Assembly: GCA_951804945.1 (NCBI GenBank)
Contig: OX638153.1
Coordinates: 76,570,001-76,634,000, forward strand
Direction: 5' to 3'
Length of the DNA: 64,000 nt
From: Podarcis cretensis
Lineage: Eukaryota
Every line of letters begins with the position of its first letter. Position 1 is the stretch's first letter. Positions 1 through 64,000 of this stretch are shown in pieces. The notes beneath the pieces were generated by a model. It did not search any database. It had not been told where the DNA came from and was given only the letters and a program-made list of their open reading frames with translations. Both the position numbers and the translations under genes were made by a program.

Positions 1-689
1 CCTCCTGCCACTAACCCCTCCACCTCTGTCCCTTGGCCTGCCCTGCAGAGCCATCAGTTCAACTGGTGCAAGCTGGGCTGCTCCAGCTCTCCGATATGAC
101 ACAAACGATGGCCAGGCAAGAAATGATATTCGGCTCTTCCCACCCCCACCCCGTCTCTTTTTCTCCCTCCCTCCCTTCCCCCCGCCCTTTCCATACCTTG
201 AACTGGAATTAATAATTCAATGAGAAGAAGACAAAGAGCCTGCATCCACTCAGAGACTCTGCTGTCTCAGGTCACCTCGTTTTCCAAAGCCAAAAAATGC
301 AATATATAGATATATTAAAAAATCGGCACGGATCTCCATAGTGTGCCCCAGAGCGCAAGGGATTGTGGGTGCCCTAGCTCGGCAGGGTTCCCGTGTCCCA
401 GACCTCGCTTATGAAATTTACCAACAATTCAATTACTAAATTAACAAAACTCGATTACGCCACTGGGAGGAGGAAATATCCGACACCCCCAGAGTAGAGG
501 ACGGGCAGCCGAAGAATCTGCCTTGCCTACTGCTGTTTATCTGAGCACCGTACAATATGTGGCTGCATCTCAAAATCGCTGCATTCAGCGCTCTTGACAT
601 GGGCTGCAACGAGCTGGGGCAGTCAAACGTCCTGAATTGAGGCCTGCGGTACCCTCTCCTAGTATCTGTTCATATCTCAACATGAAAGG

Positions 690-860
690 GCCCTGGTTCA
701 GTGGTTTTAGAATCTGATTTGCATGCAGAAGGTACCAGGTTCAATATCCCGCATCTGCAGATAGGGCTTGGGGGAAAACACAATCAGTGTATTGACTGGG
801 TTAGATAGAATAGATGAGTCAATGGTCAGACTCAGTAGAAGTCAACGTCATGTGTTCCTA
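690..860 (+). mobile_element. Degenerate Squam3-like tRNA-derived SINE
   Basis: tRNA-like head (ttcagtgg...ttgcatgcagaaggtaccaggttcaat) and CR1-derived tail (caatggtcagactcagtagaag...tgttccta). Confidence 0.65.
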
Positions 861-1499
861 CAGAAAGTGAGAGAGAAGCTGCAGGTCAGAGACTACGCTA
901 ATATTGGGACCAACGATCTGATTCATTTCAACCTCCTTCCTTGGAGGCTTCTAAGCAGAGGTTGAATGACCATCTGTCATGGAATGGATGCTTCAGCTGA
1001 GTGTGGGATGTATTATTTATTATTAGAGCAGTCAAGTACAACATTTTCCTGTTGCCTAGAATGGACACACAGGGGAATGTGGGTCCAGACAGGGAGGACT
1101 TCCTGTCATACCTGCTCTGGAGCTTCCTCACCCTGTGTGTGACCAGGTAGATGGGCATGACTCTAGCTGACCAGATGAAATGGTTGGCTACACAACCATC
1201 TCTCTCTTGAACTCTTACTCTTGGACTCTCGGTCTCCTGACTCTTAACCAGCTCATGGCTTAACCTTCACAAGCAAAAAGTCTGAAACGTAGCTCAGACT
1301 TCTTTTCACTGTAACCACAAGATAAAGCCTTTAGTGCTGTGAACTAAATGTGAGCAAAACTTTATAATTACTTTTAAAGAAGACTGTGTTGTTGTGTTGA
1401 TATTAGTAAGAGGGAAATAAAGGGGAAACTTACCAGGAACGATCCAGACTGGACAATCCAGACTGGATTAATTAATTAAAGGATTCTAAGGAACCATCA

Positions 1500-1753
1500 G
1501 CCTGCCAACCTAGCAGTTCGAAAGCACCTCCGGGTGCAAGTAGATAAATAGGGACCGCTTACCAGCGGGAAGGTAAACGGCGTTTCCGTGTGCGGCTCTG
1601 GCTCGCCAGATGCAGCTTTGTCACGCTGGCCACGTGACCCGGAAGTGTCTCCGGACAGCGCTGGCCCCTGGCCTCTTAAGTGAGATGGGCGCACAACCCC
1701 AGAGTCTGTCAAGACTGGCCCGTATGGGCAGGGGTACCTTTACCTTTACCTTT
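1500..1753 (+). mobile_element. Sauria SINE (Squam1-type), 5'-truncated, with 13-bp target-site duplication
   Basis: Body motifs cctagcagttcgaaagcac...gtgcaagtagataaataggg...gggaaggtaaacggcgtttccg...ctggccacgtgacccggaag and an (ACCTTT)n tail. TSD TAAGGAACCATCA at 1487-1499 and 1754-1766. Confidence 0.9.
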
Positions 1754-1885
1754 TAAGGAACCATCAACTTGCCTCCAATAAGCTGCAGTGGGAATCTGCT
1801 CTGCTGTTTACTCACTAGCGTGAGTGAGGAGGGATAATATCAAAACAATATATCCTCTCCTGACTTCCTTAACATTCGCACACTA

Positions 1886-1950
1886 AGAATCCTGCATTTC
1901 AGGAGTTTGGACTTGATGACCCTTGGGTCGCTTCCAACTCTATGGTTCCT
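1886..1950 (+). mobile_element. CR1 LINE 3'-end fragment
   Basis: cctgcatttcaggagtttggacttgatgacccttgggtcgcttccaactctatggttc matches the typical CR1 3' terminal motif. Confidence 0.6.
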
Positions 1951-2250
1951 CCCAAGTCATCTTCCTATGTTTCCGCAGAACAGTTGCAGTAATGCCAAAG
2001 CCGTCTTGAGAACCTGCTGGTGAGCTACAACGGTGCACACAGCTAGGTTGCCTGGACCCCACAGAACTTCTTAGAATGTAAGCTCCTAGGAGCAGGTTTA
2101 CAACCTATGCCTTTGAAGCGTGGTTGGCTAAGGGCTTGGCCCGAAATCCTTCCTATCCTAGACGTTCAAGTGTACATGTTATGTGTTAATGAAGGTCCAA
2201 CTCACAAGGGCGGAAGGGCCATTCCACCACTTTGGCTAAGCCGGATCATT

Positions 2251-2407
2251 AACATAAGGACAAGAGCTTGCTGGATCAGGCCAGTGGCCCATCTAGTCCA
2301 ACATCCTTTGCTCACAGCGGCCAACCAGATGCCCATAGGAAACCCGCAAGCAGGATTCGACCACAAGTGTATTGTCTCCTCCTGCGGTTACCGGCTACTG
2401 ATACTCA
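2251..2407 (-). mobile_element. CR1-type LINE 3' fragment (reverse orientation)
   Basis: aacataag...gctggatcaggccagtggcccatctagtccaacatcc...ctcacagcggccaaccagatgcc is the reverse complement of a common squamate CR1 3' end. Confidence 0.65.
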
Positions 2408-5400
2408 CTAGATTCATTGTCTTGGTGACTTTTGGGTAATGTTGGGCATGCAGGAGGGCGGAGGCTAATAGTAGACAAGCTCATTGGTCAAGGCCCGGGT
2501 GAATCAGAAACTTGGGTCCATGATAACAGGGCTGCAGTGGTGAGGGTAATTTTAGACACTGGGTTTAGCTGTTTTACGGGCGCCCCCACTTTAGGTGACA
2601 AAGTGCATGACTTCACTTACTTCAAATATGCTATGTTTCTAAGCACCCACATCAGGAGGAGATTCAGTCAGACCAGGCGCCGTGCGGGTAAAATGGGCGT
2701 CGGCCTCCTATTGGCCCACGTGAAATGAATCAAGAGCTGCCTGCTCCATTTACCTTTACAACAAGGAGGTTCTTGAGATAAAATAAAATATTTCGGGTTA
2801 TTGCTCCCCCCCCAAAAAATAAGGTTTCACTTTCCCCCCACCTCAGAATTTTATTTTATTTTTAAAAGAAAGCAGTAAAAAGAGTGCATTTGTTCTTGTA
2901 CCTGAAGCAGGTGATGTTTATGTAGAGACATCTGAAATGACAGCAGGAGAGGAGGCCAAATCTAATCAAGCCTAATAAACCGTGCGAGTCGAAATGTCAT
3001 TAAACCTGATCAAGATGAGTCTCCGAATCGCCGAAAAAGGTAAATGCCTTCNNNNNNNNNNNNNNNNNNNNNNNNNNNNNNNNNNNNNNNNNNNNNNNNN
3101 NNNNNNNNNNNNNNNNNNNNNNNNNNNNNNNNNNNNNNNNNNNNNNNNNNNNNNNNNNNNNNNNNNNNNNNNNNNNNNNNNNNNNNNNNNNGTCTGCAAG
3201 ATTACACACGAGGTCCCATCTATCTGCTCTCAAACTGTGCCTTCGCCTTTCCCCGCGACATATTGTGCGACTGACAAGTGAAATAGTGCAGATAAACCAA
3301 TGGTTTAAAACGTAATAAAGACAACAGCTATTTGCATTTTTTACATTTTATTACAAAGGTAATTTACTATGACACATTTTCGGGATGTCATCTCTAGAAA
3401 ACATTGCCAAGCAATTAGAGAAATGTATACAACACGGAGGAGCCCGGGGTGGGGGGGGGGAGAAGTCAGATAAAGGAGAATATTATGGATCATCAGAGGT
3501 TTTCTTTTCGTATCGTAACACTTGGATTGGGGGCGGGGGTTCGAGGAAGGGGACCAGTTCAGCGAGAACAGAGGCAAGACCTTAACACAGAGAGGGCATA
3601 ATAAAGCAACTTGATTCCATGCGGAAGGAAGGTGGAATAACTTTCTGGGTGGTTTAAGAAGCCTGTCTAGATGTCTCCAGGGAACTCTGGTCAGAGGTGA
3701 TGGCCAGGTCTATGGGTCGGGGTGAGCAACCTCCCGCCCAAGGACTCGCTCTGGCGCTGAGCCTATTCTCATGCAGGTGGCAAGGAAGAGAGTGGGGAGG
3801 GGAGAGAGAAAGGGGTGACAGAATGAGAGAGGGGAAAGAGGGCGCCTTGTCCACTCCTGGCTTTGGCCCTGCCCACTGCCCACTGCCCACTGCCCTGAAG
3901 AGACAGAAAAGGGTCGTGGGCCGGCTGGCAGTATGACTCAGGGACTCCATCACACGAGGAGAGGACCACGAGAGGGTGAGAGCGCAGCTGGAGTAAAAAT
4001 TTAGAAAGCAGCCGATCTCAACAGCAACTTTTCTGCAAATGGGGCTGCGTCTTCGCAGCTCCAAGCTCTTCGAGTGTATCTGTGGCGTTGGCTTCTGGAA
4101 TTGCTGTTTGTTTTACAGGAACGGTTGCTACCCCCAGGATATGGTGTCTTTACTTCTGTGAAGCCCGAGACTGCGAATGATTACTCGGAAACAAATCCCA
4201 TTGTATCCAATGAAGCTTCCTCCCAAGGAAGGGTCTATAGGATTACCCTGGAGTTGCTAGCATGTGCCACTCCAATAAGTGTCAAAGGATGAAGTCTAGG
4301 GGTTCAGTTAAAGCGACCAGCGTTCAGCAACTAAATCTTAATATCCTTCATTTCTACCTCCGCCCACTTCGCATTTCCATTCTTTGCTTAGAATATATAG
4401 TAAAATCTCAGCCAGCCTATAAAAAGAGGTTTTATTACAGAATCTGTCCAGGTCTTTTAATCGTGCATGATTTAGACAGGGGGGAAATCTTGGAGGCCGC
4501 CAGCAGATCTTGTTCCCTACTGAGAGATAGAGTGTCAGAACCCCCTTTCTCCACATCTATTAAATCCCTCTCTCCCACTCTCCCTCTCCAAAATTTGTCA
4601 CAAGTGGAATCCGATTTATTGGGGAGAGGGTGCGGTGTGGGCTGCCTTGAACCTCAAATCTGGTCTCAAGAGTTTAAAGTATCAACTACCCTTTCCACCG
4701 AGGCTAAAGGAACTCCTTTGACATGCCTCCAAGTTTATAAGGGCTTACTTCCAGGGAGGCGTGTGCTCATGTTAACACAACTGACGCCGTCTAAATTTAA
4801 GCTTTCGGAGAAAGATTACGGAAAATCCCGAGGAAATTGATATTTCAAATATTTTGTTCAGCAAGAGTTTGGTTTCCTTGCGGCGAATTCAGAAGGAGTT
4901 GACCCCTCCGTGCTCCCTCGTTCTAAGGTTTTGTGGCTTTCAGCTAACACGCGAATCCAAACTATATATCCGGAGTAAAATCCCACTGATTTCAGCGGGT
5001 CCTGCTTCCCAGTGGAACCTGCTTAGGGTGGCAGGCCTCAGGCTGACCTTAACCCAGTGCCTTCGCCGCTTTCGGCTGCTACGTGTTTAGATACCTGAGA
5101 TGTTAAAACACATAACGTATGGAAAGGACATGCATGGGTTTACAAGCAGCTGTGTCACACAGGTACGCACTACAGGGAGAAATGTTTGACTGAAGCTCTT
5201 TTTTTAAAAAAAAAAAAAGTCTATTTGTCGACAAACTCGGGTATCCTTTTGCGTAACGTGTGAAGCGGCTCTTAGGATGGAGATTGATTTTTCTCTCCGG
5301 TCTGGTCCTCAGGGAAGATTGCCTTATACATCTTATGTGCAGAGGTCAAGACCCAAGAGCTTTTGACCAGCAAGGAATAAAGGGCATCTTGGGAAATGTG

Positions 5401-5799
5401 TCTCTCCTTGAAATATCCCTATTCCGCACCACCGCTCCAATTGTTAGTTTGCACTTATGGATGAGATTAGGGAGGCTGTGAGGTCCTTACTCCTCTTTCT
5501 GCAGCATCTCCTCAGCGAGTCTCCCTTTCCCCGCCTCGGTCCGCTTGCAGCGCGGGTCCACCACGTGCCGCCTAAGGTCAAGGGAAGGGCGTTTCCTGGC
5601 TGGTCGAGTCTGATGCACCGGCTGCAGGACTTGGAGACTGGACAACTGGGCGGTAATAAAGAAGAAACACTGTGACTCTGGGAGGGGGGAATCTGGACTG
5701 TGAACTGGCCAAAGAACTTGGGTAAATCCCAGAAAGAAATCCCCCACTCCTCTTGAACACCGCCCATCCATCCATCCATTTATTCACTCACTCACTCAC

Positions 5800-6680
5800 T
5801 CATTCATTCCTGGCCACCGAGCTTGCGCAAGAGAATTTCCCACTGGGCGGCCGGTACCTTCCTCGGCCAGCAGAGTCCAAGTTCGCCCCTTCGAAGTGGC
5901 CGGCGCCTTTGGAGGTTTACCGGACGTGTCAGCCCCGCCGGGCCGGCCAATCGCTGGGTAACAAATGGCCACGGTGAAAAGACCACATTGTCCTCTGGGC
6001 GCAGCAATCCATAAGTGGCCCCGCTTCTGGCTGAATGGCCGGTGTTTTGATGACTTATAGTATATGCAAAAACAAACTTTCCCGCGGTGGCCTTTTTAAA
6101 AGGGGGTGGGGAGAATCCGTCATGCTTTCCTTTCCCAAACAGCCCCGATTATTTTAAAAAGAAAAGGAGGGGGGCGAAAGAACACCCCGAAATGATAAAT
6201 CGCGTGGCAAAGCTAATGGCTGGAGGGCGCGTTTACCAATTCATAATCATTTATTCTTGGTGATGTATGACCCTTACTCTTAAATCTCAAAAGCTTCTAT
6301 TTGAAGGTGTAAATAGCTTTTTTTTTCCCCCTTGCAGTAAACCTTCCTGCATTAGCAGTGANNNNNNNNNNNNNNNNNNNNNNNNNNNNNNNNNNNNNNN
6401 NNNNNNNNNNNNNNNNNNNNNNNNNNNNNNNNNNNNNNNNNNNNNNNNNNNNNNNNNNNNNNNNNNNNNNNNNNNNNNNNNNNNNNNNNNNNNNNNNNNN
6501 NNNNNNNNNGCCGTTATTTTCTCTTAGACCCCCGCGGTTGTTATACATCGAATTAAAAAGTGGTCTTTTAGCATCATTTTTTTTTCTTCCAGTGGCAACT
6601 AAACGCCATTTAATGGGAAAAACAAATGTTGACATGCCTCTTTGAAGGAAGTGTATTTCCTGGCAAGACATCAAAGTGTT
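5800..6680. promoter_or_regulatory. Orphan CpG-rich element, candidate enhancer or conserved non-coding element (interrupted by an N-run)
   Basis: High CpG density, a CCAAT near 5947, clustered TAAT/ACAAT-like motifs, non-repetitive, no credible ORF. Confidence 0.4.
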
Positions 6681-9106
6681 TTAAACTGTATTGGCGGGCG
6701 GGGGCGGGAAGCGGGCTGGGCGAGATCTTAGCTTTCTATTAGTCCAAGCCTACGGTAATGTCAGAAAGAAACCGCTTGGTGTTCCTAGAGGGGAGGGGAG
6801 GGAAGACGAAAGAGAAAGGTGGAGAGAGGGGAAGCTGGCTGGAGGTTTTTGCTGGATCCACGTATACCTGGGGATTTGAGTCATGTTAGGTCACCAACAG
6901 GCAGCGATGGCTGCTAGAATTCTGAAACCGCGAGTGCATGCCCCGAATTAGTGCATAGCAAAGGAAAGTAGTGCATGCAACGCGAGAAAGTTTGCCAATG
7001 CAACTGGCACATGTCAGAAACCGGAAGGAGGGATTCCTGGGATGAGAGGGTCAAGGCCGCCCATTTCATTACCAACAGCATTTTGAATCCCCGTTGATTT
7101 CAATGGTCATGAAATCTGGTGCCGCGGCTCTGGCTCTGTAATCGGTGAGAGCTAGAAGACGCTGAAGCTGAACCGCCAAGACACCTAGAAGAGGACCGCC
7201 GAGACAGGAGGTCTGCAGGAAGGGGAAGGAGAGTTCATGCTAACTCCCAGCAGCTTCTGTTGGATATGTTAAGGATTTGGGCGGAGTGGCTGAGTTTGAA
7301 GACCATTTGTTGCGTTCCGGGAATGATGGTCCAATAATAGCCAAGGTATATAGTCCTCAGTCCACCTGAGATCTATAATACATTTGGGTGAGTGGGAGTT
7401 AACCCTTCTCACTGCCTATGGTACAGAACATACCTCATTCCTGAGCTTTTGCAGGAAAGTCAATTGAAATGACCGACTTAGGCCTGTTCACACGTGCAAA
7501 GTGTGAAGGCATTCATTTTGCTGGGAAATATTTGTCTCACGCGACGACATTTGTATAGTTGAGGTCAGGGAGGCTCCCTCCCAGCCGAACTTCGGGGTGC
7601 CTATTGGAATCTTTAATAAAGAAAATCCAGCAGGCATTTTAATTGAAGTCTGATTTTATAGTTTTAACCGAGTTTTACATTTTCTGAATTGTAATTCATG
7701 CACACTGCTCACAGATGAACGTAGTTAAGCGGTATATAAATCATCTAATGAAACAAAATAAAGAGTCAAAGTGGCAGGACTGATTGCAGCTACGAGTTGA
7801 GCATCTCTACCGGTGAATCACCTGTGTTTGTTGCTGCCTAATGTGCGGGATGGCTCTTACCTGACGGGGGCGGTGTCATCTTGCAACAATCATAACCTGA
7901 GTTTATCTCAGCTGGAATGTCCAAGCCCTCTCATTTGAGAATGAGGACACGGTCGCAAGGAAGGCTCTGCTTCTGGAAGCTTATCCGTAGAGAATGTTGA
8001 GGAGGGGGCTGTAATAAGGACACCATGACTCCCTCTCCCACAGGAAGCTCAACCTCAGAGCACCCTTTTAAGATGGATCACTTAAAAGCGGAGAATGTCC
8101 CGTTTGTCTACCGAGAAATAAGAGAAGCATCTTTATATTAAGATTTTTCGGAATACAGACTTTTTTTGGGGGGGGGGGAAGCAACCAGTCTTCACTCCAA
8201 AAAACACATAATTGTTCCTCAGAGATGTTCAGAGAAAAATGTCCAGAGGTGCTGCTTCTTTTTAGATTCTATACATCCAGCCTGTTGTTGCTGTTATGGG
8301 ATATGCCAACGACCTGTTTTGGCTTAGTCCCATTAACTTCCACCTCAAAGAGCAATCTTACACATGGCTCCTCGAAGGTAAACCCTGCTGTCTTCAATGG
8401 CGTTTACTCACGAGTGAGCGTGCTTAGAATGACAGCCTTAAGCAGGTCTTTTCTTATTCGCCTTTGACTATAGCTAATGTCCTCTCCTGATTTCCCACCC
8501 CACCCGCCTTGTCCCTCTGCTGTTTTATTGTTGGATTACGATTCTATTTGTATGGACAAATTTTAATTGTGCCCCGCTTCGGGAATCGATATGATTGAAA
8601 GGCGAGCTAAAAATAGACCTAAACAAACAAACAAACAAGACAAACATGGCTACGTTAAAGAATCAGAGCAACAGCCACTGCCTTGTTGCTGTCTGCTCAG
8701 ATACCCAAACATAAACAAACAAACCTCGCCACTCCGATAGCGCTCACCCTGTTCAACCTAAGCTTCTGTATGTTTGTTTACTCCTTTCCGCTTGGTTCAA
8801 AGGGACTTACTTCCGGGTTAGTGTCCTTTGGGTTAGAGACTCGGAGTACAGTCCTGTCCATGTTTATTCAGAAGAACTAAGGCGCCTTGAGTTCCATGGG
8901 ATTTGCTTTCACGTAAGTGCGATTAGGATTGCAAACCCAGTGACAAGGGTTGCGCCTGATTTGTGCTTTAAAAACAACAACGAGGTTTCCTGTTACACAG
9001 GATTCTTCAGCTACAGTTGATTGGGTGATTAAAATAAAAAAGCAAATAAAGTAAATAAAATATATTCTCATTGTTGATCCCCCAGTTGCTTTTTAGAAAG
9101 TCAGGC

Positions 9107-9107
<1 letters not shown>

Positions 9108-9164
<57 letters not shown>
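9108..9164. repeat. (CTT)19 microsatellite
   Basis: Perfect CTT run, read directly. Confidence 0.95.
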
Positions 9165-9165
<1 letters not shown>

Positions 9166-11140
9166 TTGCTGTTGTTGTTATTAGTAGTAGTGATAATAGT
9201 AGTAGTAATAATAACAATAGCAGTAGTATTCTTACCCACCCTTCATCATAAGATTCCACCGAGGGTGGCAGCAGTGTAAAAGCCCACTATTGCTTGTGGC
9301 TGTGTATTCTGCGTATGTGTGCATGTGTGTACATGTACGCCTACATACACACCATATGTATACCCATTCCTCTGAGTCCTCGCCCGTCTCTAAGCAGTTG
9401 ACTTTAATGCTCCGGGTTTTCTTCCTCCTGAAAAATGTGCGGGTCTTTTATTGTTTCTGTAGAACTATAGAAAAGGAACTGAGAGGAAATCCCCCCTCTC
9501 CTCAAAAACAAAACAAAACACTAAACAAAAACTCAACTTGACCAAGGGGAAATAGCTGGGGATTATTTGCTTGGGACTTCCAAACAGCCGGTGGAGGTGA
9601 ATGACCTCCCATCACAACGTAACATATTTGCGTTTACTTTTTGTTTTTTGGTTTTTTCCCGCGGGCAGGGCAATGTATTCCCCCTTGAAGGAAAATGTGG
9701 TTTGGACACTTTTTCTTCTTTTATTTAAGAAGAGAGAGAGAGAGAGAGAGAATGAGACCTCAAAACGATGTTACAATGAAGAAGAAGAAAAAAAAACCGG
9801 ACAAATTAGGAGCCATTTTCCCTGATCAAAGGCAAGCAAGCGAAAACGAGTCTGGGCATTCAGCGAGCTTGACTTATTCAGACAACTTCTTTGGAGAGCA
9901 GGGCCAACAAGCGTGTCTTCCATTGAAAAGGAGCCTCTATTCAGGATGCAGGTGCGAAGTGGTGCGGCGCATCGGGCACATTATGCGGAGGTTGTTGGAG
10001 ATTAGTGCACAGCCTTAATAACTAAAGCGCTTGATTTACATTGGGAGGCGGGGGGGGGAGGAGAGAGAGAGAACTAAGACTCCTCATCCGTGAAAGCAAA
10101 ATCATTGAACTCCGGATCATTTCGAGTGCTCCTGATATCCTAATNNNNNNNNNNNNNNNNNNNNNNNNNNNNNNNNNNNNNNNNNNNNNNNNNNNNNNNN
10201 NNNNNNNNNNNNNNNNNNNNNNNNNNNNNNNNNNNNNNNNNNNNNNNNNNNNNNNNNNNNNNNNNNNNNNNNNATTGATTCATTTACAGCCAATGAACTC
10301 TGCTCCGAACTGGGGCGGGAGGTGATGCGGGAGGTGGTTCTGGGACAGGAAATGAAAGGGAGAGAGAGGGAGGTTTTCCATTTGAATAAAGAAAGCCAAC
10401 TCCAAAAGATCCCTTCCCTAAAAAAAAAAAAAGGACTCTCCCCGCCCCCCCACTATATTTGCATACAGTGCACCAAAGTCCAGTCGGTCTCTCCCCCACC
10501 CAGCCCCTGCCCCGCCTCTTTCTCCTCCTATTAATATTCCTTCCAAGAACCAAAGAACAAACTTTGCCTTTCTTCTTGCAAATACAATTAGTTGCAAAGA
10601 CAAACTAGGGGGAGGAGGAAAAGAGAAATTGACCTCTGCCTACGCTAGATCGAGAAGCACGTGGGCTCGATTCAGTCACTCGCTCACGCGCACACACATT
10701 ATGGAGTGAATCTGGATCTGACCGAGGGAATTCCAAAATCCTTCGTGGAGCGATCCAACTGTCACCGATGAAGTCAGCGTCAAGAGCCCCGCTGCCCTAG
10801 GCAGAGGGAGACACAAATCAGTTTGGGATGTGGGGCTTGCACCTTTTAGGTGGTGGGAGAGCAAATGAAATGGAACGACCCAAATCCTCTTGTTGGCAGC
10901 CCAAGTCTCGAATTGAAGGGCTTGGGATTTCAGCCTTTGACAGTTCATTTCTATAGCGGTCCCACCGATTTCAGCGGAATTTCTTACCTGCGAGGAACGA
11001 GTCCTAAGAATACCTACACATACTGGGTAGGTTTAGGTGAATTACTTCCAAATAAACATGTTAAGAATCGGGTTTAAGTTAAGCTGCACTTGGGTTTCTC
11101 CCACACTGAACTAAAAAGGGTTGACACCCACCTTGCACTA

Positions 11141-11287
11141 ACATCCCACCTTTCTTCCAAGGAGCACGCGGTGGCGTAGATAGTTCTCCCTGCCCTCATT
11201 TGATCCTCGCAACAACCCTGTGAGGTAGGCTAGGCTGAGGGACAACGACTGGCCAGGGTCACCTAGGGAACTTCATGGCATGTGAGT
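11141..11287 (-). mobile_element. MIR-like/CORE SINE (Squam2-like) fragment
   Basis: atcctcgcaacaaccctgtgaggtaggctaggctgag...actggccagggtcacc...acttcatggc core motif. Confidence 0.65.
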
Positions 11288-11669
11288 GCCTTCCTCCTCT
11301 CCTCCAGACTCTTCGTAACCAGACTCGTCAGGAGTTAGAGGGCGGGGCTTCGGGTCAGGGGGCGTGACCAGGTGCGACACGTGATGCAGCTCCTTTGATG
11401 AAGAGATATAGCAGTGCCTAGAATGGAGACGCCCTGGGAATGCTCTTTAGTCCGCCTTCAACCCAGGCGAGGTAATGCCAGTCGAGTATCTGAAAGCCTT
11501 ACAGTGCTTTCCAGCATATACCACCAGAACAACCCTCAGTTTCTTGCATTGGAGAAATAATGACCACTGCTTGAGGTCAGATTTGTTGATATTTTGGTGC
11601 GGCCCAAGCCTGCGCACGTCTATTTAAGAGCAAGTAGAGATGGGTTGAATTGGCTTCATTTCATTCCAT

Positions 11670-11893
11670 GTTTATGCCACCCTTCCTTCAAGGATCTAGA
11701 GGAGAGAGGGGCGCACATATTTCTCCACTTGCCTCTTACTGTTTAACAACAACCCTGTGAGTTAGGCTAAGCAGAGAGGAGGTAACCAGTCCAAGATGGT
11801 GCAGGGAGCTTCACAACTGGGTATGGGTGGAGAATCTGAACCTGGGTTTTCTTGAGTTGTAGTCCAACAAGCAAACAAACTACACTATACTGA
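11670..11893 (-). mobile_element. MIR-like/CORE SINE (Squam2-like) copy
   Basis: acaacaaccctgtgagttaggctaagcagagag...ccagtccaag...gagcttcac...gaatctgaacctggg...tagtccaac...ctacactatactg, which includes the reversed tRNA B and A boxes. Confidence 0.65.
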
Positions 11894-14800
11894 CGGGAAG
11901 AGTGAAGTGGACATAGGATTGCAGCAGCGTCAGTGTGATGCAATAGTTTACTAGTTTACTCCCAAGTAAACGTCGTTGGACACAGCGGGATTTACGTTTC
12001 ACTAAAAGTAGTTAGGATCACACTCTTAGAGGAGAGTGTTTAACTACAACTGGGCTTAACAATGAAAGCATCTGATAACTCTCCTTTTTTAGGACTGCAG
12101 TCCTAAATTAATAGGTTTAAATCCTATTTATTTAGCTTGTGGGCAACCTTCAGAGCAGACTTCAGGGGCGATCCTAGCCCCATTTACCTGGGAGCAAGTC
12201 CATTAACAACTTATGAGTGGACGTGGCTACGTTTGTGCTGTTAATCTGCTAAGGGCCTGTTTCAGAAACTTTATGTTTGAAAGTTGGAACATATAACTAA
12301 ACACCAGCGATGCTTATTCCACAGCACCTCTTCCATCCTGGAACTGCCTTATGCCAGGATTCCATCCAAAGGAAACATTTTTCTCTCTTTTTTTTTTTTA
12401 AAAAAAAAGACAAATAATTAATGTTAGTGGCCATCGCTGATATCCACGTTGGCCACCCAATGTTAAGAGAATGTTAAGAGAGGAAGTAATTTCTTATAAA
12501 CTACCTATCTATTATAATGGAAATATCTACGGCTTCCCTGCCTCCCACCCCTCAATTTAAGTAAGAATCTTATTGGCATTTCCATAAGTTCTCCACGAGT
12601 ATAAAAGCCATATAATGGGAACAAGGTGAGAAAGCTGTTCAGCCTTGTTTCACCAAGAAAAGGTCGTAAGTCAGGCAATTGGTGTCTGACCTGTCAGGAG
12701 AAGGTATAAAGGCTTCTTTCATTCAGTCGCTCACAATTTTCTCAGCTCTCACAAAAGTGTTTTTATTATTCTGTTTTCTTACCTCGTCCCTTAATTAAAA
12801 AGCTGAATGATTAGAATAGCACCTGCATAATGTCTGGACCACGGCTGCATACTAATTCGAGAGGCTTTACATCTCGTAATTATAACATAAAATCAGAGAT
12901 TGAATAAAACAGAAGGATTGTGCCCCTAAAGCCCTGCTAATCCCCTTTAAAAGAGTCTGCTGAAATAATTCAGAACACTTTCCGGAAGTTGGATTACCGA
13001 CTCCCTTTTTAACTTTGCATAATGAAATGATATTTCACACTTAAAGGAGTGTCTGAATTTTTACAACTGTTTTCCCCCCTCTTAAATTGGACCGTTTCCT
13101 GGACGATTAAAAAAATAATCTGAGGTACTCCCTATCCCCAATCAAACGTTGTTGTTTTTCTTTTGTGTGCTTGTGTAACACCCACCCACACCCACACACC
13201 ACCACCAACATTTTCAAGTTTAGGAAAATACAAGCAGTTGTAGTAGAGACCAGATTTATCAGGATGTTTAGCAGCAAAGCTAAAGCTATTGCTAAGGGAG
13301 AGAATAAAATTGTCACGGGCTACCTGGAGATATATTGTTCTAGCCATATCAATAAATAAATATGCTAAAGAGTGCTGTAATATCTTCAAACTCGACACTT
13401 GTGAATAGATACGGAGTCAATAAAACAATAGCACTATGTTGCATGGCTACATTTCCCCCCTCTTAAGTAGCTCAGTTGAGATTAATGTGATTGATTCAGA
13501 GAAGGTGGGTTGTGGGGTTGTTTTCGACGTTTCAGTGAAGAACAACTTCACCTAAGCCTTGAGGTAGTCAGTTTTAAAGAGGAATAATATAAAAGGTTGG
13601 CTTATTATGTGAAAGCATCTGAGAACTCTGCCACCATTCAGTCAGACGAGAGTAAGTGTATTTAAACCGACTGAGCCACACCGAAGGCCAATGAAACAGG
13701 TAATAAATGAAGCCCCTCGCTTAACTGGGCTGTGGATCGAGGTCCCCAACACTGCAAAACATACAGAGAGAAAAGGGACAAAAATATTGGGAGAGAATGT
13801 AGAAAGTCCTCACGGTTAAATAGAAATCTTTTTAAAAAATGTATATACGTAACTAAAAAGTGATCAGGTTTCTTTCAAGAAGGGAAGGAGACGTTGGATC
13901 ATTCAACAATTTTCCAAATTTATGCATTGATCAAGAGGTTTCTTCCACTCCCATGTTTAGGAAACGTCACATGAAATATTTTGAATCCATTCCCCCCCCC
14001 CCAAGAACTTGCTAGAAATTTTGCACGTTCTGCAATCTTCATCGATTTATTTGCTCTTAAGAGGAAGAAAGATGTGCAGAAACAGTTTTAAAAAGTAAGC
14101 CTACCTTCTTCAAACTGCATTTTGAATGCTACTGACGTAGCAGTGGCGAAGGGATTCAGCCAAGGTTCAAAGGTTAATTTGCAAAAGAAGGAACTGCTCT
14201 TTCAATATATCATTCAGGATCTATCCGTGAAAATAAAACATTTATAATGATGCTGATAATTTTTACATTGTTTTCACACACTCTCTCTGTGTGTTTTTTA
14301 AAAAGAACTAATTACCACATACTATAGCTGCACAATTCTCGAACTTTCTTTAGTTCCTGAACATGCATAGAAAGAAAGGAAACATTTTGCCCCTTTGCAA
14401 AGGTTGCAGCAGTTCTTTTGAATAAACAAGTAAGAAGAAGGGAATAAAAAAATTCCGATGATGTATCATTTCTGCATCCTATCTCTATGGAATAGGGATT
14501 ATATTATATCAAAATTCTTTTCTATCAAAAGAAGACTTACTCTTTGGTTAAGAGGTTGCATGAGGCTCAAAGGAAGAACGTGCTTTAAATAGGTGTGTGC
14601 CTGCCTCCAAGCATTTTCGCCTTCATTTGGAAATCACCATTCTCAGAAGGTAACCTAAAATAATGTGAGTGTAAGCAAATGAACATAGACCCAGATAACA
14701 TGCTGGGATTTAAGTGAAACTGGGGATATTTCTGGTGCGCATGAGAAAAGTGGGGAGTGAAAGCAGGAGAGGACACTCGATCACCTTTAATTCCCTAATT

Positions 14801-17259
14801 TTACTCTGGTTTCTATTACTTCTTCCTTTGGTTATGACGCCAACAGCAGGACTGATGTACGTGGGAACGCCACGATGCTAAGTTCACGCGACTGTGTGCA
14901 CCGGTTGTAGCGTGTATCTATCTGACCTGTAATACCCAGTCATCTCATTGGACCCACCCTTTGAGCACATTACATGAAATCCAGCCTAGGCTTGCCTCCC
15001 AAATTCTTATGTGTGTGTGCTTAGCGGTCAGTACCACTTAGAAAGTTAAGCGTTAAGGTTTCAAATCTCTCTGTTCTCATCGACATAATGGAATACTCTG
15101 GCTCTCAGAGTGCCTAGTCAGCATAGACGACATTGCCCCTCGTTTCCATTTGGTGTAGCTCGCTACTGGATGTGAATATACCGGGCTTGAAAATGCGTAA
15201 AACACAATCCACCGGAGGTGCCTCTTGTGCAAGCCCCATTGAATTGTATGGGAAGCAGGCAAGACGACGAGAGGGTACTCCTTCACTCCGTAGTGACACG
15301 ACTATGGCCTGTGACCCATCAACCCCTGGTAGATTTCAAGAGTTGTTTCGAACAAAGATTTCAGGAGAGCAATTCATGGAAGTTATGTTGTATGCCTGCA
15401 AACGAACATGGCATTAATTTCTCTGGATCTCCACGTAACACACTATACATACATCGTTTCTTCGAACAGCGCAGGGAACATTTAGCACAAAGTCAACTTA
15501 AATCGTGGCTCTCAACCTCTAACCCCAAAGTGTCCATTGTGTTCCTCCTGGCAAAACTTTCATTTCTGAAATATTCCTGGTCCTTTACTCGGAAAGCGGA
15601 AATGTCTTTCCAGGAACTGGATCAAGACCCGAGGGCCAGCTTCCGCCTGATATTCCCTGACACTACCTTCGAATCTAACCGTCTCTACGCGAGAAGCCGG
15701 GCGGCGAGGGCGGATCATCACCACCCCCCGGGTCATATACTTCTAGAGAGAAGCGCGGGCCATTCGTTTTTATGGGCATTCAATTAAAGGAGGTTGCAAA
15801 GACCCCGAAGGTCCTTTCTTCTTCTGCCTGCCCCCCCCCCCAGACCCTCTCCCTTGTATAGTGTGCCTGGGCGGAAACGGGGCTCGGCCGTCCTGATTCA
15901 TATTTCTAATCTTCATTTCCTAAAGATACAAATGGCCTTTTGTGAAATGAATGGTCTTTAATTAATGCGTCCGCACAATGCAGGGGCTTGCATGGGGATC
16001 GATGCTAGAAAGCAACAGGGGAGGAAGCCATCAGAAATGGATTGTCAGCATTAAAGGAAGAAAAAGGCAGCAGCGTCTATAGAAAGAGCAGGGAAGCCTG
16101 CCCACACGTCTCTCCCCATGTTGTCCGAGGGAACCTTCCATGTCTTGCTGACTACAGCCGAGTGTAATGATGATTACAGGGCTTCTGTCTGCGATTAGGG
16201 GCCATATAACTCTTGGCTTTAATAGTCACCGACTCTCCAGCGTTGGGTTGGGGTTAGGGGGCGTTGTTTTGTTTTGTTTTTGTCGTCGTGCTTCCTACTC
16301 GCCAACCTTGCCGTCTGTAGAACAACCCACATTCCCCTCACTTCCTTGAACTCCTTTCCCACGTTCCACTAACCTGGTCTTCCTCTACCCCACCTTGGTC
16401 ATATAGTTCGGCTTCTCTGTAGATGCATAGTAACGGGCCGGTTGTGAAGAATGCAAGCAAGGAGTGTGAGGAACACAACTAAGGTGGGATAGAAGCTAGA
16501 GAGTAGAACAGGGGGACTTGCTTCCGAACACGCATAGGACTGGGCAGTCAACCAATCGCCCTGTCCCAGCTTTACTCAGATCTAAGCACCGTTTGTATAA
16601 GCACACCTTCTTTCCCAGCATAAAGGAAGTGCTACAGACGCTAGCCATCACACACATTGACTTGGGTGTGAGTCTCGCTGATTTTAGTGACCTGTCCTTC
16701 TTTAGTGAATGACAGTCCGATCCTATATATAGCTTGCTTGCTCCAACTGATTTCGACGGGACTTACTGTCGAGTGAGCGCGCATAGGATTCCGGTCTTGC
16801 ACTGATAATATTTCCAAGCAGGAGAAAGGCAAATCAGCGACTTGCACAATGCGCATGTGCAGCAAAACGCAGTAGTAGGCATAGACAGCTAGCAGCGTTC
16901 GATAGATAGATATATACAGTTGTGGGAAGGCGGAGAAATTTGAGGGGACTCATTATGGACTATTCACATTGAAAAAGGGATTGATTACTATCTGCCAGTG
17001 AACTAACTTCTTAAAAACAAGACAATCCCACCCCCGCAGTTCTGGAAATATTTATAAAAACAAAACACTAGTGTAGTAGAAAGCAGATATTATTTTCCTG
17101 CGCCAAACCATTTCTTGGGCACCATAGCTTTCCAACCCTAACTTGAGAGAATCGTTTATCATTTTCAAGGGGCATTGTTGAAACCACAACGGATACTTGA
17201 TTTTCAAAGAATCAGATGGAAGGGGGAGGAGAGAAGAGAGAAAAGTAAAGACGAATTTA

Positions 17260-20200
17260 ATCACAAAGAAGCAAGTTTTATTTTTCTCATGGAGGGCTTT
17301 ATTTTAAAAGTACAAATTATTTCTCCATAAGATTGAGTTTTCAGATAGCAATGATGTTTTCATCCAATATTCGTTTTTTTTATTTATTTAAAAATCCATA
17401 ACATGTCCATAATATTCCAACAACAATAATTGCCATTACATCGCATTAGAAACCGACCCAAATTATACATGGTTGCTGCGTAGAATTGATTTTTCCTTTT
17501 GCTGTTTAGTGTACAAGTGATAGGAGGGGATTGTTAAAAAAAACCTTTCAGAAATAGCACGGTAGGGCGAAAAATAAAACATTTTAATTCATCTTTATAA
17601 AAAGAAGCACCGAAGCTTCGTAAATATTTAAAGATACAATAACACTACGCAGAATTTGTACAAATATCCTTTTCAAATAAAGAAACATTAAAACCCTGGG
17701 GGAAAACTGCATCTATTGGTAGATTGGAAACTGAATTTGGATTATAATCTTCCTTGTAAACGACACATGATTTTGAAATCAGTTTTTAAAAAAATGAGAT
17801 ACCCTTATCTACTGAAGTTCCTGTATTGAATCGTGAGGAATCATCCATTGTGTGTTTCCTTACCCATTCATCCTAGAAGATGTAACCTGAAATTTGGAAA
17901 GTACCTAGGAGAACGTCTCCCCCCCGGTTTTTTTAACCTATGCAGAAGTAAGTGATTTACATTTACTCCCGGGTAAATGTGTATCTGATTGCAGCCTTAC
18001 AGCTCAATCCTCGTTTATCCGCAAGTCCCACTGTTTTCAATGGGGCTTACTCCCATGAAAGCGTCATTAGGAGTCATCCTTACTCCGCTATCTTTTCCCA
18101 CACCCCCTTTTAAGAATGATACCAACGCCACGATTTTTCTCTCCCCATCCACACTCCGTTTTGCTGAAGTCTCAACTTTTGGAGATCTCAAAAACTTTCT
18201 CACTATTTTGTGACATTTTTGTTGGCCTAATAAAAGTATTGCCCTAATACTATGGTGTGGGTAGGTGGGAGTTGCGTTGCGTTTCTTCTTTTGTCTATAT
18301 TTTTCATTCTGATTAAGGCAAGTGCTATTTAAACCTCAATCCTGAATAAATGCCTAAATTTAAGATGAATCTCACTTATTTCAAAGAAGCTTATTACTTC
18401 AGAAATTGTTTAGGACCACAGACTAGAGTTCCGCTGGAAACATTTCAAAACTAACCACGATACATAGAAGTCATTATTATTTATTTCACTAGGACTTATT
18501 TCACATATGGATTGGAACTGATGATGTACAATTGGTTTAAACGACAAATCCTTCTGCTAACTGAGGTATGGACTGGGTGTCTGCGAATTACACTTCCTAA
18601 GACGGCCTCCATAATGCAAGGCCCAGTATCTTCCAATAAACAGGCACCAGCTCTTCTTTCCTCAACCTCTGAGCCAACAAAAACTTACTGGGATCACTGC
18701 CAATAGTTTACACTCAGCACTTGGCTGCGACAAAAGAGGGCCCAACAACGATGCTACCATTTCATGGGGACCCAAAACTACCAGTGTGGCAGAAATGCTA
18801 AAGTGGTGAGCAGTGTATTCTCCAAGCCACTATCTCATTCCCAAAGACATCTATGGACTCTTGAGTTTGGTGTTGTTTTCTCCTCCCAATTGAGAGTACC
18901 AAGTTGCGGAGTGGGATGCTGTTACTTTTCTTTCCACTCGCTGACAATAAAACATTGAGACATATGGAAGCCATCGCTTTGAAGGCGTAACCATTTTAGT
19001 GCACTGCAGTAGAGAAACGTGCTTTTTAATAGGTAGTCTCAGCATTAACAGGAGCCGAGCCTGCAATAAAGGCATGTACGAGCTGTTGCATTCTTTATAC
19101 TGGGATAATGGGAGGGTAGCGAGGTTCAGCAGCTACAGACTTCGTGTTCATGGATGGCGTTCGTAGGAAGTTGGGTTTTGTGCAAAGAACAAAGGCTTGG
19201 GCAGAATTCAAGCAAATGAGTTCGGAATAGAAGATCCAGTCGGGCAGTTCCTCTGGGGCTGAGAAGTTCGGAAAGCAGAAGGGATCCTCTCTCGCTCTCG
19301 TTCTCCACCCCCCTCTCGTTTCCCCCTCCCACCCTCCCCACCCTAGAGCTACACGCCCCCCTCGACCTACAGAGAGACAGACATAGGCAGACAGACGTAG
19401 GTAGATGTATGTATCTGATTGTATACTGGGACATTTTCTGTCTCCATCCCAACGTTATCTTTTAAGAAGTTTGGTTCCATCTCTTTAGAAACGGTCCCAG
19501 CTAACGGGGCAGAGGGAGTTTGACAGAGGGGAGAACAAATCGCTGACAAAGAACCTTTTTACGTTTCATCAGCGTTGTTAGGGCGACGAGGAGGAATTTC
19601 TCAGATAATAACTCCCACTTCAAAGATTTTTCAGCTCAATAGAAATTGGACCATCCTTTTTTATTCAGCCACAAGGGCTAGCACTAAAGACGACTCGACT
19701 GTTTGAATTTTTTTTTTTGTTCGGCGTGTTTATTTTTCCCCTATTCACTGGGGTACTTGGATAAAATAAACAAGAAGACAATTACTGGAACATGGACTTC
19801 TAACTTTCCCGGGACCATGGCCCATCGCCCGTGGCCTCAGACTTGGGAGTGTCAACTTCTGTAGCCCTGGAAGGCATTAAACCCTAATTTCTTGGGACAT
19901 GGTTTTTGCCACACACCTAGGATCTAGTCCTTGTTTGTTTCCGTGAAAGAGTCAAGAAATTCAGAAGATTCCTCAGTCTTTGTTCTGGAAATGGCATCCC
20001 TTTCTATTTCAGTCTCTATCTTCAGCAGTGTGTGTGTGTGGATGTGACTGTGTGTGTTTACAAAGAAGGAAATAGTGTCAAAAAGCAACTTAAAGCCGCA
20101 GCATTCAGCAAGGAGCTAGACCCTAAGGAGGATGGAGTCAGACATAGAAATATCGAAATGTTATTTGCAAAGCAAAGATCAGCAAATGTATACATTTATG

Positions 20201-21114
20201 AATAAGAATATTGACACCAACCACTGTTTGGACCGTACTTGTAGGATGTCTTAGTTAAGGCTTGGGGCGTGGAGACAAGAGTTTTGTGAGCTCACTAGTA
20301 AACAAAACTGGTCCACTACTGACTTGCTCCTGAGCAGTCCTATTCTAGCCAGGTGGGCTGCTTTGAACAAAAGTGGGTCCTCTACTATTGAGTCCCAGCC
20401 CCAGATTTCCATGGTGCAAAATTTCACTCGGCACTGGTAGCTCTTATAAAACCGCCTCGCCCCCCCCCCGCCCGCCCCTACTTCTGTTTCTTAATCGCAG
20501 AGATCCAAGATGCTGCAACAAAAGTCCTCCTTAGAGAGTAAGCCAGCAAAGCAAGCCAAAGGGGACGAGATGGAGGAAGTCCATCTCTGAGGAAGAGCAG
20601 ATTGAATGTATTAAGCTAGCATGAAACCAAAGGTCAGTGCAAATGTATCTTAATAGACTGTCTCGAATGGAGTGTGCCTCCTTTTCAAGGGCGCTTGCTA
20701 TTGCTCTGCTCATTACCATAGCGATCCTAACGTGGCATGTTGATGCACCATAAAGCTCACACTTTCAACCCCCACCCTCCAACCAAAAAAAATAAAATAA
20801 AAATCAGAGCCTTTGAACAAGGCCGGGCTTGATTAGACCTTTCTCCTTTTCTTTTCCCTCCTTCAAACCCATTTCCTCGCCTTTAGAAAAGTCGCCATCA
20901 AATCCCAAAGGCCGTCTCTGATCATGGCCCAGAAGGAGAGAAACAAAAGTGAACTGGCGGACGGCGATTCAGGCGGCCCCCTTTTTCTTCCTGACATTAT
21001 TATCCATTCTGATTATGGGCTGGAACAAGGACCCCCATTCGCGTGGGGGTTTTCTTGCCCCGGAAATTCGGAGGGAAAATATGCATACTCCACGTCCATC
21101 ACGAACACAACATA

Positions 21115-21161
<47 letters not shown>

Positions 21162-21508
21162 TGTGGTTTTGGCACTGTTGGGGTGTTTTCTGTTTTTATA
21201 TATATATATACATCGGTGAGGATGGGAGAAAGAAACTGAGCCGCGAGGGGATGGGGAGAAAGAGAGAGAATCTGTTAGACCTAAATATTATGTCCTTCAT
21301 GAAAAGACTGGACGGGCCCCAGACTTCGCTTTTCACTCTTTTTAAGTATGACTTGCCTATTGCTATAGAAATCTTAACTCACCATGAAGATTCACCGTTG
21401 CGAAGAAATACTTTCATTGTGAGAGACTGCTTTGATGTCTAAGGCATAAGATGCGGGGCTTTTCAGCTGCCTCTGTCTAGATTACCTTGAGAGCAACGGG
21501 ATAGACAT
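17260..21508 (-). other. ZIC4: Putative distal terminal (3'UTR) exon of ZIC4
   Basis: Strong acceptor ggctaatcacctttaatttttcatttgcttgttacag|ATGTC with a branch-point-like CTAAT about 30 nt upstream. The first base A completes TG|A after the donor at 24039. Two AATAAA signals on the - strand (17303-17298, 17282-17277) are followed by U/GU-rich sequence. The 3' end is approximate. Confidence 0.6.
21118..21160. repeat. (GT)n microsatellite within the putative ZIC4 distal 3'UTR
   Basis: Read directly. Confidence 0.95.
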
Positions 21509-23224
21509 CTGTAACAAGCAAATGAAAAATTAAAGGTGATTAGCCTACACATCCAAAAACCGCTTCTGCAAAGAAAGAAATCAAGAAGAAAAGGGAGAGG
21601 GAGGAGGAGGGCCGAGGGACGGAGCCGGGAGGGGGCAACCCAACTCCAGACAAGGTGGAAGCATCTTTCGCAGATGGCCTCCATCCATCCATCTCTACCT
21701 TCTCATTTCCACGACGGCTCCACTAGATCAGAGGGAGTAAACGAGCAGCAGCAGTAGTGGCAACGAATATCTTGTTTTAATTTTTATCCCGAGAATCGGG
21801 ACGGGATGGTTATTTCTTTGTTTGCTATGTTTCGTCCATTTAACTCGGCGATCTATTAAGGATCTCTCGCTGAGGCAGTGAGAAGGAATGGGGAACCAAG
21901 TCATGCACATTGTTCAAAAGGTAGATAGGTGATAGATGGATTGATACCCAGATAGGTAGACTTTCTTCTATTTATTTTATTTTTTAAATTTAATGTGAAT
22001 GCCTGAATGACATCAACCGCTCCATCTTCAGACGTAAGTACCACGGTGTTCACACTTCACTGGGATGTCCCAATGAACTCAGTGGAACTTACTTCCGAGT
22101 AAATAAGCATATGGTCCTGCTGCACAAGGAAGATAGAGAGAAAGAAAGAGTTCAGAAATGTGGGAATGTTAAGGAAGGTAGGAGAGGATATATTGTTTTG
22201 ATATTATCCCTCCTCACTCACGCTCAGAGCACATTCCCTTTGGAGCCACATTCCCCTGTGTGTCCATTCTAGGCAACAGGAAAATGTTGTACTTAACTGC
22301 TCTAGTAATAATACCTCCCACAAGAAACAATAAATTTCTGTTGGTGGTGGTGTGTGCATGGCTAACCCAAAGACTGGGCTGGACGTTTTGCTTCACTCTC
22401 CTTCACTGAACTGAAGGAAATGGCTTTGTAGAAGTGTTTTGGCTAAGATCTTAGAGCGCCTACAGACAAATGGGCCTTTCCATAGTTTAAAAATCGATTA
22501 GAATGAACCACGCCCCCTCCCTCATTCCTAAATATACTGCCTATAAATAAGTTTCATTGAAGTATATGGGTCTTACTACAAAGTGATGCGTTTAGGAGCT
22601 ACAATCAGTAAATGAAATCCATATAATAATATTTCCACAAGCATCCCCCCCCGTCTGGGGAATTCGCTAGTGACAAGGACTCACATAGGGCTGATAAGAA
22701 TCATATAGCTTTAAAGACCCCGACATATGTTCAAGATTTTAAAACCATTTTATTTTTACCTTTACAAAAAATAATAATTAATATTTCGAATTGTTATTTT
22801 ACATAACTACTGTTGTGCGTTTGAAAACCAGACCACCACTGGGTTTACACCACGGGTTCAGAAAAAATCGACACGTCGTGGATCCTTTTGGACAATCCAA
22901 GCAACTCAACACAATTACGTCACTCATAACAACTCCCCCCCCCCTTCTCTCCAATTAACATGGATCTCACCTTCCATCCACTAAGGAATCACAAGAACTC
23001 ACAATTCAACAGAAATAATGCGAGGGAGGGGGAAGAGAAAAGGAGAATATGTTTATGCATTTAAATCCATTACTAGTGTAAATTAAAATGTACCATAAAT
23101 CATTAAGCCACCCTTGGGTCTGTTTTATTAGTGACAAGTGGGAAGAATATACTGGTGAAAAGGGGGCAGTAAAGAGATTCCCCCACCCCCCGAAAAAAAA
23201 CGTCAACTGAACTGGTAAATTAAT

Positions 23225-23245
23225 CAAAGTATTTAATTGATCGAT
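23225..23245 (-). terminator. Candidate proximal poly(A) signal for long-form ZIC4
   Basis: ATTAAA on the - strand at 23237-23232, preceded by TGTA and AU-rich sequence, about 690 nt after the TAA stop. Confidence 0.4.
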
Positions 23246-23923
23246 TTGTTGTACAGTTCGGTAACAAATAATATATTTATAGATACTGATGTTCCTTTTT
23301 GGGAGAAAAAAAGCACACGCACACAGCCCCCCACCCCCGCCAAGAAACCCAATTAAAATCCAGACACTGGGCTAATAAAACTGTCCAAGAAAAAACACCA
23401 TCACAAGATACCAGCACCGACGATCGCAGCTGTACAGCTAGAAATCCGTATTAAAACACTTTGGTTCATTGATACAAAAGGATGTTTCCATTCAAATCGA
23501 GGCCATTGTAAACGTATGGGAAGGAGTTGGTCCGCGGAGTCTGCCCTGGGAGGGTGTAAAATAAAAAGAAGAGCTCATGGAAAGAGGTGCGGGGAGGGGG
23601 AGGTGGCGGGAGGGGGGGTTGCTGTCCTCTGTGCCATAATAAATACAAAACGGGGGTGGGGGAGAGAGGGAGGAGGTTTGTCCACCCCCCCCCAGTGTAT
23701 CTTCTCTCCGATAGCCTGTGCAGCATTTCTGATCGAAGGTGACTGACTGGGGGAAGAGGGAAGAGGCTGGGGAGGGGGAGGCCTGGGATCGATTTCCGCC
23801 CCTCCCCCAAGAACCGGGCCTTGCCGACCCGCCGTTCGTCCAGTGTGAGCCAAGGATCCACAGCACCCCGAAAAGAACAATGCAGTCTCGCCGCCGCCGG
23901 CGGGCCATCCTACCGTATTGACT

Positions 23924-24375
23924 TTAATAAGTGGGCCGGGGCTCGCAGTTCGTGTAAGCGGCCTCTCCCGGGTGAGGTGACGGAGAGTTACTGGGTGGAG
24001 TCGGGATGCCGCTGGCCCCTGAGCTCTGACACACGTACCATTCGCTCAGGTTGGCTGCCGCCTGGGTGGAGGAAGCCGCTGCGGGAGGCGGTGGCGGCGG
24101 CGGCGGCGGCTGAGGGGGCTCCCGGCCGCAGTCCGACGACGGCGACACCAGCGACGGGGTGGACGACTCGTAGCCCGAGCTGGGAGGTGGGGACTTGCAG
24201 TGGACTTTCATGTGCTTCCGCAAGGAGCTGGGGTGCGTGTAGGACTTGTCACAGCCTCTCACTTTGCAGTTGTAGGGCTTGTCGCTCGTGTGCACGTGGG
24301 AATGCTTCTTCCTGTCGCTGCTGTTGGCGAAGCGGCGCTCGCAGCCCTCGAACTCGCATTTGAAGGGCTTCTCGC
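23924..24375 (-). CDS. ZIC4: ZIC4 coding exon with zinc fingers 4-5 and C-terminus (long form ends ...NLSEWYVC...EPRPTY*)
   Basis: Acceptor ctcttttccttgcag|GC GAG AAG. The ZIC4/5-type signature [37 protein letters not shown] continues without an intron into [26 protein letters not shown] at 23926-23924. Long-form CDS is 1647 nt, 548 aa. Confidence 0.95.
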
Positions 24376-26564
24376 CTGCAAGGAAAAGAGGGAATCCAGG
24401 GAGACTTTGCGTAAAGGACCAGGGTGGGGAAAGGTGCGGGTGTGCGTGTTTTATTGGGGTGGCGTGTCTGCAGGTCACAGGTTATTGAGCGATGAGCTCT
24501 GTGTCGCCCTCGCCCCACCTCGCTTTCCCAGCAGTGGCCGTGGAGCCAAACCCAGCAGAAGCGCCTAGCAGCACTGTATGTGAAGAGGATTACAAGGGTG
24601 TGAGGAGAGATCTCTAAAGCTGTGGGGTCTTCTGAAATGACAAAGGGGGGAAGCTTCGTGTGTGAGTTTGTGTGTTCATTTCTATCAATGCTTGCCTTCC
24701 AGTGGAAGGGTGGAAATGTTCCAGGCCTTGGATGAAGGGCCTGAGGCGAGGAGATGGGACAAGGCTTTCTCTTCCCTAGGCTCCTCTTTTCCTTACCGTG
24801 TCCGTATGGACACATATTTCCCATCTCACAAATGCCCCTCCAAGCTCTCTCACCTGACAACCCCTTTACTTCAGAGATGGCTACATAACCTAGGTTAGGA
24901 TCTGAAACCCCAGAACCTACGGATTCGTGGCCTTGTGGTGCATAGCTTCTTACTAGTCTCGGGCACTCCCACATAAACAACTCCACATGCTGCAAGGCGC
25001 CTTCTTCTTGCGCGCGCACACAGAGTCGCACAAGAGCTCACATTTGACCTTGCCAATAGGCTTTGGAGGAAAGTGGGATTGCAAAGTAGGCTTTGGAGGA
25101 ACCGATGAGCAAATATCAGCAGCCTGCTCATTAAAACCATCGTTTAGATACCACGGTTGAACCAGTGTTGCACAGGTTTAGAAATATANNNNNNNNNNNN
25201 NNNNNNNNNNNNNNNNNNNNNNNNNNNNNNNNNNNNNNNNNNNNNNNNNNNNNNNNNNNNNNNNNNNNNNNNNNNNNNNNNNNNNNNNNNNNNNNNNNNN
25301 NNNNNNNNNNNNNNNNNNNNNNNNNNNNNNNNNNNNNNNNNNNNNNNNNNNNNNNNNNNNNNNNNNNNNNNNNNNNNNNNNNNNNNNNNNNNNNNNNNNN
25401 NNNNNNNNNNNNNNNNNNNNNNNNNNNNNNNNNNNNNNNNNNNNNNNNNNNNNNNNNNNNNNNNNNNNNNNNNNNNNNNNNNNNNNNNNNNNNNNNNNNN
25501 NNNNNNNATTCATATGGAAATAACTAAAATAATACATAAGTTAACCTAAAGGCAGTTCTGGTAGTTTCTGGAGAATAATCTACGATAGAGTATCTTTCCA
25601 CTACATATCCTTGGTATAGATTAATAGAAGGATCTCAGTAGCATTCTGCTCGGAAAGCCAACGCCTTACTGAGTAGGCCAAGATTTCATTTCGCTATCAA
25701 GGAAAATCTGCAGAAACTAACAGACAGGGACATATTTAGCAGCGGAGAGAAAGAAAAACAACGACGCAGTCCATAGTGCATTGTCCATGGGAGAACTCAT
25801 TGATCTGGCTAGATGATATGCATTGGAAACATATTAAACACCATATGCAGGATGAGATATTGGAAAGGTGAGGAGGGGTGAGAGACGGAAGGAAGCCAGA
25901 TTCCCCAGGAAATCTACTGGAGATAGTCTGTACACCAAATGCTGCATGGGCGATTTTTCACCGATAAAGGAAAACACGTTGAAGCCACGTGCTTTGATGT
26001 CTCTACGGGGCACGGATGCCTTATTCTGAAAAACCAACAGACAGAGACGCTTGCGTACGAAAGTCGGGCAAAAATGATATAACGCATATTTGACAGGGAT
26101 GGGAAATGAAGGTCAGGATACTATGTGTTTCTTAGAGGCAAATGTTGCCAAAATAGCAGGGTAAGTGCATATGTGTGTTAGTGTGTGTTTGTTTGTGTAG
26201 CATTTTTAAAACATGAGTTCCTTAATGAGGCCATGTTGTATATTCAGACTTCAGCACAAAACATTTTTTTTTAATTAAAAAAAGCTGTGTCTACTGAATA
26301 TGCTAAGGCTAAAGCGTTCTTTAAGAAATGTTGGTGGGGAGCTAAGCAACTGCTACTCCTCCCCTACAAAAGCATTCTCTGTCGGTGTAATGATTCAGGG
26401 AAATCCGCCGTGCTGAACGGCTAGTTATTGCAAGGAGTAAAATATGGTTCCACATTTTAAAGAATATCGGTAGCAAATACCAATATTGGTTTCAGGCCTG
26501 CGAGAAAACGACGTTTTTAGCAGGCCAGGCATGACAAGTGAGGCTCCGTGTGTACCTGCATCGG

Positions 26565-26635
26565 AAGGTATTTACTCATTTTGCTTTGTTTTGGTATTTA
26601 CTCGTAAGGTATTTACTCATTTTGCTTTGTTTTGG
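26565..26635. repeat. Local 30-bp direct duplication (period 41)
   Basis: aaggtatttactcattttgctttgttttgg occurs at 26565-26594 and 26606-26635. Confidence 0.9.
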
Positions 26636-27193
26636 CGGGGAGAGAAAAGAAAAGGAAGGTCATCTGTATATTTTGACGGCTCTTTGAGTATTTTAATTAT
26701 AGTTCCTTGTAAAGAAACAGTTTGACCTTCCGCTACTCAGCTGAAATAACAAATCACGAGGATTGGTGTAGCACAGGCAAGCAGTAAGTTAGGAGGCCCT
26801 GGGGAGAGGCCCCGTCATAAACCCAGCGATCGGGCGGAGTGAGTTACATCGTGGTATAAGACCGGTCTTGTTTCTCGCGAGCAGCAACAAAATAAATAAA
26901 TAAATAAAAATGGCCAGCTTCTTTTACGCCCCCACCTTCCACACCTCGGCATCTTGGCAGAGGTAAATAAAAGCCCCGGCCACAAGAAATGATTGCATAA
27001 GGGGGCTCTTCCTTGTCGGCTGCAGCGCATTATCTGTGAATGGTTTCAGGCCTAGGGTTAATGTTAGAGTTCCGCGTTAAAAGGATAGGATTCCGTGCGC
27101 GTAAATATGCATCGGTCAAAAGGAAAGTGTGTTTGGGGGTGGAGAGAGGAGAGGAAGAGAGGAAGCGAGGACTGAGGATGGATGGGGGCAAGG

Positions 27194-27229
<36 letters not shown>

Positions 27230-28430
27230 GCGAGTCGACACCGCCATTTTCTACCCACACTTGTAGCTCTCACAGGACTCGCTGTGGAGAGCAATACGTA
27301 CAGCTTGGAGATTTTAGCATAATCCTCCCAACTCTGGGACTGGATTAAAGTATTTGCAAAATTCTCGAGGGGGAGGGGAGGAGGGATATTGAGCTTGCCA
27401 GCGCCAGCACTATAAATTACAAGTTAAAACATACCTCTCTTACTGCGGCCTAAACACCACCTTGGTCACAATTGTCCCTTGGCCACTTCTGATGGTAAGG
27501 AAGTGATTTTTGCTTTCCTTCTTTTGATACCTGTGTTACGTTATTGTGAATTAAGTTCGTCCTCCCTCCCTCTCTCTCATCTCCAGAAACCCATTCCTGT
27601 CTGCCCAGGCTCAGGGAAACGCAACGTCATTAATATTTGAGAAGGCAATTATTTTCTCGTTTAAATCTAGAACTGTCTTCATGAATAATTTGCAGGAAGT
27701 TCTATTGCCATTTCAGAAACATTTGGGTTTGAGAATTTAGGGCGGGGTGGGTCAATCGAAAACGCTGCATTGTAATAAGGCCTAAAGATTCCACCTCCAC
27801 CTCTCCCTCTCTCCACCCCAAGCCTAGCCCACCACCACTGCAAAAATAAATTAATTAAGCAGGGAAGTTCAAGCGAAACGACTACATAATGTAGTACATT
27901 TTGAATGCTGAACTCCAAGCCCGCACCCTTCCCAGGCACTCAACTGGTTGCACTGATGTAGGTCAAATTTACCAAGAATCCGACCATTTTCTGCTTCATA
28001 GACTTCAAAGGAGAAGGCGGCTAAAGGGCAGTAAAAGTTTGTTTACTTAAGAAAAACACTGTAATTAAGGGATGAACTGTGCTCTTCAGTGCTTTCCTAC
28101 CTAACACGAAGATGCCTTGGTGTCATTCGCATTATTAATATTTTAAATAAAATAAGTAACAAAATATTCTCCACCAAAAGCACAGCTTTATTTTAAACGT
28201 AGTTTTTGGAGGGGGGGAGGGGACTAACCTAACCGTACTACAGTTAAGGCTACGACATTTTAGAACTGCAGAAAGAGAGAGAGAGAGAGAGTCGTTGGGT
28301 TGTAAGGATATCTTACAATAGGATTATGTCGTTTTCCTGGGAGTTTATAAGGCTGTGGAGTGTGTATGCAAAAAAAACTGCACAGTGGAACGGATTTAAT
28401 TTTCCAAAAGGGCTTATTTATTATCTTCTG

Positions 28431-28488
<58 letters not shown>
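28431..28488. repeat. Compound (GT)n(GA)n microsatellite in the ZIC4 intron
   Basis: Read directly. Confidence 0.95.
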
Positions 28489-28491
<3 letters not shown>

Positions 28492-29376
28492 TCAGATAGG
28501 AAGGAGTGGAGTGAAGAAGGCAATAAAAAGCTAAGAAGACCGGCTGCTAAACTAACTCTACAACTTCACAGGCTGAATTTGGAAGTCTGAAAACTTTATA
28601 CCGCTAGTTTCATTCATTCACCACAGATGCTTCTGTGAATTCCGAGGTCAAAGAGGGTGTTGGCAAGGTCTTCCCCTTCAAATAACTTTCCTTCCTGTGT
28701 TAACTAGAAATTGTTCCTATTTCTGACAAAATATTCCTTCATAATTCTGGCCAATGACCGTTCAAATGGAACAGGCTAGGTAGACAAAATTAACTCCAAA
28801 CACACACCACTACTCCCCTCTTTCCTTCCCAGGTTCCAAAAGAGCACCTTCCCATATTTCAATCTCCGTAGCAGTTTAAGAAGGAAAAGGCTCTTACGAA
28901 GACTTGGGATGAAACATCGCAGGGTTCCTCGTACAAAACAAAAAGAGGGGACCTTGCAGCTGTGCTTTTCTCACAAGGAAGGCGGCAGAAGCAGCATCCC
29001 AGCAGCATCACTCAAAACTGCCTAGACAAGTTGCAACTTCCATTGTTCGCTCCTAATTTGCGAGCTTGCATCAAGATTGGATGCTTTTCCGTCTCTATAG
29101 GGCTTTTTAACTCTCCCCTCTCCAGGAAATCCCGATCTAAATCATGGAAGACCCTTCTTGCATAAGCACATACACATACACGTCAGCATTATGCATCCAC
29201 ACAAGCCTCAATTCTTCAAACGAAAGACAACAATCAAAACAAACTATTGATCCGGTCTTCATTGGCTAGTATTAATTCTATGTAAAATTATAGCGGGCGG
29301 GGGTGGGGTGGGGAGATCGCACATGCAGCAGATAGTTGAACAAAACACGAATGAAGAAAGACCTTTCCATACTGAC

Positions 29377-30571
29377 CTGTGTGCGTCCTTTTGTGGATTT
29401 TGAGATTTTCCGAGCGAGCGAAGACTTTCCCGCATCCCGGGAAAGGACAAGGGAAAGGTTTCTCCCCCGTGTGGACTCGGATGTGGTTGACCAGTTTGTA
29501 TTTGGCCTTGAAAGGCTTCCCTTCCCTGGGACACTCTTCCCAGAAGCAAATGTGGTTGGACTGCTCCGGCCCTCCAACGTGCTCCACGGTGACGTGAGTC
29601 ACCAGCTCGTGCATGGTGCTGAAAGTTTTCGAGCATAATTTTTTGGGAGTCTGGTCCAGTTCGATCCACTTGCAGATGAGCTCCTGCTTGATGGGCTGCC
29701 TCATGTAGCGGAAGAAAGCCCCAGGGCCGTGGTGTGGAGCTAAATTCACGTTCAGGTTCATGCCACCGTAGCCGTGGAAGGAGGAAGCAGCAAAAGGATC
29801 TGTCCTGGAGACTGGTACTGGCGTGAAAGGTTCAGACCTGGCATACATTTCTCCAGGTAGCCCCAGCCTTATCTGTCCGTTTAGATGGCCACCTGGAGCT
29901 GCATGGGGATGTTGCTCATGGTGGAGTCCAGTAAAAAGCGAGGGAGTTCCGGCTTCTGAGTGGTGGTGGTGGTGGTGGAGGTGGTGGTGGTGGTGAGCAT
30001 GGTGTCCGGGGTAGCTACCTGTTGTTGAGACAAACATTCCATGGTGAGAACCTGTAGCAGCAGAGTGTTGATAAGGGAGCCCTGGCATGACTGGGGCTGT
30101 CAGATCTCTGCGCAGGAAGAATTCCCTACCTGATGAAAGAGCATGACTTGGGTGAGGGACTGCGTAAGGGACTGTTGTTGACTGCGCTGGGCCAAATGCT
30201 CCTGCTGGACTGGGTACCACCTCGGCTTGGCCTGTCACAGGATGGTGGGGATGAGGCTGAGGGGCAGGGCTGAGCTTAAGGGCCGCTGAGTGATGAGGAG
30301 GATGAGAGTGGTGGCGGTGGTGATGATGATGATGATGGAGAGGATGGTGGTGGTGCCCCATGTGTTCTGACCGGAATGGACTCAGCCCGAGGCGGCTTTC
30401 TGCAGCGTACTCCCCAGGGTGCGTGGGAACCATGGAGTGGGGATGCCCGGCGAAGCCTGTCATGCTCTGAGGGGAGTGGTGATGGTGGCGGTGATGACGA
30501 TGACGAGGAGCCCCTGCCAAGCCTAGTAACTTCAGCGCCGTGTTCCGTTTGGAGAGTGAAGCAGAGTCCAT
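29377..30571 (-). CDS. ZIC4: ZIC4 large coding exon (long His-rich N-terminus, ZF-NC, zinc fingers 1-3)
   Basis: [13 protein letters not shown]...[20 protein letters not shown]...[37 protein letters not shown]...HKRTHT. Phase-1 donor ACAG|GTCAGT at 29377/29376. Head-to-head with ZIC1, as in the known ZIC1-ZIC4 pair. Confidence 0.95.
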
Positions 30572-30939
30572 TACTGGGCTCCCCCAAAGCCTCCAAGCTC
30601 TCCTGGTTCTACTACAATTCTAAAAAGTCACCTGACGCCGAGGAGGGGGGAGCGAGGGAGAAAGAGGAAGAGGGAAAGAGCGGTGGAAAAACTTTTTTGA
30701 AAGTCCCCCGCCCCACCCGCAAAGAAAAAAAGGTTTTCCCCTCCCTCTCTCTTGGTCTGGACTATTTGGCTTTGTTTTGTTTTTGCTCCCTGCTCCCCCC
30801 CCTTCCCCTTTCTTTTCTCCCCCTCCTCTTCCATTATTTTGTGTGTGTGTGTTTTTCCTCCTTCCTTTTTTTTTTAATGCCTACGTGGAATCCCATACGC
30901 TTTGAGAAGCAGCAGCAGGACGCTGGGAGGCTACTGAAT

Positions 30940-31120
30940 AGCGCTTCACAGACTAGGCTCCAACCCAGAGAGCTAAACAATCAGGGCGGTCGCTGATTGG
31001 CCGAAGCTGCCTGACCGAAGTCAGCGCTGACAGGTCCCCGCTGAAGTCTGAAAAGATTTAGGAAGGGGTAAAGGGGCGGGGAGGGAGGAAGAGGACTCGG
31101 GAAGCAGTGCGCCTGCGCTG
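30940..31120 (-). promoter_or_regulatory. Proximal promoter of the long ZIC4 form
   Basis: GGCCAATCAG on the - strand (about 30993-31002) next to a GC box (GGGCGG 30984-30989), in CpG-rich DNA about 400 bp upstream of the ATG at 30571. Confidence 0.55.
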
Positions 31121-31639
31121 CGTTTGTGGCTAATCTCCCCCCCCTCCAAAAGCTCCTTCCCTTTCTCCCCCTCCTCTTCCCCCTTTGCCCCCCTCCCTCT
31201 CTAGCCCTAACCAGTGCGCCGAGCTTGTCCGGTGTTTGCATTTACTCCCCGCATTTTGTTTTTATCTGCGTTTAACTGATTAAGGGCCGCTGGAACCGTC
31301 TTCCCCAGACGAAACGAGGGGTCCTCCGAGTCGTTTACGCGCTAATGAGCAGTGGTTGCCAAAGGAGGAACAAGGCCTTGAGCAAGCGGCGGCAGCAGCT
31401 CCTGGGAGCGCCTGGGAGGCGAGGCTGGCCGGCGGGTGGCTGTTGCTTTCTCCCCACCCCTTCCAAAGACGCTTTGGTTGTCCCCGATCATCTGCTTAGA
31501 AGAGCCAGGCGCTTGGAGGTATCCTGGGTGATCTCCTGACTCCTGCATGGCTTGGATCGTGGCTCAAGCCCCTTCTGCTTTCTGTTCTCCTGCTAACCAT
31601 TTACTTTTACACACACACGTTCTTCTTCCACACCCAGCC

Positions 31640-31780
31640 CTGTCTCTCTTTCTCACTTAGCCTCATAATGAGCAGACGATTTAATGGAAAGCTCAGATCG
31701 GTGTCTGCTTCGGGGCGGACTGCCTGATTGGCCACCGAGCAGCTCATTGTGGACTAACCAAAGTGCAATTCTCAACACCC
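31640..31780 (-). promoter_or_regulatory. Second CCAAT + GC-box module upstream of ZIC4
   Basis: GGCCAATCAG on the - strand at 31733-31724 with GGGGCGG at 31712-31718, in the same order and orientation as the module at about 31.0 kb. Confidence 0.4.
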
Positions 31781-34700
31781 TTCCAGTTTCCTTCCTGCAA
31801 GAGCAACAACAAAGATGGAGAAGGGGCGGGAGGGAAGGAAGGTAGCACACATCACACAGGGACTTTCACAAAACTTCCGCTCTCGAGGGACAGGGGAGCG
31901 GCGGGGGGGGGGGGGGCAAACACGGCTAGGCCAAGCCACCGCAGAAATCAGCAGGGAAGGAGGTAGGGAGGAGAGAGACTGCCCGGAGAAGGTCTGCCGA
32001 GACGTAGCAAGCTCTCCTCCGTCCCCTTTCCCTGCCCTCACAATCGCCCAGATTATGAATGAATCCGAAAGACAGGACACGCGCGGGGCTTTCTGAGACC
32101 GCCTCATAAATTCCTTTGCCTACGACCCACCATTGTAGGAAGTAGAGAAGCGCGCAGGTTTGTTACCAAGCCTGTTTTGGGCCAGGAGCAAAAGTCTAGA
32201 TTTTTTTTTTTAAGCAATACAGCGATGGTGGTGGACCCCAAACCCCGGACCAGGCAAGATGCTTTCGAGGGATCCAATCCTACACACACACAACCTCCAC
32301 CCTCGCTTCCTAACCGCCAGCCCAACCGCGCCATCAATTTGACTGCTGATTATTTATAGCACAGACAAATCTCCGGGACTCCCGTCCCCAACAGAAATGG
32401 GCACAATGTGGAAGAGACAGGCTTTGCATACAGAAGTCGTCCTGGGAAGCGGAGCTGGGCAGCTAGGTATTTAGATTTCTGACACTTGTTGGCGGCCCAG
32501 AGAACCAGGCCTTTAAAACAACAACAACAAAGGCTAAAGCTCTGCCACATCTTTCATTTCCCACGATTACACGATATTTATGTAACCCTCCCTTTAAAAG
32601 TAATACAAAAAAGTAATACCTAATACCTGCAATTAACTGGCGCATATAACCCAATCCAAATGTTGCAAATCATTTCATCGTGTTGAATCCCTTTGCCTCT
32701 CCCTGTCAAACGCAATCGCCCACATTCATTTATAAGGAGCAATTAAAAGATCAAGTCAATTTAAAAAGCAACCTGTAGATTAGTAGATAAATCTATCGGA
32801 CGTTATGAGGCTCACATTTGCTCATTGTCAAAAGGAAAATAAACCGATTGCAAGTGTACTGTATCCGTGATGAAAATACAAGTATAGGGTTTATTATTTT
32901 TACCCCCACCAAAAAAAAAAAGTCATTGAGAGCCCTTCCAATGAATGCTGGAACCCGATATTACTGAATTCAGGTAATTCTGTTCTCCTCCATTTAGTGG
33001 GATAATATCAAAATTCGGCCTTGAACTCTGGACCTAAACTCCTAAACGTAAAAGTTACTTTAAGTACACCCACTTTCTGCAGAAGGGCAGCTTTCAATTT
33101 TACTTAAAATCCAGTAAGAAACACGGCAATTTTGAGAATGTTTCCCCCCATTGAACAAGCAGCATTTTTTTACTTTTAAATGACATCCGGCGAAAAGAGC
33201 CCTTTATTTTTATTTCATTTTTAAAAACTGAACCATTTGGGCAAAAGTAAAATGCAAAATCAACACGTACTTTTAAAAATAATACTGTATTCTTTTCCGC
33301 TTTGTGTCCCGTGTTAATAGCAGCACAAGTGATGTCCTGAAACCGAAAGCCGCTCTTAAGTTACTTGTGGTAATGCCCTGAGTATTAGTGAGGTCAGTGT
33401 TATTAAAGATGCAATCACAACACTCACTTGAGAGTAATCCCAACTGAATTCAGTGGAAGTTCCGAGGAAACATGCATAGGATGGGCTTTAACTCATTTCA
33501 GATGCAAGACTATGTGATGAATTAAAAGTGCCCCCCCCCCCAAGGAAGTCACATATTAAAGGAGAATAACATCATTTCTCGGGATACAGAACTTCAGTTT
33601 CAAGAGTAAATATTTCTTTCTCTCATCATCCCAAAATTTACATCCTGTCATACAGTAAATAAACTATCTGAAGCCGCACTGAACACTTACAGCTTTTCCA
33701 CCACTATCCCCTTCCCCCCAAAAATATTTGAACTTTTTGTTTTTATTTTTTAAAAGCAACGTTTAGCTATACTGTGAAAACAGTTGCCAGTCACTGCATT
33801 TTAGAAAAATCACCCCGGAGACAGACCTTAGCAAACATCAAAACAATTTCTTGGGATATTCTAAAGTTGCTAGCTAAATGTTGTTTTTGTATGCTTGGGA
33901 ACAACAATTCCCGACTCAAGCAATTGCCAGTCAAATTTACGTAAAGCAGAAAATAGGAGCCTGCCTCCTATAAAATATTTTTGAATTGCTAAATCGTGGA
34001 ATATTGCGTTCAAGATGTACGACATGCATAAATAATTATCTAAGAAGCATCTCATTACATTTTATACCATAGCGGGAGTTATATTCTTGTTTTTGACCAT
34101 TTTTGTACAGATCACAATACTGAGGATAAAATAAAAGGCAGCTAAATCGGTATTTATTATTGTATGAATGTAACGCGCGCGCACACATTGATGCCCCGAG
34201 GACCTGAAAAGTTACACACGCTGTAATTAACTAGCTCTCCTTACGTAACATGTTTATGTAGACAACTTAACCCCCCCAGCAGTTCAAGACGACCTTCCCT
34301 TGCCAGTTTCTTTGCCCTAAGCCAAAAACATTTCGTATTTTCCCTTCCTCCTCCCTGACCATCTCCGAAGGAGATCACAGAAAGAAAGAAACGTTATCGG
34401 AAGCAGGACTCTGGAAGGCTGTTACTTACAAAGGTACTGAGAGTGTGACTTCCAAATAAAGCTGTTTTCCTCATCCCTCCTTACAACCACTTCACCTCTA
34501 CACTCTTGACATCCTTCAGTCCTGACAGTCCTCAGTCAAGGGAGAAAACATCTGGAACAGTTTATCAATATATATATGTTACTATCGGTTGGCTTAGGCC
34601 ATTCTAAAATATTGGCATGGCTTCTTGTCAAACGCTAATGGCTTTATCCGCTCTTACTTAAAACCCTGAGGTTCCTCACAGGGGTTTCCCCCCCTTGTTC

Positions 34701-34821
34701 CCCCCTCTGCTTGCATGAGTCCAATGGAAAAGAAATGGCCCATGGTGTCTCTCTCATTATATTAGGTGAAGTTAGTGCTCTCACTCCTAGCATTTGTTGT
34801 GTACCTTGGGAGACATATCTC

Positions 34822-34826
34822 TGTGC

Positions 34827-34857
<31 letters not shown>

Positions 34858-34864
34858 CGCGCAT
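34822..34864. repeat. (GT)n(GC)n alternating purine-pyrimidine tract
   Basis: tgtgcgtgtgtg...gcgcgcgcgcgcgcat, read directly. Confidence 0.9.
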
Positions 34865-37249
34865 AAAGGAGACAGAGCAGACAAGTGAGGGAGGGTGGTG
34901 ATGCAGATGGAGCTGTACACATGACCAGAAGGCGGGGGAAACAGAACTAGGAGGGCCTGAACAAAGTTGCAGAGTTATCCAGGAGACTTGCGTCTGCGAT
35001 GCAGCTCTTACCTGTCTAATGTGCACTTTTCTTTGTGGTTCCCTCAGTGTGTGCGCGCGCGCGCACGGTTCATTTAGTAGTTCATTTTGCCAGCAAAACA
35101 TGTTCTATATATTGAGTAGATAAAGCGACCAGAAGAGCAGAAGAGCTCACCCTTCCACAAATAAACAAATCGGGATGGCAGGGACTCCCCGCCTTATATT
35201 TTAAAACTGTCATGGCCCTCATGGACACATTCCAATTCTAATATAAATACTGGAGCTGAGGAACTTGATGACAAGGAGAGCTGCGCTTTGCAAGAATAAC
35301 GCCCAGCCCAGTTGTTAGCACGGCCACTAGCCAAAAGCAGAATCTAAACTCTCCAAAGGCAATAAGACTGTTTGGTTACTAGCTCCATTGGACTGCTGCT
35401 GCTGCTGCTGCTAATACTACTACTACTACTGCTGCTGCTGCTATTAGCTTCCCACCGGAGGACCGCAGCCGCATAAGGCGTGGAAGAGACAATTAGAAGT
35501 CCTTGCACGTTTGTCCACACAAAATGTTTTGCGGATCGCAGTTTCTCCCCCTACTGACTGCCCTGGACAATGCGGCCCAATTGTAAAGTATTGGCAAGAT
35601 GCCCTTTACTCACAGAGCCCAGTTAAGTCACCTATTGAAACGACTGGGACTATGTAAGCGGGTTTCAATGAGATTGCTGCGGCTTAAGTGTCTTGTGAAC
35701 TGGTTTGAGGATCCTAACAACTTGAACACCGTGGCCCAGTGGTTGTTTTTTTTTTTGGGGGGGGGGGAATCACAGACTTGCCCTGCCAGACAGTGGGTCG
35801 GAGAGAGATGAGTTTTGTTGAAGAAAAACCCTCTTATTACGCACACACAACCACATTGACAGCACCTACTAATAACCATTGAAAAGCTGAACAAATGACA
35901 ATTGACTTCTTCCGTTTCAGGTTTTGCTTATCATAGCCTAGGAAATAAATGCATACCAGAAAGTAGGCAGCAAAGCAGCCATTCTGCCCTCTGTCTCCCA
36001 CTGACACCAGCGACAATTATGTCTGCTTAAGTGTCGGCAGGATTGCCGCCCAATGGCGTGTTCTGTTGCTTCCAGTGACCTCAGCCACCAACTGGAAAAG
36101 ATGTGGTTAAGATTTCTGCATAAGAGAAACCACAGTATTATTTCTGTAGGCTGGAGATTCAGCAGAAATCTGTTGTGGGAAGGAGATTTACACTTTCCCC
36201 CCAAAATACCTTCTCGATCAGTTCCAAGGATCAAAAGCCTAAGAGTCTGAGGTGCTTTTTTCACTCTAAACCCAGATATAATCACATTTGTAGTTTATAT
36301 TATCTTTTATACGCTGGGAGTATTTTCTTTACCCCATCTCTTTAACATAGTTTATTAGGCTGTATCTGTTAGCAGAATCTGACCTTTAGCTTTTAGTTAA
36401 AACAGCCAGATTCTCTGGGCGACTGAGACCCCCAGAAACTTTTTTCGCGTTTTCTATGTCTGTCTCGCTGAAGGGTCATTGAATCAGTGTAGGGAAGTGG
36501 TGACCTTTCCGAAGAAGGTCTTCACTGCTTATGAAGAAGGAAAGTCTTGCGAATAAGGGATTTCTATGCAACTCTACCCCTTCCCACTTCAAAAATCGCC
36601 TGTAAACGCAAATCTTCAGGGTGCACTACGGACATTGTCGCCTTATTTCGAATAGCAGCGTAGGAATTCATAGGAAAAGGAACCGGCCCGATAAGAGGCT
36701 TCCTTAAGCTGAAATATACGGGTGCAAGACTTGTGTCGTGCACATGATTTCGAGGGAAACAATCCATTTAAAACCCAAGTTATCTGGGGGATTAACTGAG
36801 TTGTTGATGGGATGTAAGAGCATAATACAGGGGGAAGCCCGTGTTTCCTGATCACCTATTCAGCATTTAGGCAGCCGGGAGACTTAAGAAAAGGGAAGGA
36901 ATTCACCAAAATCAAGAAGAGCCACGTGGAAGGATTGGCGAAGAATCGCCGCAAGATAATGATGAGAATTAAACGTGAACCCTCCCTTTTATTCAGGAAT
37001 GTATTGGCTCAGAAAATATGACGGAAAATAAAGGAGAAATTCTGTATCTTTCCCCCCTTTTTATTATGCCCTGCTTTTTATTGCTGAAAACTAATGTCTA
37101 TTTGGGCTAAGCTGCAGGAAAGGATGACAAAGCAGGTAATAGGTAGAAGGTAACGACCAGTTGTGAAGATGGGATGGCTTCAAATCCTCTTCCTTCCACC
37201 AGTTCAGAACTTGAATTACTGAAGATCAACCCAATCAAATGTTTATTTC

Positions 37250-37570
37250 AAATGGAATACTTAATCTAGTGCCTCAGATTAAGGTATTCCTGTCAGATAA
37301 GATGTCAATCAATGCCCTACTTAACTCCTCGCATGGTGGAAGTTGGGTAGCCACCACATTGTGGAAAGCTGGTATACCGGGTAACGATGATACATATCAT
37401 GTAAACCCCATCGCCAAGATCAAAGCTTTCTTCTTTAATAGGATCCAATACATGTCAAACCTCATTCCAATCAAATTGCCCGTAAATTAATGCAAGATGA
37501 ATATGTCATAGAATAATGTGACAATGCAATCACAGAGGGTCAGGGGTTGTTGTTTCAATGAGAGAGTTGT
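37250..37570. promoter_or_regulatory. Candidate conserved intergenic/intronic enhancer
   Basis: Non-repetitive AT-rich block with a TCF/LEF consensus AGATCAAAG (about 37407), several TAAT, TGTCA and ACAAT motifs, next to the alternative ZIC4 exon. Confidence 0.35.
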
Positions 37571-37747
37571 CAAATATTAATTCTAGAACCTCCAAATGAA
37601 TAGGCAGAGAGCAGGATTAAGCACTTGCTGGTGGGACCTTGTGTGGCTGATTTGTGTTCATGCAAGCAAGTTAAACACTAGAGGGGAGGAATCATATATT
37701 GTCTTTGGGCTTTTTTTTTTAAAAAAGAAAGTCATATTTTAACTTAC

Positions 37748-37832
37748 TTGACTGTCCCAGAAGGTTTCTGTAAAGTCGTTTTCTTTTCCTCATTACAAGG
37801 CGACCCTTGTGCCTTATTTTCTAACTTGGTTC
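37748..37832 (-). CDS. ZIC4: ZIC4 alternative upstream 85-nt exon carrying a mammal-type start (ATG at 37793; MRKRKRLYRNLLGQS)
   Basis: Acceptor ccacttttctctcctgaacag|GAACC and donor TCA A|GTAAGT. Translation IRHKGRLVMRKRKRLYRNLLGQS aligns without gaps to the human ZIC4 N-terminus as I recall it ([23 protein letters not shown]). Its phase-1 end matches the internal acceptor at 30018. Confidence 0.8.
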
Positions 37833-40154
37833 CTGTTCAGGAGAGAAAAGTGGCAATATTTTTTAAAGTGTCTAGTTTATATGCAAGTGATAAATAATTG
37901 AAGAATGGCGTGAAATCTTTTTCTTTTCTTTTTAATACCCCCATCCCGAATAAAAACCTCAAATTGTTTTGGAACTCAAGTCTTTGTGTCGCCAAAATAT
38001 GGCAGAAGTAAAGAAGGAGGGGAGGGGGAGAGATGGAAGAGGTGGAATATATTTACAATAAAACATTTCAAAACTTCGTGCATATATTACAGAACAACCC
38101 TAGGGCTGATTTAGAGGAAGAGATAGGACAGGAGATTTCCAGAATTCTGCTTTGATCTGACACATACCTCCTGGCTGAGCACTGAGAAGTGTTACCACCG
38201 ACGACGCTGCATTGTTTATGGACTTTTCAGAGCGAATATTAAACTTTTCAGCGCTAATATCGTCGTGTTTGTTTGCAAGACTCTTCCAACCAAAGATGGG
38301 ATGCTTTAAAGCTGCCGCTTTTGCACCGTCCAACTCTTACTTTCAAAGGAGAACCAATGGCCTGGCTGTGCCAAGAGAGGTGCTCTCAGTGCAGATACTA
38401 AGACTTAAGATGAGACTTCAAAAAGCAATAGATTCAGCCCTTGACTTAGTGCTAGTGGTCAATGTGAACAGTAAAGTAGGAATAATAGGAAGGAGTGACG
38501 ATAACCCTTGTGCCAGTTGCAGAGGAAGTAAATGACCAAGTCTAAATATTGTTGCAGGAGCTCTTTCTGGATACAGTATATATTCCTGAAAGGGAGATAG
38601 GAAGGAGAGGAATATATACTTTATATAATTCCATAAGAACCAAATAATGCAAATATGTGAGCTCAAAGAGGGATTTCTTATAGCTTGTAGTTGTTGTTTT
38701 TATTTTTAAAAAACTATATTAGAAAGATTTCCAATGGGAGTGAAATAAATAAATAAATAAATACTCTTAAAATGCTCAATGAAGTTATTGAATCAAGGAG
38801 GGGCTTTATATGGGATATCCAAACTTGACACTTTTGAATCATTGTAAATTATTATGATGCTATTAATTATTTTTTATTCTGGAATACGTTTTAATTTTTA
38901 AAAATAAACAGATGTGGGGGGGGAGGCAGAGGCCAGATTTCCTCAAATACTATCAAGGTGGAGTGCAACGTCTCTGCACATCATATAAAATTTGGGGTTA
39001 TTATTAACACCGAAGTAGTGTTCTGACCTGAAGAGGGGGAAAGATAGGATTTCCTGTTACTTTTTGGCTCGAAAAAAGGAGAGGAAATAGGTGCAAGGTC
39101 CATGAATGGGGAAAAAACCCTGGCATTATATACCTTAACCTCACTTATTAATACTTATTTTTTCCTAGTTCAAAGTTTGACACGCACTTCTCCCGAAATT
39201 TCAAAAGGGTTTAAGTTAGGGGGCACTGTAAACAGCGTCTGTTTACAGCCCGAACTCTGTCTTATGTATTCCATTCCAGAAGTGCATGAGATTATTTTAT
39301 TGTGTGAGATGCACTTCTGAGATGAGATGGAACAAGCATGTGTATGTGTGCGTAGGGGTTGGTGCGCGTGTGTGTGTAGTATTTACATCCAGAAAGGCTG
39401 GACTTCTGCTGCAGGTCGGCTAGTCAACAGCCTCTATTTCCATACTAAAAACAATTTGGCAGCACTCAAATCATGGCCGGTAACCCGACTCTCCATGCAG
39501 CCAGCCATTCTAATAAACTTCCAGCAAATCTTTTACATATCCAGCTGACTCTTTGGAATATCATGCGGAATTTGGGGGTTCTTCTTATGAACTATTTCCA
39601 TCCTCAAACGGCCTAGTTAAGGCAAGGGAAGCTGCAATGAATCCACCTCCCCAACGTATATTGTTTTAAAAGCATAACATATATTTTTCAACGCTCTGAG
39701 ACTGAGCATACAAGGCTCAAGGTAATCCTAAATGTCTATTACTCTTATAGAGCAACTAAGAAGACACTTGGACAGATCTTGCCTTTCAAGAGCTAGACAA
39801 ACTGTTTGCGGAGAGCATTAGAGCAACTCTATTCTTGGACGGAGGTTAGGAAATCAGGTTGAGCTAGTCGTTCGAAACGGAAGGGCGAACCAATGTGCAC
39901 AGAGGCGGGCGCGCGCGGGCGCGCGGGCCCGCGGCTACACACTCGAGTCATTGTCCCGGATACGGTGGGCCCGGCACATGTTCCCGGTCGCAGGTCAGAG
40001 GTCAAGCTCCAGGGGTGTTTCCAAAGCCGGCCACTTCAAGAACTCAAGCCTTCAACACTTATCCAAACTGATTAACTACATGATCAACAGTAGCCAAGGA
40101 AATGCAACGGGCTTCACAGGTCTCGCCACTGCGAGAAATAGCCAGACCAGGATA

Positions 40155-40178
40155 GTGTGTGTGTGTGTGTGTGTGTGT

Positions 40179-40212
<34 letters not shown>
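40155..40212. repeat. Compound (GT)n(GA)n microsatellite
   Basis: Read directly. Confidence 0.95.
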
Positions 40213-40215
<3 letters not shown>

Positions 40216-41315
40216 GCGGGGGAGATGTGAGTTTCGTGGAAATCCTTCTCGATTCCCTTTAAGACTTGGATAGCCTAAAGCTCTGTCGCCCTCCTCCTTC
40301 TGATCCAGATTTTACAGATATTCTCTTTAAAGAATAAAATAAAAATGCAGCAAAATAAATCAGCGAAAGGGTTTGTGGTGGTTGCTATTTTTTTAAAAAA
40401 AACCATGCAGGTTGGTAGACATTTTTGCACGAATAAAAAAAAGAAACAACGAGTTAAATGATGCTGGAGTGGGGTGTTTGTGTGTAAGGGAGGTGGGAGT
40501 GTCACCCGATTACGGAAAGCTCCTGATCGAGATGGGAATGGAAGGTCCATTGTGAAAAGCTTACGAAGTCTTGGCTACTAGACCTTTAGCCACAGACATG
40601 GTTAACTCCTTCCTAACTGCGCAGGAGAGAGTGCCTGAAACAGAGAAACTGGTGCCGAGTTCTCAAGGGGGAGCAAGACCTGGGCTGACCAAGTCCCCGC
40701 CTCTCGGTTTCTCCCTGCACCTCGAGCCCAAAGCAGCGACTCAACTTCCACGGTTGGGAGGCTGGAGCAGAGGTGGACCGAGATAACCGCACTTCTCTAA
40801 CGCTCGGCACCCTAGGGCATTGTCTGCTTAGGATACACACTCTGATGTTCCCCGCCCCCTGTTCCCTCTCTTCCGAGGCAACCGCATCTCTTTCGTTGCC
40901 CTATCTTTTCCCCGTCTGCCCTCCTGTAGTGGGCGTTCAGATATAGGGCGCTTGTCCCAGCGGCACCATGGGAAGCACCTTGATCACAAACGCCCCGATC
41001 CACTTGGCGGTGTGCACCTTCGGGTCGGGGAAGGGAAAGCCCTGCCCGCCTTTGGCGGTGGGGCCAGGTGCAGCTTTACCTCCCAGCAGTCTCCCGTGGA
41101 GGAAAGTCTCTGCCCACGTGCCTGAAAAGGTGCCAAACCACATCCGCAGAGTGTGTGCGAAGAGAGGGGGGCTCCTAAGGTTCATTCATGCACATAACAA
41201 GCCTCCTGAAGGTGAAAGGTTGCTCCAGCGCTTGGCCTGACTGTGGCAGAAGGGAAGCCGCATTTCCTAGCCCGCCCCGCGTCTCCCACCCTTGATCACC
41301 ACTTCAGTCACTTAC

Positions 41316-41580
41316 CCCACTCCACCTGTTGAAGCAGAGATCCCCTCATTTCTGCCTAGCATGTCAGAACTGACCAAAAAAAGAGAAGAAAGTCGAAAGA
41401 CAGAGGGAGACGAGAGGAGAGGCTGGGGGGTGGGTGGGATAGAGGGGGTAGGGTGGGCAGCGGTTGGATCAAACAAAATCAAAACACCTCTTGGGCGACT
41501 TCATCGAGGCGGTCATCCTTCATTTCTTCTTTTCTTGCTTTCTGGGAGCAGCTGGGGATTGTATGGAGAGGCAGAAATGA
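41316..41580 (-). other. ZIC4: Candidate non-coding first exon of the distal ZIC4 transcript
   Basis: Consensus donor GG|GTAAGTG at 41316/41315 and TATA-like TATAAG at 41610-41605 on the - strand. It lies about 3.5-3.8 kb upstream of the ZIC1 ATG, where a distal ZIC4 promoter would be expected. No transcript evidence is available. Confidence 0.4.
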
Positions 41581-42130
41581 ACCTTCAGGATGATATTTTA
41601 ATGGCTTATATGTCACGTTGGTGCATGTGGCTTTGAACTGGAGCAGCTTTCGTTTCCTGCAGAGAGCATGCCGCAAATCCCACTTGATAACTTCTGCAGC
41701 CCACAACACTTGCACACAGAGCGCGCGCAGACACACACACACACACACACACAAAAAAAATGGACTTTATATCTGAACATGTTCCCAACAGCAAACAAAC
41801 AAACAAACTTTGGACTGTACCCTTCCACGGTTGTTGACTCTTGAGTGCTGCTCTGCATTTTGGAGAGGCGAATCTATTCCCTTTTGCTAACTTCAAGTAT
41901 GTGTAGATTATTCTCTCTGGAACCAAACGTTCCTGAGATTCTTGCCCGTCGCTCTGGGATTAGGCATACTAGAGCGAAAGGGCGAAAGAGCAAGATCTCA
42001 TTACATATACCAAGTCGAACACATGAAAACTCTTTATATTCCTTATCAAGGGAAGATGCTTCAGACCTGTTGCTTTAGGACCTTAGATGTGTGCTTGTAT
42101 GTATGTGTGTATGTGTTTGTATGCGTCTGT

Positions 42131-42132
<2 letters not shown>

Positions 42133-42168
<36 letters not shown>
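42133..42168. repeat. (AC)n microsatellite
   Basis: Read directly. Confidence 0.95.
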
Positions 42169-42173
<5 letters not shown>

Positions 42174-43426
42174 TTGTGTGTGTGCGTGCGTACGTTTGTG
42201 TGTGCAAGCCTTCTTTCATGCAAGCAGCATTACCTCCGCTATCGGTCAGAAACTATGAAGCCGTGCTAATAGAACTGCCCCGAATATCCTCCTTTATGCA
42301 TTGAACCTACTCGGAAATTTGATATAATTTGGTATTACACTGCCGAATGGCAGTAAAAAGGTGGTTTTTGTTTTACTTAAACCAAACAGTGTGCCCCTCC
42401 CACATTTCACTGAAATATACAGCTCTGAAATAGGAAATATTTTTCGTGCACTTTTATCTGCCAAGGGAATTGATTCCTAATTCCTTTAACAGAAAACAGG
42501 ATAAATCAGGTTGGGGAAAAGTCATAGCGAAGTCACATAAAGGCTGGACAAAGGTTCAAAACCCGAAGGGCTTTGACTTCTAGTTAACATTTATTAACAT
42601 CCCTCTCCCTCTCCGTCTAACACACAGGCTCACATTTTCTGTATTGGGGTTGGGGATGGTCCAGGTTAAAATATCATTATTATGGTTTTTTAAAAAAACC
42701 AAAACTAAAAACACTGTTCTCAGCAAAACGCACCCTTTCTCAAAACTGCACGGGCATCACAGGGAATAACATACCCAAGTTGCTTTGCTTAATTGATTGA
42801 GTCACAAAGATTGTCTCTTTTTAAGTAACCATACTTCTACATCTCGACAATCATTTTAATATATAGTCAATGGGTCTTTGTAACAGGAACAAAGAGGAAC
42901 TATCCGTAGTTTTTCAATAGACTTGAGTTGGGTAAAGGCAGGTTAATCGAGGGGTTGCATNNNNNNNNNNNNNNNNNNNNNNNNNNNNNNNNNNNNNNNN
43001 NNNNNNNNNNNNNNNNNNNNNNNNNNNNNNNNNNNNNNNNNNNNNNNNNNNNNNNNNNNNNNNNNNNNNNNNNNNNNNNNNNNNNNNNNNNNNNNNNNNN
43101 TCAGCAACAAAGGCGCCGCCTGCTTTTTCCACCGTCCTGGTGTGGCAAGTTGAGGAATTTCAATAAATGTGACAAGGGTGACTGATTTGTGAACTAGAAA
43201 AGGTTTGAGCGTCAGAAAATTTATATTGCTCCTATCTAGTGAGGATTTCAAATACATTATAAAACCCCAGGATCCAAAAGCTCCATGCAGCACAGAAGAG
43301 ACAAAAGCAACTTTGGGGAAAAAAATACAGTCTTTTTTTTTTTACCTGAATGAAAGAGGTCGCGTAAAAAAGAAAGAAAGAAAAACAAGAAACAAAGTGC
43401 AGGGAGATACAATAACAACACTACAC

Positions 43427-43459
<33 letters not shown>

Positions 43460-43989
43460 ACAAACAAACACACAGGCAGAAAGTTAAGCGCTCTCACCCA
43501 CCTGCCTTTTGATGGGTGCTAAAAAATAATTCAGAAAAAAACAAAGTGATGGAACGTTACAGCCGTTTCCCCACAGAAATCACGCCTGCTGTTTTAAAGC
43601 AAAATCTAATGTAACCAACACATGCGTTTTGGAGAGCATCTGAAAGAAAACAAGGAGGAAGCCCAAATGGAAAAGGAGCAAGTCACAAAAGGACTTCCCC
43701 TGGGCAACTCCTTCAAAAGTTGGGTTGTTCAAAGATCTCGATCTCCAGGAACCAAGCATCACCATCACAAGAAAGAAGGAAAAGATAAGCACAGGAATAA
43801 CATCTACATCTTTCTCTATCTCCATAAAGCAGCTATAGAAAAGAGAGCTTTGGAATATTGTCGAGTCGAAATATATATCTATATCTATATATTATATATG
43901 TTTATGTATATAAAAAGTTGCTACTCCTGTACAAGCCTGTTTGTCAAAAGCGATGTCAATGCGCTTCACAATACCTGGGATTGATGAGC

Positions 43990-44290
43990 TGAGCTGGCCA
44001 ATCAGGAGAGAAGGAAGGTTTTGCGCACCCTTAGTTGGAGAGGAAGGAGGGAGTTGCAAGCGAAAGTGGGAACCGCCAGGCACCAATGATCAGCGACGTC
44101 GGTCTTTACGTAGCTCCTCCTCCTTCTCCCATTCATCAAGGGGGGGACGGTGTCGTCTTTTCAATTCATTTATCTGCAGGAATGATTGCCGCTATCAGTC
44201 TCGCGTTCACCGCCCGGCTGAGGAGGTGAAAGTTTCTCCCCAGGAAGATAAACCGCAAAAGACAATATTGTGCATGATTTGCGCCGTTTT
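43990..44290 (+). promoter_or_regulatory. ZIC1 core promoter and start of 5'UTR
   Basis: CCAAT boxes at 43998-44002 (GGCCAATCAG) and 44083-44087, CRE-like CGACGTC at about 44094, TATA-like TTTAT at 44169-44173, and initiator-consensus TCAGTC at 44195-44200 with matching spacing. Confidence 0.6.
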
Positions 44291-45021
44291 TTTTTTTTTA
44301 ACAAAGCAGGGGGAAAAAAGGAAAGTGAAGGGGGAAAAAAGCCCAAGGAGGGGGAAAAGAGACGGAAGGGGGAAAAGAGTGCAAGAACTGGAAGAGAAGA
44401 GAAAATTGCTCGCTAGTCCGCTACATTCCTCTAGCCTCTTTTTTTAAATTAAAAAAAAAAACCCAGAACTGAAGGAAGTTTAATTTTTGTTTTGCTCCCC
44501 CCTCCCCCGTCTGAGCCTGTTTCCTCCTCTCTCTTCACCATTGTTATTCGCGAGCGGAGTCTTCTGAATCTTTTCCCTCCTTCCCATTGAACCCCCCTGA
44601 AAAAGTGCAGTCCGAGAGGCGAGAGAGGGGGCGATCGGTTTTTCTGTGCGCGCGCCGATGTCTTTTTTATTCTTATTCTCCAATTTTTGCAGCTTCTAGA
44701 TTTCTTCCGCGGGCTCTGCCCACCCCTAAGCCCTCACCCACCCTCTCGTTTTGTGTGTGTGCGTGTGTGTGTTTTGGGTGCGCGGGTGCCGAAGGGGGAG
44801 TTCCTGATGTGGTCGCTTTAGTGGTGAACGTCGCGCGGACTTTTGCAAGAGAAAGAGAGAGAGAGGCTGCTTGGATTGGCGGCGGCGGCGGCGGCTCTCT
44901 TCCTCGTCGGCTGATCCGGCAGTTTGTTGGCTGCTGCTGCTGTTGTTGCTGCTACTGCTGCTTACCCCCACTTCTTCCACGTCCTTTCCCCCCCTTTCCT
45001 CCTTAATTTATATTTCCTTAA

Positions 45022-46203
<1,182 letters not shown>

Positions 46204-47196
46204 TAGGGAAGAAATATAAGGGTGGGGGCTCCTTTCTTAAACAAATCCACACCAAGAGCCGGGTTCAGTTCAGCTGGTGAATTAATTGGCACTAGAAACC
46301 AAACATTGCTTTTCTTTTTATTTATTTTTTTAAGTGGGAAAAATCAAATGTACGGTAGGGCTCTAAATGTTTCAGGAAAGAAAGGGGAGATTACGTGTGG
46401 GGTGGAGGGGAAGAGATGGCAGCGATCTGAATTGTTAAAATTTATTGGTTTTAATTAATTGGTAGTCGAGGGCACTGACTGTCTTACAGTGAGAAATCCT
46501 GCTAAATATATGGCTACCTAACCTCAGCTTTCCTTGCTATCTATTTCTCACCCTCTGTAAATATTTAATTATGTGGGGCTATTGTAAGTAATCTGAGCTG
46601 TACGAGTTTATGTATTATTACAAGGAAACGTGGGGGTTGGGAGCGCTGAAATCACTCGCAAATCACCAGCTCCCTGTTCTAACATTTCTTGTGTTGTCTT
46701 TTCCTTCTCCCTCTCCTTTTGGAAAAAGAAATCCCACAACCTGTCGTGTGTTTATCTATTTTTTTTAAAAAAAATCTAAAGCTGGCGCTATTGTGATTTG
46801 AACAGTTTAATCAGAAGTGTGCAATGCACTGCAAGTTTAATAACTAATACTACTGTGCAGCCGAGGAAGGTTATGTGTACACTAAGTAATAAATAAGGAA
46901 AGGAAGGGAAGGTAAACAAACGCCAAATTTAGCCATAAAAGTGGCAACAAACCTTCCCCTCCTTCCAAAACTGTGTGCAAATGTACTCCTTTGCCAGGCG
47001 TTCATTTTCTGGTGAGATGCCACAGTTCGCTGTTTAAAAGAAAGATAAGAAAAATGGGGAAAGAAAACAGGCTTTGATTTAATTTACTCTTGTTCACTAA
47101 AGTGGGGGTTAGAATTGGCTGTAGGTGTTGCTCCATACTATAAAAATCTAGGTGCCAGATTTCCAATTAGGTCGACTTTGTTTGTTTTTGTAATAG

Positions 47197-47360
47197 GTGA
47201 AAAACCCTTTAAGTGTGAATTCGAGGGCTGTGACAGGCGCTTCGCCAACAGCAGCGATCGCAAAAAGCATATGCACGTCCACACTTCAGACAAACCTTAT
47301 CTCTGCAAAATGTGCGATAAGTCCTACACGCACCCGAGCTCCCTCCGAAAACACATGAAG
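47197..47360 (+). CDS. ZIC1: ZIC1 coding exon 2 (zinc fingers 4-5)
   Basis: Acceptor tttgtttttgtaatag|GT GAA AAA CCC. Encodes [54 protein letters not shown]. Donor AAG|GTAAAT. The 164 nt restore the frame (991+164=1155). Confidence 0.98.
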
Positions 47361-48265
47361 GTAAATGCTAGACGCAGTTTCCTCCCCCCCCTCCCCCAGC
47401 TTCTCTTTTCATTGGGATCTGCTTGGGCCGGGTGGCCTTCGCCTCTCTCCTTCCACCATCGACTTTGCACACCGCTATTTACTGGAGGAGGGGGAGGGAA
47501 ATAAACATTTATTCCTTATAAACAGTAGTTTATACAGTAGTGACGCGACGTTCCGGACAGGAAACTGGGAAACTAGCCCGTATTGTTCTGTCACTCTGGA
47601 AAGGTTTATTAAAGGAGAAGTGATTACGTTGCTTAAAGGCGTGGAAAGTCTTCGTTTCTGGAGACCCGGGATTCCAGTCCTTTACGCTGTAAATTGTCTC
47701 ACAATGGATCCCGGTTTGGGCTAGCCTGGGGTTGTGCATTGCTTCAGGGGGAGAATTTAAAGAAAAAGACTCGATGGGGAGTCTGAAGGGACACAGGCAG
47801 GCATAGAAACTCTGGGTTTCTTGTTCAAGCCTCCGCTAGGATATCGTTCTTCTTTTGTGTATCCCAGGGCCGTATTTATCTTGCATGGCAGTTCCCTGAA
47901 ATTAGCTGAGAACAGGCGATCTCGGTGTATAGTTAAGTTAAGAGCTCGGCGTTTCTATGAGATCAGCCAACATCCTGATTAGCGATGCAGTATTTCAAAC
48001 TTCACGCTTCCCCCGCGCCGCCACCCTCCCCCCACCGTGGCATTTAGAGTTCAATCTGTGAGCTCAGCTCCGTGATTTAGCATGTTGGGCAAGTAAACGG
48101 GCCAGATGCATACGTGCATATTGTTTGCATGGGTATAACAATATTTATATATTTATCTAGCCAGGGGTGGGTGTGTGGGTGTGCACCCAGCGATACACGT
48201 ATATCTATGTGTGAATCCACACACACTTCAAGCATTTCCCTTTGTTATTCATTTCTGTTTTCTAG

Positions 48266-48463
<198 letters not shown>

Positions 48464-49340
48464 ACAAACGAACAAACAAATGCAAATCCAACCTATTTAA
48501 AAGACTCCAAAAATTAATGAACACTTTGAAAATCGATCTTTTTGTGCGTTTTGATTTTTTTTTTAAATGCTGCCCATAGACCCAGGACCGAATCAAATCA
48601 AGAATTCTCTCTCTCTCTCTCTCTCTCTTTCTTTCTCTCTCTCTCTTTCTATCTATCTCCCTCTCTTCTTCAATTTCTGTTGTTTTGTTTTGGTTTTGTC
48701 GTGTTTGGGGCAAAGGCTTGGAAAGCAAATGGTTTTTTTCTAGAGTGCGTGAGAAGAGCAGGGTTATTGGGCCATCTTGCCGATGTGCAGGGCTTTTTAA
48801 TGGAACCACTGACTGGAGTTCTTCAACTGCATGTCTCTTTGGGCAGCGCCTTGTTTTCTGTAAATACAGAAATACTAGCTTACAATGTACTGTTTGATTT
48901 TGTAAATAGTTATACCACAAGTTGAATAAGGGGATACGTGGAATTGTGGTCTTTGCATATATATGTGGGGGGAGGGGAATAGGGGAGGGGGATAGGGGAG
49001 GAGGTTGAAAAGTGGGGGGGGGGGAAGGAGGGAGGAGGTAGCAAATCATCTATTTGTACTGAATGGCAAGGATGTTCTAGTAAATGTGTACCAAAATGTG
49101 AATTACTTTGTATTATTACAGTCTAAACGTCGACCTAACAGAATATTATTGGTATTAATGTGCTTTTTCTTTTGTATAAAGTGCAAACATTTCGTCCCAA
49201 AGTCCAGTCTAAGTAGTGCAGTAAAATGTTGTTACACGTCCTGTCAAGAAATTCGTATAGTGCAAGCCTGGATCTGCGTGTCAAACTGTTACATTTGTTT
49301 ATGTAAAGTGGTATTAAAAAAAAAGAAAAAGCTATAAACT
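48464..49340 (+). other. ZIC1: ZIC1 proximal 3'UTR with conserved-looking block and poly(A) signal
   Basis: Follows the stop codon. AU-rich block at 49040-49320 resembles ZIC1/2/3 3'UTRs as I recall them. Pumilio-type TGTAAATA at about 48859 and 48901. ATTAAA at about 49313. Confidence 0.6.
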
Positions 49341-52300
49341 ATAACCTGTCCATTGCTTTTGGCAAATACAACCACATACTGTATATACTTCCTAATTTCC
49401 ATATTTATCCGCATGTAAAGGTCCGGTTATACATGTTACAGATATTCAATATTTATGGCTAGAAGAATTGGTATGTACAATTTAGTTTACAGAACTGTTT
49501 GGTAACATTTCGTACCTTATTAAAGATTCTGAAATCCCATAATCCGTGGTAGGAATCCTTATTGACTAAGCCTGCTGCTCTGCTGCAACTTAGCTAGTTT
49601 TCAGGACAGTATACAGACTGGACCAAGAATCCTGCCCCATGACTTCCACTCCTTGTCCTACTGTACTACCATTATGTCATCACTAGACCAGCAACTTTGA
49701 TATTAATGTGATAAATTGATGTGCCCCTGCTGGCATTTAGGGTAGGGTGTAATTAGTATTTATAGAAAACCCTATGAAACAAAAGTTTTTGGCTGCAATA
49801 TAATTTAAATGACCATTGCTGACTCCTAATAATAACAATAACAACAACTACAGCAGAGTAGCAATAGAATGCATACGACCATGCAAATCTTGTCAGGGGG
49901 AAGAAAAAAGGATGAGGTGTTGCCACAATATCGTAAAATGGATTTGCTACAGTCGGTAATTGCGAAAATAATTCATATGTTTAAATTTGAGAAGCTTTTA
50001 GGTATCATTTAATCTGAGTCATTTGAAATCACAAGCAAAGTCATTTTTTATTCTTGCAAGGCCTTCTGCGATCCCCACCTCTTACCCCTAAAGCCACACC
50101 ATTATATTATATTCCTCTGTTTAGATGCTCCGTTCTGTGTTTGCAGTTGGTCTATTTTTTTACTATAATTTTTGCCAGAGTTGTTCCTTACCACAGCAGC
50201 AAAATAAAACAAACCCAGAGAGGGTGGGTGGGAGTTTATGTAGTTTGATTATCTCTTTTATTTCCCCCCATTTACTTAAGAAATTCGTTCCATTGGCTGG
50301 CGGTGATACAGTAAATTTGTAAATGAGAAGACAATATATATTAAAAAAATCTAAATTACTTGTGCTTAATGACTGTGGCAGAACGCCTTTTTCTCTAAAT
50401 CAGATTGTCTTTCTTGCAGTTTAGTTTGATAGATTTGCAAGCTGTGGTGCTTCCGTTAACTTAGCGACGCTTGTAGGAACCGCTCGGCTTTGTTCCTTGG
50501 TGTAGGTTGCATGATCGCCCCATTAAGCAGACAACATATCAACAGACAACACAGATCATGAGCTCTCTGTGTTTGGGATATTATGTCACAGAGTGAATTG
50601 CACCTGCTGACCTCTCTTGTAGGCCAAGATGGCATTTTAACAGCTTCTTTTAAAATATAGATATATAGATATTTAGAAGTTCAGCGAGTCAGCCGCAGCA
50701 TCAACGGCGATGAGGATTTGGGGATAGTGAAGCTGGTTTGTATCCCCAAGTTATCTCAGTTCTTAATACGCATGTCTACTAGATACTCACTGTATTTATT
50801 GTCCTGGTATTTATTTATTATTTTGTGCAGGATTTTTGTAAACAGAGTCATGGGGGAAGGAGAAGCTTGTGTTTTGGTGTTTTGCTGGAATGTTTTACTT
50901 AAATCTACATAGGCCTCTCTGGACCCTTAGGAGATAGGATCTGGGCCGCGGAGGTGTGCTGCGATGTCTTATAGATCTTTTCAGTCGGAAAGAAACAGTT
51001 AAGAAATGGGAGAGCCTGTTTTGTGTTTTGTGTTTTTTTTAAACTTCACTTCCTAGAAAATGTTATTCTAATGAGAAGCTCATTTATCAGCTCTTCCAGT
51101 GCAAAGAGCGCCACCTTGCAGGGCCTACAGATACTGAAAGAAGTTCGAGAGAACCATAGAGGCTGAGGCACAACCCGGAGGAACTGCGGCCGAAAGACAC
51201 GCTGGGTATTCATTTAACCCTAAAGAAATGCAATGATAAAGTTTAGTCGTCTTCAGACCGTTAGCCTTAGCGGGAAAGTAGCAGTTTCAGCGATTTAGTA
51301 TGCGAGCCTAAATGGAAAAGGAAAGAAGATATAGGGCAATATACAATATTATCTTCCCTTACCCGCCCACCACCAGCATGATTGAAAGGAATCATCGGTT
51401 CATTTTTACAAAATCTAGAAGAATCTTAAAAGATAAATGCCATAGCTTCTTTGGGTGTAGATTTTATTATTCTTCTCCAGTGGTAGTTTGTTTTAGAAAT
51501 ATGTTTTATCTGAATGGATTGCCTGGCTACCAATACCGAGTATTCTGTCATTTTTAAATCAGACGATTTTGAACATCATTAAAACTAAGTTCTATCTATG
51601 CTTGAACTTGTATAGTAACACCCCCCCCGCCAAAAAAACCCCCATAGTAACCCCACGACCTATAAAATAACATGTTTCTTGGAATAACCAGTCAGCCACA
51701 CATATTTGGTTACACAATTCAGCGATGGGCGCTAGAATGTTTTAAAAGTTTAATACTTTTAATTACAATATTGCATCTGTCTGGTTTTGAACAGATAAAT
51801 AGACACGCACTATTTATATGTATGTGTGTGTTTATACACGCGCACACACTCACACTCACATATATATGGAGAGAGATCGTGGCTTCTTGTAAGAATGCTT
51901 AATTAACTCTTTTACTGAATAAATCAATACCTGGCGAAGATCATTTTTTAAAAAAAAAAAAAATACTTGACAAGAATGCTATTAAGAAGAGAGGTTGCAT
52001 TAAATGGCCTTTTAAACTCCAACCCAGTCTCTCATTGTGCGGGTACTTTTAATGTCTGCTTCGTGAGATGTATATTTCATACTTTTCTTCATGGGCTATT
52101 AGGTATGGAAAGACGTGAACGCTGACTGAGAAATATGAATTGTTAGAGTCTATTTAGCAGAAACTCCAGACAATGCAGAAGCGGGCTTGTGGGGCATGGA
52201 GAGCCGCGCGTTTGGATTATTGAGGCAGCAGCCTGTAGCTCAGATGATGTTGTTTTATTCCCAGACTCCGCGTCATCTTCCAAAGGATGTAAGATTTCTG

Positions 52301-55300
52301 TACGCCAATGCGGAACCTTTGAAGACCACCCAGAAACACTGTCCAAAATGTGTGGATATGCTTATGTTCGTGCGGGTTTTATAGGCACACACACAAACCG
52401 CAGGTAGACTTCACTGGCTGCAATCCTGTGTACATTTACTTGGGAGTAACACCCATTTAACTTAGTATAATTTACAGACGAGTAAACACGCAATAGAAAA
52501 GATCATACTTTTATCATGCTTGCAGGCAGAAGCTGTCTGCAACCTGAAGTTTTCATAAATATTTACGTTTTAAACTATTTTCCCCCAATGCTATCAATCA
52601 CCCTCCCATACTTTCTGTAAATAGAAAATAGGAGCCCGTACTTGCGAGATAGGGGATGTAATCAGAAGCAGACTTTGAAGTAAAAACCACTGTTGTCAAT
52701 ACGATTAACTTCTGAGTATACATGGTTCTGTTAAATCTTAAAATTAAGCTTTTTAAGAACGAGCTACATTCGGAATAAAGGGTAGTGCAAGATCACGTGG
52801 AATTTCGACAGTAGTAGAGTGGCCAATCTGTTGCATGCTTTACAACAATTCTCTCTTGTTGTTGTTTAAAAAAGAAATTTGCTTTGCTCGAGAGCATATT
52901 TATACCCCAATCCTAAATAATGCAGACTCTTGGTTTCCGCCTGACATTCCACTGAAACGATCAGAAAACGAAATTCCATTTTGAATTATTGATTTTTCAA
53001 GGAAATCTAACTGAAATTCCCATTTATTTCCCTGTAAAATTCAATTGAATCTACTTCCAAGTAACTGTTTAGGATAGGAGACTAAGGGCAGGAGAGGGAA
53101 GAGGCAAATGCGAGGGAAAGCTGGCCTACAATGTGAGCTCTCCAAGGGAGGCGGGATGGGAAAGCAGGGATGGAATAGTTCTAAATAATAAACTTGACGC
53201 ATGATTTTCTTTGAAGTTAGTATGACAACCCCCCGAAAATCTATATGGGAAGATCTATATTTCTGGCAGAGGAGTGGTAGCTGGCGTCTTTTTGTCGAAA
53301 AAGGGAATACAGTTGTATTTAAAGGAACTGAGCGCAAGAAATGGACCGGCACTTTTACGCTATTTCTACTTCACGTACCTCCGTATAGCTACATTATCCA
53401 TCTATACCCGCATTAGTGCCCTGTTCGGTGTATTTATTTACTTGGGTGTGTTTATGTAGCCTTTATGCGCACATTAATAGACCTAACCTGCTCGAATGAT
53501 GTAAGAGAAAAAGATATTGAGCCATTCACCAGTTACAAAGAGTTAAAGAGAGTCAGATAACATTTTGGAGTAGAAAGCAAAATAAGGCTATGAAGGTTTT
53601 GATGGCGAGCTGTGGACAAAGGGTGTTTGCAGAAATTAGATTTTTTTTTTTAAATTTAAAGTAGGCAGAGGACAATTTATATATCACTCAGAAATCCTGA
53701 CAAACCCACTTTTTTTTACACCTGCTGAGATTCCTTTACATGGGTTTTCGACAGGGCTTCCTAGTTATGGTTTCCCCTGTTTATATAAAACTTTTGTTTG
53801 GGAGCTAAAAATATACCAGATACATACATACCTGTTATATAATGTGCATCTAATGGACAACTAGGTGGCTTAGCTGTAAATTTCATGCATACTGGTTCAA
53901 ATCACATATCCCTGCTTGTCTTGCATTTGGTAACTTCGCATTTTAATTAATTTTTATTTGGCTTTCCTCCCACATTGCCTTTGATGCTTTTTTGTGTGGT
54001 CTTACCGTAGTACACTCTCCCCCTCCCCCCTTTACTCTGTCTATCCACCACACACACACACACACACACACACTCCTCACTCTTAGACGTTTGCTAGTTA
54101 CTCCACTTGTTAACTTAAGTGTGTGTACATGTATGATTATAAAGAGACCAATATAAAAAAATAAAAAAATGCTTACTTCTCTATTCATTTTAGAAAATAA
54201 ATAGGATGTGCACACACACGTACACACACACATTATGCTTCTTGTGTACAATTGTAATATGCCCATTTCTTAATTTTATTGTGTATATCTAAATCTATCT
54301 TTTCAATCTGTTTCCTACACAGTACATAACACAGTACATAAGCACTAGATGGTCAGGATATAAATTTTTGTATAAAATAATAAACAAATAATAAACAATT
54401 CCAAAATAACAAGTCAATTCAATCTTTAAACCCACCCTTCCCCTTCTAGGTTCTGTAAGTCAGGCCTGCTTCATCCTCGATTAACAAGAAACAGGATCAT
54501 GTGAAACCAGAGGGCTATTTTTACCGTGCAGCTGGAAGCTGTCATCAATTGGTAACATTTATTTCAGCCTTAGAATGATAGTACAAAATAGCATGAAGTT
54601 TCCAGATGACACCCCTATTGGAGGCAGTGTTTTTGAAGAATAATAAATCAAATTAACTACCCAATCATGCTGGCTTCTCCAAGATAATGTGTGTGTGTGT
54701 ACACACGTTATCCTGGGAGAGTCTCTATTTATATATGTGTAGTGTGTGATAATCTCGCTTGCTAGGACACGATCCAGCAAAATAAAGCACTTTGAAGTCA
54801 CATTTATTTCAGTGGGCGTATGAAGCAAGCAATGTGCTTAATATTGTTATGCATAACAATTATTTAAATATGGATTATACAAGACAGACGTATTCAAAGA
54901 TATACCTGTGCTTGTTTTTGTTTGCGAATGTTCTTCTACGACCCATTTTATTTGACAATACTTTTAATGATATTTATTATGTGTCACCCAATTCGGTTAT
55001 TTCTCATGTGCGTGCGTTTTAAACCGTTGCAATTAAAAAAGGCAAAGGGCAACGACAGAGAAATAGGGAGGGAAAAATAAATAAACAAATAAATAAATTG
55101 CATTAAACACACACATACACACATCCCCCGCCACACAAAAAAAACAAACAAACCCACTGTAAGGCCACGTGGTTTCTTTTCGATACTGCCTTTTTCACGA
55201 AAAGCGAATCTGGGAATTTGGAGATAGGTAACGTATTCTGCTTTGCTTTTTGTTAAGGAGAGTTCCTGGAAAACAAGAAAAGACCACGTTTTTAGAAGCT

Positions 55301-58300
55301 TCGCTGTGCTTTCTGGCTACATCCGGGCTGCCAGCGGTCTCTAAAAGAGTTTTCCAATGCCACACATGAAACAGGCTGCTCTCTTTAAGAACACACAACG
55401 CTTGGCGTTAGATGTAGACTCGACGCGCATGCGCCTTCCTCAAGCTCGGGCACAGCTTCCACGTGCTGTTGCATATTTATAACTCTCAGCACTTCCTAAA
55501 CTGTCTAGAGAAGGTAACCACACAGAGCCTAAATCATCGGGAAACCGTTGGCGAGGCTCCCAAAATAGTTTGGTAGGGGAATATGCACATGTTTGTTTTC
55601 AGACATCTATGGTTTAAGCAAGATCGTAATACAACAAGGCACAGAAGGTTCATAAACCTTGACAGATAAACAACAAACATTGTAACACCCCCCCCACCCG
55701 GAAAAAAACCCGAGAGGCTCTATAAGGCGACGGCAGCAATAGCAGCAGCAGCAACAAGACCATTCTCAAGGAGTATTCTGTGATCGCAGCCACTCCATGA
55801 AAAATCATTTCACATCGGTTGAACCAGGAAGCCCTAGAGTTGCCACGCAGTACTGTTTCTGAAAGAAAACTTTATTTTTCACTCCCCTCACGACCCCATA
55901 TATCCACATCACATAATGTTATCAAATGCATTTTATTCCACGGTTAGGTGGGCCCAACCACGCCTCTCGAATAGATCTTTCCTTAGGCCCCAGAGGTGGC
56001 TTTTTCGCTACAGAGTGAGACCCTAACGCTTAGCTCTGGCTTGTCTGTCAAATATTCTCCAGTCTGTCCCTCCTCCCTTTCTCCCAAGCCTCTACACGTC
56101 GGACGAGCACAACCTATCGCGTTGAATGAATCCTTTACTGGACTCCTCAGCACTAATAATTTTCAGATGAGATGTCTGCCTAGGCCAAAAGGTTTCTCTG
56201 GTCCTAGGTGCTGACCAGAGCACATTCTCTCCGCCATTCCATCTACACCGGGGCGTAATTTACTTCTAGATCTTGTCCTACTCTTTTGGAATTAAAAGAT
56301 AAACAGCGTGAAACATGACTGGAATCTCGGACCTGGAAGTGCAGTGATTTCAGTTGGTCTAACTTTCTAGGTAAATGTGTCATTTACAACTATTTAACGT
56401 GTGTGTGTTTAAAATGAGAAGAGAGCCACCCTAATAGGCCAAGAGGGAGAAAAGCTGCATAAATAAAAGATGACTTTCTTTTTAAAAGAAGCTATTGTTT
56501 TCCAGCCCATTGTCATAATGAGGAAATCACGCACCAGGTACGCAGCAGTGACTGCTCGAGCTATGTTTAGCCAGCCTTACAACTCGGTCAAAGCTCTTGG
56601 ATTTCACCCTTCAGCGTGCCATTAAAGTCTGTAAGAGGGCACTGACTTAATGCTTAGCGGTACTTAAGCCTCTCTGAGTTATAGGTGGGACTAAAGGCGT
56701 GTAAAATAGATGGCACCTCATACAAGGCAGGGGAACCTCACTCGGAGTCAGCTTTGTCTCTCCCCCCCCCTCCAATATAGACACACACACACACACACAC
56801 ATGAAATCACCAATTGTCGATGACAATTTCTTCTCATCCAGTTCCACCTCAAGGTGACATCAGGTTCAGACTAGAGACTCATTTACAAAGTTAGTGGCTG
56901 GGCTATTATGGGTGGAGTAAAAAGGCTACAGGAATAGTCTTTGACCACATCTCATTTGTGGACACTCTCTCTTCCTCCTCCCATATTTCTTGCCCCCTCC
57001 TCCCGTAATAAAGGATCTGCCATTACAGTATCAAGATTATTTCGCCCTAAAAACAGCAACAAAATAAACAAATCTCTTCGGCGTTCCATTTCAGACCCCT
57101 GACATCTAAGCACTGTATGTGACAAGTAAATATCTCTGAGCCTGCAAATAGAAATAAAGGCTTAAATCTACTGTCTCGACTCCAATATCATTTACAACCA
57201 TTTGTTTACACCAGGTTGGAATTTAAAACTAGAGACTTTTTTTTAAAAAAATGTAGACTTCAACGACCGCAAATGTTTGTCGCAGTCCTACAACCCTGCG
57301 CCCACAGAGCATATTTTAGGCAGGATAACGTAAGAGATTTTGGTGACTTTTAAAAAGAGGATTGAAGCATAGAGAACCACACGCGCACACACCTTGATCA
57401 CGTGTCCAGTCAATGTCTGTGTAAACAGATGGATTCGTTTTGTTCAAATCGTGGGTGGAGAAACCTCCGCCCCCACAACTGTTGATCATCTTCCTTTTTA
57501 TCTTCCTTATTTAAGATCACTGCATTCTAAAAACACGGTTGTAAGGTTGCTTTGTTTACGCACACTAAATTAGCCTATTAATCTATACTTCATAGATCCA
57601 GTTAAACCCCGGTTTCTTCTTCCAAAATAAAGATGTTTAGATATTTTTTTTTCGGGGGGGGGGATATTAAAATGCAAGGGTAACAGAGAATAAAATGCAG
57701 AAACACAGAACAAGATCCATAGTTTGATGTTTAGACCCTTCCCATTCAAACTATCTAGCCTATTTTGGTACAGTATCTCTTTCTTTCTTTTGGCCAATAA
57801 TTAACAAGCACCCCTCCAAAAAAACACCCCCTACACTAGCCTGGAGCTTTGTTTGAAAGCTGTTTTGTTTACAAAATAATATTTATTGTCAGGAGATTTC
57901 CCCCTCCCGCCACATCTCTTACCTCCGGAGCGTTTACACTTTTCGCTTAGCTGGAGGGAATGTGGAACTGAGATTTGGCCCTGGATATAATCTCCCCGTC
58001 TCTTTCCCTCTCCCTCTCTCTCCCTCTCCCTCTTTCTGTATAGATCTGGCACGGCTTTGCTCTCTTAACTCCCAGATCTTTGTTTCGGTGGTGGCGGCCA
58101 GAAAGAGCAAGAGAGCGCTGTGCTCTCAACTTCCCTCTGGCTTCCTTTAAAAACAACAACACACAAGTCCTCTTCCAACTTTTCCTCCAGTTATTCACTT
58201 TTCAACCCTACTGACAGCATTTGCCGAAAATCTACACTCCAGCTTTGGTAAGTGATGCGTTGCTCCATTGCAAAATGGCACTGCTCGGATAGCCTCTGCG

Positions 58301-60085
58301 CGCGCGTGTGTGTGTGACGTGTGGAAGAGAGAGAGAGAGAAAGAGTGAGAGAGAGTGAGTGTGTGTATGTTTTGTTTTGTTTGCGAGCAGCGTTGCCCAA
58401 GTACTTTCACATCAAACAGGACAGAGTTAAACTATTGTGGCGTTTGAAATCGCAACAGGAACAAGCATGATCACTATCTGTTGGCTCGGACAGACTTTAT
58501 GGCACGAAAACTGAATCTGCCCAGCAACTTTTTGTTGCTGGTATTGTTTTTGCTGGAGCTACTTTGAGGAGATCGAGGCCATGACATTTACATTTTTTTA
58601 ATACCAGGGCGTAATAACAAAGCTGTCACGGGGCTCTGAGATAATTCATTTAGGATTTAAGGGCAATTTAATATTATTATTAATGTTCTTAATATTAATC
58701 ACACTAGCACACTAGTATTGTTGGAAATAATGCACCTAAATATCCTTTTGCAATTTAAATGATATCTGCATAGAGCGCTTTCCAGCCTCCTCCAAATACA
58801 TGTTTTCACGTGAACTTAAACTGTTCTTATGAATGGCTTCTTAATGCGCCCATTCTATTAAATTGTAACTCGGAGTGACTGGAACTCACAGGTATTTAGA
58901 AAAGGTTTAATTTGAATTCCTCCTTAGTCCCCCCCCTTCCCTTCCCTTCCCTTCCCTTCCCTTTTTTTTTAAGGAAAGTGAACATAACTGCTGTGTAGAG
59001 TTGACCTTTCGTTGACACGACTTGGTAGGAGACAGTTTGCAAATGAGGACTGGATAAATTAGATACTAAAGTTAGCGGGGTTTAGATGGTACCCGGTGAT
59101 AAATCCACTGGAATTAGCCAGAGAAGTAGTTAGCCCTCGAGGTCTGAAAGTTTAACAAAGTTCAAGGGAGTCTGAACGGCATCTCGAGAGAGCCCTGGAA
59201 ATTACAATGGAAGAGAAGATGATTCCCTCGGGTGAAAAAGCACAGGCAGTAGCACTAGCGGCGGCGGCAGCAACAACAACAACAACAGCACCTTCAAGTT
59301 CATTGCACTTTCCGCTTCTCGAAAGCTTTGGCTTTGGTTGTTCTCACTTTTCTGTAGGAGTTATAACAATAGCGTGGGCGCAGTGATTTCAGTTCTTAGA
59401 AAACCCAGCGCCGAGCAAGCGTGTGAAACAGTATGCTAACAGTTGTGCTAACAAGTGGTGTTACTTTCTTAACGCTGGAAGTGTGAACGTATTGCATTCC
59501 TCAAAAACAGCGTCCTTAAAAAAAAAGTGGGTCTAAATAAAGAACTTCGCGGTTTATAAAATTGCACACCGAGTTTACTCGTGGATTCAAATGGATCTCT
59601 ACCACAGGGAGGGGGAGGGACTTTGGCTTCCGGAACAAAGCAAAAGCTGCACAAACAAACAAACATAACAATAAAAGCCATTACTCTTCTTGCCCGCTCT
59701 CCCCTCCATTCTTCTTACTGTGTTTACACAGTTTAAAGGAGCTGGAGATCATCTCGCCCTTGAATGCTTGTTCGTGTTATTAAACTTTATATATTATAAG
59801 ACCCTCATATCTTTGGGTAGGTCTTAGTATGTGCTTTGTTTTTTTTATAGCATTGGTGTTATATTAAAATCAAGCTGTTTGATTTGATACGGTAATACGA
59901 GACTTCCCACTGTCTGAAGGGCGAAGACGAGGTTCAATGCTAGAAAATGTCAATATAACTGCAGAGGACCGCCCCCCCCCCACTTCCCTTCGCACACCTG
60001 CCCCCGGCTCTGTTAACTTGTCAAAGGTTACTTAGTGAAGTCGTGCCACGTACTGACAACTTTTGCAATGGGCTAATGTCTGTAA

Positions 60086-60179
60086 GGCTACAATCCTATC
60101 GATACACACTTACCTGAGAGGAAGCCCCATTGAATACATTGGGACTTAATTCTGAGTATCACACAGCAATGCACTGTAA
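60086..60179. mobile_element. Short palindromic MITE-like repeat (clearest copy of a family with about 15 degenerate copies in the window)
   Basis: ggctacaatcctat...acttacctgagaggaagccccattgaatacattgggacttaattctgagta. Related copies at about 4170, 4955, 8351, 8848, 10955, 11952, 12167, 16713, 17935-18076, 22051, 22527, 33408, 35601, 52416 and 63523. Confidence 0.6.
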
Positions 60180-63100
60180 GTTGCTTTCGGTAGGAATGTT
60201 CCCCTCCCCTTCCGATCAACATTTGGTGTGTGTGTGTAGACATTTAACGGTTTTCTTGCCCACCTAATAGACTTTCACCTAGCACCCTAGAATGGCAGAT
60301 TCCAGGAAGTCCACGTTTTTAACCATTTTAACTAGCTAAAGTCTTCCTGCGCCAGGCACACGTCAACGAAACTTACTTTTATGCAATTTTGAACAAGATC
60401 TCGTGCCAAACTTACTGTTTCTTGGAAACAGAAATAAATGATGTTGACTAGGTAAGAAGCAGCGGGCGATTTTGCATTCTCTAAGCTGGCAAATTGTCTA
60501 TTGTTAGACAAATTCTGGGGTGACTGGTGTAGAAGTGAACAGCCCCCTCCACCAAATGAATTATCAACGAGATTCTGCTTCGGTTAAGTCCTTATCCTGG
60601 TCGGAAAGAGATTTCAGCTGTACATAGATAGATCTCAATATACCCGCCCCCCCCAAAAGGTCTTGGAGCCCATTTTTCCACACGCTTTTGGGGGAGACAT
60701 TGCCAGTTAACCAAGCGTGCTGGGGAGCAAACCCCTTTCATAATAAATGCAATGATCAAGGAATGACTTTAGGCTAGAGGGATGGTGGATATCTGACAGA
60801 GAAGTGGAATCGCACTCAGGTCACATTCTTTGTAGTCAGGTTTGGGTAAAGTACCTGGCTTTCCATAGGATATATACAGTGCAATATATATGTCCATAAA
60901 ACAGCAGATACGCATCTGTTATTGCCCCCAGTCTTAGACTATGCTGACAAGGTCATGGCAGTCTATGTGGAAGAACGGCATTTCGATGCTAAGTACATTA
61001 ACGTAGTGCATTAGAGTGAAATCAAGGGGACTCGCGTCCAAGGAAGTGTACTTAAGAGAGGAGTATAAGACGTAGGAGTCTTAGTTGCAGCAGGTTTCCT
61101 TTAGTGGATGAAGCGCCCTCTCCGTCAAATATAAAGCAGGTCTGGCCCTGGAGGCTCTATCTTGAACACTCGTTTTGGCATATTGTCTAGCGTATAAGTA
61201 AATGCGGAGTAAAAGGACAGAGGTATTGGAAACATATATTAAGTTTGGCGAAAGAGTAAGCCTCAAATCACAAACTGCAACCTTTCTTGATTTAGTTCTG
61301 ACCGCCCAACCTTTGTTAGCGCAGCTACCTGGGTGTAAATCGATCTGAAGTGCATAGGAATGACTACTCGATCCTAAACAGTATCTAAAGAAGCGTGATT
61401 GACCTCATTGGGGCACAGGTACCGATAAGTGCTTTTCGGACAGCAGCTGCAATCCCATAGCTAGATCACATCACCTGAAAGTATTCCAGTCCAAACTGAA
61501 GTCCACGAGACTGGAGTTCTCATTGAAGTCAGCTGAGAATGAGGCTCACGCGAAAGGTGTTTCCGGTGGATAGTGCCCAGCGTGTTTAGGATTCGGGTAT
61601 AAACTGGTTCAAATCCAAGTATTGCAATGTATTTGCATTGGGAACAAGCTCAGATATCTGATTACATTGTTGATATTACAGAAATAATCTACCAATCCAT
61701 ATTCAGGAGGGAGAGGTGCCAATATCGCTGTGCGCGCCTTCAGACCTCCACGCACCCCACTACTTTCTTTCAGGTCGGATTTGAACTCTCTGAAATCAAT
61801 TCAAATATATATTTAACATAAACGGGGTTTCTATAAACACAGTTTGGTCGGAATACAGTTTGGCTTGCTGGGGGAAACATCACCTTAGGATGATGTGCGT
61901 GTATATAGAGCACTTGTGTAGATATACCACATGTGTATAAATTCGCCACCAACAGCCATAACCCGGGGAGAAGATGGAAACAAACTGGGGGGGGGGGGGG
62001 AATCAGAATAGAAAAATAATGGCAGGTTTAAAAATTGTCTTAGCAGAACAACTCATCTAAAAGCGGAGTGGGTGGGTGTCTTCTGACAATATCCTGAAAA
62101 CAGGCATATGTTGAAAATAAATTAGAATTGCTATCAGTTCTATTTCAATCCAGTTTTTATTGCAAGGCACCACATAAAAGCAGTTTGTAAACACTGTCTA
62201 TACTATCTTCATCCTGCAGTCTGTCATTTTTAGACGGTTCTTTGTATCTGCAGAACATTTAGTTAATTAATCATGCTTGCGTTTTTCTTTTCTTGTCTGG
62301 AATCCACAGTTTAAGGAATGCGAAATGGTTCAGCGTAGCGCACGCTTTTAGACGACTGTTTACTGTCTACTGCTGTTATCTCTACTTTAGCATGCCGGCT
62401 GCAAGAGAGAACTACGACATACCTATATGTCTGGGCTAATGTAAAAAGGATAATTTTAGGAATGGGAAAATGAAAGATGGCCCATTCATGGAAAAAGGGC
62501 AACTCTTCTCCCCGTAGCTAATGCCAGATTTTCTACTGACTACTCCAAGAATACAGTATCACCTAAGTCCCATGGATTTCAGCATGATTTTCTTTCATAT
62601 AACAAGGAAACCAAGATCGGTGTGCAAAGTTTTTATTTTATTTTATTTGGTAGACTCTTTAGCATCTTTCTGTTTCTTAGCCACCCCTGGGTTCTTTTTT
62701 TCGTTACTAAAGCCAGCTTGTTGGGGGGAGTCACTATGACGAGCCCCTCTTCCTCTTTAGCCTAGTGTTTGTGAATGAATTCCATTGTGTCTTTCTTAAA
62801 ACGAAAATAAGTTGCTGTATGACGTAACTGTTTTGATGTAAAGTTTATGTAATCAGGAGGTGCAGAGGAGTCAACAGAACGTATTCTAAATTTGCACCTT
62901 TCTCATATAATTAGTTTTCTCCCTCTAACGGGAGTTTAACACCCCCCCCCCCCAATATCTTTAATTGTTGAACGTTCCTGGTTGCAAGTCATTGCAGCCA
63001 GAAAGGTTAGATGTATGATGGTGTGTTTTCAGAGACTTGAAAGGGGTTTCCCAATCCATGCACTCCATATTAAGTGGCTTGTGGATTGGGCTCACCCCTA

Positions 63101-64000
63101 GCAGCAAGAGACAGAAAATGTTTTCAAGGTATTAACTTGCTAATAGCCATGAGGTGTGATCGCTAGGCTGCATTCATCCATCTTTTCTCTGAATCATTTG
63201 AGAGGTTCCTGTTGTTTTATTGGGAACAGGATCAGACCTTAAACTGAAAGTGGGGAGGCAGTAAAATGATTGCACAGGTGCAGGCAGGGCTGCTTTTGAT
63301 TATTATTAATTTTTGTATTGAGGACTTAATGTACCTGGTGGCACCAATTATTTTCTTGCAGTCACTAGCAAACATTTCATTTTAAAAATAAACATATTTG
63401 ACTCCCCAAAAGACTGAGAAAGTAGAAAGTAAACACCTCCAACACCAGAATTCATCAGTTCTTTAAGGTAGAACCTTAACTAAATAAACACAACTGATTT
63501 CACTGTTTGAAAAACAATCATATATATATGTTTAGTCAGAAGCAAGTTTCACTGTGTTCAGTGGGATTTACTCACTTGTGAGCATGTTTAGGATTGTAGC
63601 CTTAGGGTTTTATAGGCCTGAAGGAGATCCTTAATAAGTACTATAAGTGTTAACATAATAAAAACGCCATCAAAATAATACCTGCATAATGACTAATATT
63701 TCTGTTAATTGCTTTAAAAATAATTTCTGACACTGTACTACAGAATCAAAAACAGGCTAATATCATTTTAGTACTATTATCTAATATTCAAAATACATGA
63801 AATAATTTTAATTCACTTACCCCCTTTTTAATGTTAACTTTATAACAGAGGGTGTCAACCCCCCCCCAAAGAATTATGCAGACCATAATTTTATGATTAA
63901 AATCTTCATGCAGAAAGAGTTCTTTTGAGTAGGATATCTATATCACAAATTCAAATACTGCAATTCATATGAAAATGCATTCCAAAATGTTATATGGGGC

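Follow-up and report, generated by a model that had tools for sequence, protein, structure and literature searches.

A splice donor within the E-W-Y-V codons of lizard ZIC4 and a predicted junction-spanning stop codon that removes the conserved C-terminal tail

The 3' end of ZIC4 in the lizard Podarcis cretensis probably follows a route that yields a short protein like those of human and mouse: a donor located within the E-W-Y-V codons (exon end 24039) would be joined to a conserved last exon starting at 21508, a TG|A stop codon would be formed at the junction, and the resulting loss of the tail would alter activity. All positions refer to the window, that is, the whole stretch of 64,000 nucleotides analysed (contig OX638153.1, positions 76,570,001 to 76,634,000 of the forward strand). 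The NLSE-truncated product is already known from annotation, as the canonical form in human and mouse and as models in Podarcis, Pogona, Liasis and Heteronotia, and since it corresponds to the reference human protein the splicing event itself is no discovery. From the truncated form put forward in a preliminary description of this DNA, the TG|A splicing is supported, but the form is not new.

ZIC4, on the minus strand, and ZIC1 constitute a head-to-head lizard gene pair within the window. The former encodes ZIC-type C2H2 zinc fingers and its closest protein matches are named ZIC4; in a protein homologue search, the top matches to its C-terminal region were squamate ZIC4 proteins (82-98%). The latter is a ZIC1-type open reading frame on the plus strand (MLLDAGPQ...), which starts at about 45090 and ends in NFNEWYV, and which we take to be ZIC1 from its sequence. 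The pairing of ZIC4 with ZIC1 is also stated in the accessible text of PMC7403390.

Two kinds of N-terminus precede the region of interest. First, an upstream exon (37748..37793, minus strand) contributes 46 nt of coding sequence (MRKRKRLYRNLLGQS), with its ATG at 37793 and the donor AGTCAA|GTAAGT, and encodes a short, mammal-like N-terminus that is also present in Zootoca X2 (P0098) and Podarcis muralis X5 (P0125). Second, a large coding exon (29377..30571, minus strand) encodes zinc fingers 1-3 and a long N-terminus beginning at the ATG at 30571; an internal acceptor at 30018 reduces it to a short form of 642 nt. The same acceptor, together with a donor at 30130, delimits a 111-nt in-frame intron (30019..30129, minus strand) whose removal takes out 37 aa. 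The predicted product, of 521 aa, is identical to Podarcis raffonei X3 (P0130) at 518/523 positions, and splicing of this intron explains the length of 521 aa of the latter. A 337-nt exon then follows (24039..24375, minus strand), coding for zinc fingers 4-5 and a Ser/Pro-rich region, and ending ...NLSE-TG. When 20000-24400 was compared with Rfam using the gathering thresholds, no matches were obtained.

The 5' splice site ATG|GTACGT (24033..24041, minus strand) lies, as previously proposed, within the E-W-Y-V codons, where the sequence reads GAA TG | GTACGT, and orthologous proteins end or diverge exactly there. Splice sites were scored with a crude weight matrix, whose frequencies are approximate. 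On this scale, the donor at 24039 ranks 18 among 991 GT sites in 17000-36000, and the acceptor at 21508 ranks 6 among 1203 AG sites in the same interval. E-W-Y-GTN can be coded in four synonymous ways, each of which scores as a donor (2.6-3.8), and a donor-like ATG|GTACGT identical to the ZIC4 site occurs in the NEWYV codons of ZIC1 (48451..48459, plus strand). Since every coding of E-W-Y-V yields such a donor, the donor alone is unremarkable. Splice-site scores as a proof of the junction were therefore rejected, their strength being ordinary and the donor being dictated by the codons: judged as letters, donor and acceptor are no more than chance would provide, and it is the orthologues that supply the support.

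The predicted alternative 3'-terminal intron has 2530 nt (21509..24038, minus strand), its splicing being deduced from orthologues. As the preliminary description held, the acceptor at 21508 supplies an A, so that TG + A forms a TGA stop and the product ends in ...NLSE. Its context on the minus strand is ...TTTCATTTGCTTGTTACAG | ATG or, in a shorter reading, ...TTGTTACAG|A (ttacag|A), and a branch-point-like word, CTAAT, is found at -32. This acceptor, together with the conserved stretch of ~128 nt that opens the last exon (21381..21545, minus strand), is the orthologue of the beginning of the last exon in mammalian ZIC4, for which there are three lines of evidence.

In mammals the donor falls at the corresponding codon position, after the TG of Trp, proteins either stopping after xLSE or, where the join forms no stop, continuing with C. 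First, the latter is the case in horseshoe bats (Rhinolophus), in which the TG-join creates no stop and the annotated isoforms P0318, P0325, P0395 and P0396 read past the junction as LSE-C-CPPRCSQGSLSPRS before terminating. The window translated from TG plus 21508 gives a stop, then CLSRCSQGNLDRGS and a second stop, and matches the Rhinolophus tail at 9/15 positions, stop included. When TG was set before each of the 632 AG sites in 14000-24030 and the join translated in register, 21508 was the best site against the bat tail, the runner-up reaching 5 positions. With the same test, the window offered nothing clearly corresponding to a second bat tail (CGCLW...), a turtle tail (WPSY) or a thrush tail (CGFIQ...), the best identities being 4, 2 and 5, respectively. 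Second, in tblastn searches 9 of 42 mammalian protein tails matched 21509-21381, with E values from 4e-6 to 0.013, most of these nine matches beginning at or beside the acceptor at 21508; one match of P0297, on the plus strand and outside the target (E 0.005), was taken as chance. Third, Saimiri X3 (P0365) leaves out the 337-nt exon and resumes with DVHRVARKVI, which is the frame that aligns from 21509. The homology of this region with the mammalian last exon, which had been anticipated, was found in this way through translated models and in register. On these comparisons, we regard 21508 as the orthologue of the mammalian ZIC4 last-exon acceptor.

A protein ending in NLSE fits 21508 and 21565 equally well, as it does every further acceptor whose exon opens with A, and the protein would be unchanged if the lizard used a rival acceptor whose first exon base is 21565 (21540..21585, minus strand), only the junction coordinate being wrong. 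This site, 57 nt upstream of 21508 and richer in pyrimidines, would be the first to be encountered on the way from the donor, likewise supplies the A, and has the higher crude score (10.2 vs 8.5). However, mammalian junction products match 21508 only, none matching when compared with 21565, and the latter has just TTGAT at -16, a weaker branch-point-like word than the CTAAT of 21508. We consider its use improbable, and retain 21508.

With its stop codon on the last junction, the spliced transcript is predicted to escape junction-dependent nonsense-mediated decay (NMD), as is plausible provided that two donor-like sites within the last exon, at 21486 and 21383 (23 and 126 nt in, respectively), stay unused. 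If the donor at 21383 were used, the stop would sit ~125 nt upstream of a junction, farther than the 50-55 nt beyond which a stop is expected to trigger NMD. In that event, 21508-21383 would be a 126-nt internal exon spliced onward, the stop would be premature, and ZIC4 output would be lowered via NMD. The site in question, ATG|GTGAGT, ranks second among the donors from 24400 to 17000 by the crude weight matrix, and it is also the point at which the match to the window stops for several tails from mammalian gene predictions. Against this, the truncated protein is the reference form in human and mouse and has a human cDNA product, the 1005-nt coding sequence was the one cloned for assays (available text of PMC7403390), and Saimiri X3 reads through the site homologous to 21383 to its stop. 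This last observation favours a terminal exon, and we hold onward splicing to be quite unlikely.

For the last exon starting at 21508, three AATAAA hexamers mark a candidate distal poly(A) region (17277..17388, minus strand), and the one at 17282, 4226 nt after 21508, predicts a 3' UTR of ~4.2 kb. A candidate proximal signal (23124..23129, minus strand) would serve the read-through form, as well as a further form described below; the AATAAA at 23129 lies 795 nt after the read-through stop, for which the earlier estimate was ~0.7 kb. These UTR ends are inferred from the hexamers only, and further AATAAA sites exist between the proximal one and the distal cluster.

The products predicted from the window have close counterparts among lizard isoforms. 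With the long N-terminus, splicing gives 510 aa and reading through the donor gives 548 aa. The 510-aa NLSE form is identical at 507/512 positions to Podarcis raffonei X4 and at 506/513 to P. muralis X4 (511 aa, NLSE end), whereas the 548-aa read-through form is identical at 545/550 positions to P. raffonei X2 and at 544/551 to P. muralis X2. The NLSE end is present too in Pogona X2, Liasis 3-T3 and Heteronotia X2. A third C-terminus had been overlooked at first reading: an alternative acceptor at 23545, with a 493-nt intron, opens a coding stretch (23401..23545, minus strand) for 48 aa, WADSAD...GAGIL, the stop ending at 23401. The NLSE-WADSAD...GAGIL tail, in which donor 24039 is joined to 23545, is identical in at least eight Podarcis entries, and the predicted 558-aa product is identical to P. 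raffonei X1 at 555/560 positions. All three C-terminal endings are shown to exist as isoform models in close relatives. Overall, models X1-X6 of P. raffonei and P. muralis have the same long N-terminus and the read-through, NLSE-stop and 23545 endings, whereas Pogona X1/X2, Liasis 1-T1/3-T3 and Heteronotia X1/X2 resemble the window in having the long N-terminus with the read-through and NLSE-stop endings. The Podarcis models and the window products share ~99% identity, none being letter-identical.

Combined with the short N-terminus, the spliced form would measure 46+642+337+1 nt, or 341 aa, a sum that we could reproduce in the window sequence together with the NLSE end. This form is absent among the 58 squamate proteins listed, RefSeq lizard models included, in which acceptor choice is in any case invisible at the protein level; birds, marsupials and human do have a counterpart of it. 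The short N-terminus is annotated with the other two endings, namely, with read-through in Zootoca X2 (374/380) and with 23545 in P. muralis X5 (386/391). The count of up to four ZIC4 proteins given in the preliminary description is too low, as the 23545 C-terminus and the 111-nt intron are also annotated in Podarcis, which together make at least three N-terminal and at least three C-terminal options. The isoforms compared for lizards were predicted computationally (XP_ accessions, such as XP_053246186.1 for Podarcis X4); RefSeq models of this kind usually rest on RNA-seq alignments.

To place the two endings in a wider context, 442 proteins from two homologue searches and three cluster look-ups were compared. 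In this set a species may be represented by more than one isoform, some entries are partial, and some records without a name were assigned by similarity; moreover, the first homologue search scored the tail and hence favoured tail-bearing forms, so that the counts are to be taken as a pattern and not as frequencies. Among the matches listed, forms ending at the junction were found in 0/7 invertebrates, 0/112 fishes, 3/44 amphibians (Rhinatrema, Spea and Ascaphus), 6/58 squamates, 2/26 turtles, 17/35 birds, 5/5 monotremes, 8/15 marsupials and 59/140 eutherians; the absence in fishes is suggestive at most, because the protein sets are biased. The read-through tail gives the complementary picture. 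In the window it comprises (W)...PTY and a stop (23924..24038, minus strand), forming the 5' end of the alternative intron, and after WYV it is identical to a shark tail at 17/19 positions. Among the distinct read-through tails listed, TPP is found in 6/6 from invertebrates (EWYVCQ...TPP), 59/74 from fishes, 18/18 from amphibians, 19/19 from squamates and 5/6 from turtles, but in 0/7 from birds, 0/3 from marsupials and 0/44 from eutherians, the eutherian tails ranging from 12 to 315 aa. By this distribution the EWYVCQ...TPP tail is ancient; the spliced form would have originated in tetrapods and come to predominate in birds and mammals, and lizards would still select for the read-through tail.

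These data would agree with a history in which the donor, a by-product of coding W-Y-V, was latent in Zic genes generally and gained a partner acceptor in tetrapods. In birds and mammals the spliced form would then have taken over, with decay of the read-through tail to follow, while lizards and turtles would have kept this tail intact.

The junction could also be real and yet amount, in lizards, to low-level leakage from a cryptic donor, with the read-through form being functional and the spliced forms noise or tolerated. That any coding of E-W-Y-V creates a donor would agree with this, as would the use of one donor with lineage-specific acceptors, such as 23545 in Podarcis and those behind the sea turtle WPSY and second bat tails. 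So would the near identity of the lizard and shark tails, and the fact that 42/58 squamate models among the matches listed are read-through, because of which lizards may make little of the spliced form. In addition, the counterpart donor of ZIC3 is inactive in wild-type cells, according to the available text of PMC11470249. However, 21508 and the ~128 non-coding bases beyond it are recognisably conserved, in register, from lizard to mammals, and the truncated form has been modelled independently in four squamate genera. Leakage is thus a rather doubtful account of the lizard data, although less so than the rival acceptor or the onward-spliced exon, and we continue to favour a conserved junction at 21508.

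In human and mouse the short form is the canonical one. Human ZIC4 ends in DLSE, as stated in the preliminary description: ZIC4_HUMAN / NP_115529.2 (P0353), of 334 aa, ends TADLSE, and the product of human cDNA FLJ44632 (P0372) ends at the same residue. Mouse ZIC4 isoform 2 (P0411), also of 334 aa, ends DVSE at the same place. Human and mouse ZIC4 therefore resemble the window in their end residue, and also in the type of short N-terminal exon (MRKRLRLYRN) and in the orthologous acceptor. Read-through ZIC4 forms are annotated in mouse, rat and primates as well, but the mammalian read-through tail is degenerate, whereas that of lizards is intact.

Alternative last exons, retained or composite terminal versus distal, and stop codons split by an intron make up a well-known general class. 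The ZIC4 event is like this class in being 3'-terminal alternative splicing with an intron-split stop, and differs from it in that a conserved protein motif dictates the donor and is itself destroyed by the splicing. In the largely open-access literature covered, we found no account of the ZIC4 junction or an isoform switch, of a NEWYV-type motif of ZIC4 that is encoded but spliced out, or of tail decay in birds and mammals but not lizards. A survey of Zic conserved domains reportedly named a conserved C-terminal domain and may discuss the ZIC4 case. Up to 2010 no zic splice forms had been reported, according to the accessible text of PMC2908108, and the available portion of PMC10807796 names ZIC4 as one of the genes for which many isoforms occur in the cerebellum, with no description of these isoforms there.

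The functional implications can be approached from truncations of the paralogues. ZIC1 p.Ala437*, which lacks the last 11 residues including NEWYV, disrupted 66% of Xenopus embryos, compared with 8% for the full-length protein; in this assay, missense changes outside NEWYV, one probably benign variant included, gave ~60% (PMC4564895). ZIC1 Glu402Ter, in turn, cost the reporter 48% of its activity in HEK293T cells (accessible text of PMC13328068), and ZIC3 truncations without the C-terminus showed no transactivation (accessible text of PMC7403390). Like spliced ZIC4, the ZIC1 craniosynostosis truncations leave the zinc fingers intact, lose the NEWYV-type motif and have their stop in or at the last exon; unlike it, they are pathogenic nonsense alleles of a paralogue, most of which remove more than the motif (PMC4564895 and, as far as its available text goes, PMC13328068). 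A further parallel is offered by a human ZIC3 mutant cell line, in which a normally inactive donor in exon 3 produces, as exon 3T(170), a junction-spanning stop, p.W465*, that removes three residues (available text of PMC11470249); from the residue number and PMC4564895, these would be the W-Y-V of NEWYV. The ZIC3 cryptic donor was seen only with a pathogenic intronic variant and is inactive in wild type, whereas in ZIC4 the E-W-Y-V donor appears to be a normal, conserved route.

Based on these comparisons, the lizard ZIC4 transcript would face a choice at 24039. If the donor is unused, the proximal poly(A) site would be taken and the ancestral EWYVCQ...PTPP tail kept; splicing to 21508 would drop the tail and add the long 3' UTR; and, in Podarcis-like lizards, splicing to 23545 would swap in the unrelated 48-aa tail. 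Removal of the tail would take away a C-terminal regulatory motif whose loss deregulates ZIC1, and for this reason the spliced form is predicted to differ in activity. Most likely it would be more active than the read-through form in embryo assays, although the truncations of the paralogues, taken together, point both ways. It is tempting to speculate, and we do so tentatively, that ZIC4 keeps a motif of the NEWYV type, which acts as a restraint in the other ZIC proteins, but splices it out at a donor lying within that motif. Tetrapods would have made a regulated switch of a latent site whose only other misfiring is in a disease allele of ZIC3, and its product would parallel, under normal physiology, the gain-of-function truncations of ZIC1, with both states kept functional in lizards and turtles and the truncated state, with decay of the tail, in birds and mammals.

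The comparison corrects the printed picture, since the ZIC4 motif thought to be absent is encoded and then, in the predicted form, spliced out. Functional work with the 334-aa form only, as described in the accessible text of PMC7403390, covered a single C-terminus where at least two exist. Lizards, in which the ancestral tail and the last-exon acceptor are both intact, would provide a natural isoform pair for probing the function of the motif, which bears on the ZIC1 craniosynostosis alleles.

The donor embedded in the codons for E-W-Y-V, at 24039 on the minus strand, can also be joined to an acceptor at 23545, which yields a third ZIC4 ending through an alternative C-terminal exon part (23401-23545, minus strand). 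The resulting tail of 48 aa was found, among the matches listed, in Podarcis entries only, that is, in eight of 58 squamate proteins, and the sequence comparison therefore indicates that this exon may be recent and lineage-specific. Directly before the ZIC1 stop codon, at 48451-48459 (plus strand), the NEWYV codons hold a donor-like sequence identical to that of ZIC4. The longer assembly gaps lie at about 25190-25507 and at 42961-43100, and shorter ones near 3.1, 6.4 and 10.2 kb; one N run interrupts the ZIC4 intron that precedes the 337-nt exon.

The first 126 nt of the ZIC4 last exon are non-coding, yet their conservation reaches mammals, and they include two donor-like sites on the minus strand, namely, AAG/GTAATC at 21486 and ATG/GTGAGT at 21383. 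Four horseshoe-bat (Rhinolophus) models of our homologue set (P0318, P0325, P0395 and P0396) lack the junction stop and carry instead a 15-residue extension; two further Rhinolophus models (P0320 and P0326) have a different tail of 12 residues. In the window, the 14-codon frame that follows the junction TGA closes where the bat frame does. The top donor score of the ZIC4 3' region belongs to AAG/GTGAGA at 22971 (minus strand), just beyond the candidate proximal poly(A) signal. Splicing from this site to the last-exon acceptor at 21508 would leave the read-through stop 5' of a junction, a possible route to NMD.

The large ZIC4 exon contains a 111-nt in-frame intron (30019-30129, minus strand; 37 aa), which shares its acceptor with the splicing of the short-N-terminus exon. 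Isoform pairs X1/X2 from Xenopus, opossum, coelacanth and several teleosts differ in length by 36 aa, which suggests that this intron may be old. The length of primate UniRef models P0367-P0371, P0373 and P0374 (185-186 aa), which start with the short N-terminus and finish with the read-through tail, suggests skipping of the large exon. As for the E-W-Y-V donor, models from one caecilian and two frogs (P0085, P0195 and P0293) end at NLSE, and these predicted proteins would thus place its use before the amniotes.

What the first reader, a model, noticed from the sequence alone, without database searches (positions are those of the whole stretch)
30018..37832. Two ZIC4 N-terminal architectures coexist: long ancestral exon plus a mammal-type upstream exon splicing into an acceptor inside the coding exon
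Seen: an 85-nt exon (37832-37748) with canonical splice sites encodes (I)RHKGRLV-MRKRKRLYRNLLGQS and ends in phase 1. Inside the long ORF, tttgtctcaacaacag|GT AGC TAC (codons FVSTT-G) forms a phase-1 acceptor at 30019/30018, giving ...GQS-SSYPGHH in frame. Recalled knowledge: human ZIC4 starts [31 protein letters not shown], which aligns residue for residue across this junction. The codon matching the human first ATG is ATA here (37817-37815) and an in-frame TAG lies upstream, so the second Met would be the start. Inference: the reptile keeps both the fish/frog-like long form (184 extra residues) and the short form that mammals fixed, which shows how mammalian ZIC4 lost its N-terminus. The basic MRKRKR leader resembles an NLS.
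Basis: partly seen in the sequence, partly recalled or inferred. Interest (0 to 1): 0.85.

Follow-up and report, generated by a model that had tools for sequence, protein, structure and literature searches.

The report
Lizard ZIC4 alternative N-terminal isoforms

Summary
The 85-nt exon (37832-37748, minus strand) has a canonical acceptor and a GTAAGT donor. It ends in phase 1 and fits the AG|GT acceptor at 30019/30018 inside the long ZIC4 exon.

The window comes from a Podarcis-like lacertid: its long exon matches Podarcis raffonei ZIC4 at 396 of 399 residues. RefSeq already lists the predicted short protein as Podarcis muralis ZIC4 isoform X5, beside long isoforms X1/X2/X4. Its N-terminus matches both window pieces exactly.

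The interpretation needs three corrections.
- There is a third form. An in-frame 111-nt internal intron (30129-30019) uses the same acceptor and removes the ZOC-like box (Podarcis X3).
- Coexistence is not reptilian. Birds, turtles, marsupials and Xenopus models show the same set, and only eutherians lack the long N-terminus.
- The internal acceptor is older than the leader exon. Shark, teleost and frog models splice other upstream exons into it, and it lies in the most conserved N-terminal decamer.

The scan's only earlier notes on this lie on this same window, none on other DNA.

Verdict: real, already annotated, modest interest.

The parts
41488..41709 (-). Conserved 5' exon of the distal (leader-type) ZIC4 transcripts. 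It is non-coding for ZIC4 in this lizard. The donor is GAG|GTGTTT at 41488/41487. The transcription start is unknown.
   Evidence: Local tblastn gives 82% identity over 74 codons to the N-terminus of pigeon ZIC4 isoform X4 (P0064), E 1e-39, and 9/12 to the start of Pogona X3. The sequence was read.
37748..37832 (-). 85-nt leader exon (AG|...|GTAAGT) that ends in phase 1. It carries TAG 37823-37821, ATA 37817-37815 and the short-form start codon ATG 37793-37791.
   Evidence: sequence and translation. One search gives a single clear match (next best E 0.1 or worse) for amniote leader peptides. One search shows the piece MRKRKRLYRNLLGQS is identical to the first 15 residues of Podarcis muralis X5 and Zootoca X2.
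30019..30571 (-). Long-form-specific coding segment of 184 codons plus 1 nt, starting at ATG 30571. It holds His-rich tracts and the ZOC-like box REFFLRRD.
   Evidence: ORF. It is 99% identical to the Podarcis long isoforms. Mean identity to 13 jawed-vertebrate long forms is 0.61 for residues 1-147 and 0.74 for residues 148-184.
30019..30129 (-). In-frame 111-nt internal intron ('exitron') with donor TCAG|GTAGGG (exon end 30130). It uses the same acceptor as the leader exon. It removes 37 codons, including the ZOC-like box.
   Evidence: length 111, GT...AG. Podarcis X3 models P0134/P0129 read ...HALSSG|SYPGHH and align to the window with the matching gap. The same deletion is seen from coelacanth, gar and teleosts to marsupials. 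One teleost spliced mRNA contig also shows it (P0097).
30018..30034 (-). Shared internal 3' splice site: tttgtctcaacaacag|G. These bases are also the codons for FVSTT-G. The first common exon base is 30018.
   Evidence: [10 protein letters not shown] is the most conserved N-terminal decamer (0.98 identity across 13 species). Eutherian genomic ORFs still read LFVSTTG just before the junction.
29377..30018 (-). Part of the big exon common to all isoforms. It runs from SYPGHH... through ZF-NC to zinc fingers 1-3. The donor is ACAG|GTCAGT.
   Evidence: Pfam zf_ZIC, zf-C2H2_15 and zf-C2H2 hits. tblastn of Podarcis isoforms.
23927..24375 (-). Last large coding exon (zinc fingers 4-5 and C-terminus). 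Its acceptor is ttccttgcag|GC. It has an internal alternative donor ATG|GTACGT at 24039/24038.
23404..23544 (-). Alternative 3' coding exon that gives the ...AIVGAGIL tail of Podarcis X1/X3/X5/X6.
   Evidence: tblastn gives 47/47 identical residues.

Best explanation
This is the ZIC4 gene of a Podarcis-like lacertid lizard, lying head to head with ZIC1.

Its first coding exon contains an old, weak internal 3' splice site whose bases also encode the conserved FVSTTG motif. Three N-terminal forms share everything from SYPGHH onward (ZF-NC and the five zinc fingers):
1. A proximal-start transcript reads the whole exon and gives the long protein with a ZOC-like box.
2. The same transcript can remove a 111-nt in-frame internal intron that ends at that site. 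This deletes the ZOC-like box.
3. Distal-start transcripts join a conserved non-coding exon (about 41.5-41.7 kb) to the 85-nt leader exon and then to the same site. Translation then starts at ATG 37793 and gives a short protein that begins MRKRKRLYRN... and lacks the whole ancestral N-terminus.

This set is ancestral for tetrapods, and the acceptor is ancestral for jawed vertebrates. Eutherians kept only form 3.

Shown: the sequence features, frame compatibility, and identity of each piece to annotated Podarcis isoforms.
Inferred: use of the junctions in this animal, promoter positions, and functional differences between the isoforms.
For: - Sequence and frames.
- Species: the window's long exon matches P. 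raffonei X1/X2 at 396/399 residues.
- All four blocks of Podarcis muralis X5 (P0124) map to the window: 37793-37746, the 30018-29377 exon (tblastn block 30034-29372), 24379-24038 and 23544-23404.
- X3 (P0129) maps with a 39-column gap, which is the 37 intron codons plus two more (a length difference elsewhere).
- The same three junction classes appear across taxa.
- A spliced teleost mRNA contig lacks the 37 codons: P0097, 403 aa on a 1278-nt contig.
- The Xenopus X3 leader sits in the same register, p about 1e-4.
- No eutherian protein has the long N-terminus when the opossum N-terminus is the query.
- The long N-terminus is strongly conserved, peaking at the acceptor.
Against: - No RNA reads from this species were examined.
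- RefSeq XP models are predictions, and their RNA support could not be inspected.
- The internal acceptor has a poor pyrimidine tract (50%).
- A 15-codon upstream ORF (ATG 41523 to TAG 37821) precedes the short-form start and could limit its translation.
Codon-level selection on the leader exon was therefore not measured.
Confidence: 0.85

Rival explanations
1. The leader-exon transcripts exist but are mainly regulatory or non-productive. They would be 5' variants burdened by an upstream ORF, so the long protein is the only significant ZIC4 product in lizards.
For: In this lizard the bird/Pogona upstream start (MKDD...) runs into TAG 37823-37821. That makes a 15-codon upstream ORF ending 27 nt before ATG 37793. 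The first Met of the turtle, bird and mammal leader is ATA here.
Against: - The peptide from the second Met is conserved without indels across squamates, and the 24-residue leader across amniotes.
- The ATG has a purine at -3.
- In eutherians this same form is the only ZIC4 protein with a conserved N-terminus.
Confidence: 0.08
2. The 85-nt exon is a conserved non-coding element, and the sauropsid short isoforms are annotation artefacts projected from mammalian ZIC4.
For: The ZIC1-ZIC4 interval holds deeply conserved non-coding sequence. For example, the 41.5-41.7 kb exon is 82% identical at the translated level to pigeon although it cannot code here. RNA support for the XP models was not seen here.
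Against: - The exon has canonical, strong splice sites and the correct phase.
- Many independent RefSeq annotations include species-specific 5' variants and several mRNAs per protein.
- The Xenopus and marsupial leaders are too diverged from the eutherian one to be simple projections.
Confidence: 0.04
3. One reading: reptiles are a transitional stage that carries exactly two forms, an old fish/frog long form and a newly arisen mammal-type short form.
For: Both forms are encoded in the window.
Against: - A third form (internal intron) uses the same acceptor.
- Marsupials, birds, turtles and Xenopus show the same repertoire.
- Sharks and cyprinids splice other upstream exons into the same acceptor, so the design is ancestral and not transitional.
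Confidence: 0.03

Closest known systems
RefSeq zinc finger protein ZIC 4 isoforms of Podarcis muralis / P. raffonei (X1-X6, e.g. X5 = XP_028587070.1)
   Same: X5 has the same leader (MRKRKRLYRNLLGQS-S-SYPGHH) and the same exon blocks in the window. X3 matches the 111-nt internal-intron form. X1/X2/X4 match the long form.
   Different: There are a few residue and His-repeat length differences (395-396 identical residues over 399-400 aligned columns), so the window is probably a sister species or another individual. The RefSeq entries are predictions.
Eutherian ZIC4 (canonical short protein, MR(Y/S)KTSLVMRKR(L/I)RLYRN...SS|SSSGHHG)
   Same: It has the homologous leader exon, the same junction position and phase, and the same downstream protein.
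   Different: Eutherians start at the first Met, whereas the lizard has ATA there and starts 8 codons later. Eutherians have no long N-terminus: only LFVSTTG survives upstream of the acceptor.
Xenopus / fish zic4 long protein with ZOC-like box (Layden et al. 2010, PMC2988786)
   Same: The long N-terminus is collinear with the window's 184 extra residues, and the ZOC-like RDFL-x-RR box lies at the same place.
   Different: The lizard box reads REFF-L-RR. The paper does not describe the internal acceptor or the isoforms.
Exitrons (internal, protein-coding introns inside an exon; general concept from established knowledge)
   Same: The 30129-30019 segment has GT...AG ends, lies wholly within a coding exon, is a multiple of three in length, and is coding when retained.
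   Different: Here the exitron's acceptor is also the acceptor for upstream alternative first exons. No paper linking ZIC4 and exitrons was found.

Membership tests
ZIC family, ZIC4 orthologue | ZIC-type first zinc finger and C2H2 fingers | tested here: met
   Pfam zf_ZIC PF18366 E 1e-27, zf-C2H2_15 E 7e-22 and zf-C2H2.
ZIC family, ZIC4 orthologue | ZF-NC motif GAF(F/L)[10 protein letters not shown] just before ZF1 | tested here: met
   [14 protein letters not shown] is read in the ORF. Identity across species is 0.98-0.99. The consensus comes from PMC2988786.
ZIC family, ZIC4 orthologue | Best matches are ZIC4, and the gene lies head to head with ZIC1 | tested here: met
   The top hits are all ZIC4. 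ZIC1 exon 1 lies at 45088-46161 on the plus strand. The pairing is described in PMC7403390.
ZOC box (RDFL-(1-2 aa)-RR consensus of Layden 2010) | Sequence match to the consensus in the N-terminus | tested here: inconclusive
   The window has REFF-L-RR (D>E, L>F). Most other long ZIC4s have an exact RDFL-I-RR. Binding or activation function was not testable.
Alternative first-exon isoform using an internal 3' splice site | Canonical splice sites and compatible phase | tested here: met
   AG|exon|GTAAGT, phase 1 into AG|GT at 30018, giving an open frame.
Alternative first-exon isoform using an internal 3' splice site | Orthologous annotated isoform with the same junction | tested here: met
   Podarcis muralis X5 and Zootoca X2 are identical across the junction. 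The form is also found in other squamates, turtles, birds, marsupials and eutherians.
Alternative first-exon isoform using an internal 3' splice site | Junction-spanning RNA reads in this species | not testable with these tools
Exitron | GT-AG intron wholly inside a coding exon, length divisible by three, with spliced transcripts observed | tested here: met
   The intron is 111 nt with GT...AG ends. Podarcis X3 models match it. A spliced teleost mRNA contig, P0097, lacks the same 37 codons. It was not observed as RNA in this species.
Classical monopartite NLS | K-(K/R)-X-(K/R) basic cluster that drives nuclear import | tested here: inconclusive
   RKRKR fits the pattern. The Xenopus leader has RTTLG at the same place. 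Import activity was not testable.

The most novel reading that the evidence does not exclude
In all jawed vertebrates the ZOC-bearing N-terminus of ZIC4 is an optional module. It is switched off either by an in-frame internal intron or by upstream first exons. Both routes use one internal 3' splice site, more than 400 million years old, that doubles as the invariant FVSTTG codons. Eutherians made the ZOC-less state permanent by letting the long ORF decay while keeping the splice site. 'ZIC4 lacks a ZOC box' would then be a eutherian peculiarity, and zic4 work in frog, fish and chick would be isoform-dependent.
Probability: 0.55. Interest if true: 0.5.

Novelty: already known. Interest (0 to 1): 0.3.

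Why it matters
For this window it matters little.

Reviews and functional papers class ZIC4 as a 'subclass B' protein without a ZOC box (PMC7403390). Outside eutherians, though, the gene encodes a well conserved ZOC-like N-terminus that splicing can include or drop through one ancient acceptor.

That gives a concrete, testable reason why mammalian and non-mammalian ZIC4 might behave differently in reporter and embryo assays. It also gives a clean example of a coding motif preserved as a splice signal after the surrounding ORF was lost. I found no paper stating this in the searchable library, but subscription papers were not covered.

Tried and rejected
As a precaution, no letters of 29850-37900 went to any outside search tool afterwards. 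Later work on that stretch was local only (scripts and alignments against database proteins).
I could not inspect DNA upstream of the acceptor in eutherians or monotremes, or the leader exon in amphibians and fish. No dN/dS was computed.
- Leader-region word search with the tortoise isoform: it returned only 15 candidates (turtles and birds) and missed known squamate and mammalian leaders. Its blank for amphibians and fish therefore means nothing. Cluster listings did the job instead.
- Shark leader versus amniote leader: not significant (p 0.03-0.2). Homology is not claimed.
- CpG and GC profile for promoter calls: no clear islands at 30.6-31 kb or 41.7 kb. No promoter claim is made.
- Spliced model: I never joined the exons into one sequence for any search. 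Each piece was compared by reference with the database isoforms.
- Eutherian 'read-through' proteins from ENA and Logan: I first took them for transcripts, then re-read them as genomic ORFs because they run on into the intron after THTG. I use them only as a view of the genomic sequence upstream of the acceptor.
Full report
**1. What is in the sequence**

On the minus strand, 37832-37748 is an 85-nt segment.
- It is preceded by ttttctctcctgaacag and followed by GTAAGT.
- In the frame of the finding it reads EPS*KIRHKGRLVMRKRKRLYRNLLGQS plus one spare base.
- TAG lies at 37823-37821, ATA at 37817-37815 and ATG at 37793-37791.

The long ORF starts at ATG 30571. Inside it the bases tttgtctcaacaacag|GTAGCTAC form an AG|G acceptor, and 30018 is the first downstream base.
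- The spare A plus GT makes a Ser codon, so the frame continues into SYPGHH.
- Upstream of that point the long ORF has 184 codons plus one base.
- Every coordinate in the finding is correct.
- The only correction is outside it: the big exon ends at 29377 (ACAG|GTCAGT).

**2. What gene and what animal**

- The 399-residue exon product carries zf_ZIC, zf-C2H2_15 and zf-C2H2 and the ZF-NC motif.
- ZIC1 exon 1 lies on the opposite strand at 45088-46161. This is the known ZIC1/ZIC4 pair (PMC7403390).
- The nearest proteins are squamate ZIC4.
- Within the cluster of the best hit, Podarcis raffonei X1/X2 match the window exon at 396 of 399 residues, and P. muralis at 395 of 400 columns.
- The window is therefore a Podarcis-like lacertid.

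**3. The short form is already annotated**

- Podarcis muralis isoform X5 (P0124, XP_028587070.1 and three further accessions) and Zootoca vivipara X2 (P0139) begin MRKRKRLYRNLLGQSSSYPGHH. That is the window's leader piece, the junction Ser and the downstream exon.
- I compared the pieces separately and did not join them for any search.
- Local tblastn places P0124 in four blocks: 37793-37746, the 30018-29377 exon (tblastn block 30034-29372), 24379-24038 and 23544-23404.
- Other squamates have the same start at the second Met: Hemicordylus, Heteronotia, Anolis and Phrynocephalus.
- Pogona X3 reads through from an upstream MKDG... start.
- Turtles, birds, marsupials and eutherians carry the full 24-residue leader MR(H/Y)KT.LVMRKR.RLYRN....SS before the same junction.
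- Within the window these leaders match clearly only at 37746-37838; all other hits score E 0.1 or worse.

**4. A third architecture on the same acceptor**

Sorting 260 ZIC4 proteins by what precedes SYPGH gives a further common class that reads ...QALSAG|SYPGH and lacks 37 residues.
- In the window the donor for this is TCAG|GTAGGG (exon end 30130). The removed piece, 30129-30019, is 111 nt with GT...AG ends and is in frame.
- Podarcis X3 (P0134, P0129) reads ...HALSSG|SYPGHH and aligns to the window with the matching gap.
- The same deletion is modelled in python and rattlesnake, turtles, falcon, opossum, dunnart, monito del monte, many frogs, coelacanth, gar and many teleosts.
- It is also present in a Logan contig of 1278 nt encoding 403 residues through all five fingers. 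That contig can only be a spliced mRNA (P0097).
- The removed codons hold the ZOC-like box. This is REFFLRRD here and RDFLIRRD in most species, which fits the RDFL-(1-2)-RR consensus of Layden et al. 2010 (PMC2988786).

**5. The acceptor is older than the leader**

- Xenopus tropicalis and X. laevis X3 (P0209, P0214) have a 24-residue leader in the same register. It has 8 of 23 identities to the tortoise and opossum leaders. Against 50,000 shuffles, p is about 1e-4.
- The leader exon is therefore probably at least tetrapod-old, although its basic cluster is not conserved in Xenopus.
- Sharks, a sawfish, a ray, cyprinids and some frogs have unrelated upstream exons joined to the same ...G|SYPGH junction. 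The shark leader is not significantly like the amniote one.
- In an alignment of the window with 13 long forms from shark to opossum, [10 protein letters not shown] is 0.98 identical. It is the most conserved N-terminal decamer before the GQIRLGLPG motif and ZF-NC (0.96-0.99). Residues 1-147 average 0.61 and the 37 intron codons 0.74.
- The site's pyrimidine tract is weak: 50%, against 75-80% at the neighbouring constitutive acceptors. This is as expected for a site constrained by coding.

**6. Who lost the long form**

- Marsupials keep all three classes: Monodelphis X1/X3 long, X2/X4 intron-spliced and X5/X7 leader. Dromiciops, Sminthopsis, Antechinus, Vombatus and Sarcophilus add further examples.
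- With the lizard N-terminus as query, no eutherian hit covers more than 40% of residues 1-290.
- With the opossum N-terminus (residues 1-208) as query, the 89 hits include no eutherian and no monotreme protein.
- Eutherian models and genomic ORFs that read through the acceptor show unrelated sequence followed by LFVSTTG|SSSGHHG.
- Hence the loss is eutherian, not mammalian. What survives upstream of the junction is exactly the splice-site region.
- That splicing is what preserves it is an inference.

**7. The distal 5' exon and upstream ORF**

- 41709-41488 translates with 82% identity over 74 codons to the N-terminus of pigeon isoform X4 (E 1e-39).
- In the lizard the pigeon start position is GTG.
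- The inner ATG (41523) gives MKDDRLDEVAQE, which would continue across 41488->37832 into EPS and the TAG. That makes a 15-codon upstream ORF ending 27 nt before ATG 37793.
- The 41488->37832 junction is inferred from the Pogona and bird models, not observed.

**8. Mechanism, with odds**

- At 0.85 I take the locus to make long, intron-spliced and leader-type ZIC4. These differ only in whether the ancestral N-terminus and its ZOC-like box are present.
- From PMC2988786 and PMC7403390, the ZOC box of ZIC2/ZIC3 modulates trans-activation and partner binding.
- The likely consequence is isoform-specific transcriptional activity on a shared DNA-binding domain. This step is inferred.
- The NLS reading of RKRKR rests on a pattern only.

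**9. What could not be done**

- The RNA support behind the RefSeq models was not visible to me.
- Literature searches found no paper describing these ZIC4 isoforms or the eutherian loss. Subscription journals are not covered.

**10. Verdict**

- The feature itself is already in public annotation.
- Interest is 0.3.

Noticed in passing
window 41488-41709 (-): This 5' exon translates with 82% identity over 74 codons to the annotated N-terminus of pigeon ZIC4 isoform X4. It cannot code for ZIC4 here: the pigeon start position is GTG and there is a stop in the next exon. Either it is a deeply conserved non-coding exon or element between ZIC1 and ZIC4, or the bird ORF is an annotation artefact. 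A (TG)n microsatellite abuts it at about 41715-41750.
   Followed up: partly
window 41521-41523 to 37821-37823 (-): If 41488 splices to 37832 as in the Pogona and bird models, there is a 15-codon upstream ORF (MKDDRLDEVAQE + EPS*). It ends 27 nt before the short-form ATG. In birds and Pogona the same ATG is in frame with the main ORF.
   Followed up: partly
window 24037-24040 and 23404-23544 (-): The donor ATG|GTACGT hidden in the E-W-Y-V codons is used by the RefSeq Podarcis models. X4 ends ...ANLSE. X1/X3/X5/X6 continue into the 23544-23404 exon (47/47 residues identical).
   Followed up: partly
window 29848 (-) downstream: Podarcis X6 (P0123, 319 aa), Anolis X3, Pantherophis X2 and ray and skate models start at an internal Met (MYARSEPF...) downstream of the junction. 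This is a fourth, still shorter annotated N-terminus.
   Followed up: no
proteins P0010 vs P0023/P0025 vs P0001-P0004: The opossum long N-terminus is closer to teleost ZIC4 (63-64% identity) than to squamate ZIC4 (55-60%). The squamate N-terminus seems to have evolved faster.
   Followed up: no
window 45088-46161 (+), ZIC1: At the position homologous to FVSTTG|SYPGH, ZIC1 reads [11 protein letters not shown] with GC-rich codons and no pyrimidine tract. The internal acceptor looks specific to ZIC4.
   Followed up: partly
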